Assembly: GCA_020639315.1 (NCBI GenBank)
Contig: JACKGM010000001.1
Location: 18,511-82,510 of the forward strand
Source: Candidatus Nomurabacteria bacterium
GTDB lineage: Bacteria > Patescibacteriota > Saccharimonadia > JAGOAT01
Reading direction: 5' to 3'
Length of the DNA: 64,000 nucleotides
The notes beneath the pieces are model-generated. The model made no database searches. It saw only the letters and a program-made list of their open reading frames with translations, and was not told where the DNA came from. Made by a program: the position numbers and the translations under genes. This document shows, one piece after another, positions 1 to 64,000 of the stretch. Numbering within the stretch: position 1 is the first letter of the stretch; each line of letters starts with the position of its first letter.

Positions 1-466
1 AGCTGTACCCTAGATTACCAATCATGGTATTACGAAAGAAAGGCAATGCATAATAATAAGCCATACCTAATCCTGGCAAATCTTTTGTATACATATCACC
101 AAATGCCCAAACCGCAAAATTGGTCACCAAAAAGAATATCAATCCATTGATTAAAGCAAAGCTCGCTATACTGAGAATAGAACGATTATTTCTAAGGTAG
201 CTACTAGCAAGAGTAATCGCTAAAAGTGATCCATAGACTGACAGCATAATCTCTGCTTGATAAAATCCTAGCCAAAGGTCTCCGAGCAACATCCCTACTA
301 TTCCGACTACCCAAGCAAATCTTTTGCCCTGATAAATACTTGAAAGCATAATGATTGCGCCGACTGGTACCAGGTTGTAAGCGTGCGGTAATAATCTACT
401 TGCAACGATTATTGCTATCAAGATACTTCCTAGTAAAACCCGCCTTAAATCATACCGCTCAAACAT
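1..466 (-). CDS. Multi-pass membrane protein, C-terminus cut by window edge (ECF S-component/DUF6580-like is only a guess)
   Basis: Minus-strand frame is open from the ATG (rc of 464-466) to base 1. My translation MFERYDLRRVLLGSILIAIIVASRLLPHAYNLVPVGAIIMLSS... is a series of hydrophobic helices. It is absent from the ORF track because it runs off the window. Confidence 0.6.
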   Translation of the reverse strand, partial: MFERYDLRRVLLGSILIAIIVASRLLPHAYNLVPVGAIIMLSSIYQGKRFAWVVGIVGMLLGDLWLGFYQAEIMLSVYGSLLAITLASSYLRNNRSILSIASFALINGLIFFLVTNFAVWAFGDMYTKDLPGLGMAYYYALPFFRNTMIGNLGYS

Positions 467-590
467 TGCTTATTGCCTCCCTCAGCTTTGGTTATTTGGT
501 TATTTGGTTAATTGTCACTCAATTGTAACACATGTGGCATGCCCAAAACAAAACCAACCTTTTACCTCTTTCCCAAGACCTCAAAATTTT

Positions 591-650
591 CGGGGTCTGA
601 CCCCGAACTCGACATTGCTAACAGATATAAATCGTCGGGGTCTGACCCCG
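591..650 (+). repeat. Twin-palindrome module, type C (CGGGGTCTGACCCCG x2, 45-bp period, core AACAGATATAAA)
   Basis: Palindromes at 591-605 and 636-650. It lies in the divergent region upstream of the GalT-like gene. Confidence 0.9.
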
Positions 651-683
651 AAGTAGGGATTTTGGGGATGGGATGATAAAATA

Positions 684-1655
684 ATGCTTATGTCTAACTA
701 TTTGACGGACCTACCGAGTGACTTAGTCTACATTGACACGAACCCGGAGCTAAGACGAGGGTACTGGTTTGGTGAAGAGGTAGTAATTGCTCCCAAAAGA
801 GGCAAAAGACCCCACGAAGATAGCTCAAGTATCTCTGAACCCCAACTCAAACGCTCAGAAATCGGCCTTAAACTAATCGCTGAGCCAGCTATAGATCAGA
901 TTGAAGACATAGATGGCAACTGGCTGGTCAAGTCGATAGCCAACGGCTTCCCTACGATTACTGAAAATAACCCCAAGGCTAGAGGTCAGCAAGAGATTAT
1001 TATTGATACCCCAGAGATTGATAAAAACTTTGAAGATCTAGATATTGGACAATTGGTCAACCTGTTTAGCTTTTATCAGGCTCGATCCCGGGCCCTTAGC
1101 CGACTGCCTGACATTCGCTATGTCTCGATCTTTAAAAATCAAGGCATCCACGCTGGAGCTTCAATCGCTCACCCCCATACCCAGGTCTTTGCTCTCGAAT
1201 GGATACCAGAAAAAATCCAAAGACAACATCGTCAACTATCAAGAATAGACTCACCGAATCCGATCCAAGAGACGATAGAACAAGAACTTTCTAAGGCTAC
1301 AAGAATAGTCACACAGACTGAACGTTGGACTGTATTTTGTCCTTATGCAAGCATCAATCCGATGGAAGTCTGGCTAATCCCAGCCAGAGAAATTTTGGAA
1401 TTCTCCCACCTGGATCACCTTGAGATTACTCAACTCACTGGGTTGATTTCGCCTTTAGTCAAACGACTTGGAGACTCAGGAATAGACTTCAACCTGCTAA
1501 TCGAAAATGGGCTCATGAACCCTGATAGACTGATTATCAAGTTGATCCCCCGGGGACTAATCAACTCTGGAGGTTTTGAACTGGGTACCAATATTATTAT
1601 CAATCCTGTTTCCCCTGAATCAGCTACTAGCTGGTACAGACAAGGTTATTTGTGA
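684..1655 (+). CDS. Galactose-1-phosphate uridylyltransferase-like nucleotidyltransferase (HIT superfamily, GalT branch)
   Basis: 323-aa ORF with an HxHxQ motif (SIAHPHTQVFAL) and an N-terminal GEEVVIAPKRGKRP segment typical of GalT-type enzymes. TGATAAAAT at 674-682 suggests the functional start may be ATG 690. Confidence 0.6.
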   Translation: MLMSNYLTDLPSDLVYIDTNPELRRGYWFGEEVVIAPKRGKRPHEDSSSISEPQLKRSEIGLKLIAEPAIDQIEDIDGNWLVKSIANGFPTITENNPKARGQQEIIIDTPEIDKNFEDLDIGQLVNLFSFYQARSRALSRLPDIRYVSIFKNQGIHAGASIAHPHTQVFALEWIPEKIQRQHRQLSRIDSPNPIQETIEQELSKATRIVTQTERWTVFCPYASINPMEVWLIPAREILEFSHLDHLEITQLTGLISPLVKRLGDSGIDFNLLIENGLMNPDRLIIKLIPRGLINSGGFELGTNIIINPVSPESATSWYRQGYL

Positions 1656-1667
1656 TAAACTTACTTC

Positions 1668-2687
1668 ATGACCAAAGATAATTCACCTAGCTCTACAAAA
1701 CCCAGCAATAAATCCCCTTTGGGCCAAGATGATTACAAATTGCCAAAAATCACTCACCCCAACAAGGATGACCTGGAGCTTATGTTTAATCTAAACTTTA
1801 ATCACTTCCTGTCAAGATTTAACGAACATAATATTGATCAAGCTACTGTTGCCAAGCTGGTCACCAACCTCTACAAACAGTCCCGCAGAGACCAAGCCTA
1901 CAATGACTTGCGTAAACTATTAAAGAAAGCCAACCTAGATAAAAATGACTATAACTACTGGGCTGCAATTCGTGAATACCAATTACTTGATGATAATCTA
2001 ATCTACCTATATCAAGATCTCGATGGTCAAGCAGGATCCAAACTAGTCAATCGGATTGCTTGGCAGGCTGGCAAGACTGGTGTTAAGGAATTTGATGCCA
2101 AATCAACTTTTGAAAAGCTGGCTCAGGTCAACTTGGTGATTGAAACAATTACAGGGAATATGCTAGAGAGTGTCTATCAAGATTTTAAAGATAAAAAATC
2201 TAGCAATCAAAACAAAAAAGAATATGCCAGCTCAAGAGTATATATTTTAGAGCTTGCCTCAATCGCTCAAACTATCATCAACTGGCTAGTCAACCATGAC
2301 TATCAAATCATCGAGGATAACTCGGCCCAAAGACTAGCGGTCGCTTCATTGATTCTGGCAAACCAGCTCAATATCATTGTCAACCCAATGATGCCAAACT
2401 ACTATATTTATAATGACCTTCTGAATGCTCTAGAATATCCTACACCCGAAGAAGCGGACTTTAGATTGCAAGTACTGATGAAGGAATTAATCCAAAGCTC
2501 TCCTGCTATTGAGTTCCTACTTGCCAATTTGCCAACAGTACCAAAGCAGTGGCAAGAAATTATTGCAGAATATAGCAAAATCTTGGATTTAATTGACCCA
2601 AATAACCCCCCAGAGTTTCCCAAGCCTCAGCCCAAACAAAAGCCTGACGCTGATAAGAAAGTCAAGAAAAAATCAGATCAAAACTAG
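1668..2687 (+). CDS. Hypothetical protein
   Basis: 339-aa ORF starting 12 nt after the previous stop on the same strand. The C-terminus is Lys/Pro-rich (PEFPKPQPKQKPDADKKVKKK). No motif recognised. Confidence 0.6.
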   Translation: MTKDNSPSSTKPSNKSPLGQDDYKLPKITHPNKDDLELMFNLNFNHFLSRFNEHNIDQATVAKLVTNLYKQSRRDQAYNDLRKLLKKANLDKNDYNYWAAIREYQLLDDNLIYLYQDLDGQAGSKLVNRIAWQAGKTGVKEFDAKSTFEKLAQVNLVIETITGNMLESVYQDFKDKKSSNQNKKEYASSRVYILELASIAQTIINWLVNHDYQIIEDNSAQRLAVASLILANQLNIIVNPMMPNYYIYNDLLNALEYPTPEEADFRLQVLMKELIQSSPAIEFLLANLPTVPKQWQEIIAEYSKILDLIDPNNPPEFPKPQPKQKPDADKKVKKKSDQN

Positions 2688-2800
2688 TCCTAATACTGAG
2701 ATCAGATGCTGAATCTCCTATAATTTGCTCTAAAGGAAATTTGGTTTGGTGACGCTACGGGAAAACGATATTTTGGAAGATAACGAAAATATAGCACAAG

Positions 2801-3766
2801 CTAGCTAGAGATATCCCGAACCTCTTTACCGGCCTTGATATCATCAAAAATCCCAAAATAGATTTGATACTTATCTTCCAATTCAGCTAGCTGAGTATTA
2901 TGTTGATCGGCTAGAGCATTATACCTATCGACTTGATCATTATACCCAGCTACTCGACTATTGTACTCAGCAATCTGCCCCCCAGCCAGTAGTCGTTCTA
3001 ACTCGGCATTCTGAGTAGTAAGATCCTGATACCTAGCCTCAAGTAAAATACTGCTCTGGTCTAAATCACTAGCCAGGGTATTGATTTGATCTAAAATTGG
3101 TCGAAATATCCGATCAAACTGTCTAGAAGCATCGACAATTCCTTCCCTATTATCCAATATTTCTTGATAAGACTCTAGAATAACTGGATAAGCCTGATAT
3201 TGGGCGTCTTCTAGCTCTGATCCAGCAATCGCATACAATTCTCTATGCTGATCCTGCTCTGGCAGATCACTATAGCCAAGAAACCTTTGATCTCGATAAT
3301 CCGGATCCAGACTAGTCCAAAAATCATTCAACTCATTGTCAAGAGTCAGCTTTTCACTATCAGACTGCAATTGGTATTCGAAGTGTAATACCTCGTGTAC
3401 CAGCACAGCTAGCTGATAATCTTTGATTTCTGGCTCCTCAATATCAAGTAAATAAATCCTATACTGTGAGCCGTTGTCAGAAAAAAAACAGCCAAAGATT
3501 AACTCTGTCTCCCCTTCACTTCCTTCTGGGCATTTTTCCGTCAGAGTCTGGTAATCTACAATTTCAGGGTCTGATTGCAAAAATACTGACAGACCGTGAT
3601 GGCTAAGACCTGCTTTTTCTCCCAATTCAACAATCGATGCACTACCTTCATAGCTGTAGATGACAAACTGATCATATAGCCACTGTCTTCTTAAATATCC
3701 AAGAATAGCTAGCCCCATCAGGGTGATAATAAACAAATACTTTAAAGTTGTCGATAAGTACTTCAT
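2801..3766 (-). CDS. Membrane-anchored putative zinc metalloprotease-like protein
   Basis: 321-aa ORF with an N-terminal TM helix (LFIITLMGLAILGYL) and an HEXXH motif (VLVHEVLHFEY). The C-terminal third is Q/E/L-rich and coiled-coil-like. Confidence 0.5.
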   Translation of the reverse strand: MKYLSTTLKYLFIITLMGLAILGYLRRQWLYDQFVIYSYEGSASIVELGEKAGLSHHGLSVFLQSDPEIVDYQTLTEKCPEGSEGETELIFGCFFSDNGSQYRIYLLDIEEPEIKDYQLAVLVHEVLHFEYQLQSDSEKLTLDNELNDFWTSLDPDYRDQRFLGYSDLPEQDQHRELYAIAGSELEDAQYQAYPVILESYQEILDNREGIVDASRQFDRIFRPILDQINTLASDLDQSSILLEARYQDLTTQNAELERLLAGGQIAEYNSRVAGYNDQVDRYNALADQHNTQLAELEDKYQIYFGIFDDIKAGKEVRDISS

Positions 3767-3823
3767 GACTTCCTAATACTTAAGCCAATCTCCACTGATT
3801 TTCAACTCCAAAATAACCCAACA

Positions 3824-4354
3824 CTACCCTAGCCTTTCTGCCATCCAGTGCAACTCGTCTAGTGCTTGCCCTACTTCTTTTTGCTTGCTATCATCGATCG
3901 GTTCTCCAGTCTGCTCATCAAAAAATCCATAAGAATTACTAAAGTGAATATCAATTGACAACGCCACCATTCCCATCTGCCTGACAGCCGAAAGGATACT
4001 TTCTATTGCCCGAACGCCACCAAATCCTCCGACCGATACCCCAGCAAAAGCTACAGGTTTATGTAGATAATTTGACAACTCTGTATCTAGTAGCATTTTG
4101 AGACTACCTGCAAAACTGTGGTTATATTCTGGTAAGACCAAGAGGAAAGCATCTGCCCACTCAGTTAGCTTAGTATACCCAGGATTCTTATTATCAGGGT
4201 CATTGCCCTCGTGGGGACTAGGATAGTCTTCAGGACAAATTAGTTTGACCTTATATCTACCGTCTTTGCTAGCTAGTTTTTCAATATATTTGGCAGCGTA
4301 GATAGAGCGTCTTTTTTCTCTCACACTTCCTTCGATAATCAAAAGGTTTTTCAT
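3824..4354 (-). CDS. NAD(P)H-dependent FMN reductase family oxidoreductase
   Basis: Flavodoxin-like FMN_red pattern: MKNLLIIEGSVREKRRSIYAAKYI... and LVLPEYNHSFAGSLKMLLD. I place the start at MKNL (rc ATG 4352-4354), 1 nt after the glutaredoxin stop, rather than at the track start 4402. Confidence 0.75.
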   Translation of the reverse strand: MKNLLIIEGSVREKRRSIYAAKYIEKLASKDGRYKVKLICPEDYPSPHEGNDPDNKNPGYTKLTEWADAFLLVLPEYNHSFAGSLKMLLDTELSNYLHKPVAFAGVSVGGFGGVRAIESILSAVRQMGMVALSIDIHFSNSYGFFDEQTGEPIDDSKQKEVGQALDELHWMAERLG

Positions 4355-4355
4355 A

Positions 4356-4604
4356 TCACGATAATCCAAGAGCAATATCAAGCTTGGGCTTATCAAAGCC
4401 AAGGATACCGACTACAGAACCATCGTCTTGCTCTACCTTGATACATGGCACTCCCAGACTATTACAAGTCTTGATAGCCTCCTGTGCCTTTCCTGGATGA
4501 TCGTCGAGAAGTACTTCTTCGAAATCAACTTTTTTTGAGTTGAGATAGTCCTTTGCCAGATGGCAATAGGGACAGGTTTTGGTTGAATAAATTGTTACTT
4601 TCAC
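4356..4604 (-). CDS. Glutaredoxin/NrdH-like thiol-disulfide oxidoreductase
   Basis: 82 aa with a CPYC redox motif near the N-terminus (STKTCPYCHLAKDYL). Size is consistent with a thioredoxin fold. Confidence 0.8.
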   Translation of the reverse strand: MKVTIYSTKTCPYCHLAKDYLNSKKVDFEEVLLDDHPGKAQEAIKTCNSLGVPCIKVEQDDGSVVGILGFDKPKLDIALGLS

Positions 4605-4605
4605 T

Positions 4606-4911
4606 TTACTCCTTTCTACTAATTAAATTTTTATCCATACTGATGATTTGCGATATTTGTTGATATCCCTCAAAGCTCTGGCTGACCTGATAGCAGACTT
4701 TCTTACCTGCCCGAATATGCCTGATCAGGCCAGAGCTTTCCAAAATCCTTAGCTGCTGGGAAACAGCTGAGGTACTGACTCCTAGCTGGTTAGCCAGTTC
4801 ACTGACACAGATCCCAGGATGATTGTGCAGTAAACCATAGATTTGATAGCGAGACTGGTCACCTAGGGCCGAAAAAATAGTCTGGATTTCTAAGCTAATT
4901 GGTTTAGACAT
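4606..4911 (-). CDS. ArsR/SmtB family transcriptional regulator
   Basis: Winged-HTH signature ELANQLGVSTSAVSQQLRILESSGLIRHIRAGKKVCYQV. Start placed at MSKPISLE, because TATAAT (rc of 4918-4923) lies 6 nt upstream. Confidence 0.8.
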   Translation of the reverse strand: MSKPISLEIQTIFSALGDQSRYQIYGLLHNHPGICVSELANQLGVSTSAVSQQLRILESSGLIRHIRAGKKVCYQVSQSFEGYQQISQIISMDKNLISRKE

Positions 4912-4932
4912 ATTTTGATTATAAATCAAAAT
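4909..4932 (-). promoter_or_regulatory. arsR promoter with overlapping near-palindromic operator
   Basis: Minus strand reads TTTGATTTATAATCAAAAT-ATG. TATAAT lies 6 nt before the ATG and is embedded in the inverted repeat TTGAT-N5-ATCAA. Confidence 0.45.
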
Positions 4933-5080
4933 AACATTGAAGTAAATGCTTAAATCAAAAGGACAACCACTGGTTGTCTATTCCAGCAGAAGGTTTGTAT
5001 TTTCTGCCTAAGTGGTTGCCCATTTCAATTACAAACCACCTGGGGCAAAGCCCACATACTGGAATAGACTCTTCTAATGT

Positions 5081-5143
5081 AAAACTAGCTTTATAGACTC
5101 TAGAGTTGAATCGGAAGTCTGGTTTTGTTTTTAACTTACTATA
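5081..5143 (-). mobile_element. MITE family B, terminal fragment
   Basis: AAAACTAGCTTTATAGACTCTAGAGTTGAATCGGAAGTCTGGTTTTGTTTTTAACTTACTATA. It is preceded by an unrelated 94-bp foldback (4976-5069; GTCTATTCCAG...CTGGAATAGAC). Confidence 0.8.
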
Positions 5144-5167
5144 TAGGAATATTGGCTTAGAATTAAA

Positions 5168-7129
5168 CTAACTAGCAGCCATAGGTGTTTGATTGAGAGC
5201 AGCGGGCCTATCGTCCTCTCCCTTTAACTGCAGAGTACGTTTCCCAAACCCAGCTGGGTTGGCAAAGCTATGATTGAATGAGGGTGCATTCCTATGACGC
5301 CCTTTACCTTCTCTTCGAGTAACTGCCATACTTGTATATGCACCGCCATCACATATCTGTAAAATTCGACACATCTCCATAAAGGCATTTATTTGTTCAT
5401 CCGTTATTTGCTCTAAGCCATAAAATTTTTGTAGCGTCGAGATCGCTAACTCTCTCATTGCTTTTTCTGCATATTCATCAGCTCCTGCTACATTGATTTG
5501 AAATGCTAATTCTTCTCCATCTCCAATAACTGCAAGCAGTAGCTCCTTTAGCCCTGTATCTACTCCCAGCTTATCGAAGAAAGCATCTGCTTGGTTCACA
5601 TTATATTTTTTCTGTAGGTGCTTTTCATTACGAGCAGAAGCAGCAGGCTTTCCAAGGTCGTGAGCTAAAATTGCTAATCGTAATGGCTTGAGTAACTCAA
5701 CTGGTAATTTGTCCGCAAAGTTTTCATCAAAATTGCGCAAAACTGTTTCAGTATGTTCAGCAAGAGTGAATCCTTCCCAGTTGCCTGTCTCACTTCCGAA
5801 AATTTCACCATAACCCTCTAGCGTCCTTGCAGCCTCTACTAATCTTTCGGGTTTAACATGCAAATCATCGAGTAGACTTATAAGTAAGTGGTTTTCTCTC
5901 GGTTTTTCACCTAGTACGCCGATACTAATGGCCATATTGCCCAGTAGTCTCCATCTCTCTTTACGGCTAGCTTTCAGATCCTCTGTGGTAGTAGTTTTTT
6001 CTAAGTCAAAAAAGGTTACTATTGAAAACGATCGACCTAGAGTACCTGATTTAATATGCTGTCTAGCACCAACAATATGTGCTTCTCGTAGGAACCGCTG
6101 GATATATTCCATATTTATGGGTACTAACTGTTCCTGATCATTTATCTTAAGCTCGGCTGTGACTATACCATCTTGGTGCTCTAATAACTGATTAATGAAG
6201 TATATAGGATACCTACTAAGAAGAGAACGAGCGTTAACACTACCTGCTAGCTGTAATACAACCGATTCTTCTACATTCGCCATACTGGCTATCGAGGTGA
6301 TATCTTCGGCATTGAAGTAACCTTTTTGTGGTAGTTTTTGCATTGCAGTCGATATTGGCAGAGCCTTATCCCGATCTTCGAAATCAAGGGGTGACCCCTC
6401 AGCTACTGGTATGAGTAAGCTCTTCATTGCCTCCAAGTATTGTGTTTTTGCTTCTGGATCAAGCTTAGAAGGATTAAATGTAAAATCCATTACAGTGGCT
6501 TCAGTATCTGGGCTTGTAATCTGATGTAGTTCTACTTGGCTGCCAGGTACCACTTGCCTTAATAAATAATCTCTCTGCTCAGGGGATAACCGTTGCTCGA
6601 GATATTCGGCTTCACTATGCCTTCGGAGGTCACCAAACTCTAGTGGTATCAACTTACCATGTTGATCTAATAATCTATTATAATATTCAGTACTCACAAA
6701 CTCTGGATCTTGTTTAATTTTTTCCTGCAATCGTAGTTCACGTTCACGATTACTACGATCAAGCCACTCTTGCTTCTCTTCTGGTGTATAACTATCAACC
6801 TTATTTAAAAAATATTGATAATAAGCTCCGCCATCCTCTTGTCGTATACGGTGTTCAGCAAATTCTTTTGCTATATCACTATTTGCAGTATACAGTGCTG
6901 GTCGCTGATTTAGATTTAGGTTACCAGTATTATTCCCACCGTTGCTGAAATTAGGGTCAACCGTCCATTGATCTGGTTTATCCGTCTCGCCAACACGACC
7001 ATGGTATGTCTCAAGTTCGGATAGGGGTATAAGCACCCCTAGTTCCCTTAGCGTATGTAATGCACGAAATTTTTCGGCATCCTCCATACTGCGTGAATGC
7101 TCAGTTCTGGTTTGAAATTGTTCTGACAT
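5168..7129 (-). CDS. Large HD-domain protein with uncharacterised N-terminal two thirds
   Basis: About 653 aa from MSEQFQT. The C-terminal HD phosphohydrolase motifs are EHTETVLRNF...LAILAHDLGKPAA. The N-terminus contains YHGRVG...RPALYTANSDIAKEFAEHR, which recalls RES/ART-fold hallmarks (weak). Confidence 0.7.
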   Translation of the reverse strand: MSEQFQTRTEHSRSMEDAEKFRALHTLRELGVLIPLSELETYHGRVGETDKPDQWTVDPNFSNGGNNTGNLNLNQRPALYTANSDIAKEFAEHRIRQEDGGAYYQYFLNKVDSYTPEEKQEWLDRSNRERELRLQEKIKQDPEFVSTEYYNRLLDQHGKLIPLEFGDLRRHSEAEYLEQRLSPEQRDYLLRQVVPGSQVELHQITSPDTEATVMDFTFNPSKLDPEAKTQYLEAMKSLLIPVAEGSPLDFEDRDKALPISTAMQKLPQKGYFNAEDITSIASMANVEESVVLQLAGSVNARSLLSRYPIYFINQLLEHQDGIVTAELKINDQEQLVPINMEYIQRFLREAHIVGARQHIKSGTLGRSFSIVTFFDLEKTTTTEDLKASRKERWRLLGNMAISIGVLGEKPRENHLLISLLDDLHVKPERLVEAARTLEGYGEIFGSETGNWEGFTLAEHTETVLRNFDENFADKLPVELLKPLRLAILAHDLGKPAASARNEKHLQKKYNVNQADAFFDKLGVDTGLKELLLAVIGDGEELAFQINVAGADEYAEKAMRELAISTLQKFYGLEQITDEQINAFMEMCRILQICDGGAYTSMAVTRREGKGRHRNAPSFNHSFANPAGFGKRTLQLKGEDDRPAALNQTPMAAS

Positions 7130-7276
7130 ATTTTTATTTTTGAAATTATTTACAGATAAGCGTAACAAAGATTTTTAGACTTGTCAATCAAGTCAAATCC
7201 TCCAAAAGCGTGAAATATTATCGACAATTATTCATCCCTACTCTATTTTATCTTCAAGAATTCCACTCTTTCCTTT

Positions 7277-7360
7277 GTCACCAAACTAAATTTCCACTAT
7301 CTTCCTGGGTCACCAAATTAAAATCCTGCAAGGATTTATGGTAGATTCAGTATTTGAATT
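7277..7360 (+). repeat. Family-A hairpin repeat cluster (degenerate GTCACC variants)
   Basis: GTCACCAAACTAAATTTCCAC... and GTCACCAAATTAAAATCCTGCAAGGATTTATGGTAGATTCAGTATTTGAATT. Confidence 0.75.
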
Positions 7361-7412
7361 GAGGCCTTTGGGGGGGGTAACACTAATTACTCTGGGAAAA
7401 AAAATGCCAAAA

Positions 7413-7421
7413 TGGTAAAAT
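7413..7421 (+). promoter_or_regulatory. Extended -10 promoter (TGGTAAAAT) 6 nt before the pepN ATG; predicted leaderless mRNA
   Basis: Sequence TGGTAAAAT-CCTAAT-ATG. No purine-rich SD. Confidence 0.55.
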
Positions 7422-7427
7422 CCTAAT

Positions 7428-9989
7428 ATGACAAAATTATCAAAAATCCCTCGACTAAGCAAACTACTCAAAATAGATAATTACCAACTAGAGCTCAAGA
7501 TAGATAGACCAGATTTGAGCTACTCAGGCAAAGTAATAATTGACGCGATTAGCCTGAGAGAACAGCCCACTATCCAGCTTCACAGTAATGGATTAGAGAT
7601 AGAAGATGTAAGGCTATCTACAGATTATCTTGAGTTAAGATCAACTAGCTTCAATCTAACACCAAGTGAAGATCTGATCCAAGTCACTCATCCAGACAAA
7701 TCCTCAGTCTTTACCAAGCACCAAAATCTTACCCTTGAGATTAGTTTTCGACGCAAGATTTCTGACAGTCTCCATGGAATTTATCCTTGCAGATATAAGA
7801 CCGACCAAGGTCAACCCGACTGGCTACTAGCGACCCAAATGGAGAGTCATTATGCCAGAGAAGTTTTTGTCTGTCTTGATGAGCCAAATGCAAAGGCAAA
7901 ATTTGACCTCACCATTATCCATAGTCCAGATGATACCTGTCTGAGCAATACCCCAATGCTCGAATCTGAATTGATCGACCAAAACTGGCAAAAGACTAGA
8001 TTTGCTCAAACCCCACTAATGTCTACTTACCTACTGGCAATAGTAATTGGTCAGCTAGAATACTTAGAGACCACAGCTGAAAGTGGTGTAAAAATTCGTA
8101 CATATGCTTTGCCAGACAAAGTTAAACAGACTCAATTTGCTCTAAATATTGCGAAAAAAGTGCTTGACATCTATGAGAGATTTTTTGAAATACCTTACCC
8201 ACTGAGCAAGCTAGATATGGTGGCATTGCCAGAATTTGAGGCATGTGCCATGGAAAACTGGGGGCTGATTACCTACCGTGAAGTCTGTTTGATCTATGAT
8301 TCTAGCTCGACCAATGTTTTTATCGAACAATTTATTGTCGAAGTTATTGCTCATGAGATTGCCCATCAATGGTTTGGCAATCTTGTCACCATGGATTGGT
8401 GGGAGGATCTTTGGCTAAATGAAGGATTTGCTAGCTGGATGGCAATCTATGCTGCCGACCAAATTTACCCCGAATGGAATTATTTTGAGCAATTTGTCGG
8501 GCTAGAAAGACGGAGCGCAATCGAACTCGATAGCCTCAAAGACTCTCATCCAATTGAAGTCCAGATAGATCATCCCGAACAAATCAAAACTGCATTCGAC
8601 CAAATCAGCTACGGCAAAGGTGCAAGTATTATTCATATGCTAGTTCATTTTATTGGTCTAGAAACTTTTCGCAAAGGTATAGTACTATACCTAAATCAGT
8701 ATAGTTACAAAAATGCTACCACTAGCCAGCTATGGTCAGCCCTAGAGCAAGTATCCGGCCAACCAATTACAGACTTGATGCCAAATTGGACAGAACAATC
8801 AGGCTTTCCCCTGATATCGATTGAAATCAACCAAACTACAATGACCCTCAAACAAAACCAATTTTCCTATCAACCAAACAGCAATGACCAGACTTGGTCT
8901 ATCCCGCTCAATTTCTCAGACACATCTTATAACCAACTCCTGATTGGTAGACAAACTGAGATAGAGTTATTAAGCCCCTCGGAATTGCCCCCGACCATCA
9001 ACCCTAATCAAGTTGGCTATTATCTAGTAAAATCAGACTCAACCTATCAAGATAGTCTCAAATCCAGACTTCAGGATAATCAACTCAGCAATCTTGATAT
9101 CCAGGCGATAATTCTTGATCACCTAATCCTTAGTATTAGGGGGGATAATAGTATTATTGATATAGTACCTATCCTGGAAAATGTAGCTAATTCATCTACA
9201 AGTTTCCTGGTCTGGTCAGCAATATCTGAGGTGATTAGTGAACTCAGAATAAACTTTTACCCAGATAGATCCCAATTCGCCCCCCTATCAATCTGGGTTC
9301 AAAAATTGATCAAGTTGCCCCTCGACCAGCTAGCTTGGCAGCCCGTCCCCGAAGAGCCAAAAAACCTTGCCCAGCTAAGAACCTTACTGCTTGGACTGGC
9401 CCTTACGTACGATTATCAGCCGATAAAAGATTGGTTGAATCAACTACCTCTCCTAACCCATCCCGACTTAGACCGTCTTTCGCTAAAGGCAAAACTCAAG
9501 GCTCAGCCAGTCGAATTTCAAGCAGAGCTACTAAACATCTACACCCAGGAATCCAACCAACAAAAGACTTCCGACTACATTTCGGCTTTGTCCAGTCAGT
9601 CAGAATTAAATCAATTCGACCAACTCTGGCAATTTGTGATGTCTGACAGTGTGCGCAAACAGGACTTCCGTGCGTGGCTAACCAACCTCGGTAGCAACCT
9701 AAGCTTACAACCTGGCTACCTTGATAAAATGTTTTCTGACTACCCCCAAATCGTTACCAAGCTTGATGGCAAAGAGCCAATTGCCAGGATTTTTGATAGT
9801 ATTGCTAGGTTTTTTGCCAACCCCAAATCCTACAAATTATTCAAAAATTTTACCGACCAAGATAATCCTGCTATTCAAAGAAGCTATGACCAACTGATTG
9901 AGATGATTGAGCTAAGGTTGGAATTTCAAAAGCGTGAACGAGCCAGAGTGCTAGACTACTTAAATCAGCATGGACATCCCAATGAATAA
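7428..9989 (+). CDS. pepN: Aminopeptidase N (M1 family zinc metallopeptidase)
   Basis: 853 aa with a GAMEN-type motif (EACAMENWG) and the zinc site HEIAHQWFGNLVTMDWWEDLWLNEGFA. Confidence 0.92.
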   Translation: MTKLSKIPRLSKLLKIDNYQLELKIDRPDLSYSGKVIIDAISLREQPTIQLHSNGLEIEDVRLSTDYLELRSTSFNLTPSEDLIQVTHPDKSSVFTKHQNLTLEISFRRKISDSLHGIYPCRYKTDQGQPDWLLATQMESHYAREVFVCLDEPNAKAKFDLTIIHSPDDTCLSNTPMLESELIDQNWQKTRFAQTPLMSTYLLAIVIGQLEYLETTAESGVKIRTYALPDKVKQTQFALNIAKKVLDIYERFFEIPYPLSKLDMVALPEFEACAMENWGLITYREVCLIYDSSSTNVFIEQFIVEVIAHEIAHQWFGNLVTMDWWEDLWLNEGFASWMAIYAADQIYPEWNYFEQFVGLERRSAIELDSLKDSHPIEVQIDHPEQIKTAFDQISYGKGASIIHMLVHFIGLETFRKGIVLYLNQYSYKNATTSQLWSALEQVSGQPITDLMPNWTEQSGFPLISIEINQTTMTLKQNQFSYQPNSNDQTWSIPLNFSDTSYNQLLIGRQTEIELLSPSELPPTINPNQVGYYLVKSDSTYQDSLKSRLQDNQLSNLDIQAIILDHLILSIRGDNSIIDIVPILENVANSSTSFLVWSAISEVISELRINFYPDRSQFAPLSIWVQKLIKLPLDQLAWQPVPEEPKNLAQLRTLLLGLALTYDYQPIKDWLNQLPLLTHPDLDRLSLKAKLKAQPVEFQAELLNIYTQESNQQKTSDYISALSSQSELNQFDQLWQFVMSDSVRKQDFRAWLTNLGSNLSLQPGYLDKMFSDYPQIVTKLDGKEPIARIFDSIARFFANPKSYKLFKNFTDQDNPAIQRSYDQLIEMIELRLEFQKRERARVLDYLNQHGHPNE

Positions 9990-11292
9990 CTCCAATACCC
10001 CTTCCCTAGCTCGATCTACCCTCTTGGTGGTAATTTTAGCTTCTATTTTACCCTTTGGTCTTTTGATGGAAGGTACACTTGACTCAGGTCTTAGCTTTGC
10101 CGGATTAATGCTCAAGATCAGCTCAGTATCTGGGTTGATCGCCGGGGTATTATTGTTTTGGCAAATGCTGATTGGTAATCGGTTTTTTAGTATCCTAGTC
10201 ACAGATGACATCCTCTGGGTCAATCGAATTCATCGGCTAATCGGTAAGTATGGTGCAAGCTTTGCCTTAATCCATCCGATTGCAGTCACACTTGCTTATG
10301 GCAAGTCTCTAGCCTGGATAGTATTACCTGACCTGCCACTCAGCATAAATGATCCTTACCAACGGGCTTTGGCATTTGGTCGGATTGGACTTGCCCTGCT
10401 ACTAATTATCTGGTTATCAAGTGTCGCTCTTCGTTCGGCAATCAAATATCGTCCTTGGCTCTACTTGCACTATCTATCCTACCCAATGTTGGCCCTGATC
10501 CTGCTTCATGCCAAGGAGATCGGTAGCAGTATTGCGGTCTACCCAGTGCTTGAAGCAGCTTGGATCACTCTGATGATCTTATCGGTACTACTATTACTGG
10601 CTAGGATTTACCAGTCTACTAGTCTAGACAAAATACCTTATACAGTTGTTAAGACCCAAGCATCTGGAGATATTGTAGTATTGACATTAAAACCTCAAAA
10701 GCCTAACCGGCCTATCACCCCCAGCATTGGTCAGTATTGCTATATCCAATCTGGTAAATTTGCTAATTCCCATCCCTATAGTGTTCTCCATTATCAGGCA
10801 GATAATGGGCTACTTTATTTTGCCGTCAAGCAGATTGGCAAACAATCAGTAGCGCTTAATAACCTAAAGCTAGAATCCACACTCTATCTAGATGGTCCCT
10901 ATGGTAGCTTCCTGACCAGACTCGATAGCTCTATTCCCACCATTTCAATTGTCGGTTCAGTTGGAATCGCGCCATTGTTTGATCACGTTTTAAGCAACCC
11001 ATCTAACAATTATTTAATTTATTGCGGGATGCGCCAATCAGATTTGATTTTTGCCAATAAGCTTAAATCCAAACTTGGTAGTCACTACCAGCAAATTATT
11101 TCTGATGGGACTGATCCTTACAAAATTACCCCTGAGAAGATTGAGGATTTTTTAAGTAATCAAGGCTTAACAGTACCAGCAGTTCAGTTTTTGATTTGTG
11201 GTAGTCCAGGATTCAACCGTGGGATCAAGCAGATGGTTTGTCAGCTTGGCGCTAGTGAGGCTCAAATCCGAATCGAGGACTTCGGTCTATAA
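9970..11292 (+). CDS. NOX/ferric-reductase-like bis-haem transmembrane flavoprotein (FRD domain + FAD + NAD(P)H domains)
   Basis: 440 aa. Two TM His pairs show the NOX-type spacing (IHRLIGKYGASFALIH = 13 between; LHYLSYPMLALILLH = 12 between). It also has the FAD motif HPYSV, plus GPYG, GSVGIAPL and a C-terminal CGSPGF. Confidence 0.8.
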   Translation: MDIPMNNSNTPSLARSTLLVVILASILPFGLLMEGTLDSGLSFAGLMLKISSVSGLIAGVLLFWQMLIGNRFFSILVTDDILWVNRIHRLIGKYGASFALIHPIAVTLAYGKSLAWIVLPDLPLSINDPYQRALAFGRIGLALLLIIWLSSVALRSAIKYRPWLYLHYLSYPMLALILLHAKEIGSSIAVYPVLEAAWITLMILSVLLLLARIYQSTSLDKIPYTVVKTQASGDIVVLTLKPQKPNRPITPSIGQYCYIQSGKFANSHPYSVLHYQADNGLLYFAVKQIGKQSVALNNLKLESTLYLDGPYGSFLTRLDSSIPTISIVGSVGIAPLFDHVLSNPSNNYLIYCGMRQSDLIFANKLKSKLGSHYQQIISDGTDPYKITPEKIEDFLSNQGLTVPAVQFLICGSPGFNRGIKQMVCQLGASEAQIRIEDFGL

Positions 11293-11301
11293 GCACCCAC
11301 T

Positions 11302-11565
11302 GTCATCCTCCGAAACCCGCCCCTTGTCTTGTCATCCTCCGAAGCTCGGAGAGCTTACGGGGGATCTAGCATTTTGCATTTCCTATGACCAATTCAAATA
11401 CTGGATCTCCGGTATTACCCTTCGGGTAATCCGAAGATGACAGAGGAGAGAATTGTCATCCTCCGAAACCCGGAGGGTTTACGGGGGATCCAGTATTTCT
11501 GCATTGTGCGCCGTCATCCTCAAAGTCTAGCGACCTTCATCTGGAGCTAGACTTTGGGGATCCAG
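11302..11565. repeat. Family-A hairpin repeat cluster (5 units, both orientations) between convergent genes
   Basis: Units present: GTCATCCTCCGAAGCTCGGAGAGCTTACGGGGGATCTAG; rc GTCATCTTCGGATTACCCGAAGGGTAATACCGGAGATCCAGTATTTGAAT; GTCATCCTCCGAAACCCGGAGGGTTTACGGGGGATCCAGTATT; GTCATCCTCAAAGTCTAGC...GCTAGACTTTGGGGATCCAG. Confidence 0.92.
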
Positions 11566-11628
11566 AACTCAGAATGATGAATTGAGTTCATCCAGTTTCG
11601 TTTGCGTTTGTTATTTGTAACAGAGTTA

Positions 11629-12519
11629 CTAAAGCTCATCGAATAAACTATTTCTAGGATATCTAGTCTGATAATCTTGATCAATGACTAGATAATCCAA
11701 ATCAAATTTTTTAGATAATTCTAGTTGTTCTTTACCTGAGATCATGGTGAAAGTAGTAGCAAATATATCAGATTCCAATGCAGTTTTAGCAATCACCATA
11801 CTCGCTAGCTTGATTTCTCCATTATTGCCTAAGAGGTGATTATAGACCTCACCGGTCTTGAGCTTCCATTTGCGCTTGGCGGGAGACGAACAAGCAAGGG
11901 CCTGCCGGGACAATGCCACTTCTCCTAGAAAACTATTCTGCTTCCAAGGATCTTCCAGAGCAAGCTTAATCAAGTCACCCCCAAGATCTCCGACTAATAT
12001 ATCTCCCCCTCCATTGATCAGATATTGATTAATATGGTATTCTTCTTCCAAAATCCTAGCTAGCTTATCGATTAGATAGCCCTTGCCAAAACCCCCGAAG
12101 TCCAAGTGTCTGTCCCCGGCAAGCGTCACACCCGACCGATCAAGCCGCACAATCTGATCCAGCCTACTATCTAGATCCTTGGTAGGAGTCTTAGTAAGAC
12201 CATAACCCTGATCAATCAATCTGTGGACTTGACTAATATCAAAAATCCTAAAAGTCACTTGATAATATTGTAGTGCTATTTTCAACATCTCTTCCAATTC
12301 TAGATTTGGCTCTGTCCTTCGATTTTGATTGAGTTTGCTTAGGATTGAGTCTGGCTTAAATCTAGAATAATCGTCGTCAAACTGATCTATAGTATAAGTT
12401 ATTTGTTCTTTAAGGGATTGCCAGTCAGTGACTTGTTCAAAAATCTCCAGACGCCAAATAGTACCCAGTCCCCTATGGGTTAGTTGGTACCGAGTAGTAA
12501 GGTTAGTTTGCTCTGCCAA
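11629..12519 (-). CDS. apbE: FAD:protein FMN transferase (ApbE family)
   Basis: 296 aa with the ApbE hallmark DFGGFGKGYLIDKL and ...INGGGDILV. Confidence 0.85.
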   Translation of the reverse strand: MAEQTNLTTRYQLTHRGLGTIWRLEIFEQVTDWQSLKEQITYTIDQFDDDYSRFKPDSILSKLNQNRRTEPNLELEEMLKIALQYYQVTFRIFDISQVHRLIDQGYGLTKTPTKDLDSRLDQIVRLDRSGVTLAGDRHLDFGGFGKGYLIDKLARILEEEYHINQYLINGGGDILVGDLGGDLIKLALEDPWKQNSFLGEVALSRQALACSSPAKRKWKLKTGEVYNHLLGNNGEIKLASMVIAKTALESDIFATTFTMISGKEQLELSKKFDLDYLVIDQDYQTRYPRNSLFDEL

Positions 12520-12537
12520 ACTTACTCTCTAGGCTTC

Positions 12538-13077
12538 TTATTGAGCTTCTGTAGCTATATCCTGCAAAGCGAGACTGAAGGCATCAGTAGTCAGGCTAGC
12601 CCCGGCTACTCGACTCAGGCTAATCTGGTCTAGGCTCTTACCAACTACCTTACTAGAGATCTGAGATTCAAACCTCGATAGATACTGACTAGATTCATGA
12701 TCTGAAGCCTGATAAGTCAAATCCATGCTTTCTACTATGTCTTGACTCAGGGTTAACTCCAGTGCTAGGCTAGCCGTGCCTCCTGGTACTCTATATGTCT
12801 GACTAGATTGATAAGTACCGTCTTGATAGGTATTACTAGCCTGAGTATTACTACTGCTATCTGAGCTAGAGCTAGACGAGTCAGTGGTCGCAGACTCTGA
12901 CTGAGTGCTGGTGCCTGAATCAGTCTCATCACTACTCCGATCGATTGAGGTACTAACTGTCTGCTGACTACTACTTATACTATCATCCTGATCACTAATC
13001 AAGGTAATATATACGATTACAAACAAGCCTACACTAACTCCTGCTATTGCTAAGATCTTTACTAAACGATTGTTCAT
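12538..13077 (-). CDS. Membrane-anchored FMN-binding domain protein (predicted ApbE substrate)
   Basis: 179 aa with an N-terminal TM helix, a long Ser/Thr-rich linker and a C-terminal FMN_bind-like domain. The flavinylation-type motif is SRVAGASLTT. GGAG lies 6 nt upstream of the ATG. Confidence 0.7.
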   Translation of the reverse strand: MNNRLVKILAIAGVSVGLFVIVYITLISDQDDSISSSQQTVSTSIDRSSDETDSGTSTQSESATTDSSSSSSDSSSNTQASNTYQDGTYQSSQTYRVPGGTASLALELTLSQDIVESMDLTYQASDHESSQYLSRFESQISSKVVGKSLDQISLSRVAGASLTTDAFSLALQDIATEAQ

Positions 13078-13156
13078 ATTGTCTCCATTGTATTAATATC
13101 TATCCCCATCATTTAGATTTTAATCCAAGCTTAAGTAATTTGCAATCCGCGATACT

Positions 13157-13320
13157 TATAGCAAGTTAAAAACAAAACCAGACTTTTGACCCAACTATAG
13201 AGTCTATAAAGCTAGTTTTCTTACTCACCATATCTATGGATATGGCTCTTAAGAAGAACTAACTTTCTAGTTCTCTATAGTACAGCTCAAATTGTCCGGT
13301 TTTGTTTTGAGCTTGCTATA
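13157..13320 (+). mobile_element. MITE family B, full copy (164 bp foldback)
   Basis: Termini are TATAGCAAGTTAAAAACAAAACCAGAC...CCGGTTTTGTTTTGAGCTTGCTATA. The whole element is an imperfect palindrome centred on CCATATCTATGGATATGG. Confidence 0.9.
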
Positions 13321-13350
13321 CCCTGGGTGGAACCTGACTAATTTATAGTC

Positions 13351-14217
13351 CTAGACAGCCAGATCGAATTGGTATGGTTCACCATTGACGTCGACTATCT
13401 CACTATCTCCAATCTCACCTTCGCTCAGAACTGCCAATGTCGCCCTGAATAAGTCGATCAAAATACTCTTGGCAATTTTGAGTTGATCTTGGTTGTATCC
13501 TAGTCTTTCTCGATACAGATTGAGCACACTGCCGAGGTCCAAAACGAAGTGCGTATCATCACCCATCTCTGCTCTGTCAGCATATAGCTCGGGATTATCA
13601 ATAATCAGACCTTTGGTAGCAGTATGCTCCCCTTTTAGTGTCCTGAGCTTTACTCCACTATCGGCCTTGACAGTAAACCTTTCCACTAACTCACCTGGCT
13701 GATAACCTTCCAGGTCTATCTGAGTCAAATTAAACCCCTTGGTGTATCTACCTGCTTCTGGATTTGACTTGTAGTTAATTAGAATATCGTTTAATCTAGC
13801 TAAAAAACCACATCCTAGGTACTGACTCTCACCCTTGGTATCTTGGTGTAAACAAAAGTCCAAATCTTTAACGGTGCCCTGACTACTACTAAATCTATCT
13901 AGGAATTGTCCCACTATTTCCATAGGGCTACAAACCGCAAACACATATTCTTGACCATCTTTACCAGATCTGCCGACTGCCCGCCGGTCGTACAGATCAG
14001 AGTTGATCATATAGTCAACCAAGGCAAACCCAGCAAGCCCCCCAGGTACACTGGCTAGCACCCCCTCTAGCTCTTTCCTGCCGAGCCTCTCGTCTACACA
14101 GCCTATAGCCCGCTTTGCATCTGGCCCAACTTCTTTGATAAAACTAAGCCTTGGCTTTTCTAGTTCAGCAGGACTCACCCCCCCCTCAGGATAAACTTCT
14201 TCATTATTAATCATCAC
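13351..14217 (-). CDS. Hypothetical protein
   Basis: Long ORF (track 13351..14235 begins with TTG). GGGAG precedes the GTG/ATG at 14217/14214, so the start is uncertain. No family recognised. Confidence 0.6.
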   Translation of the reverse strand: MMINNEEVYPEGGVSPAELEKPRLSFIKEVGPDAKRAIGCVDERLGRKELEGVLASVPGGLAGFALVDYMINSDLYDRRAVGRSGKDGQEYVFAVCSPMEIVGQFLDRFSSSQGTVKDLDFCLHQDTKGESQYLGCGFLARLNDILINYKSNPEAGRYTKGFNLTQIDLEGYQPGELVERFTVKADSGVKLRTLKGEHTATKGLIIDNPELYADRAEMGDDTHFVLDLGSVLNLYRERLGYNQDQLKIAKSILIDLFRATLAVLSEGEIGDSEIVDVNGEPYQFDLAV

Positions 14218-14312
14218 TAAACTTTCTCCCTTCAAATATTATATTCCAACCAGATATTTTAGCAGATCTGTTTCAATATATCAATAAAAAATTTACCCCC
14301 AGTTACCCCCTT

Positions 14313-14475
14313 AGACTTGTTCCCCAATAAGGTTTTCGGACCCAAACCGCCTATTTTGGACTATAATAATCTTTTCACTTCATCACCTTAACTCTGTTAG
14401 GGCTCTTTACGAAAAGACTATTCTAGTCTCAAACTAGGCAATCTTGGTCTCAAAAATTATTGGGGAAACAAGTCT
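14313..14475. mobile_element. MITE family H (163 bp), single copy in window
   Basis: Perfect 18-bp TIR AGACTTGTTCCCCAATAA / TTATTGGGGAAACAAGTCT. Confidence 0.75.
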
Positions 14476-14557
14476 TTTGTCATCCGCCCTTTGACTGAAG
14501 GAAAAGTCGATAATCCAGATTTCTTGAACACATTGCGTTATTTACTTTTGTTTTATT

Positions 14558-14718
14558 AACCCTGTTGCCATATAACCTCACGGCTTCAAAACTGCCATTT
14601 TTGCTCCAGACTAGCAAAACACTTCGCAGCGTAACTCCTGTTATGCTTTGTCGTGTTTTGGTATTCTGGAATAAAAATCATCAGCTTTGAACTCGCAAGT
14701 TTATATGGCAACAGGGTT
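14558..14718 (+). mobile_element. MITE family F (161-bp core, ATT on both flanks)
   Basis: Perfect 18-bp TIR AACCCTGTTGCCATATAA / TTATATGGCAACAGGGTT. It is 159/161 identical to the copy at 35363-35523. Confidence 0.92.
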
Positions 14719-14756
14719 ATTGTTAGTTTTCTTGAGTATCTGAAGGCGTAAAAGTG

Positions 14757-14803
14757 CGAGATCCTGGATCCCCCGTAAGTTCTTCGAACTTGGGAGGATG
14801 ACA
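14757..14803 (-). repeat. Family-A unit
   Basis: The rc reads GTCATCCTCCCAAGTTCGAAGAACTTACGGGGGATCCAGGATCTCGC. Confidence 0.85.
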
Positions 14804-14806
14804 GGA

Positions 14807-14845
14807 GTTGGGTCAAAAGTCTGGTTTTGTTTTTAACTTGCTATA
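14807..14845 (-). mobile_element. MITE family B, terminal fragment
   Basis: GTTGGGTCAAAAGTCTGGTTTTGTTTTTAACTTGCTATA. Confidence 0.8.
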
Positions 14846-14866
14846 TATACTCATAATTTGTTACTT

Positions 14867-14926
14867 CGGGGTCAGACCCCGTCAATTTATATCTGTTAAG
14901 GATGCCAACTTCGGGGTCAGACCCCG
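14867..14926 (-). repeat. Twin-palindrome module, type C
   Basis: CGGGGTCAGACCCCG at 14867-14881 and 14912-14926 (45-bp period). The core TTTATATCTGTT lies between them. Confidence 0.9.
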
Positions 14927-14962
14927 AATAATAGATACCAAAAAAATGAGGGGTCGTGCTTA

Positions 14963-14971
14963 TGGTAAAAT
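14963..14971 (+). promoter_or_regulatory. Extended -10 (TGGTAAAAT) 7 nt before ATG 14979
   Basis: TGGTAAAAT-ATGAAAT-ATG. Confidence 0.5.
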
Positions 14972-14978
14972 ATGAAAT

Positions 14979-15296
14979 ATGGACAATTATAAGGATCTTC
15001 AAAGCAGGAAGAACGATAAAGATATTTGGTTTAAGCGTCGTCGATATGGATATGGATGGATACCAGTAACACGAGAGGGATGGATAGTAGTAGTCATATT
15101 CTTGGTCGCAGTTATTTCAGGAGCCTTCTTGATCGGGGATCAGCCCGACAACGAGCTAACCCCGGCCGTAGTCGCCTACCTTGCTACTGTAGCATTCGGT
15201 GCTATCATTTTGATCTGGATCTCTTACAAGAAAGGACCCAGACCAAAATGGCGCTGGGGCAAGAACCCTGATGATCACCCAGAAGAAGACTGGTAG
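14979..15296 (+). CDS. Small membrane protein
   Basis: 105 aa with two hydrophobic helices (WIVVVIFLVAVISGAFLI, VVAYLATVAFGAIILIWI). TGGTAAAAT at 14963-14971 lies 7 nt before the ATG. Confidence 0.6.
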   Translation: MDNYKDLQSRKNDKDIWFKRRRYGYGWIPVTREGWIVVVIFLVAVISGAFLIGDQPDNELTPAVVAYLATVAFGAIILIWISYKKGPRPKWRWGKNPDDHPEEDW

Positions 15297-15303
15297 AATC
15301 ATC

Positions 15304-15942
15304 ATGAGTACTACCAGCCAACCCAAATTTGCTATCTATGACTTGATCCTTGCTGTCTTTGCTGTCCTATTCTTGATCTCAAATCTATCTGCTACCAAAC
15401 TAGTATCATTTGGCCCAATTATTACTGATGGAGGAGCAGTCCTCTTCCCTCTTACCTATATCCTAGGGGATGTCTTGACTGAGGTCTATGGTTATAAATA
15501 TGCCAAAAAAGCGATCTGGGTAGGGTTCGGAGTAATGCTATTAGGGGTGGTAGCATTTACAATAGTCAGATACTTGCCAGCGGCTCCTGAATATACTGAT
15601 CAGCAAGCCTTTGAAACCATCCTAGGGTTTTTCCCTAGAATCGTCTTTGCTAGCCTTTCAGCCTTCCTGGTAGGATCTTTGCTCAACTCAATCAGCCTGC
15701 TCAAGATTAGATCGGCCACTGATGGCAAGGCTCTCTGGGCTAGACTAATTGGATCCACCTTGATCGGTGAATTCTTCGATACATTGATCTTTGGAGTTGT
15801 AGCATTCACTGGAATCCTTAGTAGCTATGACCTATTTAAGTTCATTCTGATCGGGTGGGCTTTCAAGACTGGTACAGAAATACTGCTTTTACCAGTGACA
15901 TATCGAGTAATTGATTGGGTCAAACGAGTTGAGATACAGTAG
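15304..15942 (+). CDS. yhhQ: Queuosine-precursor transporter (YhhQ/DUF165 family)
   Basis: Multi-TM protein with the family-typical VLFPLTYILGDVLTEVYGYKYAKK segment. Start placed at MSTTSQPKF (ATG 15304). Confidence 0.75.
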   Translation: MSTTSQPKFAIYDLILAVFAVLFLISNLSATKLVSFGPIITDGGAVLFPLTYILGDVLTEVYGYKYAKKAIWVGFGVMLLGVVAFTIVRYLPAAPEYTDQQAFETILGFFPRIVFASLSAFLVGSLLNSISLLKIRSATDGKALWARLIGSTLIGEFFDTLIFGVVAFTGILSSYDLFKFILIGWAFKTGTEILLLPVTYRVIDWVKRVEIQ

Positions 15943-16197
15943 ACTGTATTTGTCCAATCATAAAGTTGTAATCAACAAAAATAATTTTAAGTGCCCCTAT
16001 ATCCTTGTTATCAACACTGTCAACCTGACAGAATAAACATATAACAAGCTAAAAACAAAATCAGCATTCTAATCACTGCCAATGAGCAAATATTAATCGA
16101 CAGAGATATCTAACCGTATTAACAGATATTGTATTTGATACAGCTTTCAGAATTAATTTTATACAAGCGTTAAAGTAATGTATAATACGCAGTTAAT

Positions 16198-16806
16198 ATG
16201 ATAGATGAAAAATTTGTAATAATTGGTGCCTTGCTAAACATGATGGGTAGCGGGACTTATGTCTACAATACTCTTAGAGGTAAGACTAAGCCTAATCGTG
16301 TTACGTGGTTCTTATGGGCACTAGCCCCCTTGATAGCTGTTAGTGCTCAATGGTTAGAGGGTGTTACGTGGGCAGCACTTATGACATTCATGGTGGGTTT
16401 CGGACCCTTTATTATTCTCTTGTCATCCTTTGTTAACCGAAAAGCATACTGGAAAATTACTAAACTCGATATTATCTGTGGATCCATATCGATATCGGCA
16501 TTGATACTCTGGTTGGTCACAGGACAAGGTGTGGTTGCAATAATTTTTAGTATCTTGGCTGACTTGGTAGCTGGCATTCCAACTCTGATCAAAGCATTCA
16601 ATAAACCTGAGACTGAACATTATATTGTATTTAGAAATGGAGCTATTAGTGCAGGCATTACACTTTTGACCATCAAAGAATGGGGTTTTGTAAATTATGG
16701 GTTTGCGCTTTACATATTACTTATATGTTTGACTCTCTATATTTTTATAAGGTTTAAGGTAGGCAAGAAATATTTTAAAACTGACACTGCAAAGGAAGTT
16801 GCTTAA
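16198..16806 (+). CDS. Membrane protein, possibly PQ-loop-like internal duplication
   Basis: 202 aa with about 6-7 TM helices. Two similar loop motifs (YNTLRGKTKPN and IPTLIKAFNKPETE) weakly resemble PQ-loop repeats. Confidence 0.55.
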   Translation: MIDEKFVIIGALLNMMGSGTYVYNTLRGKTKPNRVTWFLWALAPLIAVSAQWLEGVTWAALMTFMVGFGPFIILLSSFVNRKAYWKITKLDIICGSISISALILWLVTGQGVVAIIFSILADLVAGIPTLIKAFNKPETEHYIVFRNGAISAGITLLTIKEWGFVNYGFALYILLICLTLYIFIRFKVGKKYFKTDTAKEVA

Positions 16807-16947
16807 TAGCCCACCGTCTAAGCCAACAACACCCCCTAATCCACCAATGTACAAAACATAATTTACTCTTATATGTTAACTACTTGAATAACCATGATTA
16901 TCTGAAGATCTTTTTAGGCTATTTGGATATAATTAATTGGTATATCT

Positions 16948-18272
<1,325 letters not shown>

Positions 18273-18289
18273 TTAGTTATCCTAACACA

Positions 18290-18657
18290 TAGGATTGAAT
18301 TCTGGTAATGCGAAATACTGGATCCCCCGTAATCCTCTATGAGGATTCGGAGGATGACAATACACCCCAGTCATCTTCCAAAATCCTGTAAGGATTTATG
18401 GGAGATCCATCTCCCCAGCGTCATCCTCGACTTTTCCGCCCTTCATTTGAAGGAAAAGTTGGGGATCCAGACTTCTAGATAATGGGTTAGGGTTTAGGTA
18501 ATACAGTTACTTTTTATGCTTATTGTTAGTTTTCTGGATACCCAGAGCAAGCTCTGAGTATGACGGATGCAAATGCAGAGATACTGGATCCCCCGTAAGT
18601 TCTCCGAACTTCGGAGGATGACAGAAGAGGAGTAGGTTTCGGAGGATGACAAGACAA
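18290..18657 (+). repeat. 368-bp direct repeat, copy 1 (itself a cluster of family-A hairpin units)
   Basis: I read it base for base as identical to 20559-20926 (offset 2269 bp), running from TAGGATTGAATTCTGGTAATGCG to GGAGGATGACAAGACAA. Confidence 0.93.
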
Positions 18658-18855
18658 TGACACTAACTTAATACTTTGTAAGTTCTATTCAATATACAAA
18701 TTAAGCATTAGTAGGATCCCAAAAGGTACTGACTTCTCCTTAAGCTAATAGCATTGGGATGACAACATATAGCCGCCTACAACAAAACCTGTTTGTTCTG
18801 GGTGATAGATTATCGATCTAGAGTTGTCGCTATTGTGACAAGTCATATCCGTAGA

Positions 18856-19021
18856 TATAGCAAGCTCAAACCAAAACTAGACAATTTGAGCTGTACTATA
18901 GAGAACTATAAAGGTAGTTCTTCTTAAGAGCCATATCCATATAGGTATGGTGAGTAAGAAAACTAGCTTGATAGACTCTAGAGTTGGGTCAAAAGTCTGG
19001 TTTTGTTTTTAACTTGCTATA
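18856..19021 (-). mobile_element. MITE family B, full copy (inverted relative to 13157-13320)
   Basis: TATAGCAAGCTCAAACCAAAACTAGAC...GGTTTTGTTTTTAACTTGCTATA, collinear with the other copies. Confidence 0.9.
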
Positions 19022-19108
19022 CGATGAGGAGCAATAGTGGCAGTTATAGACCATAAGATACAGTCAAAAGTACAGGTTTTGTTTTTCGGGGGCTATAGAA
19101 TTATCATG

Positions 19109-20347
19109 CTACAAACCTAACCCAGTCGCTACTCTTAATACCCGGCCAGCCAACCTAGCCACTACAGAACTATACCCTCCAACATTATCATAACCAATCT
19201 CTATACCTATTACTGTAGTCCCACTACCCAAATGGTCTACACTAATCCCCAGTATCACACTACTAGTGTCAGAACCGACTACATCTAGTTTGGTACTAGG
19301 CCGATAACCTTCGCTATTATAACCTTTGCCAAACTGGGAAACACCACTCAGCCTATCGTCATCACTCATTGCTTCCCTTAGTAATTTCTCGATGTCATTA
19401 GAACCAACCTTCCCTTTAATATCACAAATGATACTCAAATGCGCTATACTACCAGTCGCAACATCGGCCCTAGTAGATATTACTTGCCCGATATTACTTG
19501 CCAATACAGGGTACAGTATTGCCAACTCTTGACTTGCACCCGAACTACCAGATCTGAATGTTTGCCCAATTTCACTTACTCTATCACTATTAGTTTTGGC
19601 ATGGCTAAGGTTTAAACCAATAACCTTGATTGAGTCAACGCCAACCTTATCAGCCACTACCCCAAGTACAGGCGCTACCGCGTTGGTAGTACAAGAACTT
19701 GCTGAAAACATACCTTGATCAATAGCTTCTGCTATGTCAGATTCCCCATCCTTGGCCCCCGATACTATTAAGGGTGGTCTACTATCGCTATCACCCAATT
19801 TCCAAGGACAAGTAATCATTACGATGCCATCAGGATACATCTCATAAAAAGATTGATATACTTCCCTAACTCTTTCTGGAGTCTTGAACGCTCCTGTGGC
19901 ATCAACAACCATCTTACTACCTGAACCAAACCCAAACCCTGTTATTTGGTTTGGATCCCTGGTCATAGTAGCCGTTACTGGCTGACCATCAAATAATACT
20001 TCTTTTTTTTCTCCCAAAGTATAGCCTACTGGAAGCACCTGACCCATCGAAGCATAGACCGGGTGATACAATGTACCATGCTCAAACTTTCCCTGAGGAA
20101 ATCTTCCTGATACATTTGAAAAATTAGCCCCAAATAATCGTGCAACATCAATATCGCCAACCGTAGCCGTATTCGGATCATCTTTACCAAGTAATCCCCC
20201 TGAGAAGTTAGCTCCTACTACCGATAGACCTGCTTGTCTACCTCCTTGGTTGTTATTACTTGCGACTTTTGCAGCAACTGCAGATCCTATATCACCCAAA
20301 GCCCCGTTGATAAATATTCCAACCTCACTGCTATGCATAGCTTCCAA
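19109..20347 (-). CDS. Divergent, elongated glyceraldehyde-3-phosphate dehydrogenase family protein
   Basis: 412 aa. It has a Rossmann start GIFINGALGDIGSAVAAKV, an active-site-like SASSCTTNAVAPVLGVV (canonical S-C-T-T-N) and a downstream SHAKTNSD. It is about 75 aa longer than typical GAPDH. GGGGG lies before a TTG start at 20347; the alternative ATG is at 20338. Confidence 0.65.
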   Translation of the reverse strand: MEAMHSSEVGIFINGALGDIGSAVAAKVASNNNQGGRQAGLSVVGANFSGGLLGKDDPNTATVGDIDVARLFGANFSNVSGRFPQGKFEHGTLYHPVYASMGQVLPVGYTLGEKKEVLFDGQPVTATMTRDPNQITGFGFGSGSKMVVDATGAFKTPERVREVYQSFYEMYPDGIVMITCPWKLGDSDSRPPLIVSGAKDGESDIAEAIDQGMFSASSCTTNAVAPVLGVVADKVGVDSIKVIGLNLSHAKTNSDRVSEIGQTFRSGSSGASQELAILYPVLASNIGQVISTRADVATGSIAHLSIICDIKGKVGSNDIEKLLREAMSDDDRLSGVSQFGKGYNSEGYRPSTKLDVVGSDTSSVILGISVDHLGSGTTVIGIEIGYDNVGGYSSVVARLAGRVLRVATGLGL

Positions 20348-20440
20348 GAAACCCCCTTACTATATAACTTAATTGGTCTTTATATATTGACTATAACAGT
20401 CTTGAGAAAAATAGTCCACAGAACCAACCTTGCTACAAAA

Positions 20441-20530
20441 GCCATATCCAAAGATATGGTGAGGAAGAAAACTAGCTTTATAGACTCTAGAGTTGGGTCA
20501 AAAGTCTGATTTTGTTTTTAACTTGCTATA
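20441..20530 (-). mobile_element. MITE family B, right half only
   Basis: GCCATATCCAAAGATATGGTGAGGAAGAAAACTAGCTTTATAGACTCTAGAGTTGGGTCAAAAGTCTGATTTTGTTTTTAACTTGCTATA. Confidence 0.85.
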
Positions 20531-20558
20531 GCTTCATGACAACGGGGTTAGTAGATTC

Positions 20559-20926
20559 TAGGATTGAATTCTGGTAATGCGAAATACTGGATCCCCCGTA
20601 ATCCTCTATGAGGATTCGGAGGATGACAATACACCCCAGTCATCTTCCAAAATCCTGTAAGGATTTATGGGAGATCCATCTCCCCAGCGTCATCCTCGAC
20701 TTTTCCGCCCTTCATTTGAAGGAAAAGTTGGGGATCCAGACTTCTAGATAATGGGTTAGGGTTTAGGTAATACAGTTACTTTTTATGCTTATTGTTAGTT
20801 TTCTGGATACCCAGAGCAAGCTCTGAGTATGACGGATGCAAATGCAGAGATACTGGATCCCCCGTAAGTTCTCCGAACTTCGGAGGATGACAGAAGAGGA
20901 GTAGGTTTCGGAGGATGACAAGACAA
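20559..20926 (+). repeat. 368-bp direct repeat, copy 2
   Basis: Identical to 18290-18657. It is followed (20927-20996) by extra tandem family-A half units. Confidence 0.93.
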
Positions 20927-21016
20927 GGGGCGGGTTTCGGAGGATGATAGGAGAGAGATGGGTTTCGGAGAATGACAGAAAGGGAGTAGGGTTTCAAAAA
21001 CTAGACTTCAATCAAC

Positions 21017-21904
21017 TCAAGTAATCGATGCTTGATAAATGCCCTGGATAGTATCAGCCAATTTTTGGTTAAACTGCTCATCTGACTGATCAGCTGACAG
21101 ACCTTCGGCCAAGGCTCGACTAAAGCTAGCTATTAGACCTATGTTGCTACTAAGTCGCTGATTGGCAAGCTCCCGATCATACCCTCCAGAAAGTGCTACC
21201 ACTCGTACGACATTGGGATGACCCATCAAATCTTGGTACAAATTGTCACCCTCGGGTATGGTCAGCTTGAGCATTACCAACTGATCAGGCGTGAGCTTGC
21301 CCAACTCTTCAAGTAGTAATCCATGCAGGATCGACTCTATCTCTCCCTTGTCTTCGGCATTGATATCTACCTCTGGCTCAATGATTGGGACTAAATCAGC
21401 AGCACTAATCACCCGTGCTAGCTCAAACTGTTGCTCGACTACCTCTCTAATGCCTTCTGGGTTATTCTGCTTGATCACTGAACGCATCTTGGTACCAAAG
21501 ATATTTTTGGCGTTTGCTTCATCTAAGATTTGGTCAAGATTAACGATTGGCTTCATCAGCTGGACTCCATTTTCAAGCTCGGCCAGCCCCAAATCAATCT
21601 TGAGAAATGGGACAATATGTTTTCTCTCCCAAAGATAATCAGCAGTATCTATCCCCTCGATCTGGCTAATCATAGTTTGCCTAAAAAGGATTGCCCCCAA
21701 GATATAGTCATTAGAAAAAGCTGGACTAGTGATAATCCTGGTACGCATTTGGTGGACGAGATCATACATCTCGGCTTCAGTGCTATAGCTATCCTCGCTC
21801 ACCCCATATGACAAGAGAGCCTTGGGGGTAGAGCCACCACTTTGATCTAATGCAGCGATAAAGCCTTGGTTGTTTTTGATTTGATTGAGTTGTGTTTTAT
21901 TCAT
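21017..21904 (-). CDS. fba: Fructose-bisphosphate aldolase, class I
   Basis: [30 protein letters not shown]..., LMKP, IIEPEV and MLKLTIPE closely follow Gram-positive class I FBA. Start placed at MNKTQL (rc ATG 21902-21904), with TGTTATAAT 6 nt upstream. Confidence 0.88.
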
Positions 21905-21910
21905 GACTTT

Positions 21911-21928
21911 ATTATAACATGATAAAAT
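21911..21928. promoter_or_regulatory. Back-to-back divergent extended -10 boxes (fba on minus, 56-aa ORF on plus)
   Basis: Minus strand: TGTTATAAT (rc 21911-21919), then AAAGTC, then ATG 21904. Plus strand: TGATAAAAT (21920-21928), then GAGCAG, then ATG 21935. Confidence 0.5.
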
Positions 21929-21934
21929 GAGCAG

Positions 21935-22105
21935 ATGGAAAAAAATACCCCGCACGAAAGCGAAGTGTCACTCGAAACCGTACAGGGACAATTCAATAAA
22001 GATTTATGGGAGCAACCAGAGTGGAGACAAATCCTAGCAAACATTAGCGGTCGAAAGCTTTCTTCTCTAGGTCAAGATACCCCCCTCTTTCAATTGAGCC
22101 AATGA
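21935..22105 (+). CDS. Small hypothetical protein (56 aa, below track cut-off)
   Basis: My translation is [65 protein letters not shown] at 21920-21928 lies 6 nt before the ATG. The stop TGA overlaps the next ATG (ATGA at 22102-22105). Confidence 0.45.
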
Positions 22106-22467
22106 TTGATTTATCAACCTACCCAAGAATAACTTTATATATCCAGATCGAGGATGAGGTTAGTCGATCAATAGATGAGATTCCAATTGCTACATTTGAG
22201 GATCAATATTACGAACAGCATTATGAAAAAAATGCACCAGAACTAGATCAATTACTCTGGTCTCCTCTATATCTTCCTGAGGCTAGTAGCATGGAGCCAA
22301 CAAATGATTTGATAGAAATAACAGACGAATATGATCTAGACCCTCAGTTGCAACTTGAAACCATAATCAATATAATCAGCCGATATTACTGGTCAGCTAT
22401 CAAATGTTCTAACTTTAATCATGAGACTGGGATACTTGAGCCTTTGATTAGAAAAGTTGACCATTGA
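22102..22467 (+). CDS. Hypothetical acidic protein
   Basis: 121-aa ORF, translationally coupled on both sides. No motif recognised. Confidence 0.55.
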   Translation: MIDLSTYPRITLYIQIEDEVSRSIDEIPIATFEDQYYEQHYEKNAPELDQLLWSPLYLPEASSMEPTNDLIEITDEYDLDPQLQLETIINIISRYYWSAIKCSNFNHETGILEPLIRKVDH

Positions 22468-22468
22468 A

Positions 22469-22969
22469 ATGAACATCCTAGTCATCCTCGACAATATCCG
22501 TAGCTGTCACAATGTCGGAGCAATCTTGCGGACTGCAGATGGAGCTGGAATCACCCGAGTAATCTGCACTGGCTTTACCCCTTATCCAGAGATAGTCGAC
22601 GATACTCGTGACCCCAGAATAATTACTAAGAATTCTCACCGAATATCCAAGACTGCCCTAGGTGCAGAGAAAACAATAGACATAAGATATGATGAAGATA
22701 TTAATACTACGATTGACCACTTGAAGTCGGTAGGCTATACCCTGATATCCCTCGAAGAAACACCAGAAGCAGTCGACCTCTATTCTAGCCTCTCCGAACT
22801 AAAGTCTTATCCAAAAATTGCCCTAATAGTAGGCAATGAAGTGACTGGTGTTCAACAATCTGTACTCAATAGATCCGATCAGATAATCTGCCTACCCCAG
22901 ATGGGAGACAAAAACTCCCTCAATGTTTCAGTAGCGACTGGGATTGCCCTGTATAGCTTACGGTTTTAA
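22469..22969 (+). CDS. SpoU/TrmH family RNA 2'-O-methyltransferase
   Basis: NIRSCHNVGAILRTADGAGI, LIVGNEVTGV and SLNVSVATGIALY are SPOUT motifs. The ATG at 22469 directly follows the upstream stop; the track start 22457 is TTG. Confidence 0.82.
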   Translation: MNILVILDNIRSCHNVGAILRTADGAGITRVICTGFTPYPEIVDDTRDPRIITKNSHRISKTALGAEKTIDIRYDEDINTTIDHLKSVGYTLISLEETPEAVDLYSSLSELKSYPKIALIVGNEVTGVQQSVLNRSDQIICLPQMGDKNSLNVSVATGIALYSLRF

Positions 22970-23039
22970 GATTCTAAGAGTTGAGCAGAAGTCTTCTTTG
23001 CTAAATTCTGATCAAAAGTCATTAGTGTCTTAGCTTCAC

Positions 23040-23363
23040 TTAGTTCGGCTTGTGCTGTAAGCATACAATCTTCGAAAGATAGCCCAGAGAAAGTAATAAA
23101 ATACTCGATTGTAGTCTCAGCTTTGGATTAAGAGAAAGTTTGCCAAACAATTGTTTGATGGCTATCCTTGGCATTTGATAATACCTCTCCAGGACAAAAA
23201 CTGTTTCAGCAATTGCTAGGTCAGCAATATATACCTGGTGGCAACTATTTACCAGATTGATTGCAATCTCCTGCTGATACTTAACATCCCCTACTACCAA
23301 CCGGACCAGCACATTAGTATCTATGGCAACCTTCTTTAGTAGCTTGCCCTGTTTAACTCTGGC
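23040..23363 (-). CDS. vapC: PIN-domain toxin (VapC-like), short
   Basis: The VAIDTNVLVRLVVGD N-terminal acidic motif is typical of PIN domains. The gene overlaps the upstream antitoxin gene by 11 nt. From MARVKQG it is only about 107 aa, so it may be degenerate. Confidence 0.6.
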   Translation of the reverse strand, partial: ARVKQGKLLKKVAIDTNVLVRLVVGDVKYQQEIAINLVNSCHQVYIADLAIAETVFVLERYYQMPRIAIKQLFGKLSLNPKLRLQSSILLLSLGYLSKIVCLQHKPN

Positions 23364-23613
23364 CATTAGAAACTGGGCGATTTTTTTGATAATACTCAGC
23401 GGGGTCTTTGAGAGGTTTGACCTTAGCAATATTTGATTGAACAAACTGACTAATATCTTTGAAGCTTTCTGGCCGAGAAATTATAACCTTGCGACCAGAC
23501 TCATCAAAGTCTATAGTCAATCTATCCCCAAGCTTGTTTACCCCTAGCTGCTGGCGAAACTTAATGGGCATAGTGAATGTACCCTTGCTAGTCATTGTGA
23601 TAGTATCTACCAT
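23353..23613 (-). CDS. vapB: AbrB/SpoVT-type antitoxin (VapB/MazE-like)
   Basis: 86 aa with an N-terminal swapped-hairpin-type segment, TMTSKGTFTMPIKFRQQLGV. TATAAT (rc 23621-23626) lies 7 nt before the ATG. Confidence 0.65.
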   Translation of the reverse strand: MVDTITMTSKGTFTMPIKFRQQLGVNKLGDRLTIDFDESGRKVIISRPESFKDISQFVQSNIAKVKPLKDPAEYYQKNRPVSNGQS

Positions 23614-23666
23614 GGTAAGAATTATATAGCTAGTAAGAATTTATTGTAAAGTATGACTATGAGTGT

Positions 23667-24275
23667 CTAGATAGTAAGAAACCCCATCACTCGATCATAG
23701 GTGTCTTGATCTATCCTGCCCTGATCTCGAAGAATCTGGATTACTTCCTCGACTAGCATCATCCGATGCAAACTATAACCTTTGTCCTCAAGTAACTTAG
23801 TTGCACCTCGATTATAATCTAAAATTACAGCAAAATCTTCGACCACCAATCCCGAACTTTCAAAAGACACTAGAGATTCCAACTTTGAGCCCCCTGTAGT
23901 GACTAGATCATCCACGATCAATATCCTTTGACCAGTTTCAAATTCACCAATCAAATCCTTGCCCATCCCATAGTTCTTCGACTCTTTGCGGGCACAAATC
24001 CAAGGAATATTAGCCTCTAACGAGAAAGCCGATGCGACACCGATCGCACCATAGGGTATTGCCCCAATCTGATCAAAAACTAGCTCACTAGTAATAGTCT
24101 GATAGTGCCTAGCAATCTGCTTGGCAAACTCAGGATAAGATACAAAATTCCTTAAGTTACAATACATTGGAGACTTAATCCCCGAGTGGAGTGTAAAATC
24201 CCCAAACTTAATCATATTGTGATCAAACAAACCTAGTGCAATTTCTAGCTTATCGGTTTGGCCTAACTTACTCAT
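23667..24275 (-). CDS. pyrE: Orotate phosphoribosyltransferase
   Basis: 202 aa with the PRPP-binding motif RILIVDDLVTTGGSKLE. It sits in the pyr operon. Confidence 0.88.
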   Translation of the reverse strand: MSKLGQTDKLEIALGLFDHNMIKFGDFTLHSGIKSPMYCNLRNFVSYPEFAKQIARHYQTITSELVFDQIGAIPYGAIGVASAFSLEANIPWICARKESKNYGMGKDLIGEFETGQRILIVDDLVTTGGSKLESLVSFESSGLVVEDFAVILDYNRGATKLLEDKGYSLHRMMLVEEVIQILRDQGRIDQDTYDRVMGFLTI

Positions 24276-25012
24276 ACTACCTCCTCTAGTATTAATTCTA
24301 ATGCCTTTCTGATCCCCCCAATCTTAGCTGGTGGGCTAGTGATTGGTCGACCAATTACTAGATAATCTACCCCGAAGCTCAAGGCTTCGGTAGGGGTCAA
24401 GGATCTCACTTGATCATTGTGACTAGCCCAGTCTGGTCGAATACCCGGAGTAACCAATAATAATCCTTCAGTATCTTGGTTGGACCGAAGCATCTGAGCC
24501 TCTTTGGCCGAACAAACTACCCCATCCAAGCCTACTTTGGCAGCCAAACTGGCAAACTGTAATACTTTCTGATCCAGACTCCCGCCATAAATCTCTTGAG
24601 ATTCTCGGTCGGAAATTGATGTCAGGACTGTTACCCCTAGAATAATTGGCCTATTGGTAATATGATAATCAGCCAAAGACTGTTCTCTACCCTCTATAGA
24701 CGCCTGGATTGCAGCCTGGTTATTATCAATCATAATATTAAAAAACTCCGGCTGGTATCGAGTAATAGATCGAGCTGACTTCCCCACAGTATTCGGTATA
24801 TCTTTAAATTTGGTATCAGCAAAAAACCTAAGTCCTCGCTCCTTAACCAGTCTCGCCACCTTCTCCCAGCCGGCATAAGTTGCCAACTGATTGCCAACCT
24901 TGATCGTTACACCAGTACCATCTATCTGATCCAAAATTACTCTAGCTTGATCTAGCTCATCCACATCCAAAGCAACCATTATTTTGCTCTGGGGTTTAAT
25001 CTCAAACTTCAT
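24272..25012 (-). CDS. pyrF: Orotidine 5'-phosphate decarboxylase
   Basis: 246 aa with IMVALDV...DTKFKDIPNTV and VIGRPI motifs. It overlaps its neighbours by 4 nt. Confidence 0.88.
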   Translation of the reverse strand: MKFEIKPQSKIMVALDVDELDQARVILDQIDGTGVTIKVGNQLATYAGWEKVARLVKERGLRFFADTKFKDIPNTVGKSARSITRYQPEFFNIMIDNNQAAIQASIEGREQSLADYHITNRPIILGVTVLTSISDRESQEIYGGSLDQKVLQFASLAAKVGLDGVVCSAKEAQMLRSNQDTEGLLLVTPGIRPDWASHNDQVRSLTPTEALSFGVDYLVIGRPITSPPAKIGGIRKALELILEEVV

Positions 25013-25872
25013 TTTTGACAGAGTTCATTTATTGCCTGATGCCCATCACGGACTATTAAAGTAGCTGCCTGGACACTACTAGCCCCAGCTTCAAAATATT
25101 GATTTAGATCCTCGTAAGTTTCAATTCCACCTACCCCAATCACTGCCATCGTATCGGGCAGTAATTGTCTGAATTGAAATACCTGACCAAGGGCAAAGGG
25201 CATTACGGCCTTGCCACTCATGCCTGCCAACCCTGCCCCAATCACTGACTTGCCCTTATCCAATACAAGAGCATTAGGAATGGTGTTCATCGTCACGACC
25301 CCGACTAGCCGATCGTACTCTTGGTGCAACAAAGCAAGCTTATCAGCCACTATCTTCAATAAATTGGGGTCAGTATAGGGTGAAACTTTGACTGTTACCT
25401 TGACGCTACTAGTAACATCCAAGACTACTTTGACAATCTCTCCAACCAATTCAGGATCGAAGCTAACAATCTTGCCATGATCAGTATTCGGACAGCTTAG
25501 GTTGAGCTCCAGGTAATCCACTTTCATTTCATCGGCAAATTCAGCTAATGCACGGTACTCCTCTACGCTAAACCCAGCTACACTGATCATAAACTCTTTA
25601 CCTTTTTGATGTGCAAGTTCTAGCACTTCGGGGATAAATTGAGCATTGGCTTTAATGCCGGGATTGGGCAACCCAAACGAGTTGAGTCCAAATAATCCCC
25701 CATCATACCAGTTTGGGGCTGGATTAGGATCCCTTGGCTCTACAGTCATAGAACCCATCAAGACAATATCTACCTTGGTATCACAAAGAGCAAGCATATC
25801 TTCTCTGCTCTTTGCGACCGCACAAGCTGCATTCATTACCAATCGATCAAGCAACCGATTATTACTTGCCAT
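25009..25872 (-). CDS. pyrD: Dihydroorotate dehydrogenase, class 1
   Basis: 287 aa with the ELNLSCPN active-site loop and GVGGI...A. No pyrK-like partner is adjacent. Confidence 0.85.
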   Translation of the reverse strand: MASNNRLLDRLVMNAACAVAKSREDMLALCDTKVDIVLMGSMTVEPRDPNPAPNWYDGGLFGLNSFGLPNPGIKANAQFIPEVLELAHQKGKEFMISVAGFSVEEYRALAEFADEMKVDYLELNLSCPNTDHGKIVSFDPELVGEIVKVVLDVTSSVKVTVKVSPYTDPNLLKIVADKLALLHQEYDRLVGVVTMNTIPNALVLDKGKSVIGAGLAGMSGKAVMPFALGQVFQFRQLLPDTMAVIGVGGIETYEDLNQYFEAGASSVQAATLIVRDGHQAINELCQK

Positions 25873-26914
25873 AAATCACCTTTCCCTCGCCTGGATTAAT
25901 CAAAAATTCTCCCCCAGAATAAATCACTTGATTGGATTTTGTGACTTGACTAACCTTTCCTGGTACTACCATACCCGCAAAGGGACTCCACTGAGCCTTA
26001 CTAAAGAATTGGCTAGGGTCAAGCTCGTAGCTCTCCATCTTGATACTGATTAGATAATCTTCCGGCTCTAAGTTAAATATCTCTTTCGGTCTAGTATGGC
26101 ACTTATCTATTATTTGTTCGATGCTAATCTTACCCTGTTTGTACGCACTTAAGAGTAAGGGCAAAGTCGTCTCAAGCCCGGGCACACCAAATGCTCCTCC
26201 TACCTTATCCTCAAGTGTATGAGGAGCGTGATCAGACTCGACAATATCAATCTGGTCAAAATTCTCCCATAGATAATCTTGATCCCGTTCTGATTTGAGG
26301 CTAGGCAACATCTTAGCGTGATCACCAATCCTGCCTGTATCAAGTTCGCTTAAAAATAAATGATGAGGCGTAACGCCACAGGTCAGATTGTAACCTTGAC
26401 GCTTAGCCTTGATAATCTTTTCAAGCACTTCCTTGCTCGGCATATGACAGATATGGACTGGACGATTAAGACCTCTTAGCGACTCGAGTGCCAAGTCAAT
26501 AGTATCTTCCTCGCTATGGAGTAAGACGACCTTATCCTCCGGCCAAGCTTGATAAATCTTGCGCAGGTGTTCTATATCTAGCAAATACCCTCCAGTAGTC
26601 TTATTGAGGTATAGCTTAAGTCCGATCGCCAAATCACTGACCCCTGGGAATTGATCTAGATTGTCACCAAGAGAACCGAAGTGAAACCCAAGCTCAACCA
26701 AGGTTTTACCCTTGGCGATTGTGATTTTTTCTTCTAGCTTTTCTAGGCTAGTAATGGGCTGAGCATTGTTTGGCATATCGACGATGGTCGTGAACCCTCC
26801 AGCTAGGGCTGCCTTTGTGCCAGAGATAAAGTCTTCCTTAGTAGTCTGCCCAGGATCACGCAAGTGTACATGGACATCGATTAGGCCTGGTAGTAGTATT
26901 TTATCCTGGCTCAT
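25862..26914 (-). CDS. pyrC: Dihydroorotase
   Basis: Metal-binding LIDVHVHLRDPG, plus HLF and ESDHAPH motifs. Start placed at MSQDKILLPG (rc ATG 26912-26914), because the track N-terminal extension runs into a MITE fragment. Confidence 0.88.
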   Translation of the reverse strand: MSQDKILLPGLIDVHVHLRDPGQTTKEDFISGTKAALAGGFTTIVDMPNNAQPITSLEKLEEKITIAKGKTLVELGFHFGSLGDNLDQFPGVSDLAIGLKLYLNKTTGGYLLDIEHLRKIYQAWPEDKVVLLHSEEDTIDLALESLRGLNRPVHICHMPSKEVLEKIIKAKRQGYNLTCGVTPHHLFLSELDTGRIGDHAKMLPSLKSERDQDYLWENFDQIDIVESDHAPHTLEDKVGGAFGVPGLETTLPLLLSAYKQGKISIEQIIDKCHTRPKEIFNLEPEDYLISIKMESYELDPSQFFSKAQWSPFAGMVVPGKVSQVTKSNQVIYSGGEFLINPGEGKVIYGK

Positions 26915-26929
26915 TAATTTTAATTGTAT

Positions 26930-26970
26930 CATAGTTAAAAACAAAACCGGACAATGTGAGCTGTACTATA
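26930..26970 (-). mobile_element. MITE family B, terminal fragment abutting pyrC start
   Basis: CATAGTTAAAAACAAAACCGGACAATGTGAGCTGTACTATA matches the first 42 bp or so of the copies at 18856 and 36115. Confidence 0.75.
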
Positions 26971-27091
26971 ACCCCAGGGCTTACAAACCGCCCATGCTTG
27001 CAACTATTGGGATTTGGGGCTAATCTGAGATTATACTTACTTTAAATAACCTAGGCTTTAAGGCCTAAGATTCAAGGAATACTTAAAAATA

Positions 27092-28594
27092 ATGCTTACT
27101 CTAATACATAGCACTGCTCATATGGGGCTAGATAGCAAAGTGATCGATATCGAGACTCATGTCTCCAGTCGAGGACTTCCCAATATCATTGTAGTTGGAC
27201 TCGGAGATAAGGCAATCGAAGAAGCTAGAGAGCGGGTCAGTGCTGCGATTCGCAACTCGGGACTTCAGATACCTCAGAGCCGGATCACGATCAACCTTGC
27301 TCCAGCTGACTTACCCAAGACTGGTTCTAGTTTTGATTTGGCCTTAGCGATCGGGATTCTGTCTTCTAGTGAACAACTCTACTTGCCTAATAGTAAATCC
27401 CTTTTCATCGGAGAGCTATCACTCAATGGCAACTTACGCTCGACCAATTCGATTGTAGCCAGTACTCATCTGGCGCTAGAGCAAAACTTTGATGCGATCT
27501 ACCTTCCAGCCCCCAATGCCGAGCAAGCTTCGATTGTCCCCCAGATCAAAATCTATCCAGTCCAAAATCTTGCCCAACTAACCGATCACCTGACAGGTAA
27601 GACCCTGATAGAGCCGATCAAGACCAAACAACCAATTATCACTAGACCCAAGCCAAACCCTGATTTTGCTGAAATTTATGGTCAAGAAGCTGCCAAACGG
27701 GCGATGCTAATCGCCATCGCAGGGGGTCACAATATCTTACTGAGTGGGACACCAGGCGCTGGTAAGACCATGCTCGCTAAGGCTGCTAGAGGCATTTTAC
27801 CCCCGATGAATAAATCTGAAATGATGGAGGTCAATAAGATTCACTCTCTGACTAGAGACTTGACTAGCCTAATCACCGATCGACCTTTTCGCTCCCCTCA
27901 TCATACAGCTAGCAACATTTCTTTGATCGGTGGGGGCAAGATTCCTCGACCCGGTGAGGTCAGCCTCGCCCACAATGGTATCCTGTTTCTTGATGAGTTA
28001 CCAGAATTTCCCAAGACTGCTCTCGAAGTCTTGCGTCAGCCCCTAGAAGATGGGCATGTCAGTATTGCTAGAGCTCAGGCTAGCCTGAGCTTTCCAGCTG
28101 ATTTTATCCTGATCGCTACTCAAAATCCCTGTCCTTGTGGCTACTACGGAGACAATCTCAAAGAATGTATCTGCAATCTCGCCCAAATCCAACGGTACCA
28201 GAAGAAGATCTCTGGCCCACTTCTGGATAGAATTGATCTTTTGGTCAAAATTGATCGAGTCTCGATCGATCAGATGCATGGTAAGCAAGATGGAGAGAAT
28301 TCTGAGCGATTGCGTGACCAGATTATCAATGTTCGAAAAATCCAAGCTAGTCGTTATCGGGACTCACAAATCACCCTGAATAGCCAGCTGACCAATCGAA
28401 TGATTCAGCAATTCTGCCCCCTCGATCAATCCTGCCTTGATTTGACTTATCAAGCTCAATCTAGGCTAAAGTTGACTGGCAGGAGCTACCAGAGAGTGAT
28501 CCGAGTAGCCCGAACAATCGCTGATCTAGCAGGCTCGAGCAAGATCACTACCGATCATTTGCTCGAAGCTCTTAGCTACCGCCCGGCTTCCTGA
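27092..28594 (+). CDS. comM: YifB/ComM family Mg-chelatase-like AAA+ ATPase
   Basis: 500 aa with a Lon-like N-terminal domain, Walker A LSGTPGAGKTMLAK, GILFLDELPEF and a C-terminal ChlI-type region. Confidence 0.9.
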   Translation: MLTLIHSTAHMGLDSKVIDIETHVSSRGLPNIIVVGLGDKAIEEARERVSAAIRNSGLQIPQSRITINLAPADLPKTGSSFDLALAIGILSSSEQLYLPNSKSLFIGELSLNGNLRSTNSIVASTHLALEQNFDAIYLPAPNAEQASIVPQIKIYPVQNLAQLTDHLTGKTLIEPIKTKQPIITRPKPNPDFAEIYGQEAAKRAMLIAIAGGHNILLSGTPGAGKTMLAKAARGILPPMNKSEMMEVNKIHSLTRDLTSLITDRPFRSPHHTASNISLIGGGKIPRPGEVSLAHNGILFLDELPEFPKTALEVLRQPLEDGHVSIARAQASLSFPADFILIATQNPCPCGYYGDNLKECICNLAQIQRYQKKISGPLLDRIDLLVKIDRVSIDQMHGKQDGENSERLRDQIINVRKIQASRYRDSQITLNSQLTNRMIQQFCPLDQSCLDLTYQAQSRLKLTGRSYQRVIRVARTIADLAGSSKITTDHLLEALSYRPAS

Positions 28595-28620
28595 TAAGAT
28601 CTACTACATGGAGAGACTGT

Positions 28621-29048
28621 ATTTGTATCCGTCATACTCAGAGCTTGCTCTGGGTATCCAGAAAACTAACAACCAACATTAAAAGTAACTGGGTTAACTC
28701 AATACATTCAATCCATTATCTAGAGTTCTGGATCCCCAACTTTTCCTTCAAATCAAGGGCGGAAAAGTCGAGGATGACCCAAACTCCTGTCATCCTCCGA
28801 AACCCGTCCCTCTCTTGTCATCCTCCGAAACCCGCTCCTTGTCTTTGTTATCCTCCGAAGCTCGGAGAGCTTACGGGGGATCCAGTATTCCTGCATTGCC
28901 TTGAGATTCAATTCAAATACTGGATCTCCGGTATTTCTCTAAAGAGAAATCCGAATATGACACGAAGGGGGGCGGAAATTTGGGCTGTTGGCAGAGAAGG
29001 GATTGTCATCCTCCGAAACCCGGAGGGTTTACGGGGGACCTTGTATTG
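28621..29048. repeat. Family-A hairpin repeat cluster
   Basis: Begins GTCATACTCAGAGCTTGCTCTGGGTATCCAG and includes tandem half units and head-to-head doublets. It ends GTCATCCTCCGAAACCCGGAGGGTTTACGGGGGACC. Confidence 0.92.
28789..28935 (+). repeat. 147-bp direct repeat, copy 1 (family-A composite) left of the RelE/DinJ cassette
   Basis: 144/147 identical to 29750-29896. The differences are two G/A changes in CCGAAACCC versus CCAAAACCC, and GTTATCC versus GTCATCC. Confidence 0.9.
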
Positions 29049-29070
29049 CTACTTTATAAACATCTATCCC

Positions 29071-29331
29071 CTACCTGTAGAGCTGACTATGTGTGCCGAC
29101 AGCTACAAAGAGTACCTTACTTTCAGTTATGACTTGAAAATGTAGCCTTAAATCGCCTCCTGCACTTATAGAACGAAACCCTAACCACTCCCCTTTTAAC
29201 CCGTGATTACGAAGCGAGGGATTGGCTACGTCTTGTAAAAATAAAGCAACAGCAGCTCTAGCCTGTTGCTGTTTCTTGAGAGGTAGTTTCTCGAATTGTT
29301 TATTGAACACTTTAGTAAAATCAATGTCCAT
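29071..29331 (-). CDS. RelE/ParE superfamily toxin (YafQ-like)
   Basis: 86 aa. FNKQFEKLPLKKQQQ...LRNHGLKGEWLGFRSISAGGDLRLHF matches the RelE/ParE fold pattern. It lies 8 nt downstream of the antitoxin gene. Confidence 0.7.
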   Translation of the reverse strand: MDIDFTKVFNKQFEKLPLKKQQQARAAVALFLQDVANPSLRNHGLKGEWLGFRSISAGGDLRLHFQVITESKVLFVAVGTHSQLYR

Positions 29332-29338
29332 AATTTTG

Positions 29339-29620
29339 CTATTTCATTAAGCTATCCAGGTGGGCTAATGCCCCTTTTGCCCCCTTAGTATGTGTAATAT
29401 CACGGTCAGCTACATAATCGGCTTTAGCGTCCCTCATGATCTGTTCTAGGTAGGGAGTAGGCTCTAGGTTAGTACTCAAAACGACACGCCTATCTCGTAA
29501 AGTCTGTTTTACGACCATATTTACAAGAGCGGTACTAGACACACCTAACTCGGTAGCAAAAGTCTTTAGCTCCTGTTTGGTTTTCTCGTCAATCTTAATA
29601 CTTAACTGTACGCTACCCAT
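29339..29620 (-). CDS. RelB/DinJ-like ribbon-helix-helix antitoxin
   Basis: 93 aa. The N-terminal VQLSIKIDEKTKQELKTFATELGVSSTALVNMVVKQTL is an RHH-type segment like DinJ. Confidence 0.65.
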   Translation of the reverse strand: MGSVQLSIKIDEKTKQELKTFATELGVSSTALVNMVVKQTLRDRRVVLSTNLEPTPYLEQIMRDAKADYVADRDITHTKGAKGALAHLDSLMK

Positions 29621-29749
29621 AGTATAGTCATTGTATATCTATCGTATATGTATGTCAATACGATCGATATTGCTTTACAGCCCATAGTATATTCAATGGG
29701 GCCTGAAAGTATCTATCCTGATAACGACTTTAGTGAACGGTATTGTACC

Positions 29750-29896
29750 GTCATCCTCCAAAACCCGTCCCTCTCTTGTCATCCTCCAAAACCCGCTCCT
29801 TGTCTTTGTCATCCTCCGAAGCTCGGAGAGCTTACGGGGGATCCAGTATTCCTGCATTGCCTTGAGATTCAATTCAAATACTGGATCTCCGGTATT
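29750..29896 (+). repeat. 147-bp direct repeat, copy 2, right of the RelE/DinJ cassette
   Basis: See copy 1. The offset is 961 bp. Confidence 0.9.
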
Positions 29897-30103
29897 ACCC
29901 TTCGGGTAATCCGAAGATGACACGGGAAGGGATTGTCATCCTCCGAAACCCGGAGGGTTTACGGGGGATCCAGTATTCCTGCATTGCCTTGAGATTCAAT
30001 TCAAATACTGGATCTCCGGTATTACCCTTCGGGTAATCCGAAGATGACACGGGAAGGGATTGTCATCCTCCGAAGTTCGGAGAACTTACGGGGGACCTTG
30101 TAT
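29750..30103. repeat. Family-A hairpin repeat cluster with an internal ~100-bp tandem duplication
   Basis: The block ...CCAGTATTCCTGCATTGCCTTGAGATTCAATTCAAATACTGGATCTCCGGTATTACCCTTCGGGTAATCCGAAGATGACACGGGAAGGGATTGTCATCCTCCGAA... occurs twice in tandem. Confidence 0.92.
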
Positions 30104-30129
30104 CTCGTACTCCTACCAGGAGGCCACCC

Positions 30130-30456
30130 CTAAAGGGTAAAGAATTCAACCATCTGGCTACCCAGGCTGGTTTTTTCAAGCACTAGATAAGTCACCAGAT
30201 AAAACACCCCGACAATCGCTACCATGGTCAGCGACCGTTTGATCTCCCGATTGACATAATGTAGTCTCTGATCGATATAGACCTTGTCATGCTCGGCTTT
30301 GGCAGAAAGCTTCGGATTATCTTTGGGTTTGCTTATCTTAGCTGACTTCTTAGAAACCACTTCTTGGTCTGAGGCAGTCGCTTGATCGTTACTGACCTTT
30401 GAGGCTACAGGGCGAGCCTGAGACTTTTGCTTCTTCTTGATATGGGATTTTGGCAT
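30130..30456 (-). CDS. Small Lys-rich protein with C-terminal TM helix
   Basis: 108-aa ORF with a basic disordered N-terminus and the helix LTMVAIVGVFYLVTYLVL. TGCTACAAT (rc 30463-30471) lies 6 nt before the ATG. Confidence 0.55.
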   Translation of the reverse strand: MPKSHIKKKQKSQARPVASKVSNDQATASDQEVVSKKSAKISKPKDNPKLSAKAEHDKVYIDQRLHYVNREIKRSLTMVAIVGVFYLVTYLVLEKTSLGSQMVEFFTL

Positions 30457-30491
30457 AAGACTATTGTAGCATATGATATGATTAATAACAT

Positions 30492-30965
30492 ATGGAGAGG
30501 ATTGTTCTAACTATCGCTATACTGAGCTTGGCATTGTCAGCTTTCGCAATCAAGCAGCTTCATGACCTTAGAACAGTCTACAATAAGATTTTTGCCTACA
30601 ATAAGTCTGGTGGTGAAAAAACCGACCTAAGGCATCAGCTGGAACAGTACAGCTCTGAAGTCCAAAAGTGCCTAGATCAATTGGATCAATTGGCTGGGTA
30701 CACCGCCAAGCTCCACAAACAGATCCAAACCAGCTCCCAAAAGATTGGCCTGATTCGTTTCAATCCCTTTAAGGATACAGGTGGTGATCAAAGCTTTTGC
30801 CTGACTATTCTCGATGCCCACAATACAGGCTACTGCCTTTCTAGTATTCATACCCGTTCTGGCACCAGAGTCTATTGTAAAGAAATCCAAAAAGGTAAGA
30901 GCCTCCATCACCTTTCAGAAGAAGAACAAGCTTCTATCACGAAGGCAATCAGTGTAAAATATTAG
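30492..30965 (+). CDS. DUF4446 family protein
   Basis: 157 aa with an N-terminal TM helix, a coiled-coil segment and a C-terminal LIRFNPFKDTGGDQSFCLTILD...SIHTRSGTRVY pattern that I associate with DUF4446. Confidence 0.6.
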   Translation: MERIVLTIAILSLALSAFAIKQLHDLRTVYNKIFAYNKSGGEKTDLRHQLEQYSSEVQKCLDQLDQLAGYTAKLHKQIQTSSQKIGLIRFNPFKDTGGDQSFCLTILDAHNTGYCLSSIHTRSGTRVYCKEIQKGKSLHHLSEEEQASITKAISVKY

Positions 30966-30969
30966 CTGT

Positions 30970-31347
30970 ATGTTATTTCATAAAAAACTTAGACCCAGCA
31001 AGCAGAGTGAGCCAACAGCAGTATTATTCGAAACTCTACTGGGTGACAACCTAGATAGTGAAGGCACTATCACTAGTGACACTGACATCACAATCAGCTC
31101 GAAATTTCGAGGTCAGATTAAGACCTCAGCCAAGCTAACAATTGACCAAAATGCCGAAGTCGATGCCGAAGTCGAGGCTCAGGACCTAACTGTACTTGGC
31201 AAGCTCAATGGTAAAGCTGTAGTCAGCGGTCAGTCTGTACTTCACAATTCTGCCATCGCCAATGCCAATATCCGGACTGGTACCTTGAAGATTGAGACAG
31301 GTGCAGTCCTGATCGGCAAAATCTCTACTGCAGTAGTGGGTAAATAG
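30970..31347 (+). CDS. Bactofilin family cytoskeletal protein
   Basis: 125 aa of beta-helical repeat character (GQIKTSAKLTIDQNAEVDAEVEAQDLTVLGKLNGKAVV...GTLKIETGAVLIGKI). Confidence 0.7.
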   Translation: MLFHKKLRPSKQSEPTAVLFETLLGDNLDSEGTITSDTDITISSKFRGQIKTSAKLTIDQNAEVDAEVEAQDLTVLGKLNGKAVVSGQSVLHNSAIANANIRTGTLKIETGAVLIGKISTAVVGK

Positions 31348-31348
31348 G

Positions 31349-32167
31349 ATGTACGCTTTCTTAATCGATACCACAGTCAAAGTAGCCAAAAAGCAAGAAC
31401 TAATCAAAAAGATTCGTCAAGCTGCTGCCAAACAGTCCGTATTTGGTGCAAATTTCGCATTGGCCGATGAGACTCGGGCTGGTCAAGAGATTGCTTCCTT
31501 TATCAAACAAGTCAAGAAGGACTATCAGACTATTGTAGTAGTGGGAGATGACTGGACATTAGAAAGTGTGATCAATGAAATTCACTCCCAACAAGCCGAG
31601 ATTACTCTTGGATTTATCCCTCTGATCAAAACATCACATTATGCTGAATTGCTCAAGCTTGGCAATTGGAAACAAGCGATCAAGATTCTTCCCCAAAGAA
31701 GGACTATCAGTCTCAATCTCTGCTCGATCAACAATGAGCTTTTCTTGGACCAAGCAAAGCTCAGAGTGGTCAATACCTCATCTGACCTCTTGCCTCATCT
31801 AAAATTTCAGTTTGATGACAAACTGACGACCAAAGCCAGCACCGTCTGGGGCATCAGGGTAGTCAATAACAACCTTTGGAGAACCGAAACCCTAGACCAG
31901 TACCAAAGAAATCTCTTGATCGAAGGTTATGGAGGAGACCAGACCGGTAAAATCATGGGGACTAAGCTACTCAAGCGACTTAATACCCCCTTGAAACCTC
32001 AACTCAGTGACCAGCTGATCAATATTCACGCCGACAAGCTAGAGATTACGATTCGCAATGGGCATTTCCAGTATCAAGGTCAGGAACTTAGTGTCAACAA
32101 GATCCTGATTGGCGAGAGTTATCCAAAGCTCAATTTTATCGTGCCAAAAAAGACATTGCAGGGTTAG
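31349..32167 (+). CDS. Diacylglycerol/lipid kinase (DAGK_cat)-like protein, motif degenerate
   Basis: 272 aa. TIVVVGDDWTLESVINEI aligns to the GGDGT loop, but the motif is altered (GDDWT), so activity is uncertain. Confidence 0.4.
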   Translation: MYAFLIDTTVKVAKKQELIKKIRQAAAKQSVFGANFALADETRAGQEIASFIKQVKKDYQTIVVVGDDWTLESVINEIHSQQAEITLGFIPLIKTSHYAELLKLGNWKQAIKILPQRRTISLNLCSINNELFLDQAKLRVVNTSSDLLPHLKFQFDDKLTTKASTVWGIRVVNNNLWRTETLDQYQRNLLIEGYGGDQTGKIMGTKLLKRLNTPLKPQLSDQLINIHADKLEITIRNGHFQYQGQELSVNKILIGESYPKLNFIVPKKTLQG

Positions 32168-32204
32168 AGATTGTCCAAATTCCTCGATCCATCCTCTATG
32201 TCTT

Positions 32205-32372
32205 GTCATCCTCCGAAGTTCGGAGAACTTACGGGGGATCCAGCATTTCTGTATTACTGGGCAACTAATTCAAATACTGGATCTCCGGTATTACCCTCCG
32301 GGTAATCCGAAGATGACGAGGAGAGGGTTGTCATCCTCCGAAGTTCGGAGAACTTACGGGGGATCCAGTATT
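32205..32372. repeat. Family-A hairpin repeat cluster between convergent genes
   Basis: GTCATCCTCCGAAGTTCGGAGAACTTACGGGGGATCCAG occurs twice, flanking an inverted GGTATTACCCTCCGGGTAATCCGAAGATGAC unit. Confidence 0.92.
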
Positions 32373-32409
32373 CCTGTATTTAATCGGTATTCACTTCAAA
32401 TACCAAGCA

Positions 32410-34143
32410 CTACCCTATCTGATCAAACCCGACCAGCTCCACGCGATCTTGATCTCGATGCTTGAGCTCAACCTGATCACTAGCTAATGTCTTAGCACTA
32501 ATAACCAAGCGAATCGGATTACCAATCAAATCCGCATCGGCAAACTTCTCCCCTGCCCGAATATCAAGACGATCATCCCAGAGTACCTCAAGTCCTTGAC
32601 TAGTCATCGACTGGTATAATTCCTCCGCCTTGGTGTAAGCTGGCTCCTCTACACTCCTAGCTAACGAGATCAGATGATATCTGTATGGTGCTACCACTTC
32701 AGGCCAAATTATTCCCTTCTCATCATGATCAAGCTCGACTATTGTAGCAATAGTTCTACCTACCCCTATCCCGTAACATCCCATATAGTATGGCTTTCTA
32801 TCTCCATTCTGATCGGTATAATTGGCATTATCCATCAGTGATGAATAATGATACCCTAGCTGGAAAATATTCCCAACCTCTACACCTTTCTTGCCTTCAA
32901 GTGGTCCCCCTGAGACTGCAATATACCCTGGCTGAGCCAAGGCAATATCTGCGACCTTATCAGCTATAAAATCACGCTGATAATTGATGCCAAGATAGTC
33001 AAAATTATCCTGATTGGAGCCGCTGGCAGCATTGACCATCTTGACGACCGAATCATCGATTACTACTGTCAAATCTTCATCCTCTGGCAAGTTATCTCTA
33101 ATATCGACTGGAGAAATAAAGCCTGGGTAGCTACCTAATCGCTCGATTACTTCTTGGTCGGTCAATGGTTCGATCTGGCTGACATCTACCTGATGCGCGA
33201 GCTTTACTTCATTGACATCCAAATCTGCCCTGATGCAAGCCAAGACTAGTCGATTCTTGCCGGTCTTGTAGGCAACATTTTTGATATGATTGATTAGACT
33301 CAATTGATGGAATTCTACTCCATCTGCCATAGTCTTACCTCGCTTGGCTTCTACCAATTTAAGCTGTTGAGGCTCACTACCTGAACTGATCTTCTCTGGC
33401 TTTGGTCCACTATAATCATAGCTTTTATCAAAAACTGCTACATCCTGATGAGCCTGATAAGAGCCAGATTGATCGACTAGATAGTCACTTTCTCCTGCCT
33501 CGGTGTCAACAATATACTCGTGACAATACTCACCCCCGATATAGCCATTGTCAGACTCTACGCGGTGAGCATCGAGACCCAGTCTAGTGAAGATCGCCTG
33601 ATAAGCATCAGACATAGATTGATACTCTTTGGCAAAATCAGCCTCAGAACTATGAAAAGAATAAGCGTCCTTCATAATAAACTCCCGGACCCGCAGCAAC
33701 CCTCCCCTAGCCCTCAATTCATCTCGAAACTTCATCGAAAATTGGTAGAGATTGAGTGGCAAATCTCGATAGCTAATGTTAAATTTCCTGATCAGATCGA
33801 CTACCATTTCTTCAGCCGTACCCCCCAAGACAAATCTTGCTCCTCTCCTATCTTCGACCTGCATCAGCTCGAAGCCCGCTGCCTGATCTCGATTGGTCTC
33901 CTGCCAGAGATCCAGCGAGTGCAAGACTGGGGTGATAATTTCTTGAGCACCCCTCTTGTCCATTTCTGAGCGGATTACTTCGATCAATTTGTGCTGCACC
34001 CTGATCCCAAGTGGCAGTAAATAATACCTTCCAGCACTAGACTCCCTGATAAACCCTGCTTGAGTCAGGAGCCTGTGTGAATCGACTTTGTAATCCAGCC
34101 CAACTTCCTTACTGGGTTTGGCAAAAAGCTTTGAAAATTTCAT
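32410..34143 (-). CDS. proS: Proline--tRNA ligase
   Basis: 577 aa with class II aaRS motifs (FRDELRARGGLLRVREFIMKDAYSF; GCYGIGVGR) and an internal editing-domain-sized insertion. Confidence 0.92.
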   Translation of the reverse strand: MKFSKLFAKPSKEVGLDYKVDSHRLLTQAGFIRESSAGRYYLLPLGIRVQHKLIEVIRSEMDKRGAQEIITPVLHSLDLWQETNRDQAAGFELMQVEDRRGARFVLGGTAEEMVVDLIRKFNISYRDLPLNLYQFSMKFRDELRARGGLLRVREFIMKDAYSFHSSEADFAKEYQSMSDAYQAIFTRLGLDAHRVESDNGYIGGEYCHEYIVDTEAGESDYLVDQSGSYQAHQDVAVFDKSYDYSGPKPEKISSGSEPQQLKLVEAKRGKTMADGVEFHQLSLINHIKNVAYKTGKNRLVLACIRADLDVNEVKLAHQVDVSQIEPLTDQEVIERLGSYPGFISPVDIRDNLPEDEDLTVVIDDSVVKMVNAASGSNQDNFDYLGINYQRDFIADKVADIALAQPGYIAVSGGPLEGKKGVEVGNIFQLGYHYSSLMDNANYTDQNGDRKPYYMGCYGIGVGRTIATIVELDHDEKGIIWPEVVAPYRYHLISLARSVEEPAYTKAEELYQSMTSQGLEVLWDDRLDIRAGEKFADADLIGNPIRLVISAKTLASDQVELKHRDQDRVELVGFDQIG

Positions 34144-34149
34144 AGCCTA

Positions 34150-34158
34150 ATTGTATCA
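34150..34158 (-). promoter_or_regulatory. Extended -10 (TGATACAAT) 6 nt before the proS ATG
   Basis: Minus strand reads TGATACAAT-TAGGCT-ATG. Confidence 0.55.
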
Positions 34159-34211
34159 CCTTTCTCCACAGTAAGACATTCCCCTAAAAGTGACCCCCAT
34201 TTTTGCCATTT

Positions 34212-34270
34212 CAAGGGCACCCCTTGAGCATTTATATCTGTAAAAAAATTATTTTCAAGGGCACCCCTTG
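34212..34270 (-). repeat. Twin-palindrome module, type D (CAAGGGCACCCCTTG x2)
   Basis: Palindromes at 34212-34226 and 34256-34270 (44-bp period), with core TTTATATCTGT. It lies between divergent proS and infC. Confidence 0.9.
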
Positions 34271-34360
34271 AAAATAGCAAAAGCCCTAGAAGGTTGGATT
34301 TGTGTATTTTTAAGAAATATGATAAGTTAGGTAATGAATAAATGATGAAGATTATCAAGT

Positions 34361-34897
34361 TTGAATAACAAAGCGTCACAACCTAGGCGTAACTTCGTGC
34401 GGATCAACCAGCAGATCCGTGCTGATCAAGTGCGAGTATTGTCTGAAGATAAAGAGATGCTGGGGGTAATGAGTGTATCCGAAGCTCTTAATAGAGCCAA
34501 AGAGTCTGAACTAGACTTGGTAGAGATATCTCCAAATGCCAAACCTCCTGTGGTACGCATCGTCGACTGGGGTAAATACCGCTATGAAAAAGAAAAACAA
34601 GCCAAGCAAAATCAGAAAAATCAAAAGCAACAGGAGCTCAAACAAATCCGCTTGAGTCTCAAGATTAGTCCTCACGATCTAGATATCAAGATCGGCCAAG
34701 CCAAAAAGTTTTTGACCAAAGGTCACAAAGTCAAGCTAACCGTCAGGCTCAAAGGGCGCGAGATGCATCATAGCTACCTTGGTAAAGAGGTATTGGAGAA
34801 ATCTCTGGAAATCCTTGCTGACTCTGCCAAAGCCGATAGCACCGTCCGTAAATCAGGTCGGGAGTTCTCGATCACGGTCTCACCTGTCAAGAAGTAG
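34361..34897 (+). CDS. infC: Translation initiation factor IF-3
   Basis: 178 aa with RINQQIRADQVRVLSEDKEMLGVMS and KPPVVRIVDWGKYRYE. The only in-frame start after the upstream stop (34346-34348) is TTG 34361, consistent with the atypical starts known for infC. Confidence 0.9.
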   Translation: MNNKASQPRRNFVRINQQIRADQVRVLSEDKEMLGVMSVSEALNRAKESELDLVEISPNAKPPVVRIVDWGKYRYEKEKQAKQNQKNQKQQELKQIRLSLKISPHDLDIKIGQAKKFLTKGHKVKLTVRLKGREMHHSYLGKEVLEKSLEILADSAKADSTVRKSGREFSITVSPVKK

Positions 34898-34901
34898 TCT
34901 T

Positions 34902-35126
34902 CTACCAGATATTTGGGTCACGATTTAGTAAAGCTTTCCAGAAATCGAATATTCTTTTCGCTCTACCCCTCATACCTTCAGCATTCTTGCCTAACCTACT
35001 AAACAGATGTGTCTTAATGCTGTCGATAAGGGCTGTCGCCCTAGATGAACCCACATTAAGATCTAACCCTGATTCTCCACGATAATCATCTTTAAAGATG
35101 CCTAAATTGGGCTTAATATCCCTCAT
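34902..35126 (-). CDS. Hypothetical small protein
   Basis: 74-aa ORF starting 2 nt after the upstream ORF stop. No motif recognised. Confidence 0.4.
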   Translation of the reverse strand: MRDIKPNLGIFKDDYRGESGLDLNVGSSRATALIDSIKTHLFSRLGKNAEGMRGRAKRIFDFWKALLNRDPNIW

Positions 35127-35128
35127 TT

Positions 35129-36072
35129 CTAACTCACCTCCTGCCCTAGTGCTGCTCGTATTACAAACCTTGTGACCCCTGTATTACCTAGATCTAATGG
35201 GGCTACATAGCCCCTGGGTACCCTATAATCTTCCCTCGTATCGACAATCTGCCGCCTTACCCTATCTGGCACTTTCTCAACCTCTGATTTCCTATTACGA
35301 TAGTTCACTACTCTAGAGAGACCAACTGCCCCTAAGAAGGCACCTAGCCCGGCAAATCTATTAACCCTGTTGCCATATAACCTCACGGCTTCAAAACTGC
35401 CATTTTTGCCCCAGACTAGCAAAACACTTCGCAGCGTAACTCCTGTTATGCTTTGTCGTGTTTTGGTATTCTGGAATAAAAATCATCAGCTTTGACCTCG
35501 CAAGTTTATATGGCAACAGGGTTATTGCTCGAAATATCATTAACCCCCAGCCCAGCCATTCCACTAGTAGGAATATCTACAAACCAGTCCCTCAGCCTTT
35601 GGCGATTTTGATATTTTCTTATAGTCTCTGGATATTTTTTGGATTCAGCATAAAACTTCAATCCGTTGATTAGGGCTTGCATCAAGCGCTGATTGTATCT
35701 TATAGTGAACTCTTCCCACTCTAATTTCTCCTCAGAATCTAGGTCGGGCAATAGCTTTAAGTAGATTTGACCTAAAGAGACCAATAACCTTGCATTATCA
35801 CCATCTTGCTCTGGTTGAATAAACTGCCAACTATCACCTTCATCGTCTACTGACAGGCCAGTAAAGACAATCTCTAGTTCTGATAAATCTGGCTTATCCT
35901 CAATATTGGGCAGCCCAAAAGCATCATAATACCCTCTCAAGTATTGAAGGAGATCCTTTTGCCATTCTTCCTCAACTAAACCCTCACCAAATAGCATATG
36001 AAGTGCTGGACTATCCTCAATGGTAATCTTAGGTAGTTTTCTCTCGTAACTATTGTTTGTTTCAGGGGTCAT
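35129..36072 (-). pseudogene. Orphan gene split by a 161-bp MITE (track ORFs 35506..36072 and 35129..35422)
   Basis: The MITE core 35363-35523 sits between the two ORFs. It supplies the stop of the upstream part and the first 20 codons of the downstream part. Removing 161, 164 or 167 bp joins them in frame (...GVNDISS-N-RFAGLGAFLG...), giving about 259 aa. Confidence 0.7.
35363..35523 (+). mobile_element. MITE family F inserted in a coding region
   Basis: Same TIRs, flanked by ATT (35360-35362 and 35524-35526). It separates two same-strand ORFs that become one on excision. Confidence 0.92.
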
Positions 36073-36114
36073 ATTCCCACAGCCTCTCCTTTATTAATAA
36101 CCACTAATCTAACA

Positions 36115-36278
36115 TATAGCAAGCTCAAAACAAAACCGGACAATTTGAGCTGTACTATAGAGAACTAGAAAGGTAGTTATTCTTAAGAGCCATATTCATA
36201 GATATGGTGAGTAAGAAAACTAGCTTTATAGACTCTAGAGTTGGGTCAAAAGTCTGGTTTTGTTTTTAACTTACTATA
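36115..36278 (-). mobile_element. MITE family B, full copy
   Basis: TATAGCAAGCTCAAAACAAAACCGGACAATTTGAGCTG...GGTCAAAAGTCTGGTTTTGTTTTTAACTTACTATA. Confidence 0.9.
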
Positions 36279-36330
36279 AATACGAACAAACTGCAAGCAT
36301 AAGCCTAATTAACCCCAGACCAATAACTAT

Positions 36331-37299
36331 CTAACCATCACTTTTTGTCAGCCTAGGATGACCCACCCTAAGGCAAATCACTACACCTCCTAAATCAGCC
36401 TGACCTATTGGATCACCTTCTTCACTGTCATCCTTATGCTCTTCCTTATACTTTAGAGAAATAGGCATTACGGCTACTCGACTCTCCCTACCCTCTCTAC
36501 CCATCATCCACTCCACTAGCCTCGATAATCTGCGTTTCCTCTCTATCTCTATCTTGATACGGGCACTATCGACTACGCCCTCGATTAACGCCTTATTCAA
36601 CCAACCATCAAAATTTAAGGCATCTTGCTCAGAAATATAACCAGAATTAGCCATGATATATTTTTCACAGATACCAAAAAACTGCGTTCTATTATTTCCC
36701 TCAAGTCCTGCCGCATCTGCAGTCGCCTCTGCTTGACTCATGCCCCCTGATACATACTCATTATAATCTAGATTCTTAGAAGCTGCATGCTGATCAGTGA
36801 ATTCAAACCACTGGTCTAGCTTTTCTTTCTGCCCGATATCCAGCTTACTCACTAGTGATGTATACTCTAGCCTGATTGTTTCTAGTGACAGTTCAAGCTT
36901 ACTATCAGCCAATGCATTTTGATAAACCTTCGGTAAAGATATGACTAGGATTGACCTATCCTCCAACTGCTGTTTAGCCATACCTAGCCCACCCAGTCTC
37001 TCAATAAGTTCAGCACTTTGATCAGAATGACCCCGCCTATCACAGGGGTGTATTTCTGCTATGCTACCCCCGCTCAACTCCCCACTATCAAAAAACACGA
37101 TCAACTGATCTAGCCCCAAAATACCCTTTTTGGATTCAGCGTCTATAGCCTCATTAACGAATCTCCAAAAAGCCTCTTCCAATCGATCAAAGTCAATAAC
37201 TCGCCCCAAGGCTTGATTGCTACTATCTATACAGATAGCCACTTCAGACGTTGGTCTTTTCTCGCCAGTACCAGTATTTGCCCCTTCCCCATTTACCAT
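36331..37299 (-). CDS. Hypothetical protein
   Basis: About 322 aa from MVNGEG (rc ATG 37297-37299), preceded by GAGGGAG 5 nt upstream. The track start 37317 is TTG. No motif recognised. Confidence 0.6.
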   Translation of the reverse strand: MVNGEGANTGTGEKRPTSEVAICIDSSNQALGRVIDFDRLEEAFWRFVNEAIDAESKKGILGLDQLIVFFDSGELSGGSIAEIHPCDRRGHSDQSAELIERLGGLGMAKQQLEDRSILVISLPKVYQNALADSKLELSLETIRLEYTSLVSKLDIGQKEKLDQWFEFTDQHAASKNLDYNEYVSGGMSQAEATADAAGLEGNNRTQFFGICEKYIMANSGYISEQDALNFDGWLNKALIEGVVDSARIKIEIERKRRLSRLVEWMMGREGRESRVAVMPISLKYKEEHKDDSEEGDPIGQADLGGVVICLRVGHPRLTKSDG

Positions 37300-37400
37300 G
37301 CTACTCCCTCTTGCCAATTATTAATAGCTGTATTTAACCTCTAATATACCATGTAATTCAATGTTTTGCAAGCATCAGGCTTACCTCAACCTAGCTTAAG

Positions 37401-37429
37401 TTGCTATTTATCCAAATATAAGATATAAT
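37401..37429 (+). promoter_or_regulatory. Sigma70-type promoter of rpmI-rplT (TTGCTA-17-TATAAT), -10 ends 7 nt before the ATG
   Basis: TTGCTA at 37401-37406, a 17-nt spacer, TATAAT at 37424-37429, then CACCATT and ATG 37437. No SD. Confidence 0.6.
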
Positions 37430-37436
37430 CACCATT

Positions 37437-37631
37437 ATGCCAAAATTGAAGACTAGCAAAACCGCCAAGAAGCGAATCAAGGTCACCTCGAGTGGACTTT
37501 TGATGCGTCGCAGAGCTACTCGCGCTCACAAATTGTCAATCAAATCAGGTGCTAGAAAGCGGGAATTTACCAAAGAGTTTGTGTTAAACAATACCGAAAC
37601 CAAGAAAATCAAGAAATTAATCGGAGTCTAA
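37437..37631 (+). CDS. rpmI: 50S ribosomal protein L35
   Basis: 64 aa: MPKLKTSKTAKKRIKVTSSGLLMRRRATRAHKL. Confidence 0.95.
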   Translation: MPKLKTSKTAKKRIKVTSSGLLMRRRATRAHKLSIKSGARKREFTKEFVLNNTETKKIKKLIGV

Positions 37632-37632
37632 T

Positions 37633-37977
37633 ATGAGAGTCAAGAGAGGTACCACTGCTCGCAAGCGACACAAGAAGATGATTAAAGCCGTTAAAGGCTA
37701 TAGCCATATCCGTAGATCAAGCTATCGCAAAGCCAAAGAAGCCTGGATCAAGGCTCAAACCTACGCCTACCGTGACCGTAGAAACCGCAAGCGAGATTTT
37801 CGTGGTCTCTGGATCACTAGGATTAATGCGGCTGCCAGACAAAATGGTCTTAGCTATTCACAACTAATCAACCTGCTTGCTAAAAGTAATATCAAGCTAG
37901 ATCGTAAGATCCTTTCCGAAGTAGCATTCAACCACCCAGAAAGCTTCAAGGCGATTGTTGATACTGTCAAAAAATAG
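37633..37977 (+). CDS. rplT: 50S ribosomal protein L20
   Basis: 114 aa: MRVKRGTTARKRHKKMIKAVKGY...YAYRDRRNRKRDFRGLWITRINAAAR. Confidence 0.95.
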   Translation: MRVKRGTTARKRHKKMIKAVKGYSHIRRSSYRKAKEAWIKAQTYAYRDRRNRKRDFRGLWITRINAAARQNGLSYSQLINLLAKSNIKLDRKILSEVAFNHPESFKAIVDTVKK

Positions 37978-37989
37978 TCTTATCATCGC

Positions 37990-38384
37990 GTCACCAAACC
38001 AAAACCCCGCAGGGATTTATGGGAGACCCACCTCCTCTGTCATCTTCGGATTACTCTTTAGAGTAATACCGGAGATCCAGTATTTGAGTTAGCCACAGGC
38101 AATATGGAATGCTGGATCCCCCGTAAGTTCTCCAAACTTCGGAGGATGACAATACAATACACAATGCCGAATACTGGATCCCCCGTAAACCCTCTGGGTT
38201 TCGGAGGATGACAAGACAATGCCATTAACTTAAGAAAAAGCCAGTATCTTTTGACATCCTATTAAAGCTTGATTTGTACATTGAATAAAACTTGCAAAAG
38301 CTTAAGTTAATGGCATTGAGATGACAGGAGAAGGACGGGTTTCGGAGGATGACAATCCTCTCCTCCGTCATCTCCGGTATTTGA
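37990..38384. repeat. Family-A hairpin repeat cluster downstream of rplT
   Basis: Includes GTCACCAAACCAAAACCCCGCAGGGATTTATGGGAGACCC, GTCATCTTCGGATTACTCTTTAGAGTAATACCGGAGATCCAGTATTTGAG and several inverted units. Confidence 0.9.
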
Positions 38385-38388
38385 ATTA

Positions 38389-39054
38389 CTAACCAAAAAT
38401 CAACTGGATAAAGTCCTGACTAGCTTGTTCTAGCTGGCCTTCTCTATTGATAACAAAATCAAACCAACCCTGACCCTGATTCTTCCTCGCCCATTCAAGC
38501 TCAGTCTTTGTAGTGCCCAGCCTAGTAGCTAGCTTACCCCTATCTATCTCATCTCCACTCTCCTGCCAACGCCTGAGAATTCTACGCTCAAGTATCTGAA
38601 GATTACTGTCCAGATCATTTAATGGTGCAGGAGCAATGAATATTACTTTCAAATCAAGCTCCCTTCTAATAATCTCGATGCCTTGATATTCTATCTCGAG
38701 TAGTACCTTCCTGCCCGCCTCAAGCGGTCTTAGGATTGATAAAATCGGTGTACCATAGTAATTGCCATGTGCCATGGCATATTCCAGGAATTCACCCTGA
38801 TCAATCTTTTGCTCAAACTCAGCTTTGCTCAAGTGGCAATACGCTTTGTATGGTCTGATGTCACCAATCTCGGCCACTTGATCTCGTTGCTCTCTAGCTC
38901 TAGAAGTAGCACTGACTGGAATCACCAATTTTTGATCACCCTCTAGCCTGGAATTGACCATCTGTTCCAGCGCATTCTTCCCAGCTCCCGACGGGCTGAC
39001 GATCGCATACAGATTACCTTGACTCAACTCTCTTAGGTGATCTATGTCTGACAT
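38389..39054 (-). CDS. gmk: Guanylate kinase
   Basis: P-loop IVSPSGAGKNAL and FLEYAMAHGNYYGT. Start placed at MSDIDHL (rc ATG 39052-39054), because the track extension runs into a MITE terminus. Confidence 0.8.
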   Translation of the reverse strand: MSDIDHLRELSQGNLYAIVSPSGAGKNALEQMVNSRLEGDQKLVIPVSATSRAREQRDQVAEIGDIRPYKAYCHLSKAEFEQKIDQGEFLEYAMAHGNYYGTPILSILRPLEAGRKVLLEIEYQGIEIIRRELDLKVIFIAPAPLNDLDSNLQILERRILRRWQESGDEIDRGKLATRLGTTKTELEWARKNQGQGWFDFVINREGQLEQASQDFIQLIFG

Positions 39055-39060
39055 AGAGAG

Positions 39061-39066
39061 ATTATA
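39061..39066 (-). promoter_or_regulatory. -10 box TATAAT formed at a MITE-B terminus, 6 nt before the gmk ATG
   Basis: Minus strand reads ...GTATGCTATAAT-CTCTCT-ATG. TATA (39063-39066) is the MITE end and AT (39061-39062) is flank. Confidence 0.5.
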
Positions 39067-39226
39067 GCATACCCAAAACAAAACCGGACAATTTGGGATT
39101 ACTAATAAAGAGCTAGAAAGTTAGTTCTTTATATGAACCTTACTTATAAGTAAGGTGAATAGAAAAACTAGATTTGTAGACTTTAGTAGTGGGTCAAAAG
39201 GCTGGTTTTGTTTTGAGTATGCTATA
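39063..39226 (-). mobile_element. MITE family B, subfamily 2, full copy
   Basis: TATAGCATACCCAAAACAAAACCGGACAATTTGGG...GGGTCAAAAGGCTGGTTTTGTTTTGAGTATGCTATA. Its left terminus abuts the gmk start. Confidence 0.9.
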
Positions 39227-39258
39227 TATCATAGGATTTGTGACTATACTGAGCATTT

Positions 39259-39363
39259 CCAGGGGATCTCTGATCCAATTTGCTAAGGAAATTTGAAAGA
39301 TGACAGAAGGAGGGTGCATTGTCATCCTCCGAAACCCAGAGGGTTTACGGGGGATCCAGTATT
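39259..39363. repeat. Family-A head-to-tail pair
   Basis: An inverted unit ...GATCCAATTTGCTAAGGAAATTTGAAAGATGAC, then GTCATCCTCCGAAACCCAGAGGGTTTACGGGGGATCCAGTATT. Confidence 0.88.
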
Positions 39364-39374
39364 TAAAACTAATC

Positions 39375-40829
39375 CTAATTCAGCCCAAACTTAAAACCAA
39401 GCAGTTGGTCAGTATCAAGATCGGTAGTATACACTACCGACCGATCAGGCTGGCTGAAGTAGGCTGGATCATCAGCATTGGTGACCAGCCCCTCCAAGGA
39501 AAACTTATCTGGGGGAAAAATCTGAATAGTATATTGGCTAGACTTCTGTCCGACCGACCTTTGCAGTAAAAATTCAAAATCAAAGTCCTTGGTCAGATCC
39601 AGCTTGGTAGGCAAAATATACCTAAACTTCGCTTTGCTAGTACTAAGGACTTTGGTATCGAGCTTAAACTGGTAGATATCTCGCTCTGCTTCTCGATGTG
39701 AAGTAATCTCATCTGGTGAGATACTACTTGCTACCAGCTTACTACCTCGCGGAATTGCGATCTCAGAATAGTTGATATTGTCACTAATCAGCCAGGTATC
39801 AAATCCGTGGACGGGATCTGTATAAAGACCGGCTCTATCAGAAGTATGCTCCCTTTCAATCAACAAGTCTACCGTCACTTGACCAGTCTGATCGATCCTA
39901 ATCTGCTGCTTAATCTCTTGACCAAGATAATACGCTGACTTATTGGCCGCATAAGTCAGTTCACTGACTGCAAGATAATTATCAAAACCAGGCTCAAGCT
40001 CTCCTGTCATGTTGAGATTCTGAAAGGCTTGATTGATCTTAGGGTTGGTTGAATATCCTACTAATTGTTTACTAGCAATCTGACTTGTCACGATATTCTG
40101 AGCTAATTGAGAGATTGTACTAATATTTAGATCAAGTATTCTTGTAATGATTGCATTTGACAATACTCCTAATATCGTCTTCGGATCATCCCCCTCAGCC
40201 TTATCCTGACCAGACTCGACTTCTAGCTGGACTACAGTCCGAAAATTATCGGCGCTAACTTCTAAGCCATATTGATCTAGGTATATTGGACCAGTAACCC
40301 TTAAGATATCTATTAGAACGTCTGGTGTAATTTGCAAAACAGTATCAAACTCTTGTCCGGTATTTACCTCCATTGCCTCCAGAGCAAGCTTTGCGCTATC
40401 AGGCCAATTCATATATAGTCCTGAGTTTCGCAAAAAACCCTTGCCAGTAAAATTGCCCGGGCCAATCTCACTAGAGATATCAATCACCGGATAAACAGCC
40501 TCGTTATTGATCCAGTCGTAGTAATATACACTACGTATATCCTCCACCTGCATCTGGCCTTCTCCGTTTTCAATAATACCTACTGTCCCAATAAATCCTC
40601 CCCCAAATCTCTGCTCAGCATTATTGGCGAATAAGATAAGTACCCTTTTACTATTGGTCTTGATATTTGAAAGCAAGCTAGCAAATTGCTGGGTATCGGA
40701 CTGACCAAAAAATAGTGGCAAGTGATAGATCGCACTGCCAGTCAGTACTAGCCCAACATAGGCGATAAACACTATCCCAGATATAAAAAAAGACCTAAAG
40801 CTTATTAACCCTTTTGATACTCTAAACAT
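39375..40829 (-). CDS. DUF4012-like membrane-anchored envelope protein
   Basis: 484 aa with an N-terminal TM helix and the segment LILFANNAEQRFGGGFIGTVGIIENGEG, which I associate with DUF4012. It sits downstream of glycosyltransferase genes. Confidence 0.55.
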   Translation of the reverse strand: MFRVSKGLISFRSFFISGIVFIAYVGLVLTGSAIYHLPLFFGQSDTQQFASLLSNIKTNSKRVLILFANNAEQRFGGGFIGTVGIIENGEGQMQVEDIRSVYYYDWINNEAVYPVIDISSEIGPGNFTGKGFLRNSGLYMNWPDSAKLALEAMEVNTGQEFDTVLQITPDVLIDILRVTGPIYLDQYGLEVSADNFRTVVQLEVESGQDKAEGDDPKTILGVLSNAIITRILDLNISTISQLAQNIVTSQIASKQLVGYSTNPKINQAFQNLNMTGELEPGFDNYLAVSELTYAANKSAYYLGQEIKQQIRIDQTGQVTVDLLIEREHTSDRAGLYTDPVHGFDTWLISDNINYSEIAIPRGSKLVASSISPDEITSHREAERDIYQFKLDTKVLSTSKAKFRYILPTKLDLTKDFDFEFLLQRSVGQKSSQYTIQIFPPDKFSLEGLVTNADDPAYFSQPDRSVVYTTDLDTDQLLGFKFGLN

Positions 40830-41947
40830 TTGTCCTCGGTGTATTGCCTAACCTCAGCAATAAATCTTTGCTCAGAAAAAGACTGAGCATGCTTAATAAT
40901 CTTCTCTACATTAAAATTGATCTTGGGAAATTCAAGAATAGCGCTGACGACTGACTCAACTGACTGAGTATCAAAGAATATCCCAGTCTTGGCGGGGACA
41001 ATCGTTTCGGTCGCACCACCTTGGCGGTAAGCAATCACTGGCAATCCTAGTGCCATTGCTTCCAATGGCACTATCCCAAAGTCCTCTTCGCCAGGAAAGA
41101 TCAAAGCCTTGGCCTTACTAGCCAAATAACTAACCTCTGAATCAGAAGCCTCCCTTAAAAATCTGATCTGCGTACTACCCTGAGCAAGCTCTACTAGTCT
41201 CGAGTATTCGGGACCATTACCGACCACTAGTAAGTTCTGGTTGGTGATCAGGCAAGCCCGCAATGCTAAATCAATTCTTTTATAAGGTACTAAGCGGGAA
41301 AAGCAGATAAAATAATTCTTGAAGTTGCTTAAGCTAGAGACAGGACTCTTAGCTTTTAATCGCTCTAGATCTACAGGTGGATAAATCACCTTGCTATCAC
41401 GGTGATAATACTGCTTGATCCTAGATCTGGTATTGCGTGAATTGGCGATCAAATAATCTGGTCTTTGACCCGCCTGGTAATCCCAACTCTGGCTAGATTT
41501 GAGGAGCAACTGATTGGCTTTTCCTGCAATTAACCCCAACCCTCCGATACCTGGACTTTGACTATACTGCTGACTATGACTCCAGTAATAACGGGTAGGA
41601 GTATGAATATATGAGATATGAACAGTCTCTGTCGGCACTATTATACCTTTGGCTTCTGCACTACTGTCGGATAATACCAAATCGTAATCCTTAAAATCAA
41701 AGCTCTCAAAAGCAAACCTCCTGAGGATCGGGTACAGTTGGTGCCTAGATTTTGCTAACGGCCAGCTATTGATAAAACTCGTGATCACATTTTTGTCAGC
41801 TAGCTCTGGAAATAGCTTAGGGTTATAGGCACTAGTATAGATATCGGCATCTGGATAAGCCTTAGACAGACTGACTAAAACCCTTTCAGCCCCACCCCGG
41901 CTAGTCAACCAATCATGGACCAAGGCTACCCTGATCTTAGACCCCAT
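40805..41947 (-). CDS. Glycosyltransferase family 4
   Basis: KIRVALVHDWLTSRGGAERV N-terminus and a C-terminal EEDFGIVPLEAMALGLPVIAYRQGGATETI (GT4 E-x7-E region). Confidence 0.85.
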   Translation of the reverse strand: MGSKIRVALVHDWLTSRGGAERVLVSLSKAYPDADIYTSAYNPKLFPELADKNVITSFINSWPLAKSRHQLYPILRRFAFESFDFKDYDLVLSDSSAEAKGIIVPTETVHISYIHTPTRYYWSHSQQYSQSPGIGGLGLIAGKANQLLLKSSQSWDYQAGQRPDYLIANSRNTRSRIKQYYHRDSKVIYPPVDLERLKAKSPVSSLSNFKNYFICFSRLVPYKRIDLALRACLITNQNLLVVGNGPEYSRLVELAQGSTQIRFLREASDSEVSYLASKAKALIFPGEEDFGIVPLEAMALGLPVIAYRQGGATETIVPAKTGIFFDTQSVESVVSAILEFPKINFNVEKIIKHAQSFSEQRFIAEVRQYTEDKCLEYQKG

Positions 41948-43379
41948 CTCCACCCCGTATCATGATTAGAACTGTCCTAATAATAATCTTAATATCCAGC
42001 CAAGGTGACCAGTGTTCGGCATAATATATTTCTAACCTCAGTCGATCCTGATAATCTAGCTGATTTCTGCCTGAGACTTGCCAAAGACCAGTCAGGCCTG
42101 GCTTGATCATCAATACCTTGTCTTTGCTCTGTTTGTGAGCATTGAGTTCGTCTGGCAAATGAGGCCTGGGACCAACCACACTAAGTTGCCCTAGTACTAC
42201 ATTGACAAACTGGGGCCACTCATCGACCCCCAGTCTTCTAAACAATGCAGTTGCTGGGTTGATCCTAGGGTCAGGATTGAGCTTATGATCTCTTTTGTAG
42301 ACCGGTATCAGATCTGCCCTACCCATTCTGGTCAATGTCTGGACTGGATCCGAATTTGGGTAACCCTTACCATCAGAATACCTATATAGCATTGTACGAA
42401 ATTTATAGACTCCAATCTCCTTACCCCCCCTACCAAGCCTCTTGGTCTGATAGATTACTCCACCCTTGGGATCAGATAGCTTGATAACAATTGCCATCAG
42501 TATCATGACCGGAAATCCCAACACCAAAGCACCCAAGCCAAAGACTGTATCAAACACCCTTTTGCCAATCAATTGAAATCCGGTCAACGGAGTGGGGTCG
42601 ATCTGGCTGATGATTTGACCGCCAAAATATTGATTGGTAATTCTACCTTGATAAAGGTTTTGAGTAGTTGGTAGGTATTGATAAATCTTACTAGCCTGGT
42701 GAACGATCTCTACTAGCTCCCACTGTATACTCTTACTGATCGATCCCCCTATCTCAATGATCAAATCTATCTGATCATCCCTGACACCCTGAAGCACTTG
42801 ATCGACTATCTCTTCTCGATCAAGCTGATCGACAATCAGTAGCTTGACCTCTACAATCTGCTGATCCTGCTGAATAGATTGCCTGAGACTCTCAAGATGC
42901 TTGGGCTGCTTGCTACTAGCAATAATCATTGCTCTTCTTAACCCATAACGTTTGAGATAGAGTAGTTGACGCAATTGGCCGACAAAGTATCTCCCGATAA
43001 AAAGTAGCAATACTGCAAATACCCAGGCTAGTACTGGCACTAACTTTGAAGGAAATAGAGGCTCAACTGTGAAATAATCTATCAGGATAGTTAGAACAAT
43101 ACTAGATAGACTAGCTAGTAACAAGCGGCCAAACTGATGTCTGCGACCTCGGGCTGGAGTAGTATATAGTCCAGTAGCAAAGAAGATAATTATCCAGAGC
43201 GGAATCACTGGCAAGATCAGCTTCAAATACTCTTGACCACTGATCGCGAAGGCAAATGGCTTGTCTGAGTAATCTCCTCTGACTAGATAGGCCAAAACAA
43301 ACCCCCCAAGCATTGCTAGGAAATCTACCCCGACTTGAAGCAGGTTGACTAGTTGCTCGCTTCTTTTTTGCATAGTCAT
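41937..43379 (-). CDS. Polyprenyl glycosylphosphotransferase (WbaP/EpsL-type priming sugar transferase)
   Basis: TM-rich N-terminal half and a C-terminal bacterial sugar transferase domain (VFDTVFGL...IYQTKRLGRGGKEIGVYKFRTM...GPRPHLP...KPGLTGLWQVSGRN). Start placed at MTMQKRSEQ (43379, or 43373). The track N-terminal 77 aa are translated repeats. Confidence 0.85.
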   Translation of the reverse strand: MTMQKRSEQLVNLLQVGVDFLAMLGGFVLAYLVRGDYSDKPFAFAISGQEYLKLILPVIPLWIIIFFATGLYTTPARGRRHQFGRLLLASLSSIVLTILIDYFTVEPLFPSKLVPVLAWVFAVLLLFIGRYFVGQLRQLLYLKRYGLRRAMIIASSKQPKHLESLRQSIQQDQQIVEVKLLIVDQLDREEIVDQVLQGVRDDQIDLIIEIGGSISKSIQWELVEIVHQASKIYQYLPTTQNLYQGRITNQYFGGQIISQIDPTPLTGFQLIGKRVFDTVFGLGALVLGFPVMILMAIVIKLSDPKGGVIYQTKRLGRGGKEIGVYKFRTMLYRYSDGKGYPNSDPVQTLTRMGRADLIPVYKRDHKLNPDPRINPATALFRRLGVDEWPQFVNVVLGQLSVVGPRPHLPDELNAHKQSKDKVLMIKPGLTGLWQVSGRNQLDYQDRLRLEIYYAEHWSPWLDIKIIIRTVLIMIRGGDGV

Positions 43380-43400
43380 ATTATAGCATTCCCCCGATGT

Positions 43401-43460
43401 CGCGAACTGTTCGCGGTTTTTGCCACTTTGCCAGATTAGAAATGTCGCGAACTGTTCGCG
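43401..43460 (-). repeat. Twin-palindrome module, type E (CGCGAACTGTTCGCG x2)
   Basis: Palindromes at 43401-43415 and 43446-43460 (45-bp period). The spacer is GTTTTTGCCACTTTGCCAGATTAGAAATGT. It lies 13 nt from the -10 of the sugar transferase gene. Confidence 0.9.
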
Positions 43461-43543
43461 GTTTTTGCGCCAGTGCTTAGTGTTTCTTATAAACTCGATA
43501 AGTGCCGTATCTTGCCCCATACTCTTCATGAGTTTTGCAACTT

Positions 43544-43603
43544 CGGGGTCAGACCCCGTTATTTTATATCTGTTGGGAAGGTCAGTTTCGGGGTCAGACC
43601 CCG
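43544..43603 (-). repeat. Twin-palindrome module, type C
   Basis: CGGGGTCAGACCCCG at 43544-43558 and 43589-43603 (45-bp period), with core TTTATATCTGTT. It lies upstream of the sugar transferase operon. Confidence 0.9.
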
Positions 43604-43665
43604 ACAACACAAAAACAAAGAGGGACGGTTATGGGGTGGTGAGGTTATAAGGGAGTAGGTCTATT

Positions 43666-44934
43666 CTACCAAGACAAGGTAGCGAAATAATCCTCACGAG
43701 TCTGGGGCCGACGAATCATTTTAATTTCTCCATCTGGCTCCAAAAGATACTCCCCAGCACGCAATTTACCATTGTAATTAAATCCCATTGCGTGAGAGTG
43801 AGCACCAGCATCCCTAATCACTACTATATCTCCAGCTTCCATCTCTGGCAAAGGTCGATATTTGGCATCCTTGCCAGTAAAGAAATCATTATTTTCACAG
43901 AGACTTCCGACCACTGCTTGATCAACTATTCGGCGACCTTCGGGATTCAAAACTTCAATCCCGTGATAAGCATCATACATGCCTGGACGCATCAAATCAG
44001 CCATCGTGGCATCCACCCCGACAAACCTTCTACCTTCATACCCCAGCTTGACACTTCGAACCTGGGTCACTAGATAACCGTGAGGCCCAGTAATATGCCG
44101 ACCGTTTTCTGTCATAATTCTGAGAGGTGGTAAGCCTTTATCTAGAATCATTTCTCTATATACAGATTCTAGTCCGCTAGAAAGCGCTTTGTAATCAATC
44201 GGTTTCTGATCTGGATGATATGCCACGCCCAACCCTCCTCCTAGATTGACAAACTTTATCCCAATCCCTGCTTGTGCCAGCTCAGCTACCTTGGAAAAAA
44301 GGATTCTAGCAGTATCTATATGTTGAGCAACATCAAGCTCATTGGAAACCAACATAGTATGGATACCAAAATGTTTAGCTCCGTATTTAGAAGCCAGCTG
44401 ATAAGCTTCGATTAAATCATGCTCTGGCAAACCAAATTTGGAGTCTTCAGGCCTACCAATAATACTATTATGACCAGCCTTTCTACTTGAGCCTGGATTG
44501 TAACGAAAAGATATTGTCTCAGGAAACTCACTTCCTAATGCGGATCTAAGTACCTCAATCTGATTAATATCATCGAGATTGATAATGGCCCCTTGCCTAT
44601 AGGCCTCCCGGTATTCTTCAGGATCTACATTATTGGCAGTAAACATTACTGCCTCACCTGTCATATCTGCCATCCTAGCTAGCTCTAGCTCTGGACCGGA
44701 GCTAGCATCTGCTCCCATCCCTTCCTCTCTTAATATATCTAAAATATGAGGGTTGGGATTAGCTTTGACTGCAAAATAGTTCTGGTAATCGAACCCTGTA
44801 TTTGACAGCGCCATAGACAAGCTACCGGCAGTCTGCTTGATACCTACTTGATCATACAAATAATATGGTGTCGGGAAATCATTAGCCTTGATTGCCCTTA
44901 GGATCCTGGGTGGTAATTGAATCTGACTACTCAT
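43666..44934 (-). CDS. lysA: Diaminopimelate decarboxylase-like PLP enzyme (Orn/DAP/Arg decarboxylase family)
   Basis: 422 aa with YFAVKANPNPHILDILREEGMGADASSGPELELA, NLGGGLGV and GSLCENNDFF. Confidence 0.75.
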   Translation of the reverse strand: MSSQIQLPPRILRAIKANDFPTPYYLYDQVGIKQTAGSLSMALSNTGFDYQNYFAVKANPNPHILDILREEGMGADASSGPELELARMADMTGEAVMFTANNVDPEEYREAYRQGAIINLDDINQIEVLRSALGSEFPETISFRYNPGSSRKAGHNSIIGRPEDSKFGLPEHDLIEAYQLASKYGAKHFGIHTMLVSNELDVAQHIDTARILFSKVAELAQAGIGIKFVNLGGGLGVAYHPDQKPIDYKALSSGLESVYREMILDKGLPPLRIMTENGRHITGPHGYLVTQVRSVKLGYEGRRFVGVDATMADLMRPGMYDAYHGIEVLNPEGRRIVDQAVVGSLCENNDFFTGKDAKYRPLPEMEAGDIVVIRDAGAHSHAMGFNYNGKLRAGEYLLEPDGEIKMIRRPQTREDYFATLSW

Positions 44935-45029
44935 ATCGTATGTTATAATTTTACCATGAGTATTACTCCTCTAAACCAGCAATCCTCTGCGAGTCTAGTG
45001 GGAGCAAAAGCGGACAATCTTTGGCTACT

Positions 45030-45193
45030 TATAGCAAGTTAAAAACAAAACCAGACTTTTGACCCAACTCTAGAGTCTATAAAGCTAGTTTTCTTCTTCA
45101 CCATATCTATGGATATGGCTCTTAAGAAGAACTAACTTTCTAGTTCTCTATAGTACAGCTCAAATTATCCGGTTTTGTTTTGAGCTTGCTATA
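45030..45193 (+). mobile_element. MITE family B, full copy
   Basis: Near-identical to 13157-13320 over its full length. Confidence 0.9.
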
Positions 45194-45279
45194 CTACCCT
45201 AGGGTACAAGACACCCAAATTTTGTTTTAAAGAGTCTATACAAATAACCTTGAGCCAGCTGAAGTAATCAGACTATTAC

Positions 45280-45711
45280 CTATAAATGATTTTTGAAGTA
45301 TTCTTGCAACATCCTAACTTCTGACTCTAATATATCAATATCTACAGAGTTACTAGGATCCAGCCATAGATAATGGTCATGCTCATCGCTCAATATTACT
45401 TGCGTGGACTCAGCTTTGCATAAAAAATAGATGCCCACTATTTGATTTCTTATACCTTTGATAACTGGTCTCCATTCCCGAACAAAAATTGGTTTAATAA
45501 TCTCAACATTAAGCCCAGTCTCCTCCTTGACTTCCCGATATAAGCCATCTTCAACTTGCTCGCCAATCTCCAGGCGTCCACCTGGAATAGAGTACTTACC
45601 TATATTCGTACCTTCGGTGTAAGTACTAGCTTCCCTCAGTAATAAATACTGACCATCGTCATTAATAATCAATGCCTTAGTGGCGATTCTTTGTAAATCA
45701 ACGGTACTCAT
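45280..45711 (-). CDS. NUDIX hydrolase
   Basis: Nudix box GGRLEIGEQVEDGLYREVKEETGL. Confidence 0.85.
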   Translation of the reverse strand: MSTVDLQRIATKALIINDDGQYLLLREASTYTEGTNIGKYSIPGGRLEIGEQVEDGLYREVKEETGLNVEIIKPIFVREWRPVIKGIRNQIVGIYFLCKAESTQVILSDEHDHYLWLDPSNSVDIDILESEVRMLQEYFKNHL

Positions 45712-45736
45712 GATTAATCTATCTTACCACAATAAA

Positions 45737-45898
45737 CTCGACTTACACAAAATCCTTAAGTCTCCAGGATCGCCTCCGAAGTCCAGAACTACTTTTTTAC
45801 GCTGTCACCGATGCATCAGCATCGCTTCCATCAGACAAAATAACTTCTGAGTCTTTGGAAGGCAATCATGGGGTATCCGAGGTTTTGCGTAAGTCGAG
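45737..45898. mobile_element. Foldback element family G (162 bp), single copy in window
   Basis: TIR is CTCGACTTACACAAAATCC / GGTTTTGCGTAAGTCGAG (16 of 18 match). The arms stay partly complementary inward (TCCAGGATCGCCTCCGAAGTCCAGAA versus TTCTGAGTCTTTGGAAGGCAATCATGGGG). Confidence 0.7.
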
Positions 45899-45945
45899 TA
45901 TTTACTAGACTTATTCCTTGAGTAGGATTAACTTCACTAACCTAT

Positions 45946-46746
45946 TCAAGCCACGCTCTTGCGATAACCTGCCGGTTTTTGCCTATTTTGACTTCGGCTC
46001 TTGATTACTGGCTTTGGGCTGGTTTTGATGCCTGCAGGCTTGTCGCTACTGGACGATTGAGATCTGCTGGATTGATTAGATTTTGACTGCTGTTTGGGTC
46101 TAGTAGATTGGTTGTCAGGGTTAGCTACAGTCTGGGCTGGCTGGTTAGCGATCGGAGTCCAACCATCTGGTTTATTGGCTGTTTTCTTAGATTGGGTTCG
46201 ATTGTTGTCACTTGACCGCGTTGCCCGAGAAGCCTGAGGCCTGCTATCACTTCGCCTATTGTACGGCTTATACTCAATCTGCCTTCTTAGATCACTGACA
46301 AAGCTGATTTCAACTGTAGCATTCTTGAGCAGAGCTGAATAATTCCTCTGACTAGGAACCAATAGGTGAGCTAGCTTATTACGCTTGCCCAAATATTCGA
46401 CCAAGCAATAGAAGTCCCCGTCACCTGTGACTAGAACTGCTTGGTCATAATTATCAATATCTGTCATTGCCTGAAGTACCATCTCAGCATCAGTATTGCC
46501 CTTGATATCCCCCGCTTGATTTTCAAGAGTTGGCTTAAACATCAAAATAAATCCTGCCTCTTGCAATCCCTTATAAAGATCTGAATTGCTATCAACAAAA
46601 CCAATAAACATATAGGCTTTGGTAACCTGGTAGGTATCTTCCAAATATTTGCGAAACTTACGATAATCCAGCTTCCAGCCATGGCTGCGAATCGCCATAT
46701 TTAAGTTTTGACTATCAACAAAAGCGTAATTGTATACTTGACTCAT
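45946..46746 (-). CDS. NYN/LabA-like domain protein with disordered basic C-terminus
   Basis: N-terminal YAFVDSQNLNMAI...AVLVTGDGDFYCLVEYL. The C-terminal 100 aa or so are S/Q/K/R-rich. Confidence 0.7.
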   Translation of the reverse strand: MSQVYNYAFVDSQNLNMAIRSHGWKLDYRKFRKYLEDTYQVTKAYMFIGFVDSNSDLYKGLQEAGFILMFKPTLENQAGDIKGNTDAEMVLQAMTDIDNYDQAVLVTGDGDFYCLVEYLGKRNKLAHLLVPSQRNYSALLKNATVEISFVSDLRRQIEYKPYNRRSDSRPQASRATRSSDNNRTQSKKTANKPDGWTPIANQPAQTVANPDNQSTRPKQQSKSNQSSRSQSSSSDKPAGIKTSPKPVIKSRSQNRQKPAGYRKSVA

Positions 46747-46754
46747 CTGATAGT

Positions 46755-46763
46755 ATTATACCA
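46755..46763 (-). promoter_or_regulatory. Extended -10 (TGGTATAAT) 8 nt before the ATG of the NYN-domain gene
   Basis: Minus strand reads TGGTATAAT-ACTATCAG-ATG. Confidence 0.5.
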
Positions 46764-46831
46764 TGCTCAAAGAAGCCTGCTTGTAGAGTTAGGATAATAC
46801 CCTAACTTACACCAAAAGGAGATACGAACTA

Positions 46832-47530
46832 TCAGATAATCATCCAAAACCTACCCTCAGGCTCACCCCTCATCTGTGATCTACGGTGAGAAAACTGATC
46901 AACATTACTAAAAGTATCATAGCTATAGTCGATCAACTGACCACTACCAATACCAAGTGTCGATAATTGGTCTAATATATTTGCCTTGACATCATAGCAA
47001 AGCTGACCATCCGATCGTCTAGTCAGATACTCGGGGTTCATCCCTGGTTGTTCTTGATCAAACAAGTAGCTTTCTTTAGATATACCAGGACCCAACACGA
47101 ACTTTAGATCTACTAATTCAAATCCTCGGCTAGATAAATCCTCAGTGACTTGCCTAAGTAAGCCCAACTCTGTACCAAATCTCCCTAGATGTAAAATACC
47201 CTTTACTCCTTCAGCCCAAAAAGCCAACCCAAAACAGTCGGCTATTGGTAAAACTAAACTTATATTATCAGAGTTCGTGACTAGTCCGTCACAAGTTACA
47301 GGATCCAGACCGGCAACTCCCCTACCTCCATCATCGCGATCAACCCAAATATACCGATCCTTTTGCTCACAAAAAATTACAACCACCTCCTCAGGCACTA
47401 AAGCTAATCGATCAAGCAATTTTGCTCGATTAGCCTCAACCTGACTAGACTTACCAAACCGATAATCCAGATTGCCATCACCTTGATCTGTTATAACAAT
47501 CCGCTGGCTACCCTGCTGATAGGTAATCAT
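46832..47530 (-). CDS. pgeF: YfiH/PgeF (DUF152) family protein
   Basis: 232 aa with PIADCFGLAF, GILHLGRFG and FSHRRS motifs resembling the DUF152 Cys/His site. Confidence 0.6.
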   Translation of the reverse strand: MITYQQGSQRIVITDQGDGNLDYRFGKSSQVEANRAKLLDRLALVPEEVVVIFCEQKDRYIWVDRDDGGRGVAGLDPVTCDGLVTNSDNISLVLPIADCFGLAFWAEGVKGILHLGRFGTELGLLRQVTEDLSSRGFELVDLKFVLGPGISKESYLFDQEQPGMNPEYLTRRSDGQLCYDVKANILDQLSTLGIGSGQLIDYSYDTFSNVDQFSHRRSQMRGEPEGRFWMII

Positions 47531-47946
47531 AACAACTCAGCATCAAGGCACTGATTGACCATTGCATCAGCCGATTTATTCTTGTCCCGCAAGACATGCT
47601 CAAACTTCACCCTAAGCCCCTTGTCACTTATCTCTCTGAGGATTTTGGCCACCAGTGGCTTGATATCTGGATGCTTGACCTTCCAATTGCCACTCAGTTG
47701 CTCAACTACTAGCTTGCTATCCATATAAAAGTAATAGCTCTCAGCCGGATACCTATCGAGATTTTCTAGTGCCAAGATCACTGCATCATATTCAGCCTGA
47801 TTGTTGGTAGTATGCCCGAGAAATCGACTATACTCTCCGAGTACCGTACCGTCTGGCAAACTGAATACAATACCTGAAGCAGCAGGTCCTGGATTACCCC
47901 TAGATCCGCCATCGCCATTGATCACTACTAGCTTGTGCTTATTCAT
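47527..47946 (-). CDS. rnhA: Ribonuclease HI
   Basis: VINGDGGSRGNPGPAASG...TNNQAEYDAVILALE...DSKLVVEQL...NKSADAMVNQ (DEDD residues). Start placed at MNKHKL; the track start is TTG. Confidence 0.85.
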   Translation of the reverse strand: MNKHKLVVINGDGGSRGNPGPAASGIVFSLPDGTVLGEYSRFLGHTTNNQAEYDAVILALENLDRYPAESYYFYMDSKLVVEQLSGNWKVKHPDIKPLVAKILREISDKGLRVKFEHVLRDKNKSADAMVNQCLDAELL

Positions 47947-47957
47947 CTCATATAGTC

Positions 47958-47963
47958 TATAAT
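47958..47963 (+). promoter_or_regulatory. -10 box TATAAT 6 nt before ATG 47970
   Basis: TATAAT-ACAACT-ATG. Confidence 0.45.
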
Positions 47964-47969
47964 ACAACT

Positions 47970-48566
47970 ATGAGCGAACGCAACTGGGGTAATGGTAATT
48001 TGCCTAAACGCCCAAACCTACACCTAGTACCAGATTTGGTATACGAACAAACCCCTCAAGGTGTTGATGCTATATTCTTGAAGCTATTGCTAAGACCAAC
48101 TAATACTGAAGCTGTTACAGAAATACTCGATAACTTAGTTTTACGAAAGAAGGAAAACGAAAAAGCACCAATAGTAATCTCGGCTCCCCCCAAAGAACCC
48201 GGTGATGATGTTTTTGACCAAGCTGCTAGACAGTATTTCCCAGATGAGAAACTACTTGGCAACGTACTTAATTCCGAATCCGAAGAAAAAGAGACTATAC
48301 TTGTATGCTACCTTGCAATCAATTATCATCCTAAACCCGACTCATCAGGGGAGCCCACATCCTATCCACTTAAAATTCATGTGGGAAACCATTTCTTTAT
48401 ACCAAAAACTAAAAGGTCGTACTATCTGTTCTGTCCACCTGGACTATATACACCTATAAGCCCTGTTCTTAGCCCGCCAAACCCCTTTAATACCAGAGCT
48501 ATAATTTATAACCCCCGACTAAGGCATCCTAGCCATCTACCTCCGACACCTCCTAGAGCTAGCTAG
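47970..48566 (+). CDS. Hypothetical protein with Pro-rich C-terminus
   Basis: 198-aa ORF. TATAAT at 47958-47963 lies 6 nt before the ATG. No motif recognised. Confidence 0.55.
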   Translation: MSERNWGNGNLPKRPNLHLVPDLVYEQTPQGVDAIFLKLLLRPTNTEAVTEILDNLVLRKKENEKAPIVISAPPKEPGDDVFDQAARQYFPDEKLLGNVLNSESEEKETILVCYLAINYHPKPDSSGEPTSYPLKIHVGNHFFIPKTKRSYYLFCPPGLYTPISPVLSPPNPFNTRAIIYNPRLRHPSHLPPTPPRAS

Positions 48567-48849
48567 ATTTACGTCTGGGCATTGTGTCAAGCAAGTCTAA
48601 TATTATTTTTGTAACAGCTCTCATAGATCTATCTGTAGGCTCTCCTATGCCTTTCTCTATATCTGAATCGTAACTACTAGGACTGAAATACTTATCATTA
48701 GTCACCAACAGTATTCCTCCTTTTGGGGTAAGGGCGTCAAGCCTCCATGAATAAATTGTTCCACTAGAAAATCCACACATCACATAATGCAGATCCAGAT
48801 CGATATTACTCATATCTGAGCCTAAATCCACCACTATACTATAACTCAT
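48559..48849 (-). CDS. Hypothetical protein
   Basis: 96-aa ORF, convergent with the previous gene and overlapping its 3' end by 8 nt. Confidence 0.4.
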   Translation of the reverse strand: MSYSIVVDLGSDMSNIDLDLHYVMCGFSSGTIYSWRLDALTPKGGILLVTNDKYFSPSSYDSDIEKGIGEPTDRSMRAVTKIILDLLDTMPRRKSS

Positions 48850-49252
48850 TACTACTACTCCATCTGGAGTCTCATGCAGTAAAGAATAAGCTGTAGCCCG
48901 TCATATCTTTTAACATTACTATTCAAATTAAGTTGCCAAAGTGCCAAATCAAACCCCAGTCTCGTTTCTTCTGTGGGAGGCTAGATCACCAACGTTGAAG
49001 TCCTCTGGGAATACTAGCTCACTATTCATATCCATACTGATATTGTAACACCTTGGCAAGAAATAAAATATTAGATACATAAACGGGATACTCGCCACTC
49101 GTTGCTTACATCAAATCACTATCGAATTGAATACAAGTCTTGAATATCCCGTATTTACAATTCGATATTGGCTAGTGCGCCGATATTAATGTGATGTAAG
49201 CAAATTAATCCTAGCATAGTGCTTACGCTTCTAGCAACCATTTCACCCATTT

Positions 49253-49311
49253 CAAGGGCACCCCTTGCAGTTTTCTATCTGTAAGAGATGCTTTTTCAAG
49301 GGCACCCCTTG
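49253..49311 (-). repeat. Twin-palindrome module, type D
   Basis: Palindromes at 49253-49267 and 49297-49311 (44-bp period), with core TTTCTATCTGT. Confidence 0.9.
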
Positions 49312-49403
49312 CATTATAATTCTCACTTCTCCCCAGTCATTACCTATACCCACCCTACTAGCCCTGGCAGCATTGGACCGAGATCACAGATATTCTAAAA
49401 TAT

Positions 49404-49535
49404 ATTACTGGATCCCCCGTAAACTCCTTCGGAGTTTCGGAGGATGACAGGAGAGGGGCGAGTTTTGAATATGATAGGAGTTGGGTCACCAAACCAAAAT
49501 CCCACAAAGATTTATGGGATATCCAGTATTTGAAT
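49404..49535. repeat. Family-A hairpin repeat cluster
   Basis: rc GTCATCCTCCGAAACTCCGAAGGAGTTTACGGGGGATCCAGTAAT, and GTCACCAAACCAAAATCCCACAAAGATTTATGGGATATCCAGTATTTGAATT. Confidence 0.9.
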
Positions 49536-49543
49536 TAGGATTG

Positions 49544-50362
49544 CTATTTACTCAAATAAATAAAGGGCATACTACCATCTGTGCTGATCCTATCTCCCCC
49601 ACTATTGATAGTATGATATGCATCTGTAAAATGCGTGATTATCTCTATATCTTTGACCTGTCCATTATCTTCCAAATTCTGGATGATATAATCTCTCTCT
49701 TCGTCAATATTCTCAGCAATCTTGTGGTTGAGCTGAACTGTCAGCCAGGTGATCCCAACGCTCCTATCATAGGTCGCTGCACCCACCCAATCTGCTTTAT
49801 GTCCTCCAGGCATCCGCCAACCATCTGGCGTTTTCCAGAGTCTAAGATGATGCCTACTCCTAGGATTGGCATCCACTTCTTTCTGAAATACAAGATCTGG
49901 TTTCTTACCAAATAAATAGCTATCACTAACTGGGGCTGTCGGATAACTCCGCTTGAGCAAACCAGCATACAAGATCTTGGCATAGCTTAGCAAATTTTTT
50001 TGATCTGCCTGATGCCAACCACTTATCCTGAATGCATTTAAGACTTGCTCTTGTTCCCCAAACAAAACTAGATTGATCGGGTCCGAAAGTAATCCATCAG
50101 CTGTGCGTGTTCTACCAATATAATAATCTGGTAGATAAATCTTGGTCAAAATTCGATGAATCCTTGGTAGTGTGATATAAGCAGTGATCAACCAAAGTAG
50201 CAAGAAGGGCAAAATCGGGTTCCAGTCGTCCACCAGATCATCGATCAAACTTCGATAGACCAAGTAGCCCAAAATAACCAACCCGATAAAATACAGCACC
50301 CTCTGCCCTATGAGGATAGTGTTGATAGTCAAACCCTTGACTCGCCCTAGTTTTCCAAACAT
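49544..50362 (-). CDS. Membrane protein with LssY_C-like C-terminal domain
   Basis: 272 aa with two N-terminal TM helices and PRSRHHLRLWKTPDGW...WVGAATYD, which resembles the LssY C-terminal family (from memory). TAAAAT (rc 50370-50375) lies 7 nt before the ATG. Confidence 0.5.
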   Translation of the reverse strand: MFGKLGRVKGLTINTILIGQRVLYFIGLVILGYLVYRSLIDDLVDDWNPILPFLLLWLITAYITLPRIHRILTKIYLPDYYIGRTRTADGLLSDPINLVLFGEQEQVLNAFRISGWHQADQKNLLSYAKILYAGLLKRSYPTAPVSDSYLFGKKPDLVFQKEVDANPRSRHHLRLWKTPDGWRMPGGHKADWVGAATYDRSVGITWLTVQLNHKIAENIDEERDYIIQNLEDNGQVKDIEIITHFTDAYHTINSGGDRISTDGSMPFIYLSK

Positions 50363-50424
50363 CCCTTGTATTTTATGCTCAAAAAGTCACCTTTTCAAGG
50401 AGGGAGGGCTAGGTTGGCTAGTCC

Positions 50425-50750
50425 GTAGTTTCCCCTGGAACCTTGGGAGATGACAATAACCTCTGCTGTCATTTTCCAAAATCCCGCCCCTATTCTCGTT
50501 ATCTTCCAAATTTCCTTTAGGAAATTATGGGAGCTCCACCCTCCTCCTGTCATCTTCGGATTACCCCTTGGGGTAATACCGGAGATCCAGTATTTGAATT
50601 AGACCCATAATAATGCAAAATACTGGATCCCCCGCAAGTTCTCCGAACTTCGGAGGATAACAATGCTCCCTCTGTCATCTTCCAAATTTCCGTAGGAAGT
50701 TATGGGGCACTTTCCTATTACTATTTAAGAGATCCAGTATTTGAATTTGG
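50425..50750. repeat. Family-A hairpin repeat cluster in a divergent intergenic region
   Basis: Includes GTCATCTTCGGATTACCCCTTGGGGTAATACCGGAGATCCAGTATTTGAATT, rc GTTATCCTCCGAAGTTCGGAGAACTTGCGGGGGATCCAGTATT, and GTCATCTTCCAAATTTCCGTAGGAAGTTATGGGG. Confidence 0.9.
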
Positions 50751-50813
50751 CATTAGGGCAATGCAAGAACGGCAGACTAAGTGGGAACAAATCCTATGGT
50801 AAGATCGAGGTGA

Positions 50814-52136
50814 TTGGTGTACGCTATGGGTATGAAAATACTTAAAAAACTTGGCTTGATATTAACTTTCATAATCTACCTTATACCGACGGCCGTCTAT
50901 GGTACATCTGAGCCTGTCTTCACCCAGCCAGCAATCGCACCAGATTCAGCCAATGTCAAATCTATTGATCGACTACCTAGCAATCAAGCTCAAGACTACA
51001 ATCTATACCTAAGAAGCGATGGAAAGATCGAGACCAAAGCAAGAATAGTGTTTGACAACACACTTAATCAAGAGCAAAACTCAATCCAATTCACCCTGGA
51101 CAGGGAGATTGAGATAACCTCAGCTTACCAACAAGTCATTAGCATAGATTGCCCAGAAGAAGAGCTGGACTACTGTCCTAGCTACCCCGAATATACTACA
51201 GACTACTATTATAATCCTTATCTTAAAAGTGAATTTTTTGAGATAACTCCCAGTATAGATGGCCAAACACTCACTTTAACCTTCCAAAAGCCAGTAGTCA
51301 GCTCAAGCCAATCAGCAATCTATTTGGTTTATGATTATCCCCAACCTACTAGCAAAGATTCATTTGGTAGATACCAGCTAGACTGGGTTAACCTTCAAAC
51401 CGAGCAAAAAATTGATAGTATTAACCTTAGTATTACTACAGACAACAAAGTTCATCTAAGCAACCTGGATCAACGCTATCAATATATCAATAATGATTCC
51501 TATTATCCCGAAGCTACACCAGCTAGTGGGGATGCTGGTTATCAAAGATCTAGCCTGGATACTACAATAGTAGGCCTCAACTATCCAAGCCAATCTAGCT
51601 ACCAACTATCCTTTGCCAACCTATCACATAATGAAACTGTGACTGTCCATGCAGATTTTAGTGCTAGCTGGTGGAGGATAAATCTAAATCAGATCCTCTG
51701 GTCACTAGGGCTAATTATTATTGTGATTGCTTGTTTATCTATCCTAGTTAGAAAACTAACCAAAGATAAGAATACTGCCAAGTCCCCGGAGCTAGTCTCA
51801 ATCCTAGCAGGGATTACAGCAGGGATATTGACTCCAGCAATAATCTCGCTATTGCTCTGGATCGTCAAACAGATTGGCTATAACCGTGGTTTTAGTAATA
51901 ACCCCGACATCTTCTACCCCTTGGTATTTCTTTTGCTACTAATCATTGGCTTTATCCTGATCGCTTCCAGCCTGCTTTTGATCCCTTTTCTGATTTGGAA
52001 ACACTTTAGTTGGCGAGGGTTAATCATTACCGTAGTGACGACTTCAATCGTCTTGATTATCGGACTAACCTTGCTACTAATCGTATCTGGTACTAGCCAG
52101 ATCGACCAGCCGGTGATTGAGCCGATGATGTATTAA
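50814..52136 (+). CDS. Hypothetical envelope protein (signal peptide, large exodomain, C-terminal multi-TM region)
   Basis: 440-aa ORF with a TTG start at 50814; ATG alternatives are at 50826/50832 (MKILKKLGLILTFIIYL). There are four or more C-terminal TM helices. Confidence 0.6.
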   Translation: MVYAMGMKILKKLGLILTFIIYLIPTAVYGTSEPVFTQPAIAPDSANVKSIDRLPSNQAQDYNLYLRSDGKIETKARIVFDNTLNQEQNSIQFTLDREIEITSAYQQVISIDCPEEELDYCPSYPEYTTDYYYNPYLKSEFFEITPSIDGQTLTLTFQKPVVSSSQSAIYLVYDYPQPTSKDSFGRYQLDWVNLQTEQKIDSINLSITTDNKVHLSNLDQRYQYINNDSYYPEATPASGDAGYQRSSLDTTIVGLNYPSQSSYQLSFANLSHNETVTVHADFSASWWRINLNQILWSLGLIIIVIACLSILVRKLTKDKNTAKSPELVSILAGITAGILTPAIISLLLWIVKQIGYNRGFSNNPDIFYPLVFLLLLIIGFILIASSLLLIPFLIWKHFSWRGLIITVVTTSIVLIIGLTLLLIVSGTSQIDQPVIEPMMY

Positions 52137-52150
52137 TGGGGCTATATTAG

Positions 52151-52367
52151 ACTGGATCCCCCGTAAGTTCCCCGAACCTCGGAGGATGACAGAAGTCGAG
52201 TCACCAGCCCAAATTTCCACCCTACTTTCGTGTCATCTTCCAAATTTCCATAGGAAATTATGGGATCCAATATTTGAGTTGAATCCCGAGGAATGCAAAA
52301 TACTGGATCCCCAGTAAACCCTCTGGGTTTCGGAGGATGACAAGAGAGGGGCGGGTTTCGGAGAGTA
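52151..52367. repeat. Family-A hairpin repeat cluster between convergent genes
   Basis: Includes GTCATCTTCCAAATTTCCATAGGAAATTATGGGATCCAATATTTGAG and two inverted GGATCC...GGAGGATGAC units. Confidence 0.9.
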
Positions 52368-52382
52368 ATTAAAAAATCAGAT

Positions 52383-52787
52383 CTAAGCAACTAGATCGTA
52401 GCTATCTGGATTATTAGAATCCTCAACCCTAGCTCTCCCCACCCCCAGAAGCCTGGCTACGAGCTCAGCGCGTACCTTAAAACGACCCCATTGTTCCTGA
52501 GTAAGCCCTTCTGGTATACCCACAGAATCTCCAAACATAGTTCTTAATACCTCAATGGTAAAGGGCCTACCATCCCCACCCTGAGAAGGTATTTCGACAG
52601 GTTGGCTACTTCCAGCTTTTCTTTCAGAGTTGTTGAATAATCTTCCTACGGTGGCTACAGAAAATCTATTACCCTTGAGTTTTTTTAATGGTTCCCCACT
52701 GTAAGGCAAGCCCCCTGGATTATAAGGGTCACGATTATATGATTCATTAGGTAGTTCTGGGCTGTGGTAATTATTCATTCCATCCAT
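52383..52787 (-). CDS. Hypothetical protein
   Basis: 134-aa ORF. No motif recognised. Confidence 0.5.
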   Translation of the reverse strand: MDGMNNYHSPELPNESYNRDPYNPGGLPYSGEPLKKLKGNRFSVATVGRLFNNSERKAGSSQPVEIPSQGGDGRPFTIEVLRTMFGDSVGIPEGLTQEQWGRFKVRAELVARLLGVGRARVEDSNNPDSYDLVA

Positions 52788-53236
52788 TTGGGGTTTTCTA
52801 CTTATAAAAATAATGAAGAAGTTCTCACCAGAATACCCCTACCAGTGAGAACAGTTTTGTTTGAACACTTTGTCTTGATAATATATATATCATAAATGTC
52901 ACAATATGTCAAACATAATGTCAATAGATAGGCTTTCTACCTCCTGCCGTCAGCCCTATTTGTCAATTCTATAATAATGCGTACTAAGCAGTGTATAAAA
53001 AGGTTCCCACATCCTCATAGCTTTTTTGTGGGTCAGAGTGTTAAGCTTGACCAAGCTATAGCAACTGCAATCACAAATATAGCAAGTTAAAAACAAAATC
53101 AGACATTTCTATCGATCGCAATTCCTGACTAGATTCCAGATTGTAACCCGCTCATGCTTGCATTTCAAATCATTTTTGCTAAGATGTAATCAATCCCCTC
53201 TATCTTTTATCAAAGTGAGGACAGCAGCAAAAACCT

Positions 53237-53542
53237 TTACTCCATTTTGTTATCTATGATTTGCTGCTTGTCCTCATCTTTGAGATTAATGCAACCTTCA
53301 CTCATCAATCTCTGTCGCTTAGTATTTGACCCACCCAGACGATTATACTGGCCCACCTGACCATTGGATCGAATTACTCGATGACAAGGCACATCTGGGT
53401 CAAAGTTTGCCTTCATAATACTACCGACTGACCGATAAGCTCTCGGGCTACCAGCCAATCTAGCCACTTCTTGATAGCTCAAAGTCTCTCCCGAAGGAAT
53501 CGATTTAACTACTGCCAATACCTTTGACTTAAATTTGGACAT
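53237..53542 (-). CDS. ogt: Methylated-DNA--protein-cysteine methyltransferase (DNA-binding/active-site domain only)
   Basis: SYQEVARLAGSPRAYRSVGSIMKAN...VPCHRVIRSNGQVGQY (PCHRV active site). Start placed at MSKFKSK. Confidence 0.85.
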   Translation of the reverse strand: MSKFKSKVLAVVKSIPSGETLSYQEVARLAGSPRAYRSVGSIMKANFDPDVPCHRVIRSNGQVGQYNRLGGSNTKRQRLMSEGCINLKDEDKQQIIDNKME

Positions 53543-54149
53543 ATAAACCATGCTGATTAATGTATCTAAGTACCCTAGGATCCAAATTATTCCTCCCAAA
53601 CTCCTCCAGATCTGCTCTGATCCTGGTAGAAGATACTTCTGGTATCCCTATCTCTGCTAGATTATACCGGATAGTACCTTGCTTGACACTATACTTGGTA
53701 TAACAATTATCGAGAAATTGCCTGACCTGATCTGCCCCATGACCACTACCCTCTCTAATAAAAACCTCAAACCTGATTAGCTCAATCAAATTCTGCCAAC
53801 TAGGCCAACTAGTCAGGCTGGCAAAGCTATCTGAACCAAGACAAAATACTAGATCGCTCTCACGGTATCCTCCAGCCCTCAGCTCTCTAACCGTATCAAT
53901 CGTATCAGTTGGGCCGACTCGATCTATCTCCATACTCGAAATCACCAATCTATCTGATAATCCAGACGTAGCAATTCCAATCATCGCCAGCCGATGCTCA
54001 CTATTACTGGCCATACGCCCTTTGTGCAAAGGTAAACCAGTCGGCATGACGATCACCCGATCGTAATCCTGACCCAATAAATAGTGGATGATTTTTTGAT
54101 GCCCGATATGAATTGGGTCAAAACTACCACCATAAATCGCTACTTTCAT
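53529..54149 (-). CDS. nadD: Nicotinate-nucleotide adenylyltransferase
   Basis: MKVAIYGGSFDPIHIGHQKII (the (H/T)xGH motif) and C-terminal SSTRIR. Start at rc ATG 54147-54149. Confidence 0.88.
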   Translation of the reverse strand: MKVAIYGGSFDPIHIGHQKIIHYLLGQDYDRVIVMPTGLPLHKGRMASNSEHRLAMIGIATSGLSDRLVISSMEIDRVGPTDTIDTVRELRAGGYRESDLVFCLGSDSFASLTSWPSWQNLIELIRFEVFIREGSGHGADQVRQFLDNCYTKYSVKQGTIRYNLAEIGIPEVSSTRIRADLEEFGRNNLDPRVLRYINQHGLYVQI

Positions 54150-54156
54150 AGATCCT

Positions 54157-55995
54157 CTATTCCACCGTGACTGATTTGGCCAAATTGCGTGGCTGATCGA
54201 CATCCCTACCCAAATCTACAGCTACATAGTAAGCGATTAGCTGAGAAACAACATTAAAAATTAGTCCCTGAGTCCAGTCACTGACTCGTTTGACCCTAAT
54301 CACATCGATTGTGCCCCGTGCTAAATCTTGCTCCTCACTATCGGTAACGACTAGGATATTACTAGTCCTGGCCTTGACTTCGGCTAGATTGGACTTCGCC
54401 TTGTCGTACAAAAAATTATTAGACAAAAAGAACACTACCAGCAAATCATCACCCAGTAAGGCATTTGCCCCGTGCTTCATCTCTCCGGCGGGATAAGCTT
54501 CCGCCTGAATATAGCTTACCTCTTTGAGCTTATGCGAACCTTCAATCGCGATTGGGTAGAGACTATCACGACCGAGATACATCATATGTCCAAACTTAGC
54601 AATCTTACTAGCAAGAAGTTTGATCTCTTGATCCAGACTTAGTACTCCCTCAATATCATTAGCCAGACTACCCAAGGCCTGAATCACCTCCATCGAACGC
54701 TCGATCGAGAGCTGACGATATCTACCTATCTCCAGACCTAGTAAAAGTGTAGCAATCGACATCGAGCTAAAGGCTTTGGTCGAAGCTACCGATATCTCAG
54801 GTCCCGCATGGAGATAAATCCCCCCGTCAACTTCTCTAGCAATTGTTGACCCAGCAGTATTAATAATACCCAGTGTCAACATACCCCTACGCTTCATTTC
54901 ACGCAGTGAAGCTAAGCTATCAGCAGTCTCCCCAGACTGGGAATAGACTACTCCAAGCGTATTTTTACTAGTAGCTGGGTCACGATAGCGAAACTCTGAG
55001 GCCATTTCGACATCTACTGGTATATTGAGCATTTTCTCAAGCAAATATTTACCGAGCAAACCTGCATAGTAGGCAGTCCCACAGGCTACTATCAAAATCC
55101 TATCTATTTTCCTAAAATAATCATCTGGAAGATTCAACCCCCCAAGGTGCGAGCTGAAGTTTTGTTTGTCTATTCTACCCCTCAAGACATTGATTACAGC
55201 TTCGGGTTGCTCCATGATCTCTTTGATCAAAAAGTGATCATAGCCAGATTTCTGGATCTGACCAGGATCAAGCTCGATAGTCTCTGGAGTGACATCACGA
55301 AGATTGTGATCAAAATCATATACCTGATAGCTACCAGCCCCTAATACTGCATACTCTTTGTCCTCGAGATAAATTATTCGATCGGTATAGCTAATAATCG
55401 CCATTGGATCACTTGCGATATAAGTGGCATGATCTGACAAGCCTATTAGCAGTGGACTGGCTTGTCTAGCTACAATCAGCTGATCGGGTTGATCTTCGGC
55501 AATAATTGCTAGCCCATAAGCCCCCTTGAGTCTAGTAAGTGCTTGCCTGACCGCCCCTACGAAATCAAGATCGGATTGCTGGTAATAATAATTGATCAAT
55601 TGTGCCACTACTTCACTATCGGTCTCAGAGCTAAACTCACAGCCGAGCTCAATCAATTCTTGTTTGAGCTCTTGATAGTTTTCAATAATCCCATTGTGAA
55701 CTATTGAGATCTTACCTACCGTATGCGGGTGAGCATTGATTTCACTAGGATCACCATGAGTAGCCCAACGAGTATGCCCAATCCCAAGCTTGGTCGATTC
55801 CAAACTCTGACCGAGCTTATCCTCTAGGCTAGCGATCTTACCCTTTGAACGAACAGTCTTGATCTGATTACCCGCCATAAATGCTATCCCGGCTGAGTCA
55901 TACCCTCGATACTCCATCCGCTTGAGTCCTAAGACTAGTGCCTCGATATTGTTTGGGCTAGACTTACTAGCTATTAGTCCAATAATTCCACACAT
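54157..55995 (-). CDS. glmS: Glutamine--fructose-6-phosphate aminotransferase
   Basis: MCGIIGLIA N-terminal nucleophile, two SIS domains and a C-terminal ...RNLAKSVTVE. GGGGA lies 5 nt upstream of the ATG. Confidence 0.93.
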   Translation of the reverse strand: MCGIIGLIASKSSPNNIEALVLGLKRMEYRGYDSAGIAFMAGNQIKTVRSKGKIASLEDKLGQSLESTKLGIGHTRWATHGDPSEINAHPHTVGKISIVHNGIIENYQELKQELIELGCEFSSETDSEVVAQLINYYYQQSDLDFVGAVRQALTRLKGAYGLAIIAEDQPDQLIVARQASPLLIGLSDHATYIASDPMAIISYTDRIIYLEDKEYAVLGAGSYQVYDFDHNLRDVTPETIELDPGQIQKSGYDHFLIKEIMEQPEAVINVLRGRIDKQNFSSHLGGLNLPDDYFRKIDRILIVACGTAYYAGLLGKYLLEKMLNIPVDVEMASEFRYRDPATSKNTLGVVYSQSGETADSLASLREMKRRGMLTLGIINTAGSTIAREVDGGIYLHAGPEISVASTKAFSSMSIATLLLGLEIGRYRQLSIERSMEVIQALGSLANDIEGVLSLDQEIKLLASKIAKFGHMMYLGRDSLYPIAIEGSHKLKEVSYIQAEAYPAGEMKHGANALLGDDLLVVFFLSNNFLYDKAKSNLAEVKARTSNILVVTDSEEQDLARGTIDVIRVKRVSDWTQGLIFNVVSQLIAYYVAVDLGRDVDQPRNLAKSVTVE

Positions 55996-56101
55996 ACTTT
56001 CCCCTAGTGTTAATGTCTTATGAGTTTTTATTATATCGCACACTGCTAATATATCCCAATAAACCTGGCCCAGCAACAAACTTGCCCTCTAGCCAAACTG
56101 T

Positions 56102-56161
56102 GGCGAACTGTTCGCGGTTTTTGCCACTTTACCAGATTGGAGATGTCGCGAACTGTTCGCG
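56102..56161 (-). repeat. Twin-palindrome module, type E
   Basis: GGCGAACTGTTCGCG at 56102-56116 and CGCGAACTGTTCGCG at 56147-56161 (45-bp period). The spacer is GTTTTTGCCACTTTACCAGATTGGAGATGT. It lies upstream of glmS. Confidence 0.9.
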
Positions 56162-56171
56162 ACAATACGTC

Positions 56172-57299
56172 TCAAATCACCAAGTCCTTAGGGGACTTGG
56201 CTAAATTGATTGAACCCTGCTCAGTCACTACTAAGGTATCCTCGATCCTTACTCCCCCGACTACCCCCAGAGTATTGGCCTTGGGATCGGTATAGTATAG
56301 TCCCGGCTCAATCGTAATCACTTGATTTTGCCACAGCACTTCACCCGGAGTAGGGTTTGGCTGCTCGTGGATATCTAGACCAACTCCATGACCTAAGCCA
56401 TGGAAATAACCTTGCTGATGACCGTCTTGACCCAACTTCGTTTCAAAGCCCTGCTTGACAAACTTTTTCCTAATCGCTTGGTCGATCTCATAGTAGCTTG
56501 CCCGTTGCTTGACCTTTTTTATTGCCTTGGTCTGGGCTTGGTAGACAGCATCATAAAGGGCCAGCTGGCCATCTGTAGCCTGCCCCCTGATCACTGTCCT
56601 ACTCATATCAGTATAGTATAAGCTCTCAATCGACCTCGGGAAGATATCAAACACGATAAATTGATTGGCTAAGATTGGCCCACTACCTTGACAGTGAGGG
56701 TCAGCGGTATCTAAACCTGATGATAGTATCATACCCTCTGGGTTATCATAGCCGAGCCTAGCTAGCTCGACTCGCAAAAGCTGTTTGACCATTTCACTGG
56801 TAACAATCTGATCCCCTCGATAAAGGTATTGGCCACGAATCTTAGCCTGACTAAGGAAATCGATCGCTTGGGCGTATACCAGATCGACCGCTACTTGTGC
56901 CTGACGAATATAGGCAATGTCTTGATCTGACTTAACCTCCCTCTGATCGAGGAAGCTATCATAAATTTTATCCAAAATAAGATCAGGAAACTCTTGTCTC
57001 AAATGCATATAGTATTGCAGATCGATTGACCCGTCTAGCCAGAGCTTGCCAATCTTATACTCCTTGAGGTACCCGATAATAGAACCAATCAGCCCAGATT
57101 GAGCTCCCTTATAAAAATCTACCACTAAATCTGCCTTGGAAGTAGCTTTCGCTATATCATACTCTAGAGGACTGATAAAAAGAACTTTTTTATCATCGTG
57201 AATCAACAACCCAAATGGGTCAGGTGAATCGAACCCTGATAAATAATAGAGGTTTGAATCCTGCCTAGATCGACCGATATAGAGATTTGCACTCTTCAT
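56172..57299 (-). CDS. Xaa-Pro aminopeptidase / M24 family peptidase
   Basis: 375 aa with M24 metal ligands in FDIFP...DMSRT...HGLGHGVGLDIHE...TIEPG...GGVRIEDT. Confidence 0.85.
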   Translation of the reverse strand: MKSANLYIGRSRQDSNLYYLSGFDSPDPFGLLIHDDKKVLFISPLEYDIAKATSKADLVVDFYKGAQSGLIGSIIGYLKEYKIGKLWLDGSIDLQYYMHLRQEFPDLILDKIYDSFLDQREVKSDQDIAYIRQAQVAVDLVYAQAIDFLSQAKIRGQYLYRGDQIVTSEMVKQLLRVELARLGYDNPEGMILSSGLDTADPHCQGSGPILANQFIVFDIFPRSIESLYYTDMSRTVIRGQATDGQLALYDAVYQAQTKAIKKVKQRASYYEIDQAIRKKFVKQGFETKLGQDGHQQGYFHGLGHGVGLDIHEQPNPTPGEVLWQNQVITIEPGLYYTDPKANTLGVVGGVRIEDTLVVTEQGSINLAKSPKDLVI

Positions 57300-57313
57300 A
57301 CTATATAACTATA

Positions 57314-57346
57314 CAACAAAAAACCGCCTAGTTGAGAGGCGGTTTC
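57314..57346 (-). terminator. Rho-independent terminator downstream of padR
   Basis: Minus strand reads AAACCGCCTCTCAACTAGGCGGTTTTTTGTTG, i.e. a stem AAACCGCCT/AGGCGGTTT followed by a T-run. Confidence 0.75.
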
Positions 57347-57396
57347 TAATTTAGTGGCTAGCATCTCTGGGCTAGCTAAAAGTATTGTAGAGCACG

Positions 57397-57774
57397 TTAG
57401 TTGAAGTTGATGGTTTTGTTAGTTTTGTTAGTTGAGCGCTTGAGATTTTTTGAAAGTAGCTGAACAGCTTGGTTCATCTCTTCCCAATTACTCTCAATAA
57501 AAGCGAGATATTGTCTGCCCTGTCTGGTCATCTCGTAATACTTACGGGGTGGACCAGCGCTTGACTCCTGCCACTTATGGGCAACAGCCTTGATCTTAAG
57601 AAGTCGTTTCAGGAGTGGATATAGCGTCCCTTCCGAAACTGTAATTCCTACAGACTCTAGCTTGTCAATGATCTCGTTTGCGTAGCTTTCCTTGGCTCCG
57701 ATCACTTGGAGGACACAGAGCTCAAGAGTACCTTTACGCATCTGTGCAAGATTACTTTGTATACTATCTTGCAT
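57397..57774 (-). CDS. PadR family transcriptional regulator
   Basis: MRKGTLELCVLQVIGAKESYANEIIDKL...SEGTLYPLLKRL...PPRKYYEMTRQG. Start likely MQDSIQS (57774), given TTGACG-18-TATGAT upstream. Confidence 0.85.
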   Translation of the reverse strand: MQDSIQSNLAQMRKGTLELCVLQVIGAKESYANEIIDKLESVGITVSEGTLYPLLKRLLKIKAVAHKWQESSAGPPRKYYEMTRQGRQYLAFIESNWEEMNQAVQLLSKNLKRSTNKTNKTINFN

Positions 57775-57945
57775 CACAAGTACAATCATATACCGAGCTA
57801 CCTTGTATCGTCAAGTACTTAGCATAAGTTTTATAGCAAAACTTGTGGATAACTTCTACCGTGTCGCAGAATAACTGTTCGGTATAGCCCCCTTCCCTTG
57901 TTCGGTACCGAACACTCTCCCTCCAAAAAATCACAAGCACTTCTG

Positions 57946-58005
57946 CAAGGGGTGCCCTTGAAAATCACTATGTCAACAGATATAAAATTGCAAGGGGTGC
58001 CCTTG
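57946..58005 (+). repeat. Twin-palindrome module, type D
   Basis: CAAGGGGTGCCCTTG at 57946-57960 and 57991-58005 (45-bp period), with core AACAGATATAAA. It lies between divergent padR and rsmI. Confidence 0.9.
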
Positions 58006-58008
58006 AAA

Positions 58009-58017
58009 TGGTAAAAT
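58009..58017 (+). promoter_or_regulatory. Extended -10 (TGGTAAAAT) 7 nt before the rsmI ATG, immediately after the second type-D palindrome
   Basis: CCCTTGAAA-TGGTAAAAT-TGGGGGT-ATG. Confidence 0.5.
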
Positions 58018-58024
58018 TGGGGGT

Positions 58025-58726
58025 ATGTTAGTTGTGATTCCGACCCCTCTAGGCAACCTAGAGGATATTAGTATTCGTCAGCTTAAAGCGATCTATCAAT
58101 CAGACTTGCTATTGGCTGAGGATACTAGGGTGGCAAAAAACTTAATCACAAAGCTAGCTAGGTATGCTACTCCTCTCGGGGTTGAGCTCAGCCAGCACCA
58201 AGAGGTTGTCTCATACTTTGAAGGCAATGAAAAAAGGAGGCTCAACCAGACACTGGAAGCACTGACGGATAATAAAATTGTTGGTCTGATCAGTGAGGCT
58301 GGTAGCCCAGCGATTAATGATCCTGGTCAAATCCTGATTCGTGAGGTAATTAGTAAAGAAATGGAAATAGATATCTTGCCAGGCCCAAGTGCAGTCACTA
58401 CATCACTCCTTTATCACCCCTATAAATTTAAGCAGTTTATGTTTATTGGTTTCTTACCCAAGGGTCAGGACCGGATCAAAAGAACACTAGATAAGCTAGC
58501 CGAGGTATCTGCTATTTTTAGGTACACAAACTTCGTCGCCTTTGAGTCACCCCATAGGGTTGCCAAAACGCTAGCGGCAATCCAGTCGACTGGACAATGG
58601 GATCTGACTCTTGCCAGAGAGCTCAGCAAACTTCACCAAGAAATCCTCCAATCAAATGCCGACCAGTCTATTCCTGATATCCAGTACAGGGGCGAGATTT
58701 GTCTGGTGCTCAGCCCTAGACACTAA
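58025..58726 (+). CDS. rsmI: 16S rRNA (cytidine1402-2'-O)-methyltransferase
   Basis: LVVIPTPLGNLEDISIRQLKAIYQSDLLLAEDTR and SEAGSPAINDPG. Confidence 0.88.
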   Translation: MLVVIPTPLGNLEDISIRQLKAIYQSDLLLAEDTRVAKNLITKLARYATPLGVELSQHQEVVSYFEGNEKRRLNQTLEALTDNKIVGLISEAGSPAINDPGQILIREVISKEMEIDILPGPSAVTTSLLYHPYKFKQFMFIGFLPKGQDRIKRTLDKLAEVSAIFRYTNFVAFESPHRVAKTLAAIQSTGQWDLTLARELSKLHQEILQSNADQSIPDIQYRGEICLVLSPRH

Positions 58727-59787
58727 TTAACAATCTGGGTGGGTTTTTTGATTGACTTCTTTACTCCATAATCAAAGGGTTTAATCTCAAGTCGATAATT
58801 CAATTCACTATAGGTGGTAGTAGCTTCAAAGGAGTTATTTTCGTTACTTGTATCATTGGTATCAATCGCCGAAACTGGAAGTTGGGAATCTCCCTCAAAT
58901 GCTACATCTGTCATATTCAAATCTAGTAATATATTATTAATCTTATGGTCATGGTCAACATAAACTACAGCTGCTGTATCCGGACTAAGCTTCATTGATT
59001 CAAAACTAAGTTTACTAAGATAGTTATCCTCGAAGCAATTGTCAATATCCCTAGATAGATTGACTAGATCGTTGCGTAATTTTGTCTCAAATTCATCACC
59101 AGAAATTGTAACTTTATACCTATCCAGTGACTCGCCATCAATAGTAACCGTACCTTGATTTGCCACACTGATTTGACTAGCCAAATCATCGAGGAATATC
59201 TGAAAGGTAAATTCTTTGACCATATTTCCATACTCGAGCAGTGAGCAATTGTAATCGTCTATATATGGATAGATATCACTTGCCTGATTACCATCAAGTG
59301 ATATCCACGAATCATCATCTGTATCCTGAGTAAAAATACTATTGCCAGCACCATCTTGGGCATAATTTATAAAATCTGCATTGGTTCTCAGGTAATACTT
59401 ATCACTGTAACGCAAAAGGTCAAGGTCAGCATAGCGTGAACTAACATTCATACTAAAGTCTGAGTTTGGATCAGAGTAAATGGTCGAATCAAATTCCAAT
59501 GGTTCTTGGCCAACAATATTGTCACCAATTGTCTGCTTGATATCTAGACTAAAAGGTTGATCAGCCCCAGGAAAAAGCTTCAAAGGATCGCTACTCTGAT
59601 CAAAAAGCATAACCCCACTGTCAAACAATATGCCACCCAGACTTCTGGTATATGTTTCTTCTGCCGACTTATTAGCAATCACACTCCCTGAGACCAGCCC
59701 AAGACCCACCAAGAATACTGCTAGCACGACAAACATCAAGCGCTTATTATTACTAACAATATGATTGAATCTACCCATTTTACACAA
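58723..59787 (-). CDS. Hypothetical secreted/membrane-anchored protein
   Basis: 354-aa ORF with an N-terminal TM/signal segment (LMFVVLAVFLVGLGLVSGSVIA). The protein is Asp/Asn/Ser-rich. No motif recognised. Confidence 0.6.
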   Translation of the reverse strand: MCKMGRFNHIVSNNKRLMFVVLAVFLVGLGLVSGSVIANKSAEETYTRSLGGILFDSGVMLFDQSSDPLKLFPGADQPFSLDIKQTIGDNIVGQEPLEFDSTIYSDPNSDFSMNVSSRYADLDLLRYSDKYYLRTNADFINYAQDGAGNSIFTQDTDDDSWISLDGNQASDIYPYIDDYNCSLLEYGNMVKEFTFQIFLDDLASQISVANQGTVTIDGESLDRYKVTISGDEFETKLRNDLVNLSRDIDNCFEDNYLSKLSFESMKLSPDTAAVVYVDHDHKINNILLDLNMTDVAFEGDSQLPVSAIDTNDTSNENNSFEATTTYSELNYRLEIKPFDYGVKKSIKKPTQIVN

Positions 59788-59820
59788 GCTCCTAATTTAC
59801 TTTTATTATATGCATAAATG

Positions 59821-61113
59821 TTACAGTTTAGTGAAAACAGTGCCAAGATCCTTATGGCTATCCACTACTGTCAAAATACTATTGGCGGGTTGAATATAAC
59901 GCTTGGCGGTAGCTAAAATACTGTCAATATCAAAATCCCGATAAATATTGATTACTTGGTCAGGACTCTGGAATTCCCTACCATAGACAAAATCATCTCG
60001 ATAAAATCTAGCTAAATCCTCTGGCAATTGAAAGCTTCTCTGCAAACTACCCAGTATAAACCCTTTAGCCCTGGCAAATTCATATTTATTGATATCCCCA
60101 TTGAGTAGCCTGTCTAGCTCTAAAATCATCAGCTGATAAAGATCTGGTAACTTTACAGCAATCGTCTCATCTGACAAAGTAAAGCTGGCATAATCCAAAG
60201 TCTGGCTATAACTACTAGAAGGACCGTAGCTAAGACCTGCACTCCTCGCTTTTTCAAATAGCCTCGAGGCAAATCCTCCATTGTAAATAATATTGAAAAA
60301 ATTCATTGGATAACGATCATCCAGACTATAATCTCGCAACAGATAATCCAATTCAAAATTGGCCTGTTGCTGACGGACTGATTTCAGATGATTAACTATT
60401 GCCTGATCTTGGCTACTACCATAGGCCTGCTCCAAGCTCAAAAGTGATCCTCCAGTCAGTCCAGCATTTTCAAAAGCTTTGCCAATCTGATCAATTTTGC
60501 TATCAAGGTCCACCACAGACAAATCCCCAGCCAAAATAATCATTGTATTAGCCGAAGTATGAGTCTTGTGGTAATACGCCAAAATATCCTCTCTAGATAT
60601 TTGCCTCATCTGACCAACTCTAGTCTTAAGCTCGGGCCACTTAAAAGGGCTAGACAACTGCAGATTGAGATATCCAGCTCGATAATTATCATCCTCCAGA
60701 TATCGCGACAATTCATTGTCTATCACTTCCTTCTCATTGTCGATATCAATCTGCCTAAACAATGGCTGGCAGTACTGTGCCAAAGCTAGATCAATAATAT
60801 CTTCAGTCTCACTACAGACTCCATCATAATAATATTTGATTAGATTGGTAGAAGTTGTAGCGTTTTGGTAAACCCCTCGCTTCTCAATCTCAAACATATA
60901 CTTTTCTTTCTCTGGGTACTGCTGGTTGCCATCAAATGCCAAATGTTCCAATAGATGGGGTAGCTCGAATTGATCAGACTTAGCGATCCGATACCCTCCT
61001 CGATTGATAACTTCTAGCTTGAAGGTTACAGCCCCCTTGACATCGATCAAGAGTAGCCTCAGACCATTATTAAGTTCCCTGACTTCAATCTTGTGTTTGA
61101 CTACCATTATCAT
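59821..61113 (-). CDS. M16 (pitrilysin/insulinase) family peptidase
   Basis: 430 aa with an inverted zinc motif HxxEH (LPHLLEHLAFDG). Confidence 0.7.
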   Translation of the reverse strand: MIMVVKHKIEVRELNNGLRLLLIDVKGAVTFKLEVINRGGYRIAKSDQFELPHLLEHLAFDGNQQYPEKEKYMFEIEKRGVYQNATTSTNLIKYYYDGVCSETEDIIDLALAQYCQPLFRQIDIDNEKEVIDNELSRYLEDDNYRAGYLNLQLSSPFKWPELKTRVGQMRQISREDILAYYHKTHTSANTMIILAGDLSVVDLDSKIDQIGKAFENAGLTGGSLLSLEQAYGSSQDQAIVNHLKSVRQQQANFELDYLLRDYSLDDRYPMNFFNIIYNGGFASRLFEKARSAGLSYGPSSSYSQTLDYASFTLSDETIAVKLPDLYQLMILELDRLLNGDINKYEFARAKGFILGSLQRSFQLPEDLARFYRDDFVYGREFQSPDQVINIYRDFDIDSILATAKRYIQPANSILTVVDSHKDLGTVFTKL

Positions 61114-62140
61114 TAATAATTATAGCACGGAATGCTTCCCAGACAGAATCTTCTCCTCTAGTCTTGAGGTAATACCACCACTCACCACCCCAAAGGTAAG
61201 CTTCCTTGATCCCAGTCTTTCCCAGATAACGCAATCTACTTCCCACTTCGTCCGAATCGATATATCCCAACTGCTGCTCAATCGTCATTTCAGATATTGG
61301 CTTATCGCCCCAGGGCTCAAGCTGAAACTCATGGACAAAGACCTCCCGCCTATCTACCAGTCCGACTAGCCCCGCCCTAATCGTATGCCAATAGCTTGGC
61401 AAAATAAACTGCCAACTATTGGTCCTACCAAACAAATCAAAATGTGCCTGAAAGTAAATCGAGAAACCGACCTGATCACCAATTGGTTTTCTAATCGGTA
61501 TCCCACTCTGATTGCTGACATTGATTCTGACTGGATGCTCCGGATCAATTGATTTGACTAAGTCATACTCAGCTTGGAGTCTAGTATTGCTCCGATCATA
61601 ATCACAATCCCCAAAGTGCTTATTACTATATTCGTTTTCCAGCTGGTAGGCACTAAGGGCAGGGTTATTTTGGTAACGCTCAACTACCCTAGAGATAAAC
61701 TGATCTAGTTTCTGATCCCTCTGATCGTAATCTAGACTACTGACCCAATCTGGTTGATGACATTCTGGCCAACGGGGTTGCCTGAGGCCGATTGCAAGAT
61801 CAATCTTAGCTCCAAATTTCTCGGCTTGTTCAAACTGCCAATCCAAATCAGCAAAATCATACTGATCCGGACTCTTTTCGATCAAGTCCCAATAGCTCAT
61901 CAATCGCAAATCTCGAAACCCCAAATCTTCTAATAATGCCAAATAGTTCTCTTGCCAATCTAAACCAAAGCCCTGACTTGCCTTGATCGAGAAACTGACC
62001 CCTAGTCGCCTGGCTTGATCCTTGCTCTGAGTTAAGTAGTACCTATCCACTAGTATCCCTACTGTTACCAGTAGTAAAATGACCGTGAATAATCCACCTA
62101 TATAATATAGACTACTTGATGGTGGTTTAAAATTTACCAT
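61085..62140 (-). CDS. Membrane-anchored clan GH-A-like glycoside hydrolase
   Basis: 351 aa with an N-terminal TM helix and a TIM-barrel-like pattern. A candidate acid/base is YQLENEYS; the family is unassigned. Confidence 0.45.
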   Translation of the reverse strand: MVNFKPPSSSLYYIGGLFTVILLLVTVGILVDRYYLTQSKDQARRLGVSFSIKASQGFGLDWQENYLALLEDLGFRDLRLMSYWDLIEKSPDQYDFADLDWQFEQAEKFGAKIDLAIGLRQPRWPECHQPDWVSSLDYDQRDQKLDQFISRVVERYQNNPALSAYQLENEYSNKHFGDCDYDRSNTRLQAEYDLVKSIDPEHPVRINVSNQSGIPIRKPIGDQVGFSIYFQAHFDLFGRTNSWQFILPSYWHTIRAGLVGLVDRREVFVHEFQLEPWGDKPISEMTIEQQLGYIDSDEVGSRLRYLGKTGIKEAYLWGGEWWYYLKTRGEDSVWEAFRAIIINDNGSQTQD

Positions 62141-62218
62141 TTATCATTTAGTAGCAACTGCCTGGATAAATATAGGGCTTTTGGGGGTTCCCAAAAAGTG
62201 CAAAATACTTAAATGCGA

Positions 62219-62291
62219 GATATTAGATCCCCCGTAATCCCCTATGAGGATTTGGAGGATGACAAAAGAGAGGCGGGTTCCGAAGGACGAC
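62219..62291 (-). repeat. Family-A unit plus half unit
   Basis: The rc reads GTCATCCTCCAAATCCTCATAGGGGATTACGGGGGATCTAATATCTCGC. Confidence 0.85.
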
Positions 62292-62315
62292 AATGTGAAG
62301 GCGGTAGATACATCA

Positions 62316-63368
62316 CTAATCACCAGCTTTAGCCTGGTGATGTCTTTTGAGATATTGACTGATTGACTCCTGAATCACACCTGCCACTGGCAAAGCCAAA
62401 AAGGCTCCCATCGGACCAGCAATCGAATTGCCAATAATAGCTGAGATGAAAGCTATCATCGGGTGCAATTCCATAGTCTTGGCAGTAATCTTGGGAGAAA
62501 TATAATAATTTTCCAATTGTTGATAAAGGATGATATAAACCACCACCACAATCATTGTGACTGGATTACCAGAAACTACCGCTACGATGATTGGCAAAAT
62601 TGCTGCTAGGTAAGTACCAATACTAGGAATAAACTGTGAGATAAACCCAAGCCAAATCGCCAAAGGTAAGGCAAAGTCTAGCCCCACCAGTATGAAGACA
62701 ACTAGCGCACAAATAGCCGAGATACTTCCGAGCAAAATTCGTGAATAAAAATATCCACCAGTCTTATCGATTGCAATTTCCCAGATTTCCAACAAAGTCT
62801 TCCGTCTTGCAGATGGCAAAAACTTTAAGATAAACCTTCTGAGCTTTGGAGCCTCAGCTGTCAAATAAAAGGTAAACATATATATAGTCAGAAATTGAAA
62901 AATTGAACTCAACATTTGCGACACCAGATCTACTGCACTAGTAGTAATACTCCCCGCATAACTTCGTAGATTGATATTCAGCCCCTCTGCTTCGGTCACT
63001 AGCTGATTAAGATCTAAATTATAGTCAAAGTGTTTATCCAAAAAATCCTGAATCGTAACAATAGTGTCTGGTAATTTATCAATTATACTACGCGCCTGGC
63101 TAATCAAGATTGGAATTACACCGATCACGATCACCATTATTAATCCTATACCCAGTGTCATACCAGCAAAAGTAGCCAATCCTCGCTTCCAGCCTTTATT
63201 TTCCAAGTAATTGACTAAGGGTTCTAGGGCTAGAGAAAAGATTGCCGAAATCACCAGCCAACTAATCAACCCTAGGTTGCGACCCAAAACCCACCAGAGG
63301 ATTAGCATTACTCCAGTAATAAAATAAAAGTTTACAATATACTTACGAAATAAACCTATGCTAATCAT
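62316..63368 (-). CDS. AI-2E family transporter (PerM/UPF0118)
   Basis: Multi-TM protein with a C-terminal ISPKITAKTMELHPMIAFISAIIGNSIAGPMGAFLALPVAGVI. Start placed at MISIGLF (63368), because TGATACAAT (rc 63377-63385) lies 8 nt upstream. Confidence 0.8.
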   Translation of the reverse strand: MISIGLFRKYIVNFYFITGVMLILWWVLGRNLGLISWLVISAIFSLALEPLVNYLENKGWKRGLATFAGMTLGIGLIMVIVIGVIPILISQARSIIDKLPDTIVTIQDFLDKHFDYNLDLNQLVTEAEGLNINLRSYAGSITTSAVDLVSQMLSSIFQFLTIYMFTFYLTAEAPKLRRFILKFLPSARRKTLLEIWEIAIDKTGGYFYSRILLGSISAICALVVFILVGLDFALPLAIWLGFISQFIPSIGTYLAAILPIIVAVVSGNPVTMIVVVVYIILYQQLENYYISPKITAKTMELHPMIAFISAIIGNSIAGPMGAFLALPVAGVIQESISQYLKRHHQAKAGD

Positions 63369-63622
63369 TTGATTAAATTGTATCATACATTGCAAGTTAA
63401 AAACTAATTGACCTAATATTTTGTACATTTCATACAGCTTGGGTTTGGCAGCAAGCTAGTTGTCCTCTTATCTACCAATCCTTGCTCGGTACTACCTACA
63501 GGTAAAAATTAACAACTCTAGTATTTAATGAATAAGTATTTTACTCTTATCAAAAATGCTGACTCTAGTCTGGGTGGTCAATTTACCAGCTTGATAGCTA
63601 CTACCCTACTACCCTATCAACT

Positions 63623-63786
63623 TATAGCATACCCAAAACAAAACCAGATAATTTGGGACTACTAATAAAGAGCTAGAAAGTTAGTTCTTTTTTGTGAACC
63701 TTACTTATAGTAAGGTGAATAGAAAAACTAGATTTGTAGACTTTAGTAGTGGGTCAAAAGGCTGGTTTTGTTTTGAGTATGCTATA
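63623..63786 (-). mobile_element. MITE family B, subfamily 2, full copy
   Basis: Near-identical to 39063-39226, with a handful of substitutions and a 1-nt indel in the centre. Confidence 0.9.
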
Positions 63787-64000
63787 CTACTATTATAACA
63801 TTTGGCTTAGGATTTTTATCAAAAAAGCAAACAATTTTGGCTAGATAATAAACTAAGTGACCAACAATCTGCCTAACTTTTGGCAAAAATAATAATGCCG
63901 TTGCTTGTAAAACAGCTCACAAAAGTATGATCGTAAATCGTCCAAATAAACACAACCAAAAACTTTCGACCAATTGGGGAATTCTTGGGGATCCAGAACT

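Follow-up and report, generated by a model that had tools for sequence, protein, structure and literature searches.

The gene between infC and rpmI in this genome has very probably been split by a MITE that was moved in trans by the transposase of an insertion sequence (IS) of about 1.08 kb, and a lineage-restricted gene of 259 codons would thereby have lost its function or now give a truncated product. The element is genuine: a Tourist-like MITE of bacteria that has moved recently and interrupts a gene. Since a closely related population keeps the gene uninterrupted, the split can be regarded as ordinary recent transposition. The window, i.e., the whole stretch of DNA that was analysed, has a length of 64 kb and contains the following features:

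35506..36072, minus strand: N-terminal fragment of the split gene, 188 aa (183 native residues, then NPVAI and a stop from the MITE), H6792_00270 / MCB9834454.1
35129..35422, minus strand: C-terminal fragment of the split gene, a 97-aa ORF of which 35129-35362 is native (77 codons and the stop), H6792_00265 / MCB9834453.1
35363..35523, no strand: MITE family F copy 2, 161 bp, non-coding, near-palindromic over its full length, at codon Asn183
35363..35380, plus strand: left TIR of copy 2, AACCCTGTTGCCATATAA, with its first 20 nt found at both ends of the IS on contig L088
35506..35523, minus strand: right TIR of copy 2, TTATATGGCAACAGGGTT, the perfect reverse complement of the left TIR
35360..35362, no strand: left ATT target-site duplication, empty site in contig L001
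35524..35526, no strand: right ATT target-site duplication, empty site in contig L001
14558..14718, no strand: MITE family F copy 1, intergenic, with ATT at 14555-14557 and at 14719-14721, repeat family D11
36117..36276, no strand: second, unrelated MITE, 160 bp, repeat families D1/D4/D12, 44 nt upstream of the ATG of the split gene

The split gene lies between infC (34361-34897) and rpmI (37437-37631). The NCBI annotation lists its fragments as separate hypothetical proteins, and a warning should be attached to this annotation: H6792_00265 and H6792_00270 together represent a single gene in two fragments. The initial annotation had described two ORFs on the same strand with their inner ends encoded by the MITE, and this reading was correct. 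Both ORFs are on the minus strand, the element supplies the last five codons (NPVAI) and the stop of the 188-aa N-terminal fragment, and it supplies the TTG start and the first 20 codons (MLVWGKNGSFEAVRLYGNRV) of the C-terminal fragment. The native part of the N-terminal fragment is collinear with two homologues, P0001 and P0124. In-silico excision of 161, 164 or 167 nt gave, as had been claimed, a stop-free ORF of 260, 259 or 258 aa, respectively. Because all three lengths are 2 mod 3, this result is arithmetically trivial and weak alone; it becomes meaningful because real homologues run unbroken over the junction.

With the reconstructed 259-aa sequence as query, 5.8 billion proteins were searched by a word index, and only two were returned, the N-terminal half itself (H6792_00270) and P0001, which has 215 aa, is 95% identical and reads ...GVNDISSNRFAGLGAF... 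through the junction. P0001 is carried by the metagenome contig L001 (ENA ERZ27309317 k141_547344, 1448 bp), whose alignment with the window extends to either side of the element at 95-97% identity. Around the junction its DNA reads GCAAATCTATTGCTCG and the encoded protein ...GVNDISSNRFAGLG... The empty site in L001 is GCAAATCT-ATT-GCTCGAAAT (TCT-ATT-GCT), where the window has GCAAATCT-ATT-(161 nt)-ATT-GCTCGAAAT. Therefore, the insertion is exactly 164 nt long and consists of the 161-nt element and a 3-bp ATT duplication. The direct repeat of period 164 is TATT at most, and the only longer alternative would combine TATT with an asymmetric element of 160 nt. The uninterrupted allele that was searched for was thus found, with the empty site that removal of the core and one ATT predicts. 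Related populations thus carry both filled and empty alleles, which bears out the suggestion that family F was recently mobile.

One more, distant homologue, P0124 (287 aa, E 4e-18), came from an exhaustive search with HMMER against 1.84 billion cluster representatives. In BLASTP it shares 31% identity over residues 24-253 (pairwise E 3e-28) and is unbroken at residue 183. It is encoded in the 'Candidatus Saccharibacteria' MAG GCA_017983775.1, two genes from rpmI-rplT and in a neighbourhood as in the window; BLASTP detected no similarity between the 328-aa upstream neighbour and the 301-aa neighbour in that MAG. Uninterrupted homologues therefore exist, L001 and P0124 both being continuous, and the halves are one gene in every relative without the element. 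The L001 allele has a nonsense mutation of its own, TGG to TGA at codon 37 (W37). As the gene was hit independently in both lineages, by the MITE in one and by this stop in the other, it may be dispensable at present. That the L001 allele is known from one short contig with its own premature stop counts against the proposed explanation.

The target of the insertion is the ATT of the Asn183 codon, which is AAT on the coding strand. The N-terminal region of the reconstructed protein is acidic (net charge -15 for residues 1-183) and its C-terminal tail is basic (net charge +6). A hydrophobic, glycine-rich stretch at about residues 172-201 is cut mid-way by the insertion. Pfam gave no family for this protein or its two neighbours, and an AlphaFold2 model from a 3-sequence alignment was unusably poor (mean pLDDT 40.7). 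Between the reconstructed window gene and L001 there are 21.5 synonymous and 14.5 non-synonymous differences, corresponding to a dN/dS of 0.18. Based on this ratio, the gene evolved under purifying selection and was functional until recently, i.e., it is a real gene rather than a chance ORF. The gene had been called an orphan. It is indeed lineage-restricted and lacks a Pfam match, but the term is slightly too strong for a gene with a distant syntenic homologue and a dN/dS of 0.18.

The anatomy of family F was also as previously described. The perfect 18-bp TIRs at the ends of 35363-35523 were confirmed on the sequence, ATT is found on each side of both copies (T-ATT before and ATT-G after the element) and copy 2 is identical to copy 1 at 159/161 positions (98.8%), with differences at positions 48 (C/T) and 134 (C/A). 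With up to three mismatches allowed, the TIR 18-mer has four matches in the window, which are exactly the four element ends (0.09 expected from shuffles). The termini can be written as the end pattern AACCCTGTTGCCATATA[AG]. A six-frame check of the MITE gave stops in all frames or only peptides of at most 43 aa, and the concatenated six-frame peptides had no match among 5.8 billion proteins. The element folds into a hairpin as DNA (-41.4 kcal/mol, z -8.3) and into an almost perfect hairpin as RNA of the coding strand (-79 kcal/mol, z -10). An Rfam covariance-model scan gave no family at gathering score anywhere in the window, and a self-splicing intron or other known structured RNA was ruled out on this ground.

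A further copy of the MITE is present on metagenome contig L097, identical at 157/161 positions (97.5%) and flanked by ATT/ATA. This copy sits among the same short repeat families as fill the window. Contig L137 contains a copy that is identical to copy 2 at 161/161 positions, and a further element flank in its tail. A scan for the 18-mer in 185,579 species-representative genomes, a collection without the source genome, gave 28 single matches in unrelated taxa and no pairs, which is about chance expectation, and viral contigs gave 0 matches. The element thus has the properties of a MITE: it is short and non-coding, has TIRs, a target duplication established by filled and empty sites and dispersed copies, and its TIRs are common to a transposase-encoding element.

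The filled allele recurs in two further assemblies, L137 and L138, which were reached by cluster look-up. L138 (GCA_020428505.1, 'Candidatus Saccharibacteria bacterium' KC853) begins inside the element and carries the junction of MITE and C-terminal half; over 700 nt, which cover the C-terminal half, a 74-aa ORF and infC, it matches the window without a difference (100% identity). L137 (ENA ERZ27309321) has the N-terminal half followed by the element, i.e., the other junction. Beyond the element it enters another locus, where a different gene starts (ATTGTGATTAATAG...). The N-terminal half in L137 is a clean block mosaic, with 18 sites that match the window, 13 that match L001 and 0 private sites, which means that two co-occurring strains were combined in L137, either by recombination or by co-assembly. 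Nonetheless, L137 confirms the junction of gene and element, and it shows both haplotypes to be present within a single study.

A metagenome scan for the 18-mer returned 87 loci, 85 of which were single chance matches. Paired matches were found only in L097, which has the MITE, and in L088. At positions 177-1260, L088 carries an insertion sequence of 1084 bp with termini identical to those of the MITE (20/20 nt), a left flank of ATT and one ORF between its TIRs. The search for an autonomous-type element with the same TIRs was thus successful, since the 320-aa product is a DDE transposase. It contains the domains HTH_Tnp_4 (PF13613, 3.1e-10), DDE_Tnp_4 (PF13359, 3.2e-24) and PF01609 (1.4e-9), all above Pfam cut-offs, and the motifs VDGTE145, MDSGF220 and PVEHANG263. 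With NCBIfam IS5_4 (NF033581) it scored 62.6 bits, below the cut-off of 140, so it is related to the curated IS5_4 equivalog and not a member of it. Among annotated proteins, its nearest relatives come from cyanobacteria, including Nostoc punctiforme, with 40-46% identity, and PGAP names them only 'transposase family protein'. The transposase family had 2562 matches, mostly on contigs of about 1-1.5 kb, as expected because repeats break assemblies. With its HTH_Tnp_4 and DDE_Tnp_4 domains, the L088 transposase is of the IS5 / PIF-Harbinger type.

Mobilisation of the MITE in trans by a DDE transposase of the L088 type seems most likely, but several observations argue against it. The MITE and the IS share just their termini, with 20 nt exact (23 nt at 96% for the copy in L119) and nothing detectable in the interior. 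As the likeness is limited to the terminal 20-23 nt, the MITE is not a simple internal-deletion derivative of this IS. A tblastn search of the 64-kb window gave no transposase of the L088 type. The G+C content of L088 is 50%, compared to 42% for the window, so L088 probably comes from another organism. Lastly, the flanks at L097 (ATT/ATA) and the 3-bp flanks of several IS copies are unequal. The IS copies L117-L123 on metagenome contigs have A-N-T on both sides with a middle base that often differs, and the non-matching flanks of some copies are AGT/ATT, AAT/ATT and ACT/AAT. In two contig pairs that carry copies of a related IS (L132/L134 and L127/L129), a shared right flank is combined with left flanks that differ. 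Because of this pairing we infer that the mismatched flanks are explained by chimeric or recombinant contigs.

The 3-bp target duplication, which the initial annotation had considered compatible with its data, is confirmed by the L001 empty site and by related insertion sequences. A related IS, with a transposase of 55% identity and the TIR AGACCTGTTGCTAAATAGG, is flanked by CGT/CGT in L130 and by ATT/ATT in L127 and L129. Three copies on finished plasmids of Leptolyngbya boryana and Nostoc punctiforme have AAT directly before AGA[G/C]TTGT...CTCT and AAT directly after it. Since the empty site needs 164 nt and the relatives have CGT/CGT, ATT/ATT and, on plasmids, AAT/AAT, the duplication in family F and the related IS is 3 bp and not TA. 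Canonical Harbinger elements also have 3-bp target duplications (PMC12730594). A TA duplication as in IS630 / Tc1-mariner (Stowaway-like) elements was rejected for family F: it predicts an insertion of 161 nt and the empty site TCTATTATTGCTC, and the observed values are 164 nt and TCTATTGCTC. The CGT/CGT flanks in L130 and a partner transposase with DDE_Tnp_4 also rule out the IS630 type. The TA model had initially appealed because nearly all IS and MITE copies read TA-ACCCTG...CAGGGT-TA, and the A-N-T flanks with their variable middle base would suit a TA duplication within a palindromic ANTANT target.

Unlike family F, the second MITE fits the TA rule. Its TIR is TAG[C/T]AAG[C/T]T[C/A]AAAACAAAACC, and TA is duplicated at 36115-36116 and 36277-36278. 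It is missing from L001, where the empty site reads AACA-TA-AATACG, so that this insertion is 162 nt long. Other copies of the second family, at 13153-13321 and 45026-45194, have TA/TA flanks too. Two MITE insertions are thus found within 750 bp of one gene, both polymorphic between co-occurring strains.

We propose the following course of events for the split gene. The transposase would cut its target with a 3-nt stagger, preferring A-N-T and mostly ATT, and thereby create the 3-bp duplication. One copy of the MITE entered the ATT of the Asn183 codon in the 259-codon gene, and the 164 extra bases shift the frame and introduce stops. The gene now ends after 183 native and 5 element residues, and its product would be an N-terminal fragment that is acidic and apparently soluble. 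Severed from it are the 77 codons for the hydrophobic, glycine-rich segment and the basic tail, which persist only as an ORF with a TTG start inside the element hairpin. Loss of function or a truncated product is the most likely effect on the protein and would be preferred over two working proteins. The location of the TTG inside the hairpin, together with the lack of a promoter-like site, makes truncation or loss of function likely, and independent expression of the C-terminal half seems quite unlikely.

In principle, the insertion could also have led to functional fission, with a soluble 188-aa N-protein and a 97-aa (or shorter) C-protein that starts at the TTG of the MITE, both kept by selection. 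We consider this unlikely. NCBI calls both ORFs as proteins, the filled allele with an identical MITE is present in three assemblies and the C-part has remained without a stop or frameshift since the insertion. However, the TTG start would lie within an RNA hairpin of -79 kcal/mol, no promoter-like site was seen on the minus strand in or near the element and the AGGAG that is located 17 nt upstream of the TTG is too distant. The substitutions since the insertion are too few to show selection (3.5 synonymous and 2.5 non-synonymous differences in the C-part), and the nonsense mutation in the empty allele suggests that the gene is dispensable. A missing Shine-Dalgarno sequence was dropped as an argument against translation of the C-terminal half, because the bona fide genes proS, infC and rpmI are also without one and the criterion is uninformative.

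The two remaining explanations concern the alleles themselves. It is very unlikely that precise excision produced the empty allele in L001 as a revertant and that the element thus acts as a reversible on/off switch. A perfect 3-bp repeat flanks the element, both states occur in samples of one study (ERZ27309317 and ERZ27309321) and an excision that leaves 0, 1 or 2 ATT would keep the frame. Yet the distant homologue P0124 shows that the uninterrupted state is ancestral, and L001, with differences to the window at about 5% of the flanking sites, belongs to another lineage and did not derive from it recently. L001 is also without the second MITE, and two insertions are a more parsimonious explanation than two precise excisions. 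Moreover, no transposase is found nearby. Even less probable is an assembly artefact, in which a repeat was wrongly threaded into the gene and the true genome is intact. Contigs over these repeats are chimeric elsewhere, as L137 enters a different locus with an N-terminal half that is a mosaic of two haplotypes, and IS flanks are swapped among L127-L134. Against this, each junction was reproduced in an independent assembly (N-terminal half and MITE in L137, MITE and C-terminal half in L138), and a misassembly would not leave precisely one ATT of the empty site duplicated as a clean 3-bp repeat. Transposition into an intact gene, with truncation of its product or loss of its function, remains the preferred explanation.

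The locus is a clean natural case of a bacterial MITE between filled and empty states, with a resolved duplication, an identified candidate transposase family and an ancestral gene that can be reconstructed. It shows that members of the candidate phyla radiation with reduced genomes can host active, gene-inactivating DNA transposons. In the literature searched, no description of MITEs in Saccharibacteria or Patescibacteria was found. A more far-reaching interpretation would be that the lineage is in an active burst of at least two MITE families (Tourist-like with 3 bp and Stowaway-like with TA) that reshape genes population-wide, and that the split of a membrane-associated gene was perhaps kept for a useful soluble N-domain. 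We regard this as speculative and rather doubtful.

Family F can be compared to several known systems. The Nezha MITE of Anabaena/Nostoc, with ISNpu3 as partner, was described by Zhou et al. (2008). As far as it is summarised in PMC3184786, Nezha resembles family F in that both are bacterial MITEs with a length in the range of about 130-170 bp, fold into a very stable hairpin and have direct repeats at their flanks, and the recent mobility of Nezha was likewise deduced from filled and empty orthologous sites. According to the same summary, its TIRs are common to ISNpu3, which was found only in another species, and the relation of family F to L088 is similar. Compared to this account of Nezha, family F differs in its host (a Saccharibacteria/Nomurabacteria-type MAG), in its TIR sequence and in its insertion within a coding region. 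Small palindromic repeats in or fused to ORFs, as found here, are also known from Rickettsia RPE, ERIC, BOX/RUP and Anabaena MITE-ORF fusions, and the addition of MITE-encoded codons to host ORFs has parallels among the reviewed bacterial repeats (PMC3184786). RPE insertions are in-frame and translated within an intact protein, whereas family F adds 164 nt (2 mod 3) and stops in the sense frame, so its insertion truncates the protein. An RPE-like in-frame coding repeat was ruled out, since the host frame reads NPVAI and then a stop.

The eukaryotic Tourist MITEs and their PIF-Harbinger partners resemble family F, whose duplication is 3 bp at an A/T-rich, near-palindromic target; canonical Harbinger elements duplicate 3 bp as well (PMC12730594). 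The candidate partner of family F, with DDE_Tnp_4 and HTH_Tnp_4, is alike as well. Unlike Tourist, family F is bacterial, and its preferred target is ANT/ATT. The preferred targets reported are TWA for Tourist and TNA for IS1031. The IS5-family groups ISL2, IS1031 and IS427 have duplications of 2-4 bp, and the L088-type partner agrees with these in its 3 bp. New here are the MITE family and its candidate partner IS; this kind of element is well known and involves no new mechanism. The value of the case is in its unusually complete documentation and in its host lineage, which is uncultured, ultra-small and of the Saccharibacteria/Nomurabacteria type.

Close to the split gene, the 259-codon minus-strand gene cut by the 161-bp MITE of family F, lies a copy of a second MITE family. 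This family is about 160 bp long, is flanked by TA and has terminal inverted repeats of the form TAG[C/T]AAG[C/T]T[C/A]AAAACAAAACC. The following copies were found:

36117-36276, copy near the split gene, TA at 36115-36116 and 36277-36278
13153-13321, further copy
45026-45194, further copy
about 18856-19022, further copy
20367-20533, further copy
39063-39229, further copy
63623-63789, further copy

The copy at 36117-36276 lies 44 nt upstream of the ATG of the split gene. It is absent at the orthologous position from L001, the metagenome contig with the allele free of the family F MITE, where the empty site reads AACA-TA-AATACG. This empty site makes the copy the second insertion found to be polymorphic, and its TA duplication is IS630/Stowaway-like. 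In the orthologous gene of L001, codon 37 (553-555) is changed from TGG to TGA, which converts W37 to a stop under code 11, and gene callers therefore yield ORFs of 36 aa and 215 aa. This stop either disrupted the same gene independently or is a variant of the assembly or strain.

Contig L137 (ENA ERZ27309321, k141_135736), which carries the N-terminal half of the split gene and the MITE, is a mosaic. In its positions 1-1413, blocks alternate between window-type and L001-type haplotypes (informative sites 18/13/0), and the sequence past the MITE belongs to another locus. Either the two haplotypes recombined at the MITE, or co-assembly produced a chimera. Window positions 34700-35430 and L138, the contig of GCA_020428505.1 with the MITE and the C-terminal half, are 100% identical in DNA over 700 nt and their proteins are identical, whereas the phylum-level labels of the two NCBI MAGs differ: H6792, the source of the window, is named ‘Candidatus Nomurabacteria bacterium’ and KC853 ‘Candidatus Saccharibacteria bacterium’. 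At least one of these two labels is wrong.

A short hairpin repeat (families D2, D3, D5, D7, D8 and D10) occurs in dozens of intergenic copies in the window, with the layout ...CTGGATCCCCCGTAA-[stem-loop]-CGGAGGATGACA... and often clustered in tandem with a period of ~125-127 or ~28 nt. Example sites are:

11322-11505
18545-18645
20814-20999
28838-30112
32196-32380
38073-38235
49397-49471
50584-50672
52151-52364
62212-62286

For a genome that should be streamlined, this is a very high load of REP-like repeats. A 300-nt repeat (D6) is present with 100% identity at 18290-18589 and 20559-20858 (spacing 2269 nt) and belongs to a larger duplication of recent origin, which also takes in repeat clusters. 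Short palindromes (D14-D16) occur in pairs at several intergenic sites, with about 30 nt between members (for example CAAGGGCACCCCTTG ... CAAGGGCACCCCTTG; CGGGGTCAGACCCCG twice; TGTCGCGAACTGTTCGCG twice), and may act as binding sites or as bidirectional terminators:

34197-34270 and 49238-49311, paired palindromes
14857-14927 and 43534-43604, paired palindromes
43398-43460 and 56099-56161, paired palindromes

The genes infC, rpmI and rplT usually form a contiguous cluster. Two of them are located here as follows:

34361-34897, infC
37437-37631, rpmI

No Shine-Dalgarno motif was found upstream of rpmI, infC and proS (37409-37436, 34334-34360 and 34144-34170, respectively). Since a TATAAT-like box upstream of rpmI ends about 7 nt from the ATG, the sequence suggests that mRNAs of this organism are leaderless or have very short leaders. 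The cluster is broken up between infC and rpmI (34902-37317, minus strand) by three ORFs of opposite strand, of 74 aa, 259 aa (split) and 328 aa, none of which had a match in Pfam. In L124, a contig of a distant MAG, a 287-aa homologue of the split gene and an unrelated 301-aa ORF occupy the same place, adjoining rpmI-rplT.

Follow-up and report, generated by a model that had tools for sequence, protein, structure and literature searches.

Where does an mRNA begin when the -10 box of its promoter ends only a few nucleotides upstream of the start codon? This question is raised by rpmI, the gene for ribosomal protein L35 (Pfam L35), whose upstream region (37401..37439, plus strand) reads TTGCTA (37401-37406), a 17-nt spacer, TATAAT (37424-37429), the seven nucleotides caccatt and the ATG (37437-37439), i.e., TTGCTA-17-TATAAT-N7-ATG. 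The initial annotation of the window, by which we mean the whole 64-kb stretch of DNA analysed here, had described this arrangement correctly and had taken it as one case of a pervasive pattern, in which a -10 box directly precedes the ATG of most first-in-operon genes and translation starts from mRNAs with a 5'-terminal AUG. All 21 of the -10/spacer/ATG strings that it listed are present in the window exactly as written.

Source and gene content of the window

The window has a GC content of about 42% and a GC skew that is strongly negative throughout, and the minus strand carries most of the genes; about 68 genes from this one 64-kb window underlie the counts given below. ProS (32410-34143, minus strand) finds its best matches, at 50-56% identity, in MAGs of Saccharimonadales, Saccharibacteria and Patescibacteria from genome and metagenome collections, compared with an identity of at most 42% to all non-CPR bacteria, and an exact-protein look-up returned an identical protein on a 5-kb contig of MAG GCA_020428505.1. 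Judged by this similarity profile, the window derives from a CPR/Patescibacteria genome that is Saccharibacteria-like and rather isolated. An rRNA gene is absent from the window. Scans of the 64 kb returned no tRNA genes and, for Rfam, 0 matches at the gathering score, so that no leader of the L20-leader or glmS-ribozyme type rivals a leaderless reading.

Pfam agrees with the gene names proposed earlier for the GalT-like protein, the M1 peptidase, the class-I aldolase, the amidohydrolase, ProS, L35, guanylate kinase, the ArsR-type HTH protein, TGT, the Orn/DAP decarboxylase, the NYN protein, LssY_C, the methylase, AI-2E, Bac_transf and NUDIX. The name 'vapB' fared less well: the protein has no Pfam match of its own, although its gene does sit upstream of a PIN-domain gene.

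Excess of -10 boxes next to start codons

To keep the choice of starts independent of the motif, we used the first ATGs of all ORFs that encode 100 aa or more (62, or 61 with 70 nt of upstream sequence) and defined the hexamer by a match of at least 5/6 to TATAAT with A2 and T6 fixed, leaving the bases 5' of the hexamer unused. Such a hexamer ends about 5-9 nt (4-10) upstream of 17 of the 61 first ATGs, while offsets 14-53 in these regions predict 3.1 (5.4-fold; Poisson p 4e-8). The counts at spacings 6, 7, 8 and 9 are 7, 3, 3 and 3, in regions that otherwise hold about 0.6 hexamers per position, and the hexamer rate is 27% at first ATGs of long ORFs versus 3.9-6% at internal or short-ORF ATGs. 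Control loci that were fetched with ProS and run through the same script gave peak/flank ratios of 0.99 (70 non-CPR loci), 0.91 (a GC-matched subset) and 0.93 (143 non-CPR loci).

The exact string TGNTANAAT occurs 30 times in the window, compared with 15.4 ± 3.5 in first-order Markov simulations, and downstream of 15 of the 30 copies, at N4-10, lies the ATG of an ORF with 50 or more codons. The excess of TGNTANAAT is thus essentially all located at gene starts. The observation of a -10 box next to the ATG is therefore confirmed as real and far above chance: the comparison with controls that the initial annotation had named as its own refuting test shows the enrichment in operon-first genes and not in the controls. 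Its wording 'most first-in-operon genes' is slightly too generous, since the pattern is real but its share is only 40% with motif-free starts and reaches about 55% when starts are chosen by the motif.

The sites and their spacing

Our tally comprises about 19 strong and 7-8 second-tier sites, and the spacers of 25 aligned sites are distributed as N6 (10), N7 (6), N8 (4), N9 (4) and N5 (1). Boxes on the plus strand precede the GalT-like gene (674..692; TGATAAAAT-N7-ATG at 690; Pfam), pepN (7413..7430; TGGTAAAAT-N6-ATG at 7428; Pfam), a 105-aa ORF (14963..14981; TGGTAAAAT-N7-ATG at 14979) and a 198-aa ORF (47955..47972; TATAAT-N6-ATG at 47970), which lies 23 nt from a divergent ATG at 47946. Minus-strand boxes are found at the gene for an ArsR-type regulator (4909..4926; TATAAT-N6-ATG at 4911; Pfam), at an 86-aa ORF upstream of the PIN-domain gene (23611..23629; TATAAT-N7-ATG at 23613), at the pyrC-like amidohydrolase gene (26912..26955; TGATACAAT-N8-ATG at 26914; Pfam), at proS, whose relatives all align from residue 1 (34141..34158; TGATACAAT-N6-ATG at 34143), at gmk (39052..39092; TGCTATAAT-N6-ATG at 39054; Pfam) and at the sugar transferase gene (43371..43388; TGCTATAAT-N6-ATG at 43373; Pfam). 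The same strand holds those of the NYN-domain gene (46744..46763; TGGTATAAT-N8-ATG at 46746; Pfam) and the AI-2E transporter gene (63366..63385; TGATACAAT-N8-ATG at 63368; Pfam). The M16 peptidase gene (61111..61127, minus; TGCTATAAT-N5-ATG at 61113), which is an addition to the earlier list, has a box that is a candidate internal promoter in the 3' end of the upstream gene.

Second-tier sites on the minus strand belong to a RelB-like gene (29618..29638; TACAAT-N9-ATG at 29620), which combines a long spacer with the lack of a TG extension, to the LssY_C gene (50360..50378; TAAAAT-N7-ATG at 50362; Pfam), which also lacks the TG, and to a NUDIX gene (45709..45729; TGGTAAGAT-N9-ATG at 45711), where a TG extension accompanies a hexamer that matches at 4/6 positions. 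A further one, likewise new to the list, precedes an M24 peptidase gene (57297..57316; TATAGT-N8-ATG at 57299) and is situated directly 3' of a terminator-like hairpin with a T-run. For the 50814 gene, TGGTAAGAT-N8-TTG gives a start that is only tentative.

Several sites can be read in two ways. At tgt (18270..18287, minus; TGTTAGGAT-N6-ATG at 18272; Pfam), the hexamer TAGGAT contains AGGA and is equally possible as an SD. The 179-aa ORF 13077 (13075..13095, minus; TACAAT-N9-ATG) carries GGAG within its spacer and may be either leaderless or SD-led, and the rsmI-like methylase gene (58009..58027, plus; TGGTAAAAT-N7-ATG at 58025; Pfam) is ambiguous in the same manner, with GGGGG in the spacer. 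The lysA-like gene (44932..44956, minus; TATAAC-N7-ATG at 44934; Pfam) has a weak hexamer next to its ATG and a canonical TGGTAAAAT (44948-44956) 13 nt upstream of it, from which the leader would be about 6 nt long.

Three further candidates were discarded. The ATG of 12288 (TAGAAT-N8-ATG) is internal to an ApbE domain that spans residues 18-272 of the longer form starting at TTG-12519, and this false case indicates that weak hexamers without TG yield false positives. The weak hexamers at 3718 and 59736 were set aside, as ATGs located further upstream have AGGA or AGGAG and are equal or better starts.

Extended -10 promoters without a -35 box

The bases 5' of the hexamer, which had no part in its selection, point to the nature of the element. 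Hexamers with an ATG-ORF at N5-9 downstream have a TG one base upstream in 15 of 29 cases, compared with 51 of 808 other hexamers (odds ratio 16, p 2e-10). Alignment of 25 sites gives the consensus T-R-T-G-n-T-A-n-A-A-T, with T, R, T and G at positions -5 to -2 and a purine at position -4 in 24 of the 25. No column of the -35 region in these 25 sites exceeds 0.4 bits, and a recognisable -35 box is present only at rpmI, which also appears in the output of a generic two-hexamer scan. That -35/-10 scan returned 43 sites in the window versus 40.6 in shuffled sequence and hence no excess, so the signal is specific to the spacing of -10 box and ATG and is not a classical -35/-10 arrangement. As the TRTGn extension is present although it was not selected for, the ATG-linked hexamers are supported as real promoter elements of the extended -10 or '-16 region' type. 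Based on the counts at operon-first genes given below, we consider it very likely that about 40-55% of the transcription units are driven by such -35-less extended -10 promoters with the consensus TRTGnTAnAAT.

Start codons, operon position and SD use

Among the in-frame codons that are followed by 100 or more further codons, an extended box at N5-9 precedes 14 of 227 ATG, 0 of 114 GTG and 1 of 313 TTG codons, with a background of 0.35% of all codons. This restriction to ATG fits the AUG dependence of leaderless translation.

The box also distinguishes the first genes of operons from internal ones, where a gene counts as internal if it is overlapped by a gene of the same strand or if such a gene ends no more than 25 nt upstream of it. 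Compared with just 2 of 23 among the operon-internal genes, the box is present at 18 of 45 operon-first genes when the first ATG is taken irrespective of the motif (Fisher p 0.01) and at 25 of 45 with motif-chosen starts (p 2e-4). Internal genes show SD sequences or overlaps of -4, -8 and -11 nt.

SD tetramers (GGAG, GAGG or AGGA ending 3-11 nt upstream) are enriched solely at genes without a box (17 versus 5 expected, p 2e-5), and the box genes show no enrichment (1 versus 1.5 expected). This pattern indicates that SD-dependent initiation operates in this organism and that box-bearing genes are exempt from it. Contrasting cases that had been described as SD-led, namely 36072 (aaaggagag), 37299 (agagggag) and glmS (55995; aggggaa), indeed carry these sequences at a proper distance. 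Position and composition of the motif, its codon and operon-position specificity and its mutual exclusivity with SD sequences are direct observations on the window.

Divergent gene pairs, protein N-termini and repeats

Two divergent gene pairs have closely spaced start codons. The ATGs of the aldolase-like gene (minus strand, TGTTATAAT-N6-ATG at 21904) and of a 56-aa ORF (plus strand, TGATAAAAT-N6-ATG at 21935) are 30 nt apart within 21902..21937, and the gap holds nothing beyond two 9-nt boxes, which abut each other, and a 6-nt spacer for each, with TGTTATAAT plus N6 on one strand abutting TGATAAAAT plus N6 on the other. The same layout is seen within 30454..30494, where the ATGs of ORF 30456 (minus; TGCTACAAT-N6-ATG) and of the DUF4446 gene (plus; TGATATGAT-N9-ATG at 30492) are 35 nt apart. 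With divergent ATGs at distances of 30-35 nt, there is no room for leaders.

The extents of the encoded protein families point to the same start codons. Residues 2-61 of L35 correspond to positions 1-60 of the Pfam profile and residues 1-213 of the RsmI-like protein to positions 1-209; the match begins at residue 6 (profile position 1) in the amidohydrolase, at residue 5 (position 6) in the DUF4446 protein and at residue 9 (position 5) in the NYN protein. By this measure, the N-termini of the families fit the motif-linked ATGs.

In about ten genes, the longest ORF starts 6-237 nt before the motif-linked ATG. The proposal that start codons could be corrected by means of the motif is plausible, and it gains support at 26914, 39054 and 43373, because the longer ORF versions of these genes run into repeated non-coding elements that are also found in clearly intergenic places. 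The longer ORF of the 43373 gene, which would start at GTG-43610, crosses a palindrome element (43402-43459) that is duplicated. The repeat 18-mer ATTGTCCGGTTTTGTTTT occurs as a solo copy at 26938-26955, directly 5' of the box of the amidohydrolase gene, and another solo 18-mer is located at 39075-39092, 5' of the gmk box. In addition, the window contains a 165-nt palindromic repeat family whose outer ends read TGCTATA, and the rsmI box is located in a copy of another repeat.

Alternative explanations

The element might act in RNA instead of DNA. Being A/T-rich and placed where a ribosome-binding site would be, in a window where many operon-internal genes have no clear SD, it could represent a non-SD ribosome- or S1-binding enhancer in leadered mRNAs, comparable to 'group B' of the Bacteroidota. 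We regard this as quite unlikely and have rejected the Bacteroidota type, since a general ribosome-binding site would be expected at operon-internal starts, precisely where the motif is nearly absent (only 2 of 23). The TRTGn extension at the DNA level is, moreover, typical of RNA polymerase recognition, SD sequences are clearly in use elsewhere in the window, and the ATG pairs 30-35 nt apart would accommodate upstream promoters only inside the neighbouring gene. If the boxes are promoters, the true starts may yet lie further downstream, so that the genes would have short leaders or be mis-annotated. Candidate 12288 did prove to be a wrong start, and in-frame downstream starts exist, e.g., GTG 58034 after GGGGG and ATG 61107. 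This explanation appears unlikely to us nevertheless, given that the Pfam profiles of L35, RsmI, the amidohydrolase, DUF4446 and NYN begin at or within a few residues of the motif-linked ATG and that ProS relatives align from residue 1; it would also give no account of why the signal is strictly limited to ATG or why N6 is the most frequent spacer.

The pattern could also be a product of chance or base composition, together with a selective choice of start codons in the initial annotation. Intergenic DNA is AT-rich, such a hexamer lies near about 5% of all ATGs, and choices among alternative starts had in fact been made. This explanation is extremely improbable, as tests with motif-independent starts remain highly significant, as no enrichment is seen in any of the controls (the remainder of these upstream regions, 143 further loci and Markov simulations), and as a -35/-10 scan without excess (43 versus 40.6) ties the signal to the spacing of -10 box and ATG. 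The repeats described above suggest another possibility, namely that mobile or repeated intergenic elements carry the boxes and that their adjacency to ATGs is a by-product of insertion: the 165-nt palindromic family ends in TGCTATA, solo half-copies lie directly 5' of the 26914 and 39054 boxes, and the rsmI box falls within another repeat. Yet repeats are involved at only 3 of about 25 sites, and the remaining boxes have unrelated flanks and are largely located in unique sequence. Insertion is therefore very improbable as the general cause; it would account for the origin of some promoters and not for their function, and is compatible with promoter-driven transcription from the start codon.

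Occurrence in other CPR loci

As the relatives at 50-56% identity are too distant for orthologue footprinting, conservation was assessed as a frequency at the level of lineages. Pooling of 17 CPR loci fetched with ProS gave 42 hexamers versus 14.9 expected, a 2.8-fold peak (p 7e-9). The largest excess was found in L006, L008 (WWE3), L082, L086 and L102, and no -10/ATG excess was detected in CPR loci L001-L003. A -10 box at N5-9 precedes proS in 6 of 16 CPR loci versus 2 of 134 non-CPR loci (p 1e-5), for example as TGGTATAAT-N6 in a Microgenomates contig and as TGATATAAT-N9 in a Dojkabacteria contig. Gene by gene, conservation is patchy in relatives at 50-56% identity, and the trait thus seems recurrent but patchy in CPR.

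Discussion

Our analysis suggests how genes of this organism may be expressed. A sigma-70-type holoenzyme would bind TRTGnTAnAAT without the need for a -35 box and begin transcription 7 nt past the hexamer, which with the modal N6 spacer is the A of the ATG; N7-N9 spacers would lead either to the same start or to leaders of 1-3 nt. The resulting mRNAs would be SD-free with a 5'-terminal AUG, to which the ribosome and the initiator tRNA could bind directly in the leaderless pathway, while downstream operon genes and the remaining first genes would rely on SD sequences or on coupling by start/stop overlap. In bacteria at large, the distribution of transcription start sites has been found to be centred 7 bp past the -10 element (PMC12641261), which together with the modal N6 spacer makes the A of the ATG the expected start position. 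The reading of these genes as sources of 5'-AUG mRNAs is supported at the sequence level by box position, the TRTGn extension, ATG exclusivity, the preference for operon-first genes, SD exclusion, the divergent pairs and the protein N-termini. From these features we infer the actual transcription start sites and the mechanism of translation, and it is highly probable that a large fraction of these units is leaderless or has leaders of at most 3 nt.

Leaderless expression itself is well known in other bacteria, and our findings extend its taxonomic range and leave the mechanism unchanged. The closest counterpart is 'group C' of GeneMarkS-2, for which the main text of that study describes a Pribnow box 6-8 nt from operon-first starts, 25-50% leaderless operons and SD use elsewhere, and a high frequency in Actinobacteria (90%) and Deinococcus-Thermus (97%) (PMC6028130). 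With this group, the window shares the box 6-9 nt from the ATG, the operon-first position, SD sequences at other genes and the AUG start. It differs in belonging to CPR/Patescibacteria of low GC (42%), in a share of 40-55%, which is at the upper end, and in its full extended -10 motif TRTGnTAnAAT. Group C boxes are of the minimal TANNNT form.

Leaderless transcriptomes of Mycobacterium tuberculosis, M. smegmatis and Deinococcus deserti have been demonstrated by dRNA-seq and proteogenomics, as cited in the text of PMC6028130. These species and the window have in common an adjoining -10 box, the lack of an SD and a transcription start site at the start codon, which for the window is predicted from the sequence. 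Mycobacteria also use GUG-initiated leaderless mRNAs, whereas the signal found here is confined to ATG. The motif T-R-T-G-n-TATAAT is the same as in Firmicutes such as B. subtilis and streptococci, which use extended -10 or '-16 region' TRTG promoters with a weak or dispensable -35 box. Those promoters normally drive leadered, SD-containing mRNAs, whereas the box is placed here for a start at the ATG. Archaea of 'group D' resemble the present case in mRNAs that begin at the start codon and in a high share of leaderless operons, but their promoter box is located 22-26 nt upstream. Spacings of 20-30 nt upstream of first ATGs in the window show no hexamer enrichment, and an archaeal-type arrangement was rejected, as there is no peak at 22-26 nt and the organism is a bacterium of the CPR.

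A study of CPR ribosomes reports that these bacteria have kept the anti-SD, with some Parcubacteria as the exception (PMC9297842). Our full-text literature search found no paper describing leaderless expression in Saccharibacteria, Patescibacteria or CPR, and the NCBI annotation pipeline may already model the pattern silently. Gene callers that expect SD sequences can misplace starts in such genomes. For the few cultivable Saccharibacteria that are becoming genetically tractable, our result suggests TRTGnTATAAT-N6-ATG as a minimal expression cassette.

It is quite possible, although we would stop short of favouring this view, that leaderless expression from -35-less extended -10 promoters is a recurrent and possibly ancestral mode in Saccharimonadia-like bacteria, WWE3, Dojkabacteria and Microgenomates. 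If so, CPR would constitute a further large 'group C' clade beside Actinobacteria and Deinococcus-Thermus, perhaps tied to their reduced ribosomes, and start codons in CPR MAGs would be mis-annotated systematically. CPR bacteria have reduced ribosomes, and their deep placement in the bacterial tree is debated; a heavy use of 5'-AUG, SD-independent initiation in this group would bear on ideas of an ancestral leaderless initiation.

Strand bias and leaderless-type gene starts

GC skew is uniformly and strongly negative across the whole window: all 4-kb bins have values between -0.07 and -0.17. Minus-strand genes make up about 70% of the total. Probably, the window belongs to a single replichore and its plus strand, as written, is the lagging strand.

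Unusual start codons of infC are known from other bacteria, and the infC gene (IF3; 34361-34897, plus strand) is in keeping with this: its conserved RINQQIR region is not preceded by any ATG, and at TTG 34361, the first codon that could serve as a start, neither a Shine-Dalgarno sequence nor a -10 box is evident. The gene is divergent from proS, and rpmI-rplT is separate from it, with a leaderless-type promoter of its own (a -10 box ending 6-9 nt before the ATG).

Toxin-antitoxin-like genes were also found among the genes with such boxes, both on the minus strand. At 23040-23629, an 86-aa ORF is followed by a PIN-domain gene with a 14-nt overlap; the RelB-like gene at 29339-29638 is recognized by a weak Pfam match. 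The leaderless-type arrangement is seen at the promoter-proximal gene of each locus.

Two further perfect extended -10 boxes precede ORFs of only 28 codons: TGTTATAAT-N6-ATG (44941-44958, plus strand), which is arranged back-to-back with the TGGTAAAAT box preceding lysA, and TGTTACAAT-N6-ATG (49028-49058, minus strand). These ORFs could encode leaderless small proteins, or the boxes could be promoters of non-coding RNAs. A perfect TGCTATAAT-N5-ATG (61111-61127, minus strand) is located within the 3'-terminal part of the gene upstream (61085-62140), with which it overlaps by 29 nt. This site is a candidate internal promoter, which would give rise to a leaderless transcript of the M16 peptidase gene.

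Repeated elements

We also observed a palindromic intergenic repeat family with a unit length of about 165 nt. All four full copies (13160-13320, 18860-19020, 36118-36276 and 45033-45190; mean column identity 79%) lie between two minus-strand genes, and partial copies occur at 14816-14833, 26938-26955, 39075-39092, 53090-53107 and 63635-63652. The core 18-mer ATTGTCCGGTTTTGTTTT has 13 matches in the window versus 0.06 expected, and a near-perfect long hairpin is predicted for one copy (-57 kcal/mol, z -9). The outer ends of the repeat carry TGCTATA, which is similar to an extended -10 box. The leaderless-type promoters of the pyrC-like gene and gmk each have a solo half-copy immediately on their 5' side. 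The family could represent a MITE or a terminator/promoter cassette.

Three copies of an approximately 85-nt element occur (34190-34275, 49231-49315 and 57940-58027), each containing the hairpin TTCAAGGGCACCCCTTG(A/C)A twice, 44-45 bp apart (7 matches in the window versus 0.01 expected). The GGGGG in the rsmI spacer comes from a copy that overlaps the rsmI promoter; another lies between the divergent genes proS and infC. The element may be an operator pair or a structured RNA.

The 45-bp period of this paired-hairpin element recurs in a duplicated minus-strand segment of about 75 nt (43395-43465 and 56095-56165), in which the perfect palindrome GCGAACAGTTCGC occurs twice, 45 bp apart. One copy precedes ATG 43373 of the sugar-transferase gene and the other precedes glmS. 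The segment may be an operator common to these two cell-envelope genes.

Follow-up and report, generated by a model that had tools for sequence, protein, structure and literature searches.

Probable insertion of an IS630-type MITE into a pre-existing leaderless promoter box of gmk in a Candidatus Saccharibacteria genome

The guanylate kinase gene gmk of a Candidatus Saccharibacteria genome starts six nucleotides from a -10 box that is partly made of the end of a short mobile element. This junction prompts one to ask whether the element donated the promoter of gmk, was drawn to a promoter that already existed, or came to lie in it by chance. The gene is found in a 64-kb stretch of DNA (positions 1-64000), which was analysed as a whole and is referred to here as the window; the element belongs to a MITE family, family B, with several further copies in the same stretch (Table 1). 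An earlier note on this DNA had placed family-B ends in or beside the -10 boxes of four genes (gmk, pyrC, an AI-2E transporter gene and a sugar transferase gene), and had offered both promoter donation and preferential insertion as explanations.

The gmk junction and leaderless gene starts

On the minus strand, the left end of the MITE runs straight into the gene (...GGGTATGCTATAAT CTCTCT ATG), the strand reading GGGTATGCTATAATCTCTCTATG, with TATAAT at 39066-39061, 6 nt from the ATG at 39054. The junction sequence agrees with the earlier description of this TATAAT as a MITE end plus two flanking bases, and the gmk box is a true physical hybrid of MITE, target duplication and flank: MITE DNA accounts for five of its nine bases (TGCTA), the duplicated TA for two and the flank for the remaining two. 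The start of gmk is matched at residue 1 by both of the close homologues that were found (221 and 222 aa), and exact-protein look-ups with the products of gmk and of the neighbouring DUF4012 gene returned no match. There is no Shine-Dalgarno sequence before gmk, and a scan around the gene detected neither sigma-70 -35/-10 pairs nor terminators.

Boxes in this position are common in the window. The motif TGNTANNNT is concentrated 6-9 nt ahead of the first ATG of long ORFs, where 12 of 69 crude starts carry it; the background at other distances is about 0.2 per distance. With a looser hexamer, the -10 box lies 5-9 nt from the ATG in some 25 of the 63 genes of the window (~40%). Among 22 aligned sites, information is confined to ATGnTAnAAT, while the -35 zone holds at most 0.43 bit per position. 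The consensus in the window is an extended -10 box, aTGnTAnAAT, with no -35 signal, and the gmk box ATGCTATAAT fits it at every informative position. For pyrC and the AI-2E gene, NCBI annotates the box-proximal starts as well, and equivalent boxes occur with no MITE nearby, as in TGCTATAAT before gene 61113 (box 61119-61127) and TGATACAAT before gene 34143. Taken together, the motif statistics suggest that the boxes function as promoters and give rise to leaderless mRNAs.

[quoted passage not shown] The window shares with group C the location of the box before many of its genes, but its box is of the extended -10 type and has one more conserved base, an A. The text of the group C paper makes no mention of Saccharibacteria (PMC6028130), and a literature search turned up no publication on this group that deals with MITEs or discusses leaderless genes. 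For annotators, the practical consequence is that gene starts in this lineage often lie 5-9 nt after an aTGnTAnAAT box.

Family B and its IS630 relatives

A profile built from family-B copies and run with nhmmer over the 64-kb window recovers six full copies of 164-166 bp (E-values 1e-45 to 1e-54), all of which end in TATAGCA...TGCTATA. About ten fragments accompany them, some obtained with the profile and further solo ends by inspection of the sequence, and the earlier count of six full copies and at least six fragments with these ends is thereby borne out. The element proper measures 160 bp (TAGCA...TGCTA), the outer TA on each side being target DNA. In the 164-bp gmk copy it occupies 39065-39224, between duplicated TA dinucleotides at 39063-39064 and 39225-39226, and its 23-nt terminal inverted repeats (TATAGCATACCCAAAACAAAACC ... 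GGTTTTGTTTTGAGTATGCTATA) belong to a single end-to-end hairpin (-59.5 kcal/mol, z=-10).

Table 1. Positions of the genes, promoter boxes, family-B sequences and other repeats in the window
Feature	Position	Strand	Remarks
gmk, guanylate kinase, 221 aa	38389-39054	-	PF00625, E=3e-18; predicted leaderless
gmk extended -10 box ATGCTATAAT	39061-39070	-	ATGCTA, MITE end; TA, duplication; AT, native flank
Full B copy at gmk	39063-39226	+	nhmmer E=7e-48; termini match in both orientations
Full B copy	13157-13320	-	79 nt upstream of the start of gene 12538-13077; other assemblies filled
Full B copy	18856-19021	+	between tgt and a GAPDH-like gene
Full B copy	36115-36278	+	42 nt upstream of the start of gene 35506-36072, which has its own Shine-Dalgarno sequence
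Full B copy	45030-45193	-	in codon 25/26 of the PEP-utilising enzyme gene
Full B copy	63623-63786	+	~255 nt upstream of the AI-2E start; same subfamily as the gmk copy
Degenerate B-like element	16950-17073	-	TATAGTATAAAACAAAACC...GGCTTGTTTTGGGGTTATA; gives tgt its last codons and stop
Truncated B fragment, terminal part only	26933-26970	+	nhmmer match 26936-26970, E=5.6e-5
Family-B fragments	20438-20530, 5081-5143, 14805-14845, 26933-26970, 53078-53108, 16040-16071, 534-564, 19022-19097, 16950-17073
pyrC extended -10 box TGATACAAT	26923-26931	-	8 nt upstream of the ATG at 26914
AI-2E transporter extended -10 box TGATACAAT	63377-63385	-	8 nt upstream of the ATG at 63368
13-nt match GCAAGTTAAAAAC to B terminus	63392-63404	+	6 nt from the AI-2E box; B origin uncertain
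Sugar-transferase extended -10 box TGCTATAAT	43380-43388	-	6 nt upstream of the ATG at 43373
Palindrome cassettes	14857-14927, 34197-34270, 43534-43604, 49238-49311, ~57880-57990, ~575-655; also 43398-43460, 56099-56161
Short hairpin repeat	11322-11505, 14725-14813, 18307-18666, 20576-20992, 28838-30112, 32196-32380
Short hairpin repeat, further sites	38037-38223, 39312-39371, 49397-49450, 50547-50672, 52151-52385, 62212-62307

The note was also right that a B-like terminus supplies the end of tgt (17067-18272; TIGR00430 covering residues 17-396 of 401), where a degenerate element of this type is present. Beyond tgt, a 300-nt direct repeat with 100% identity (18290-18589 and 20559-20858) brackets the GAPDH-like gene (19109-20338), which has a full B copy on one side and a truncated copy (20438-20530) on the other. 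This repeat pair could represent either a segmental duplication or some composite structure.

No transposase gene is present within the 64-kb window. Among species-representative genomes scanned with the terminus pattern, chance matches occurred in many phyla, and true copies of the terminus GGTTTTGTTTTnnnnnTGCTATA were found only in Candidatus Saccharibacteria, Saccharimonadia and Patescibacteria genomes, with full MITEs of 165-167 bp also in L023, L027, L033, L047 and L035. A metagenome scan for B termini gave one match only, which is unrelated and consists of a terminator with TTGCTATAAT after it in another organism. One Saccharibacteria genome, different from that of the window, contains a 1110-bp IS bounded by family-B termini (L015, 4266-5375; ends TATAGCAACCTAAAAACAAAACC). 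The ORF of this IS, 345 aa long, encodes an IS630 transposase, which scores 182 bits with NF033545 (cut-off 100) and also matches Pfam DDE_3 (PF13358) and HTH domains. A TGCTATCCT box stands 6 nt before the ATG of this transposase gene (L015, 5329-5375), which thus appears to share its leaderless promoter type with host genes.

IS630/Tc1-type elements insert at a TA dinucleotide, which is duplicated. For family B, duplication of the TA target is proven by a strain-level pair of empty and filled sites at the copy in the PEP-utilising enzyme gene, where L067 reads GGCTACT-TA-CTACCC and the window reads GGCTACT-TA-[TAGCAAG...CTTGCTA, 160 bp]-TA-CTACCC, one flank being 99.8% identical. The same pair demonstrates mobility; the other B sites are fixed in all assemblies seen, and look-ups of the genes neighbouring copies 13157 and 36115 gave filled sites only. 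Given the TA duplication and the termini held in common with the autonomous IS630 (DDE_3) element of L015, family B, which is small, non-coding, multi-copy and hairpin-forming, is an IS630-derived non-autonomous MITE of a Candidatus Saccharibacteria genome.

The strain with the empty site encodes an intact PEP-utilising enzyme gene (PPDK_N; L067, 1-1479), predicted to be leaderless, with the box TGTTATAAT 6 nt from the ATG. The window retains only 25 codons of this gene, followed by the MITE and about six codons (44956-45215, plus strand; ATG at 44956). The remainder has been replaced, next to a degenerate B-like end (~45222-45242), and the loss of the gene looks like one associated with the MITE insertion. 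Same-species short-read assemblies (the starts of L060, L061, L064 and L065) break at or near B copies or fragments; that MITE copies break short-read assemblies of this lineage calls for caution among annotators.

Empty sites at gmk and the other cited junctions

The assemblies of the same species are all filled at gmk, and the empty site comes from a different species (L001), in which the order of the DUF4012 gene and gmk is conserved, with amino-acid identities of 69% and 80%, respectively. The spacer between the two genes is 36 nt long in this relative and contains no MITE, ending in ...CAGTATGTTATAAT CCTTTT ATG, so that the box TGTTATAAT is followed by 6 nt and the ATG. When the element and one TA are subtracted from the window, the remaining sequence (CCTATGATATAAT CTCTCT ATG) has the length of the L001 spacer and a nearly identical box, an equality of length that holds only if TA duplication is assumed. 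The ancestral gmk promoter would already have been an extended -10 box, approximately TATGATATAAT, 6 nt from the ATG. Because the MITE-free relative has the box at equal spacing, the gmk promoter is best regarded as having pre-existed, and as having been rebuilt rather than donated. The comparison of empty and filled sites that the earlier note had set as a test of donation has thus gone against it, since an intact -10 box is already present at the same distance. In the window, one copy of an abundant short hairpin repeat lies between the DUF4012 stop and the MITE; together, the repeat and the MITE enlarge the DUF4012-gmk spacer from the 36 nt of the relative to 320 nt.

The remaining three junctions are of unequal standing. 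At pyrC, the B-type terminal sequence reported beside the box is a genuine fragment (35-38 nt) that ends one base from the box and has the same sequence in three further assemblies of the species. The start of pyrC is that of a 100% identical NCBI Candidatus Saccharibacteria protein of 350 aa, and its relatives (L057/L058), which have no MITE, carry TGCTATAGT followed by 8 nt and the ATG. A cyanobacterial origin of the window is rejected on the strength of this protein identity and because HIP1 sites are lacking. The pyrC box is possibly a mutated MITE end (TGCTATA to TGATACA, through one indel or a 6-bp deletion), or it may be native DNA.

The B terminus said to follow the AI-2E box amounts to one exact 13-mer. 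This is the only terminal 13-mer match outside the annotated copies, it is not among the nhmmer matches of the family-B profile, and a 13-mer match to the B terminus arises somewhere in the window in 17% of Markov simulations (P=0.17). The match is therefore at chance level and not demonstrably MITE-derived. A relative (L066) has TGTTACAAT followed by 7 nt and the ATG, compared with 8 nt in the window. The sugar transferase, described earlier as sharing the gmk-type junction, does not do so: only ATGCTATA is common with family B, there is no GGTTTTGTTTT context and no B context upstream, and the identical box before gene 61113 has no MITE. To judge from these comparisons, the sugar-transferase box is a generic box rather than a B-derived one.

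Chance insertion, targeting and promoter donation

It is probable, given the evidence above, that an IS630-derived MITE entered the central TA of a pre-existing leaderless gmk box, that the box was rebuilt, and that the insertion was tolerated. In the proposed sequence of events, one B copy would have inserted in the IS630 manner at the central TA of the box (TGATA-TA-AT), whereupon the element end ATGCTA, the duplicated TA and the flanking AT would make up ATGCTATAAT, the end sequence happening to restore the box. The informative positions would have been kept, with a change only at the free 'n' and none in the distance to the ATG. Since promoters of this kind do not depend on a -35 element, the displacement of upstream DNA by 162 bp would have come at little cost, and the insertion at gmk could therefore be tolerated and fixed. 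Expression of gmk was probably unchanged by the insertion.

The alternative that the outward MITE end (TGCTATA) provided gmk and other genes, formerly expressed in some other way, with a new hybrid promoter has in its favour that more than half of the gmk box (5/9 bases) is MITE DNA. In addition, MITE ends followed by ..T would yield TGCTATANT boxes, for example TGCTATACT at 45193 and 63786, and outward promoters have been documented for Correia elements (PMC10969869, PMC3184786). However, the MITE-free relatives are already provided with boxes at gmk, pyrC and the AI-2E gene, and only one of the 12 full-copy ends, that at gmk, abuts a gene start. Promoter donation by the MITE ends, as the earlier note had suggested, is thus very unlikely. 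Still less probable is that the TATAAT of the junction plays no part and that gmk depends for its expression on transcripts reading through from the upstream DUF4012 gene. Both genes run in the same direction, but a transcript would have to cross a perfect hairpin of 164 nt to reach a gene that lacks a Shine-Dalgarno sequence, and a box at that spacing precedes about 25 genes of the window as well as gmk in a relative.

Active targeting would instead require that the IS630-type transposase prefer TATA-rich or easily melted -10 boxes, leading to an accumulation of B ends there. This is unlikely. The other full-copy ends that face a start do so from 42-583 nt away and the rest face the 3' ends of genes. 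Five of the six full copies lie away from a gmk-type promoter site, one of them interrupting a coding gene (45030-45193). About 3% of intergenic TA sites in the window fall inside start-proximal -10 hexamers, and the probability that at least one of 13 insertions does so is 0.33, a strict count of one in 13 being observed. A probability of 0.024 for at least three of 13 is obtained with a generous zone defined post hoc (the hexamer and 12 nt upstream), in which pyrC and the AI-2E gene, with its chance-level match, are counted. No box-like consensus emerges from the targets reconstructed for the other full copies (ACT-TA-CTAC twice, ACT-TA-CCC, AGA-TA-CGA and ACA-TA-AAT), nor from those in L023, L027, L033 and L047. 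The preferential insertion into -10 boxes proposed earlier is not upheld by these figures, and there is no convincing enrichment of family B at promoters.

On the side of targeting stand the genuine fragment beside the pyrC box, the possible one beside the AI-2E box, and two truncated copies in another Saccharimonadia genome with a geometry equal or nearly equal to that of gmk. These read ATGCTA-TA-CT followed by 6 nt and the ATG (L009), and TTGCTA-TA-TAAT followed by 7 nt and the ATG of a SpoU methylase (L042). Three B-type ends in two genomes thus form a -10 box at a leaderless start, somewhat above the 3% expected per TA site, and a mild target bias is possible, as is selection that retains those ends now serving as promoter parts. 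As the strict count is compatible with it, chance insertion at TA sites followed by survival, rather than targeting, is the likelier source of the promoter association.

Another reading, about as doubtful as targeting, is that the ...ATGCTA termini are an adaptation that mimics the upstream half of the -35-independent extended -10 box of the host. If so, insertion into the TA of a leaderless -10 box would rebuild the promoter, making such boxes safe landing sites in the compact genomes of Saccharibacteria, and the persistence of solo ends at starts (pyrC; L009 and L042) would be accounted for.

Among known systems, RUP with IS630-Spn1 and the Correia elements come closest. RUP, the repeat unit of pneumococcus, is described as a MITE of 107 bp mobilised by IS630-Spn1 (PMC2229807), and as far as that description goes, family B resembles it in being short and non-coding, with terminal inverted repeats matching an IS630-family IS, insertion at TA and many intergenic copies. 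Family B differs from RUP in its host (Saccharibacteria), its sequence and its length (164 bp), and also, relative to RUP as portrayed in that source, in that one copy sits in a -10 box and rebuilds it. The Correia or NEMIS elements of Neisseria are reported as MITEs of ~105-155 bp with TA duplication, 5'-TA-3' termini and long-hairpin transcripts, often located just upstream of genes and with ends that carry sigma-70-like promoter elements able to drive their neighbours (PMC2229807, PMC10969869, PMC3184786). Family B is likewise a MITE with TA duplication, a hairpin and copies upstream of genes. Unlike Correia elements, whose promoters add expression experimentally and would be absent from an empty site, family B seems to have reconstituted at gmk a promoter that pre-existed, with boxes already present in the MITE-free relatives L001, L057/L058 and L066. 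Many genes of the window are, furthermore, predicted to be leaderless with -35-independent boxes, and the two families have no sequence relationship.

Hybrid promoters are also formed by the ends of IS1, IS2 and IS257, with one part in the element end and another in the flank. In these classical cases the IS supplies a -35 element, thereby activating a silent or weak gene. The gmk box is similarly divided between element end and flank, but family B gives the TGnTA half of an extended -10 box, in place of an equivalent native half. The gmk case involves a known class of element and reveals no new mechanism. It documents an IS630-derived MITE family in Saccharibacteria (TM7), and offers a natural comparison for how a TA-duplicating element can occupy a core promoter without destroying it.

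Two further kinds of repeat occur in the window, which has no Rfam family at gathering thresholds over its whole 64 kb. The short hairpin repeat, GGATCCCCCGTAA(stem-loop)CGGAGGATGACA, is very abundant and often in tandem. In the palindrome cassettes, two copies of an 11-13-nt palindrome (GGGGTCAGACCCC, AAGGGCACCCCTT or GTCGCGAACTGTTCGCGAC) flank the core TTTATATCTGT, and several cassettes directly adjoin the boxes of leaderless promoters (genes 690, 14979, 58025 and 43373). The cassettes might be paired operators, or else another mobile element placed near promoters. Throughout the window GC skew is negative, and most genes are on the minus strand.

Follow-up and report, generated by a model that had tools for sequence, protein, structure and literature searches.

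A duplicated double-dyad module upstream of a priming-transferase operon and of glmS in a Saccharimonadia genome

The two loci and their promoters

The window, by which we mean the whole 64-kb stretch of DNA analysed, encodes a priming-transferase operon and glmS, each preceded by one copy of a paired palindromic element referred to here as type E. The copy at the transferase operon is named E_A and that at glmS E_B. Both have the same orientation, and every gene that flanks them is on the minus strand. Pfam searches bore out the gene identities given in an earlier note on this DNA (Bac_transf, GT4, DUF4012 and glmS). The features of the two loci are as follows.

39375..43373, minus strand: operon downstream of E_A, with Bac_transf (41937-43373), GT4 (40805-41953) and DUF4012 (39375-40829), by Pfam
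43371..43388, minus strand: transferase promoter and start, with an extended -10 box TGCTATAAT (43388-43380), six bases and the ATG (43373-43371)
43398..43460, plus strand: E_A, made up of TGT, palindrome (43401-43415), spacer (43416-43445) and palindrome (43446-43460)
43666..44934, minus strand: Orn/DAP/Arg decarboxylase-like gene upstream of E_A; a NYN-domain gene is at the equivalent place in the sister species
54157..55995, minus strand: glmS (612 aa), by Pfam
56030..56059, minus strand: glmS core promoter, with -35 TTGGGA (56059-56054), 18-nt spacing and -10 TATAAT (56035-56030)
56099..56161, plus strand: E_B, made up of TGT, palindrome (56102-56116, GGCG variant), spacer (56117-56146) and palindrome (56147-56161)
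56172..57299, minus strand: M24 (Xaa-Pro) peptidase gene directly upstream of E_B, by Pfam
57397..57789, minus strand: PadR-family regulator gene, the only transcription factor gene near E_B

The transferase mRNA is predicted to be leaderless, and the same arrangement of an extended -10 box close to the start codon (TGnTAnAAT-N4-9-start) was identified at about 14 genes in the window. Our comparator is a single sister species, ‘Candidatus Saccharibacteria bacterium’ (GCA_017983775.1 and Logan assemblies), with 87-89% protein identity, and the comparison covers three E instances in all. This species keeps TATAATAT[G/A]ACTATG (TATAATATAACTATG) and a protein of 478 aa, indicating that the true transferase start is at 43373; the first ATG reads ATA there. 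The NCBI annotation extends the protein through E_A to 527 aa. We rejected such a coding N-terminal extension given the in-frame stop and the 478-aa protein in the sister species, and the NCBI call is probably wrong.

With this start codon, E_A spans positions -28 to -87 and lies 27 nt from the ATG, its proximal dyad covering -28 to -42. The distance from the proximal palindrome to the -10 box, previously put at 13 nt, is 15 nt to TATAAT (43385-43380) and 12 nt to the TG of the extended -10 box. E_B begins 10 nt past the stop codon of the M24 peptidase gene, at about -79 to -138; 42 nt separate it from the glmS -35 box downstream, and 106 nt from the start codon (ATG at 55995). The sites are therefore positioned inconsistently with respect to the core promoters, at -28 to -87 for E_A, -79 to -138 for E_B and -48 to -107 for the E module of the sister species. 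A sigma-70 promoter within the E spacer was also considered and rejected, as the promoter scan gave no match there and the -10-like TTAGAA is degenerate at E_B. The absence of a glmS ribozyme, as claimed in the earlier note, is in agreement with our Rfam searches, in which neither this nor any other family matched the window at gathering thresholds and only chance-level matches appeared at E values up to 10.

The type E element

The claim that the same element precedes both glmS and the transferase operon in one orientation was confirmed, as a block of TGT, CGCGAACTGTTCGCG, a 30-nt spacer and again CGCGAACTGTTCGCG occurs twice in the window, at 43398-43460 and 56099-56161. We give the length of the block as 63 nt because the TGT ahead of the first palindrome is part of it. 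The palindrome CGCGAACTGTTCGCG (reverse complement CGCGAACAGTTCGCG) is found at 43401-43415, 43446-43460 and 56147-56161, and a copy with a single mismatch, GGCGAACTGTTCGCG (the GGCG variant), at 56102-56116. Type E palindromes are perfect 7-1-7 dyads, with eight strand-matches in the window against 0.17 expected, a count reached in none of 100 shuffles. The direct repeat at E_A reaches 27 nt (ATGTCGCGAACTGTTCGCGGTTTTTGC twice, with a 45-nt period) and runs on to 43468 (GTTTTTGC).

Palindrome and spacer had both been described as conserved between the two sites, and this too is upheld. E_A and E_B are identical at 59 of 63 positions, spacer included, and have sharp edges and unrelated flanks. 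The spacers differ at three of 30 bases and match nothing else in the window. These features show, as we read the alignment, that E_A and E_B are duplicates of one module, that is, homologous copies and not independently evolved or convergent operators. Since the spacer is as conserved as the palindromes, the glmS copy is a recent duplicate of the entire module and not a pair of operators selected on their own. An assembly artefact is ruled out by L040, a separately assembled metagenome contig of this strain, which begins within E_B with identical sequence.

A family of double-dyad modules

Scanning for perfect 7-N-7 palindromes and for direct repeats at fixed spacing revealed that type E is accompanied by two further types, G (dyad CGGGGTCTGACCCCG) and P (dyad CAAGGGGTGCCCTTG). 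The family comprises eight modules in 64 kb, all of them intergenic, each with a 15-nt dyad, a 29-30-nt spacer and the same dyad again, equivalent to about 1.3 copies of a 44-45-nt tandem unit. No other palindromic direct-repeat pairs at 40-50-nt spacing were detected in the window, and no other period was enriched. The G and P modules are as follows.

591..650, plus strand: G1, 24 nt upstream of the leaderless promoter of a GalT/HIT-like gene (start 684)
14867..14926, minus strand: G2, 37 nt from the leaderless promoter of the gene at 14979
43544..43603, minus strand: G3, CGGGGTCTGACCCCG twice with a 45-nt period, in the intergenic region that also contains E_A and 83 nt upstream of it
34212..34270, minus strand: P1, CAAGGGGTGCCCTTG twice with a 44-nt period, between the ProRS and IF3 genes
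49253..49311, minus strand: P2, 44-nt period, downstream of a LssY_C gene
57946..58005, plus strand: P3, 4 nt upstream of TGGTAAAAT, the leaderless promoter of a gene for an RsmI-like methylase that is transcribed divergently from the PadR gene

Five of the eight modules sit 4-54 nt upstream of five of the 14 leaderless extended -10 promoters in the window. The genes served by these promoters are unrelated: a GalT-like gene, a small ORF followed by a Vut_1 gene, ProRS, the RsmI-like gene and the transferase. All six G palindromes are identical to one another, as are all six P palindromes, whereas identity between their spacers has fallen to about 50% in the 5' half. This difference argues for a sequence-specific constraint on the dyads.

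The E modules can be aligned with the rest of the family. A motif common to the G and P spacers, ACAGATATAAA, precedes the second dyad by four bases and is found almost only in modules. The E spacer, read on the plus strand, fits the G/P spacer profile in register (CAGAT..AAAT; p = 0.002-0.007 against shuffles), and a central T is also common to E and G/P. When oriented by spacer, both E modules face away from the gene that they precede (the transferase gene or glmS); of the four G and P modules next to a promoter, three (G1, P1 and P3) face that promoter.

Conservation in the sister species

The sister species has an orthologous module at its transferase operon (L026, 580-639), composed of TCGCGGACAGTCCGCGA, CAATTCTAATCTGGCGAAGTAGCAAAAG and TCGCGGACAGTCCGCGA. 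It is 85.5% identical to E_A over 62 nt, compared with 74.6% for the coding DNA of the operon and 60-64% for third codon positions; at a neutral identity of 0.63, the probability of the 51 matches seen among 60 module positions is 1.6e-4. Conservation extends to the spacer (25 of 30 bases). The order of the Bac_transf, GT4 and DUF4012 genes is the same in both species. The gene upstream differs (NYN in the sister species, a decarboxylase here), indicating that the E module travels with the transferase operon.

The substitutions in the sister module preserve its symmetry. Both of its palindromes carry the symmetric change from GAACAGTTC to GGACAGTCC (A5 to G and T11 to C), which amounts to two double-sided pair changes whether the dyads fold together into one long hairpin or separately into two. 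P3 is also retained in the sister genome, again flanked by the RsmI-like gene and the PadR gene. Each of its dyads carries the same two substitutions (giving CAAGGGGACTCCTTG twice), and one of these breaks the perfect symmetry. The variant dyads of that genome are CAAGGGGACTCCTTG for P and CGCGGACAGTCCGCG for E. As the P3 changes again occur in both dyads, concerted dyad evolution characterises the family and not type E alone. Slippage is suggested by micro-duplications (ATGTCGCG) that border the sister E module.

The situation at glmS is different. No E-like palindrome occurs anywhere in 9 kb at the glmS locus of the sister species, which nevertheless keeps the -10 box and the 5' leader; homology begins at 56038. 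The upstream region there carries other dispersed repeats that are also found elsewhere in the window. Retention of E_A and absence of E_B in the sister species indicate that the copy at the transferase operon is the ancestral, constrained one and that the copy at glmS is lineage-specific. On these comparisons E_A is shown to be ancestral and, by its degree of conservation, under purifying selection, and E_B to be a recent whole-module duplicate confined to this lineage. The same comparisons show, in our reading, that E_A and likewise P3 are functionally constrained beside a promoter.

The best protein matches of the window are 100% identical and labelled ‘Candidatus Nomurabacteria bacterium’ at NCBI. 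Beyond these and the sister species, all further homologues belong to Saccharimonadia, at no more than 57% identity, which places the window in a CPR/Saccharibacteria-like genome. We did not detect double-dyad modules in about 60 kb around the orthologous genes of distant Saccharibacteria. A search for the pair pattern in 185,579 species genomes, the source genome not being among them, yielded nothing but REPIN-like pairs with GTAG flanks, all in unrelated MAGs. JGI metagenomes, searched with a 20-mer, contained four matches, all chance matches in coding sequence, and the modules had no match in viral-contig, phage and plasmid collections.

Is there a shared regulon?

From the two E sites, the earlier note had suggested a shared regulator of amino-sugar supply and envelope glycan synthesis. 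One part of this suggestion stands, in that E_A is a real dyad that is adjacent to a promoter and conserved in the sister species. The other part is not supported, given that the link to glmS is not conserved, the two placements are unlike, E_B is a duplicate, and no cognate regulator for the E dyads was identified in the window.

In its full form, this suggestion would have a dedicated regulator binding the E dyads at both loci, with glmS and envelope glycan synthesis as a true regulon. It is consistent with the presence of paired, perfect 7-1-7 dyads, the only E copies in 64 kb, upstream of two functionally linked loci, with the overlap of the conserved E_A with the upstream promoter region, and with the location of a PadR regulator gene 1.2 kb upstream of E_B. 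Functional themes are also hinted at for the other types, P lying beside ProRS/IF3 and RsmI, and G beside the GalT-like gene and the transferase operon. However, the sister species conserves the glmS promoter and lacks the E copy, the identity of the spacers reflects duplication and not convergent selection, and E_B is distant from the promoter. The G and P palindromes, moreover, lie beside genes that are unrelated (GalT-like, ProRS/IF3 and RsmI/PadR). Given about seven envelope or sugar genes in a total of about 60, the chance that two random intergenic insertions would both fall next to genes of this kind is about 1-5%, a figure that is a post hoc estimate and not a computed value. We consider a true regulon of this kind unlikely; shared control of glmS and the glycan operon is possible.

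The candidates for a regulator are few. The window encodes two transcription factors, the PadR protein (57397-57789) and an ArsR/MarR-like protein (4606-4929), and no others. Locally, the PadR gene is upstream of the peptidase gene, followed by E_B and then glmS. The PadR gene has its own upstream palindrome, TGTTCGGTACCGAACA, which is 16 bp long, is 100% conserved in the sister species and has the form TGT-N10-ACA, as expected for PadR operators (PMC3506622). A second sequence upstream of the PadR gene, CGAACAGTT, partly resembles the E core and is not conserved in the sister species, where PadR is encoded at the syntenic site and glmS has no E module. We therefore set PadR aside as an unsupported candidate for the E-binding protein, because its own palindrome is a different one, CGAACAGTT is not conserved and E_B is absent beside the sister PadR gene.

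The case for E_A does not depend on glmS. A cis-acting role of E_A at the glycan operon is likely, because it is a real dyad that adjoins the core promoter, is under purifying selection and has accepted substitutions that preserve its symmetry.

Hairpin structure and the dispersed-repeat alternative

Either strand of a module folds into a long hairpin in which the two dyads pair with each other (two 7-bp stems around a central mismatch) and close a 30-nt loop, with dG of -23 to -41 kcal/mol and z-scores of -1.6 to -7.6. Both dyads of every module have the same central base or bases and the same flanks, making them direct repeats with a 44-45-nt period. Covariation counts fit the long-hairpin and two-hairpin models equally, and likewise RNA and DNA models.

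Such folding brings in the main rival to our interpretation, a selfish or structural repeat of the REP/BIME/REPIN or MITE kind, in which case proximity to promoters would reflect preference for or tolerance of insertion, with no specific regulatory role. The genome is packed with dispersed repeats and MITE-like elements, at which the assemblies of this strain break, and its intergenic regions are swollen by repeats relative to those of the sister species (293 nt here and 36 nt there in one case, 411 and 12 nt in another). E_B is newly copied, with ends that coincide exactly with those of the module. The stability of the hairpins, the compensatory nature of the changes and the combination of conserved arms and variable spacers in the G and P modules also agree with such a repeat, arms of this type being a feature of REPINs (PMC3116915). 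The bases before the E dyads are TGTCG in four cases, TGTGG in one and AGTCG in one, so that five of six match TGT(C/G)G and recall the REP head (T)GT(A/G)G (PMC2817692); the G and P dyads have no such head. In addition, pairs of GCGAACnGTTCGC flanked by GTAG...CTAC are REPIN-like repeats in unrelated MAGs.

Several observations are difficult to reconcile with a repeat of this kind. E_A and P3 are retained at orthologous sites, and E_A exceeds the neighbouring coding DNA in conservation. The dyads are direct and not inverted, which leaves the central mismatch in the long hairpin. Neutral decay would not produce G and P dyads that are 100% identical within diverged spacers. The window contains no RAYT or transposase gene among the about 65 ORFs scanned, and target-site duplication is not evident; E_A and E_B share only TGT in their flanks, and a MITE was rejected for that reason. 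We regard a purely selfish or structural repeat as somewhat unlikely.

The detailed comparison with REP, BIME and REPIN sequences (PMC2817692, PMC3333891, PMC3116915) is mixed. Like these, the modules are paired short extragenic palindromes with a fixed short spacer, of several types per genome, with arms that are more conserved than the spacer (types G and P) and compensatory changes, folding into long hairpins and giving rise to new copies at new intergenic sites. Unlike the imperfect and inverted REPs, they are perfect 15-mers in direct orientation and have no clear GT(A/G)G head, no RAYT in the window and an apparently modest copy number (8 per 64 kb over all types). They favour the upstream side of promoters and not 3' ends, and the host is CPR/Saccharibacteria-like.

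A further alternative is that the module acts as RNA, as a stem-loop in read-through transcripts that terminates, processes or insulates between co-directional genes. All three E instances are indeed between co-directional genes, and E_B is 10 nt past a stop codon. The sense-strand hairpin of the sister species is followed by UUUUU, palindrome 1 followed by GTTTTTGC scores as terminator-like on the plus strand, and the P3 variant of the sister species gives a G.T wobble on one strand. However, the gene-sense strand has no U-tract after E_A and only UUU, 4 nt after E_B, and a scan for intrinsic terminators returned no sense-strand match at either site, the matches being on the antisense plus strand. 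Canonical terminators are in use at other places in this organism, one of them after the PadR gene. G1, G2, P1 and P3 are in divergent or 5' contexts where no terminator is needed, and the lack of an Rfam match also weighs against this alternative, which we judge improbable.

Comparison with other known elements

The modules also resemble the paired operators of dimeric repressors, as in two-operator promoters or PadR-type operators of the form ATGT-N8-10-ACAT (PMC3506622). The likeness consists of perfect dyads, two sites per promoter region, overlap with the upstream promoter region (E_A and P3) and conservation of orthologous sites. In contrast to such operators, the spacer here is conserved, the whole unit has been duplicated between loci, the distance to the -10 box is variable and the 45-bp spacing is a non-integral number of helical turns. 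Type E, written as ATGT-N15-ACAT, does not fit the PadR spacing.

We rejected three further classes. A CRISPR mini-array would have repeats of about 23 nt or more and unique spacers, whereas the core here is 15 nt (27 at E_A) and the ‘spacer’ is conserved across loci and species. An integron attC site does not fit. The Cheo consensus of LexA has CGAAC/GTTCG half-sites spaced N4; in type E the same half-sites are spaced N1.

Correia elements of Neisseria and so-called mobile promoters are small intergenic repeats beside the promoters of unrelated genes, and are able to rewire expression. The modules are likewise small and promoter-adjacent. They differ in being only about 60 nt long, in having neither terminal inverted repeats nor target-site duplication, and in their -10-like sequence, GATATAAA, which has no genome-typical TGn extension and is not kept in P3 of the sister species.

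A proposed role for the modules

Given the analyses above, our preferred and still tentative explanation, to which we give slightly less than even weight, is that type E has diverged within a family of short intergenic modules, specific to this lineage, that duplicate and lie close to promoters, and that a putative protein-bound E_A modulates the transferase promoter. The dyads would be recognised, sequence-specifically, by a dimeric protein, and both dyads of a pair might be kept identical by tandem-copy slippage, gene conversion or hairpin-templated correction. We suggest that E_A may modulate initiation at the transferase promoter, because its proximal dyad (-28 to -42) sits where a -35 element normally would.

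At its distance, E_B would not be able to occlude the glmS promoter. The most that it could do is act from an upstream position, or stop read-through from the peptidase gene in the manner of a roadblock or insulator, and it may or may not confer E_A-like control on glmS. As E_B is both distal and recent, co-regulation of glmS and the glycan operon, if any, would be a recent species-specific rewiring by copy-and-paste of a module and not a conserved regulon.

Some properties of the modules do not correspond to a simple operator. The distance from dyad to -10 box is 15 nt at E_A but 35 nt at its counterpart in the sister species, and ranges over 3-53 nt in the family, a variation that is unusual for simple occlusion. 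The 45-bp spacing corresponds to about 4.3 helical turns, which puts the paired dyads on different faces of the DNA. Binding at the dyads would not by itself account for the conservation of the E spacer between species. Identical dispersed dyads are atypical of ordinary regulons, and a nuclease, a transposase or a structure-based mechanism would also fit.

Almost nothing is known of transcriptional control in CPR/Patescibacteria, whose genomes are tiny and encode few regulators, and the modules offer a concrete handle on cis-regulation and on the spread of regulatory DNA in this group. We speculate that this CPR lineage could wire small regulons by copying a 60-nt double-dyad cassette, with one regulator per type (E, G and P), type E having recently recruited glmS. 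We consider this doubtful; if true, it would be a portable operator system with concerted dyad evolution, not described for such reduced genomes. If the modules are merely selfish hairpins, they would still represent an unusual repeat burst in a streamlined lineage, one that explains the fragmentation of assemblies. Contigs from other metagenomes that are 100% identical to the window are short and end at repeats.

Palindrome-pair modules and dispersed repeats

The geometry of 15+29/30+15 nt (dyad, spacer, same dyad) is common to the type E modules, found at the transferase operon and at glmS, and to six more palindrome-pair modules in the window, three each of types G and P:

591-650, type G module
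14867-14926, type G module
43544-43603, type G module
34212-34270, type P module
49253-49311, type P module
57946-58005, type P module

Dyads within each of these two types are identical, while the spacers have diverged in the 5' half; all six spacers have the motif ACAGATATAAA in common. REPIN-like pairs, ATGTAGGGGCGAACTGTTCGCCC...GGGCGAACAGTTCGCCCCTACAT, were found on AT-rich contigs of unrelated MAGs (L003, L008, L010, L014-L016 and L018 from MAGs nzgw73 and nzgw190; L007 and L009 from a Clostridia MAG). Their 13-nt core is identical to that of the E dyad, but, unlike the E module, these pairs are inverted and carry GTAG heads.

The window holds repeats of other kinds as well:

13153-13321 and 45026-45194, MITE-like 169-nt elements, 98-99% identical
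14554-14722 and 35359-35527, MITE-like 169-nt elements, 98-99% identical
11300-11510, 28790-30115, 32195-32380, 38070-38360, 50580-50670, 52150-52390 and 62210-62300, very abundant hairpin repeat family
18290-18657 and 20559-20926, exact 368-bp direct duplication, copies 2269 bp apart

The MITE-like elements are bounded by terminal inverted repeats, TATAGCAAG...CTTGCTATA; their GGTTTTGTTTTTAACTTGCTATA ends occur in ~10 copies, and many partial copies of the element ends are strewn through the intergenic regions. Members of the hairpin family have the form …GGATCCCCCGTAAG-stem-CGGAGGATGACA… and often lie in tandem arrays with periods of 28, 62 and 127 nt; it is at these repeats that assemblies of this strain break. 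The 368-bp duplication brackets an ORF of 412 aa (19109-20347) that has no Pfam match.

Comparison of 38389-39375 and 37977-38389 with the transferase-operon contig of the sister species (L026, 4687-5404) revealed that repeats have greatly enlarged the intergenic regions of the window: the DUF4012-to-Gmk gap is 293 nt versus 36 nt in the sister species, and the Gmk-to-L20 gap 411 nt versus 12 nt. The region upstream of glmS in the sister species (L019, 3913-4122) contains different dispersed repeats, with copies at 45732-45893 and at 14558-14601 / 35363-35411 of the window. Repeats thus accumulate upstream of the glmS promoter in both lineages.

Promoters and the transferase start

The arrangement of TGnTAnAAT followed after 4-9 nt by a start codon was identified at ~14 genes in the window (674, 7413, 14963, 34158, 39069, 43388, 46763, 58009, 61127 and others), suggesting that mRNAs without a leader, made from extended -10 promoters, are common in this organism. 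In the NCBI protein MCB9834461.1 (41937-43520, 527 aa) the start of the priming transferase is annotated 49 codons too early, and the E module is translated as the repeated peptide KNREQFAT. The transferase of the sister species is 478 aa long, and an in-frame stop closes off its module.

The orthologous transferase gene of distant Saccharibacteria is preceded by a gap (L028, 2543-3324) with an apparent RNase P RNA gene, recognised by eye in the sequence. The gap also contains, ~70 nt before the transferase start codon, a perfect inverted repeat of 19 bp, GTACAAACTTTCAAAAGAT...ATCTTTTGAAAGTTTGTAC; the operon is the same as that preceded by the E module, but the hairpin is different.

Palindromes upstream of regulator genes

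Palindromes lie upstream of two regulator genes:

57870-57925, minus strand, region upstream of the PadR gene (57397-57789), with the perfect 16-bp palindrome TGTTCGGTACCGAACA (TGT-N10-ACA)
4963-4977, minus strand, single 7-1-7 palindrome ACAACCAGTGGTTGT, immediately upstream of an ArsR/MarR-like regulator gene (4606-4929)

TGTTCGGTACCGAACA, 100% conserved in the sister species, is probably the operator of PadR itself; a direct repeat of TACCGAACA starts 21 nt after it. Beyond the sister species, the nearest homologues of PadR are Bacteroidota proteins (~50% identity), a hint of horizontal acquisition. ACAACCAGTGGTTGT is probably the ArsR/MarR-like regulator's own operator.
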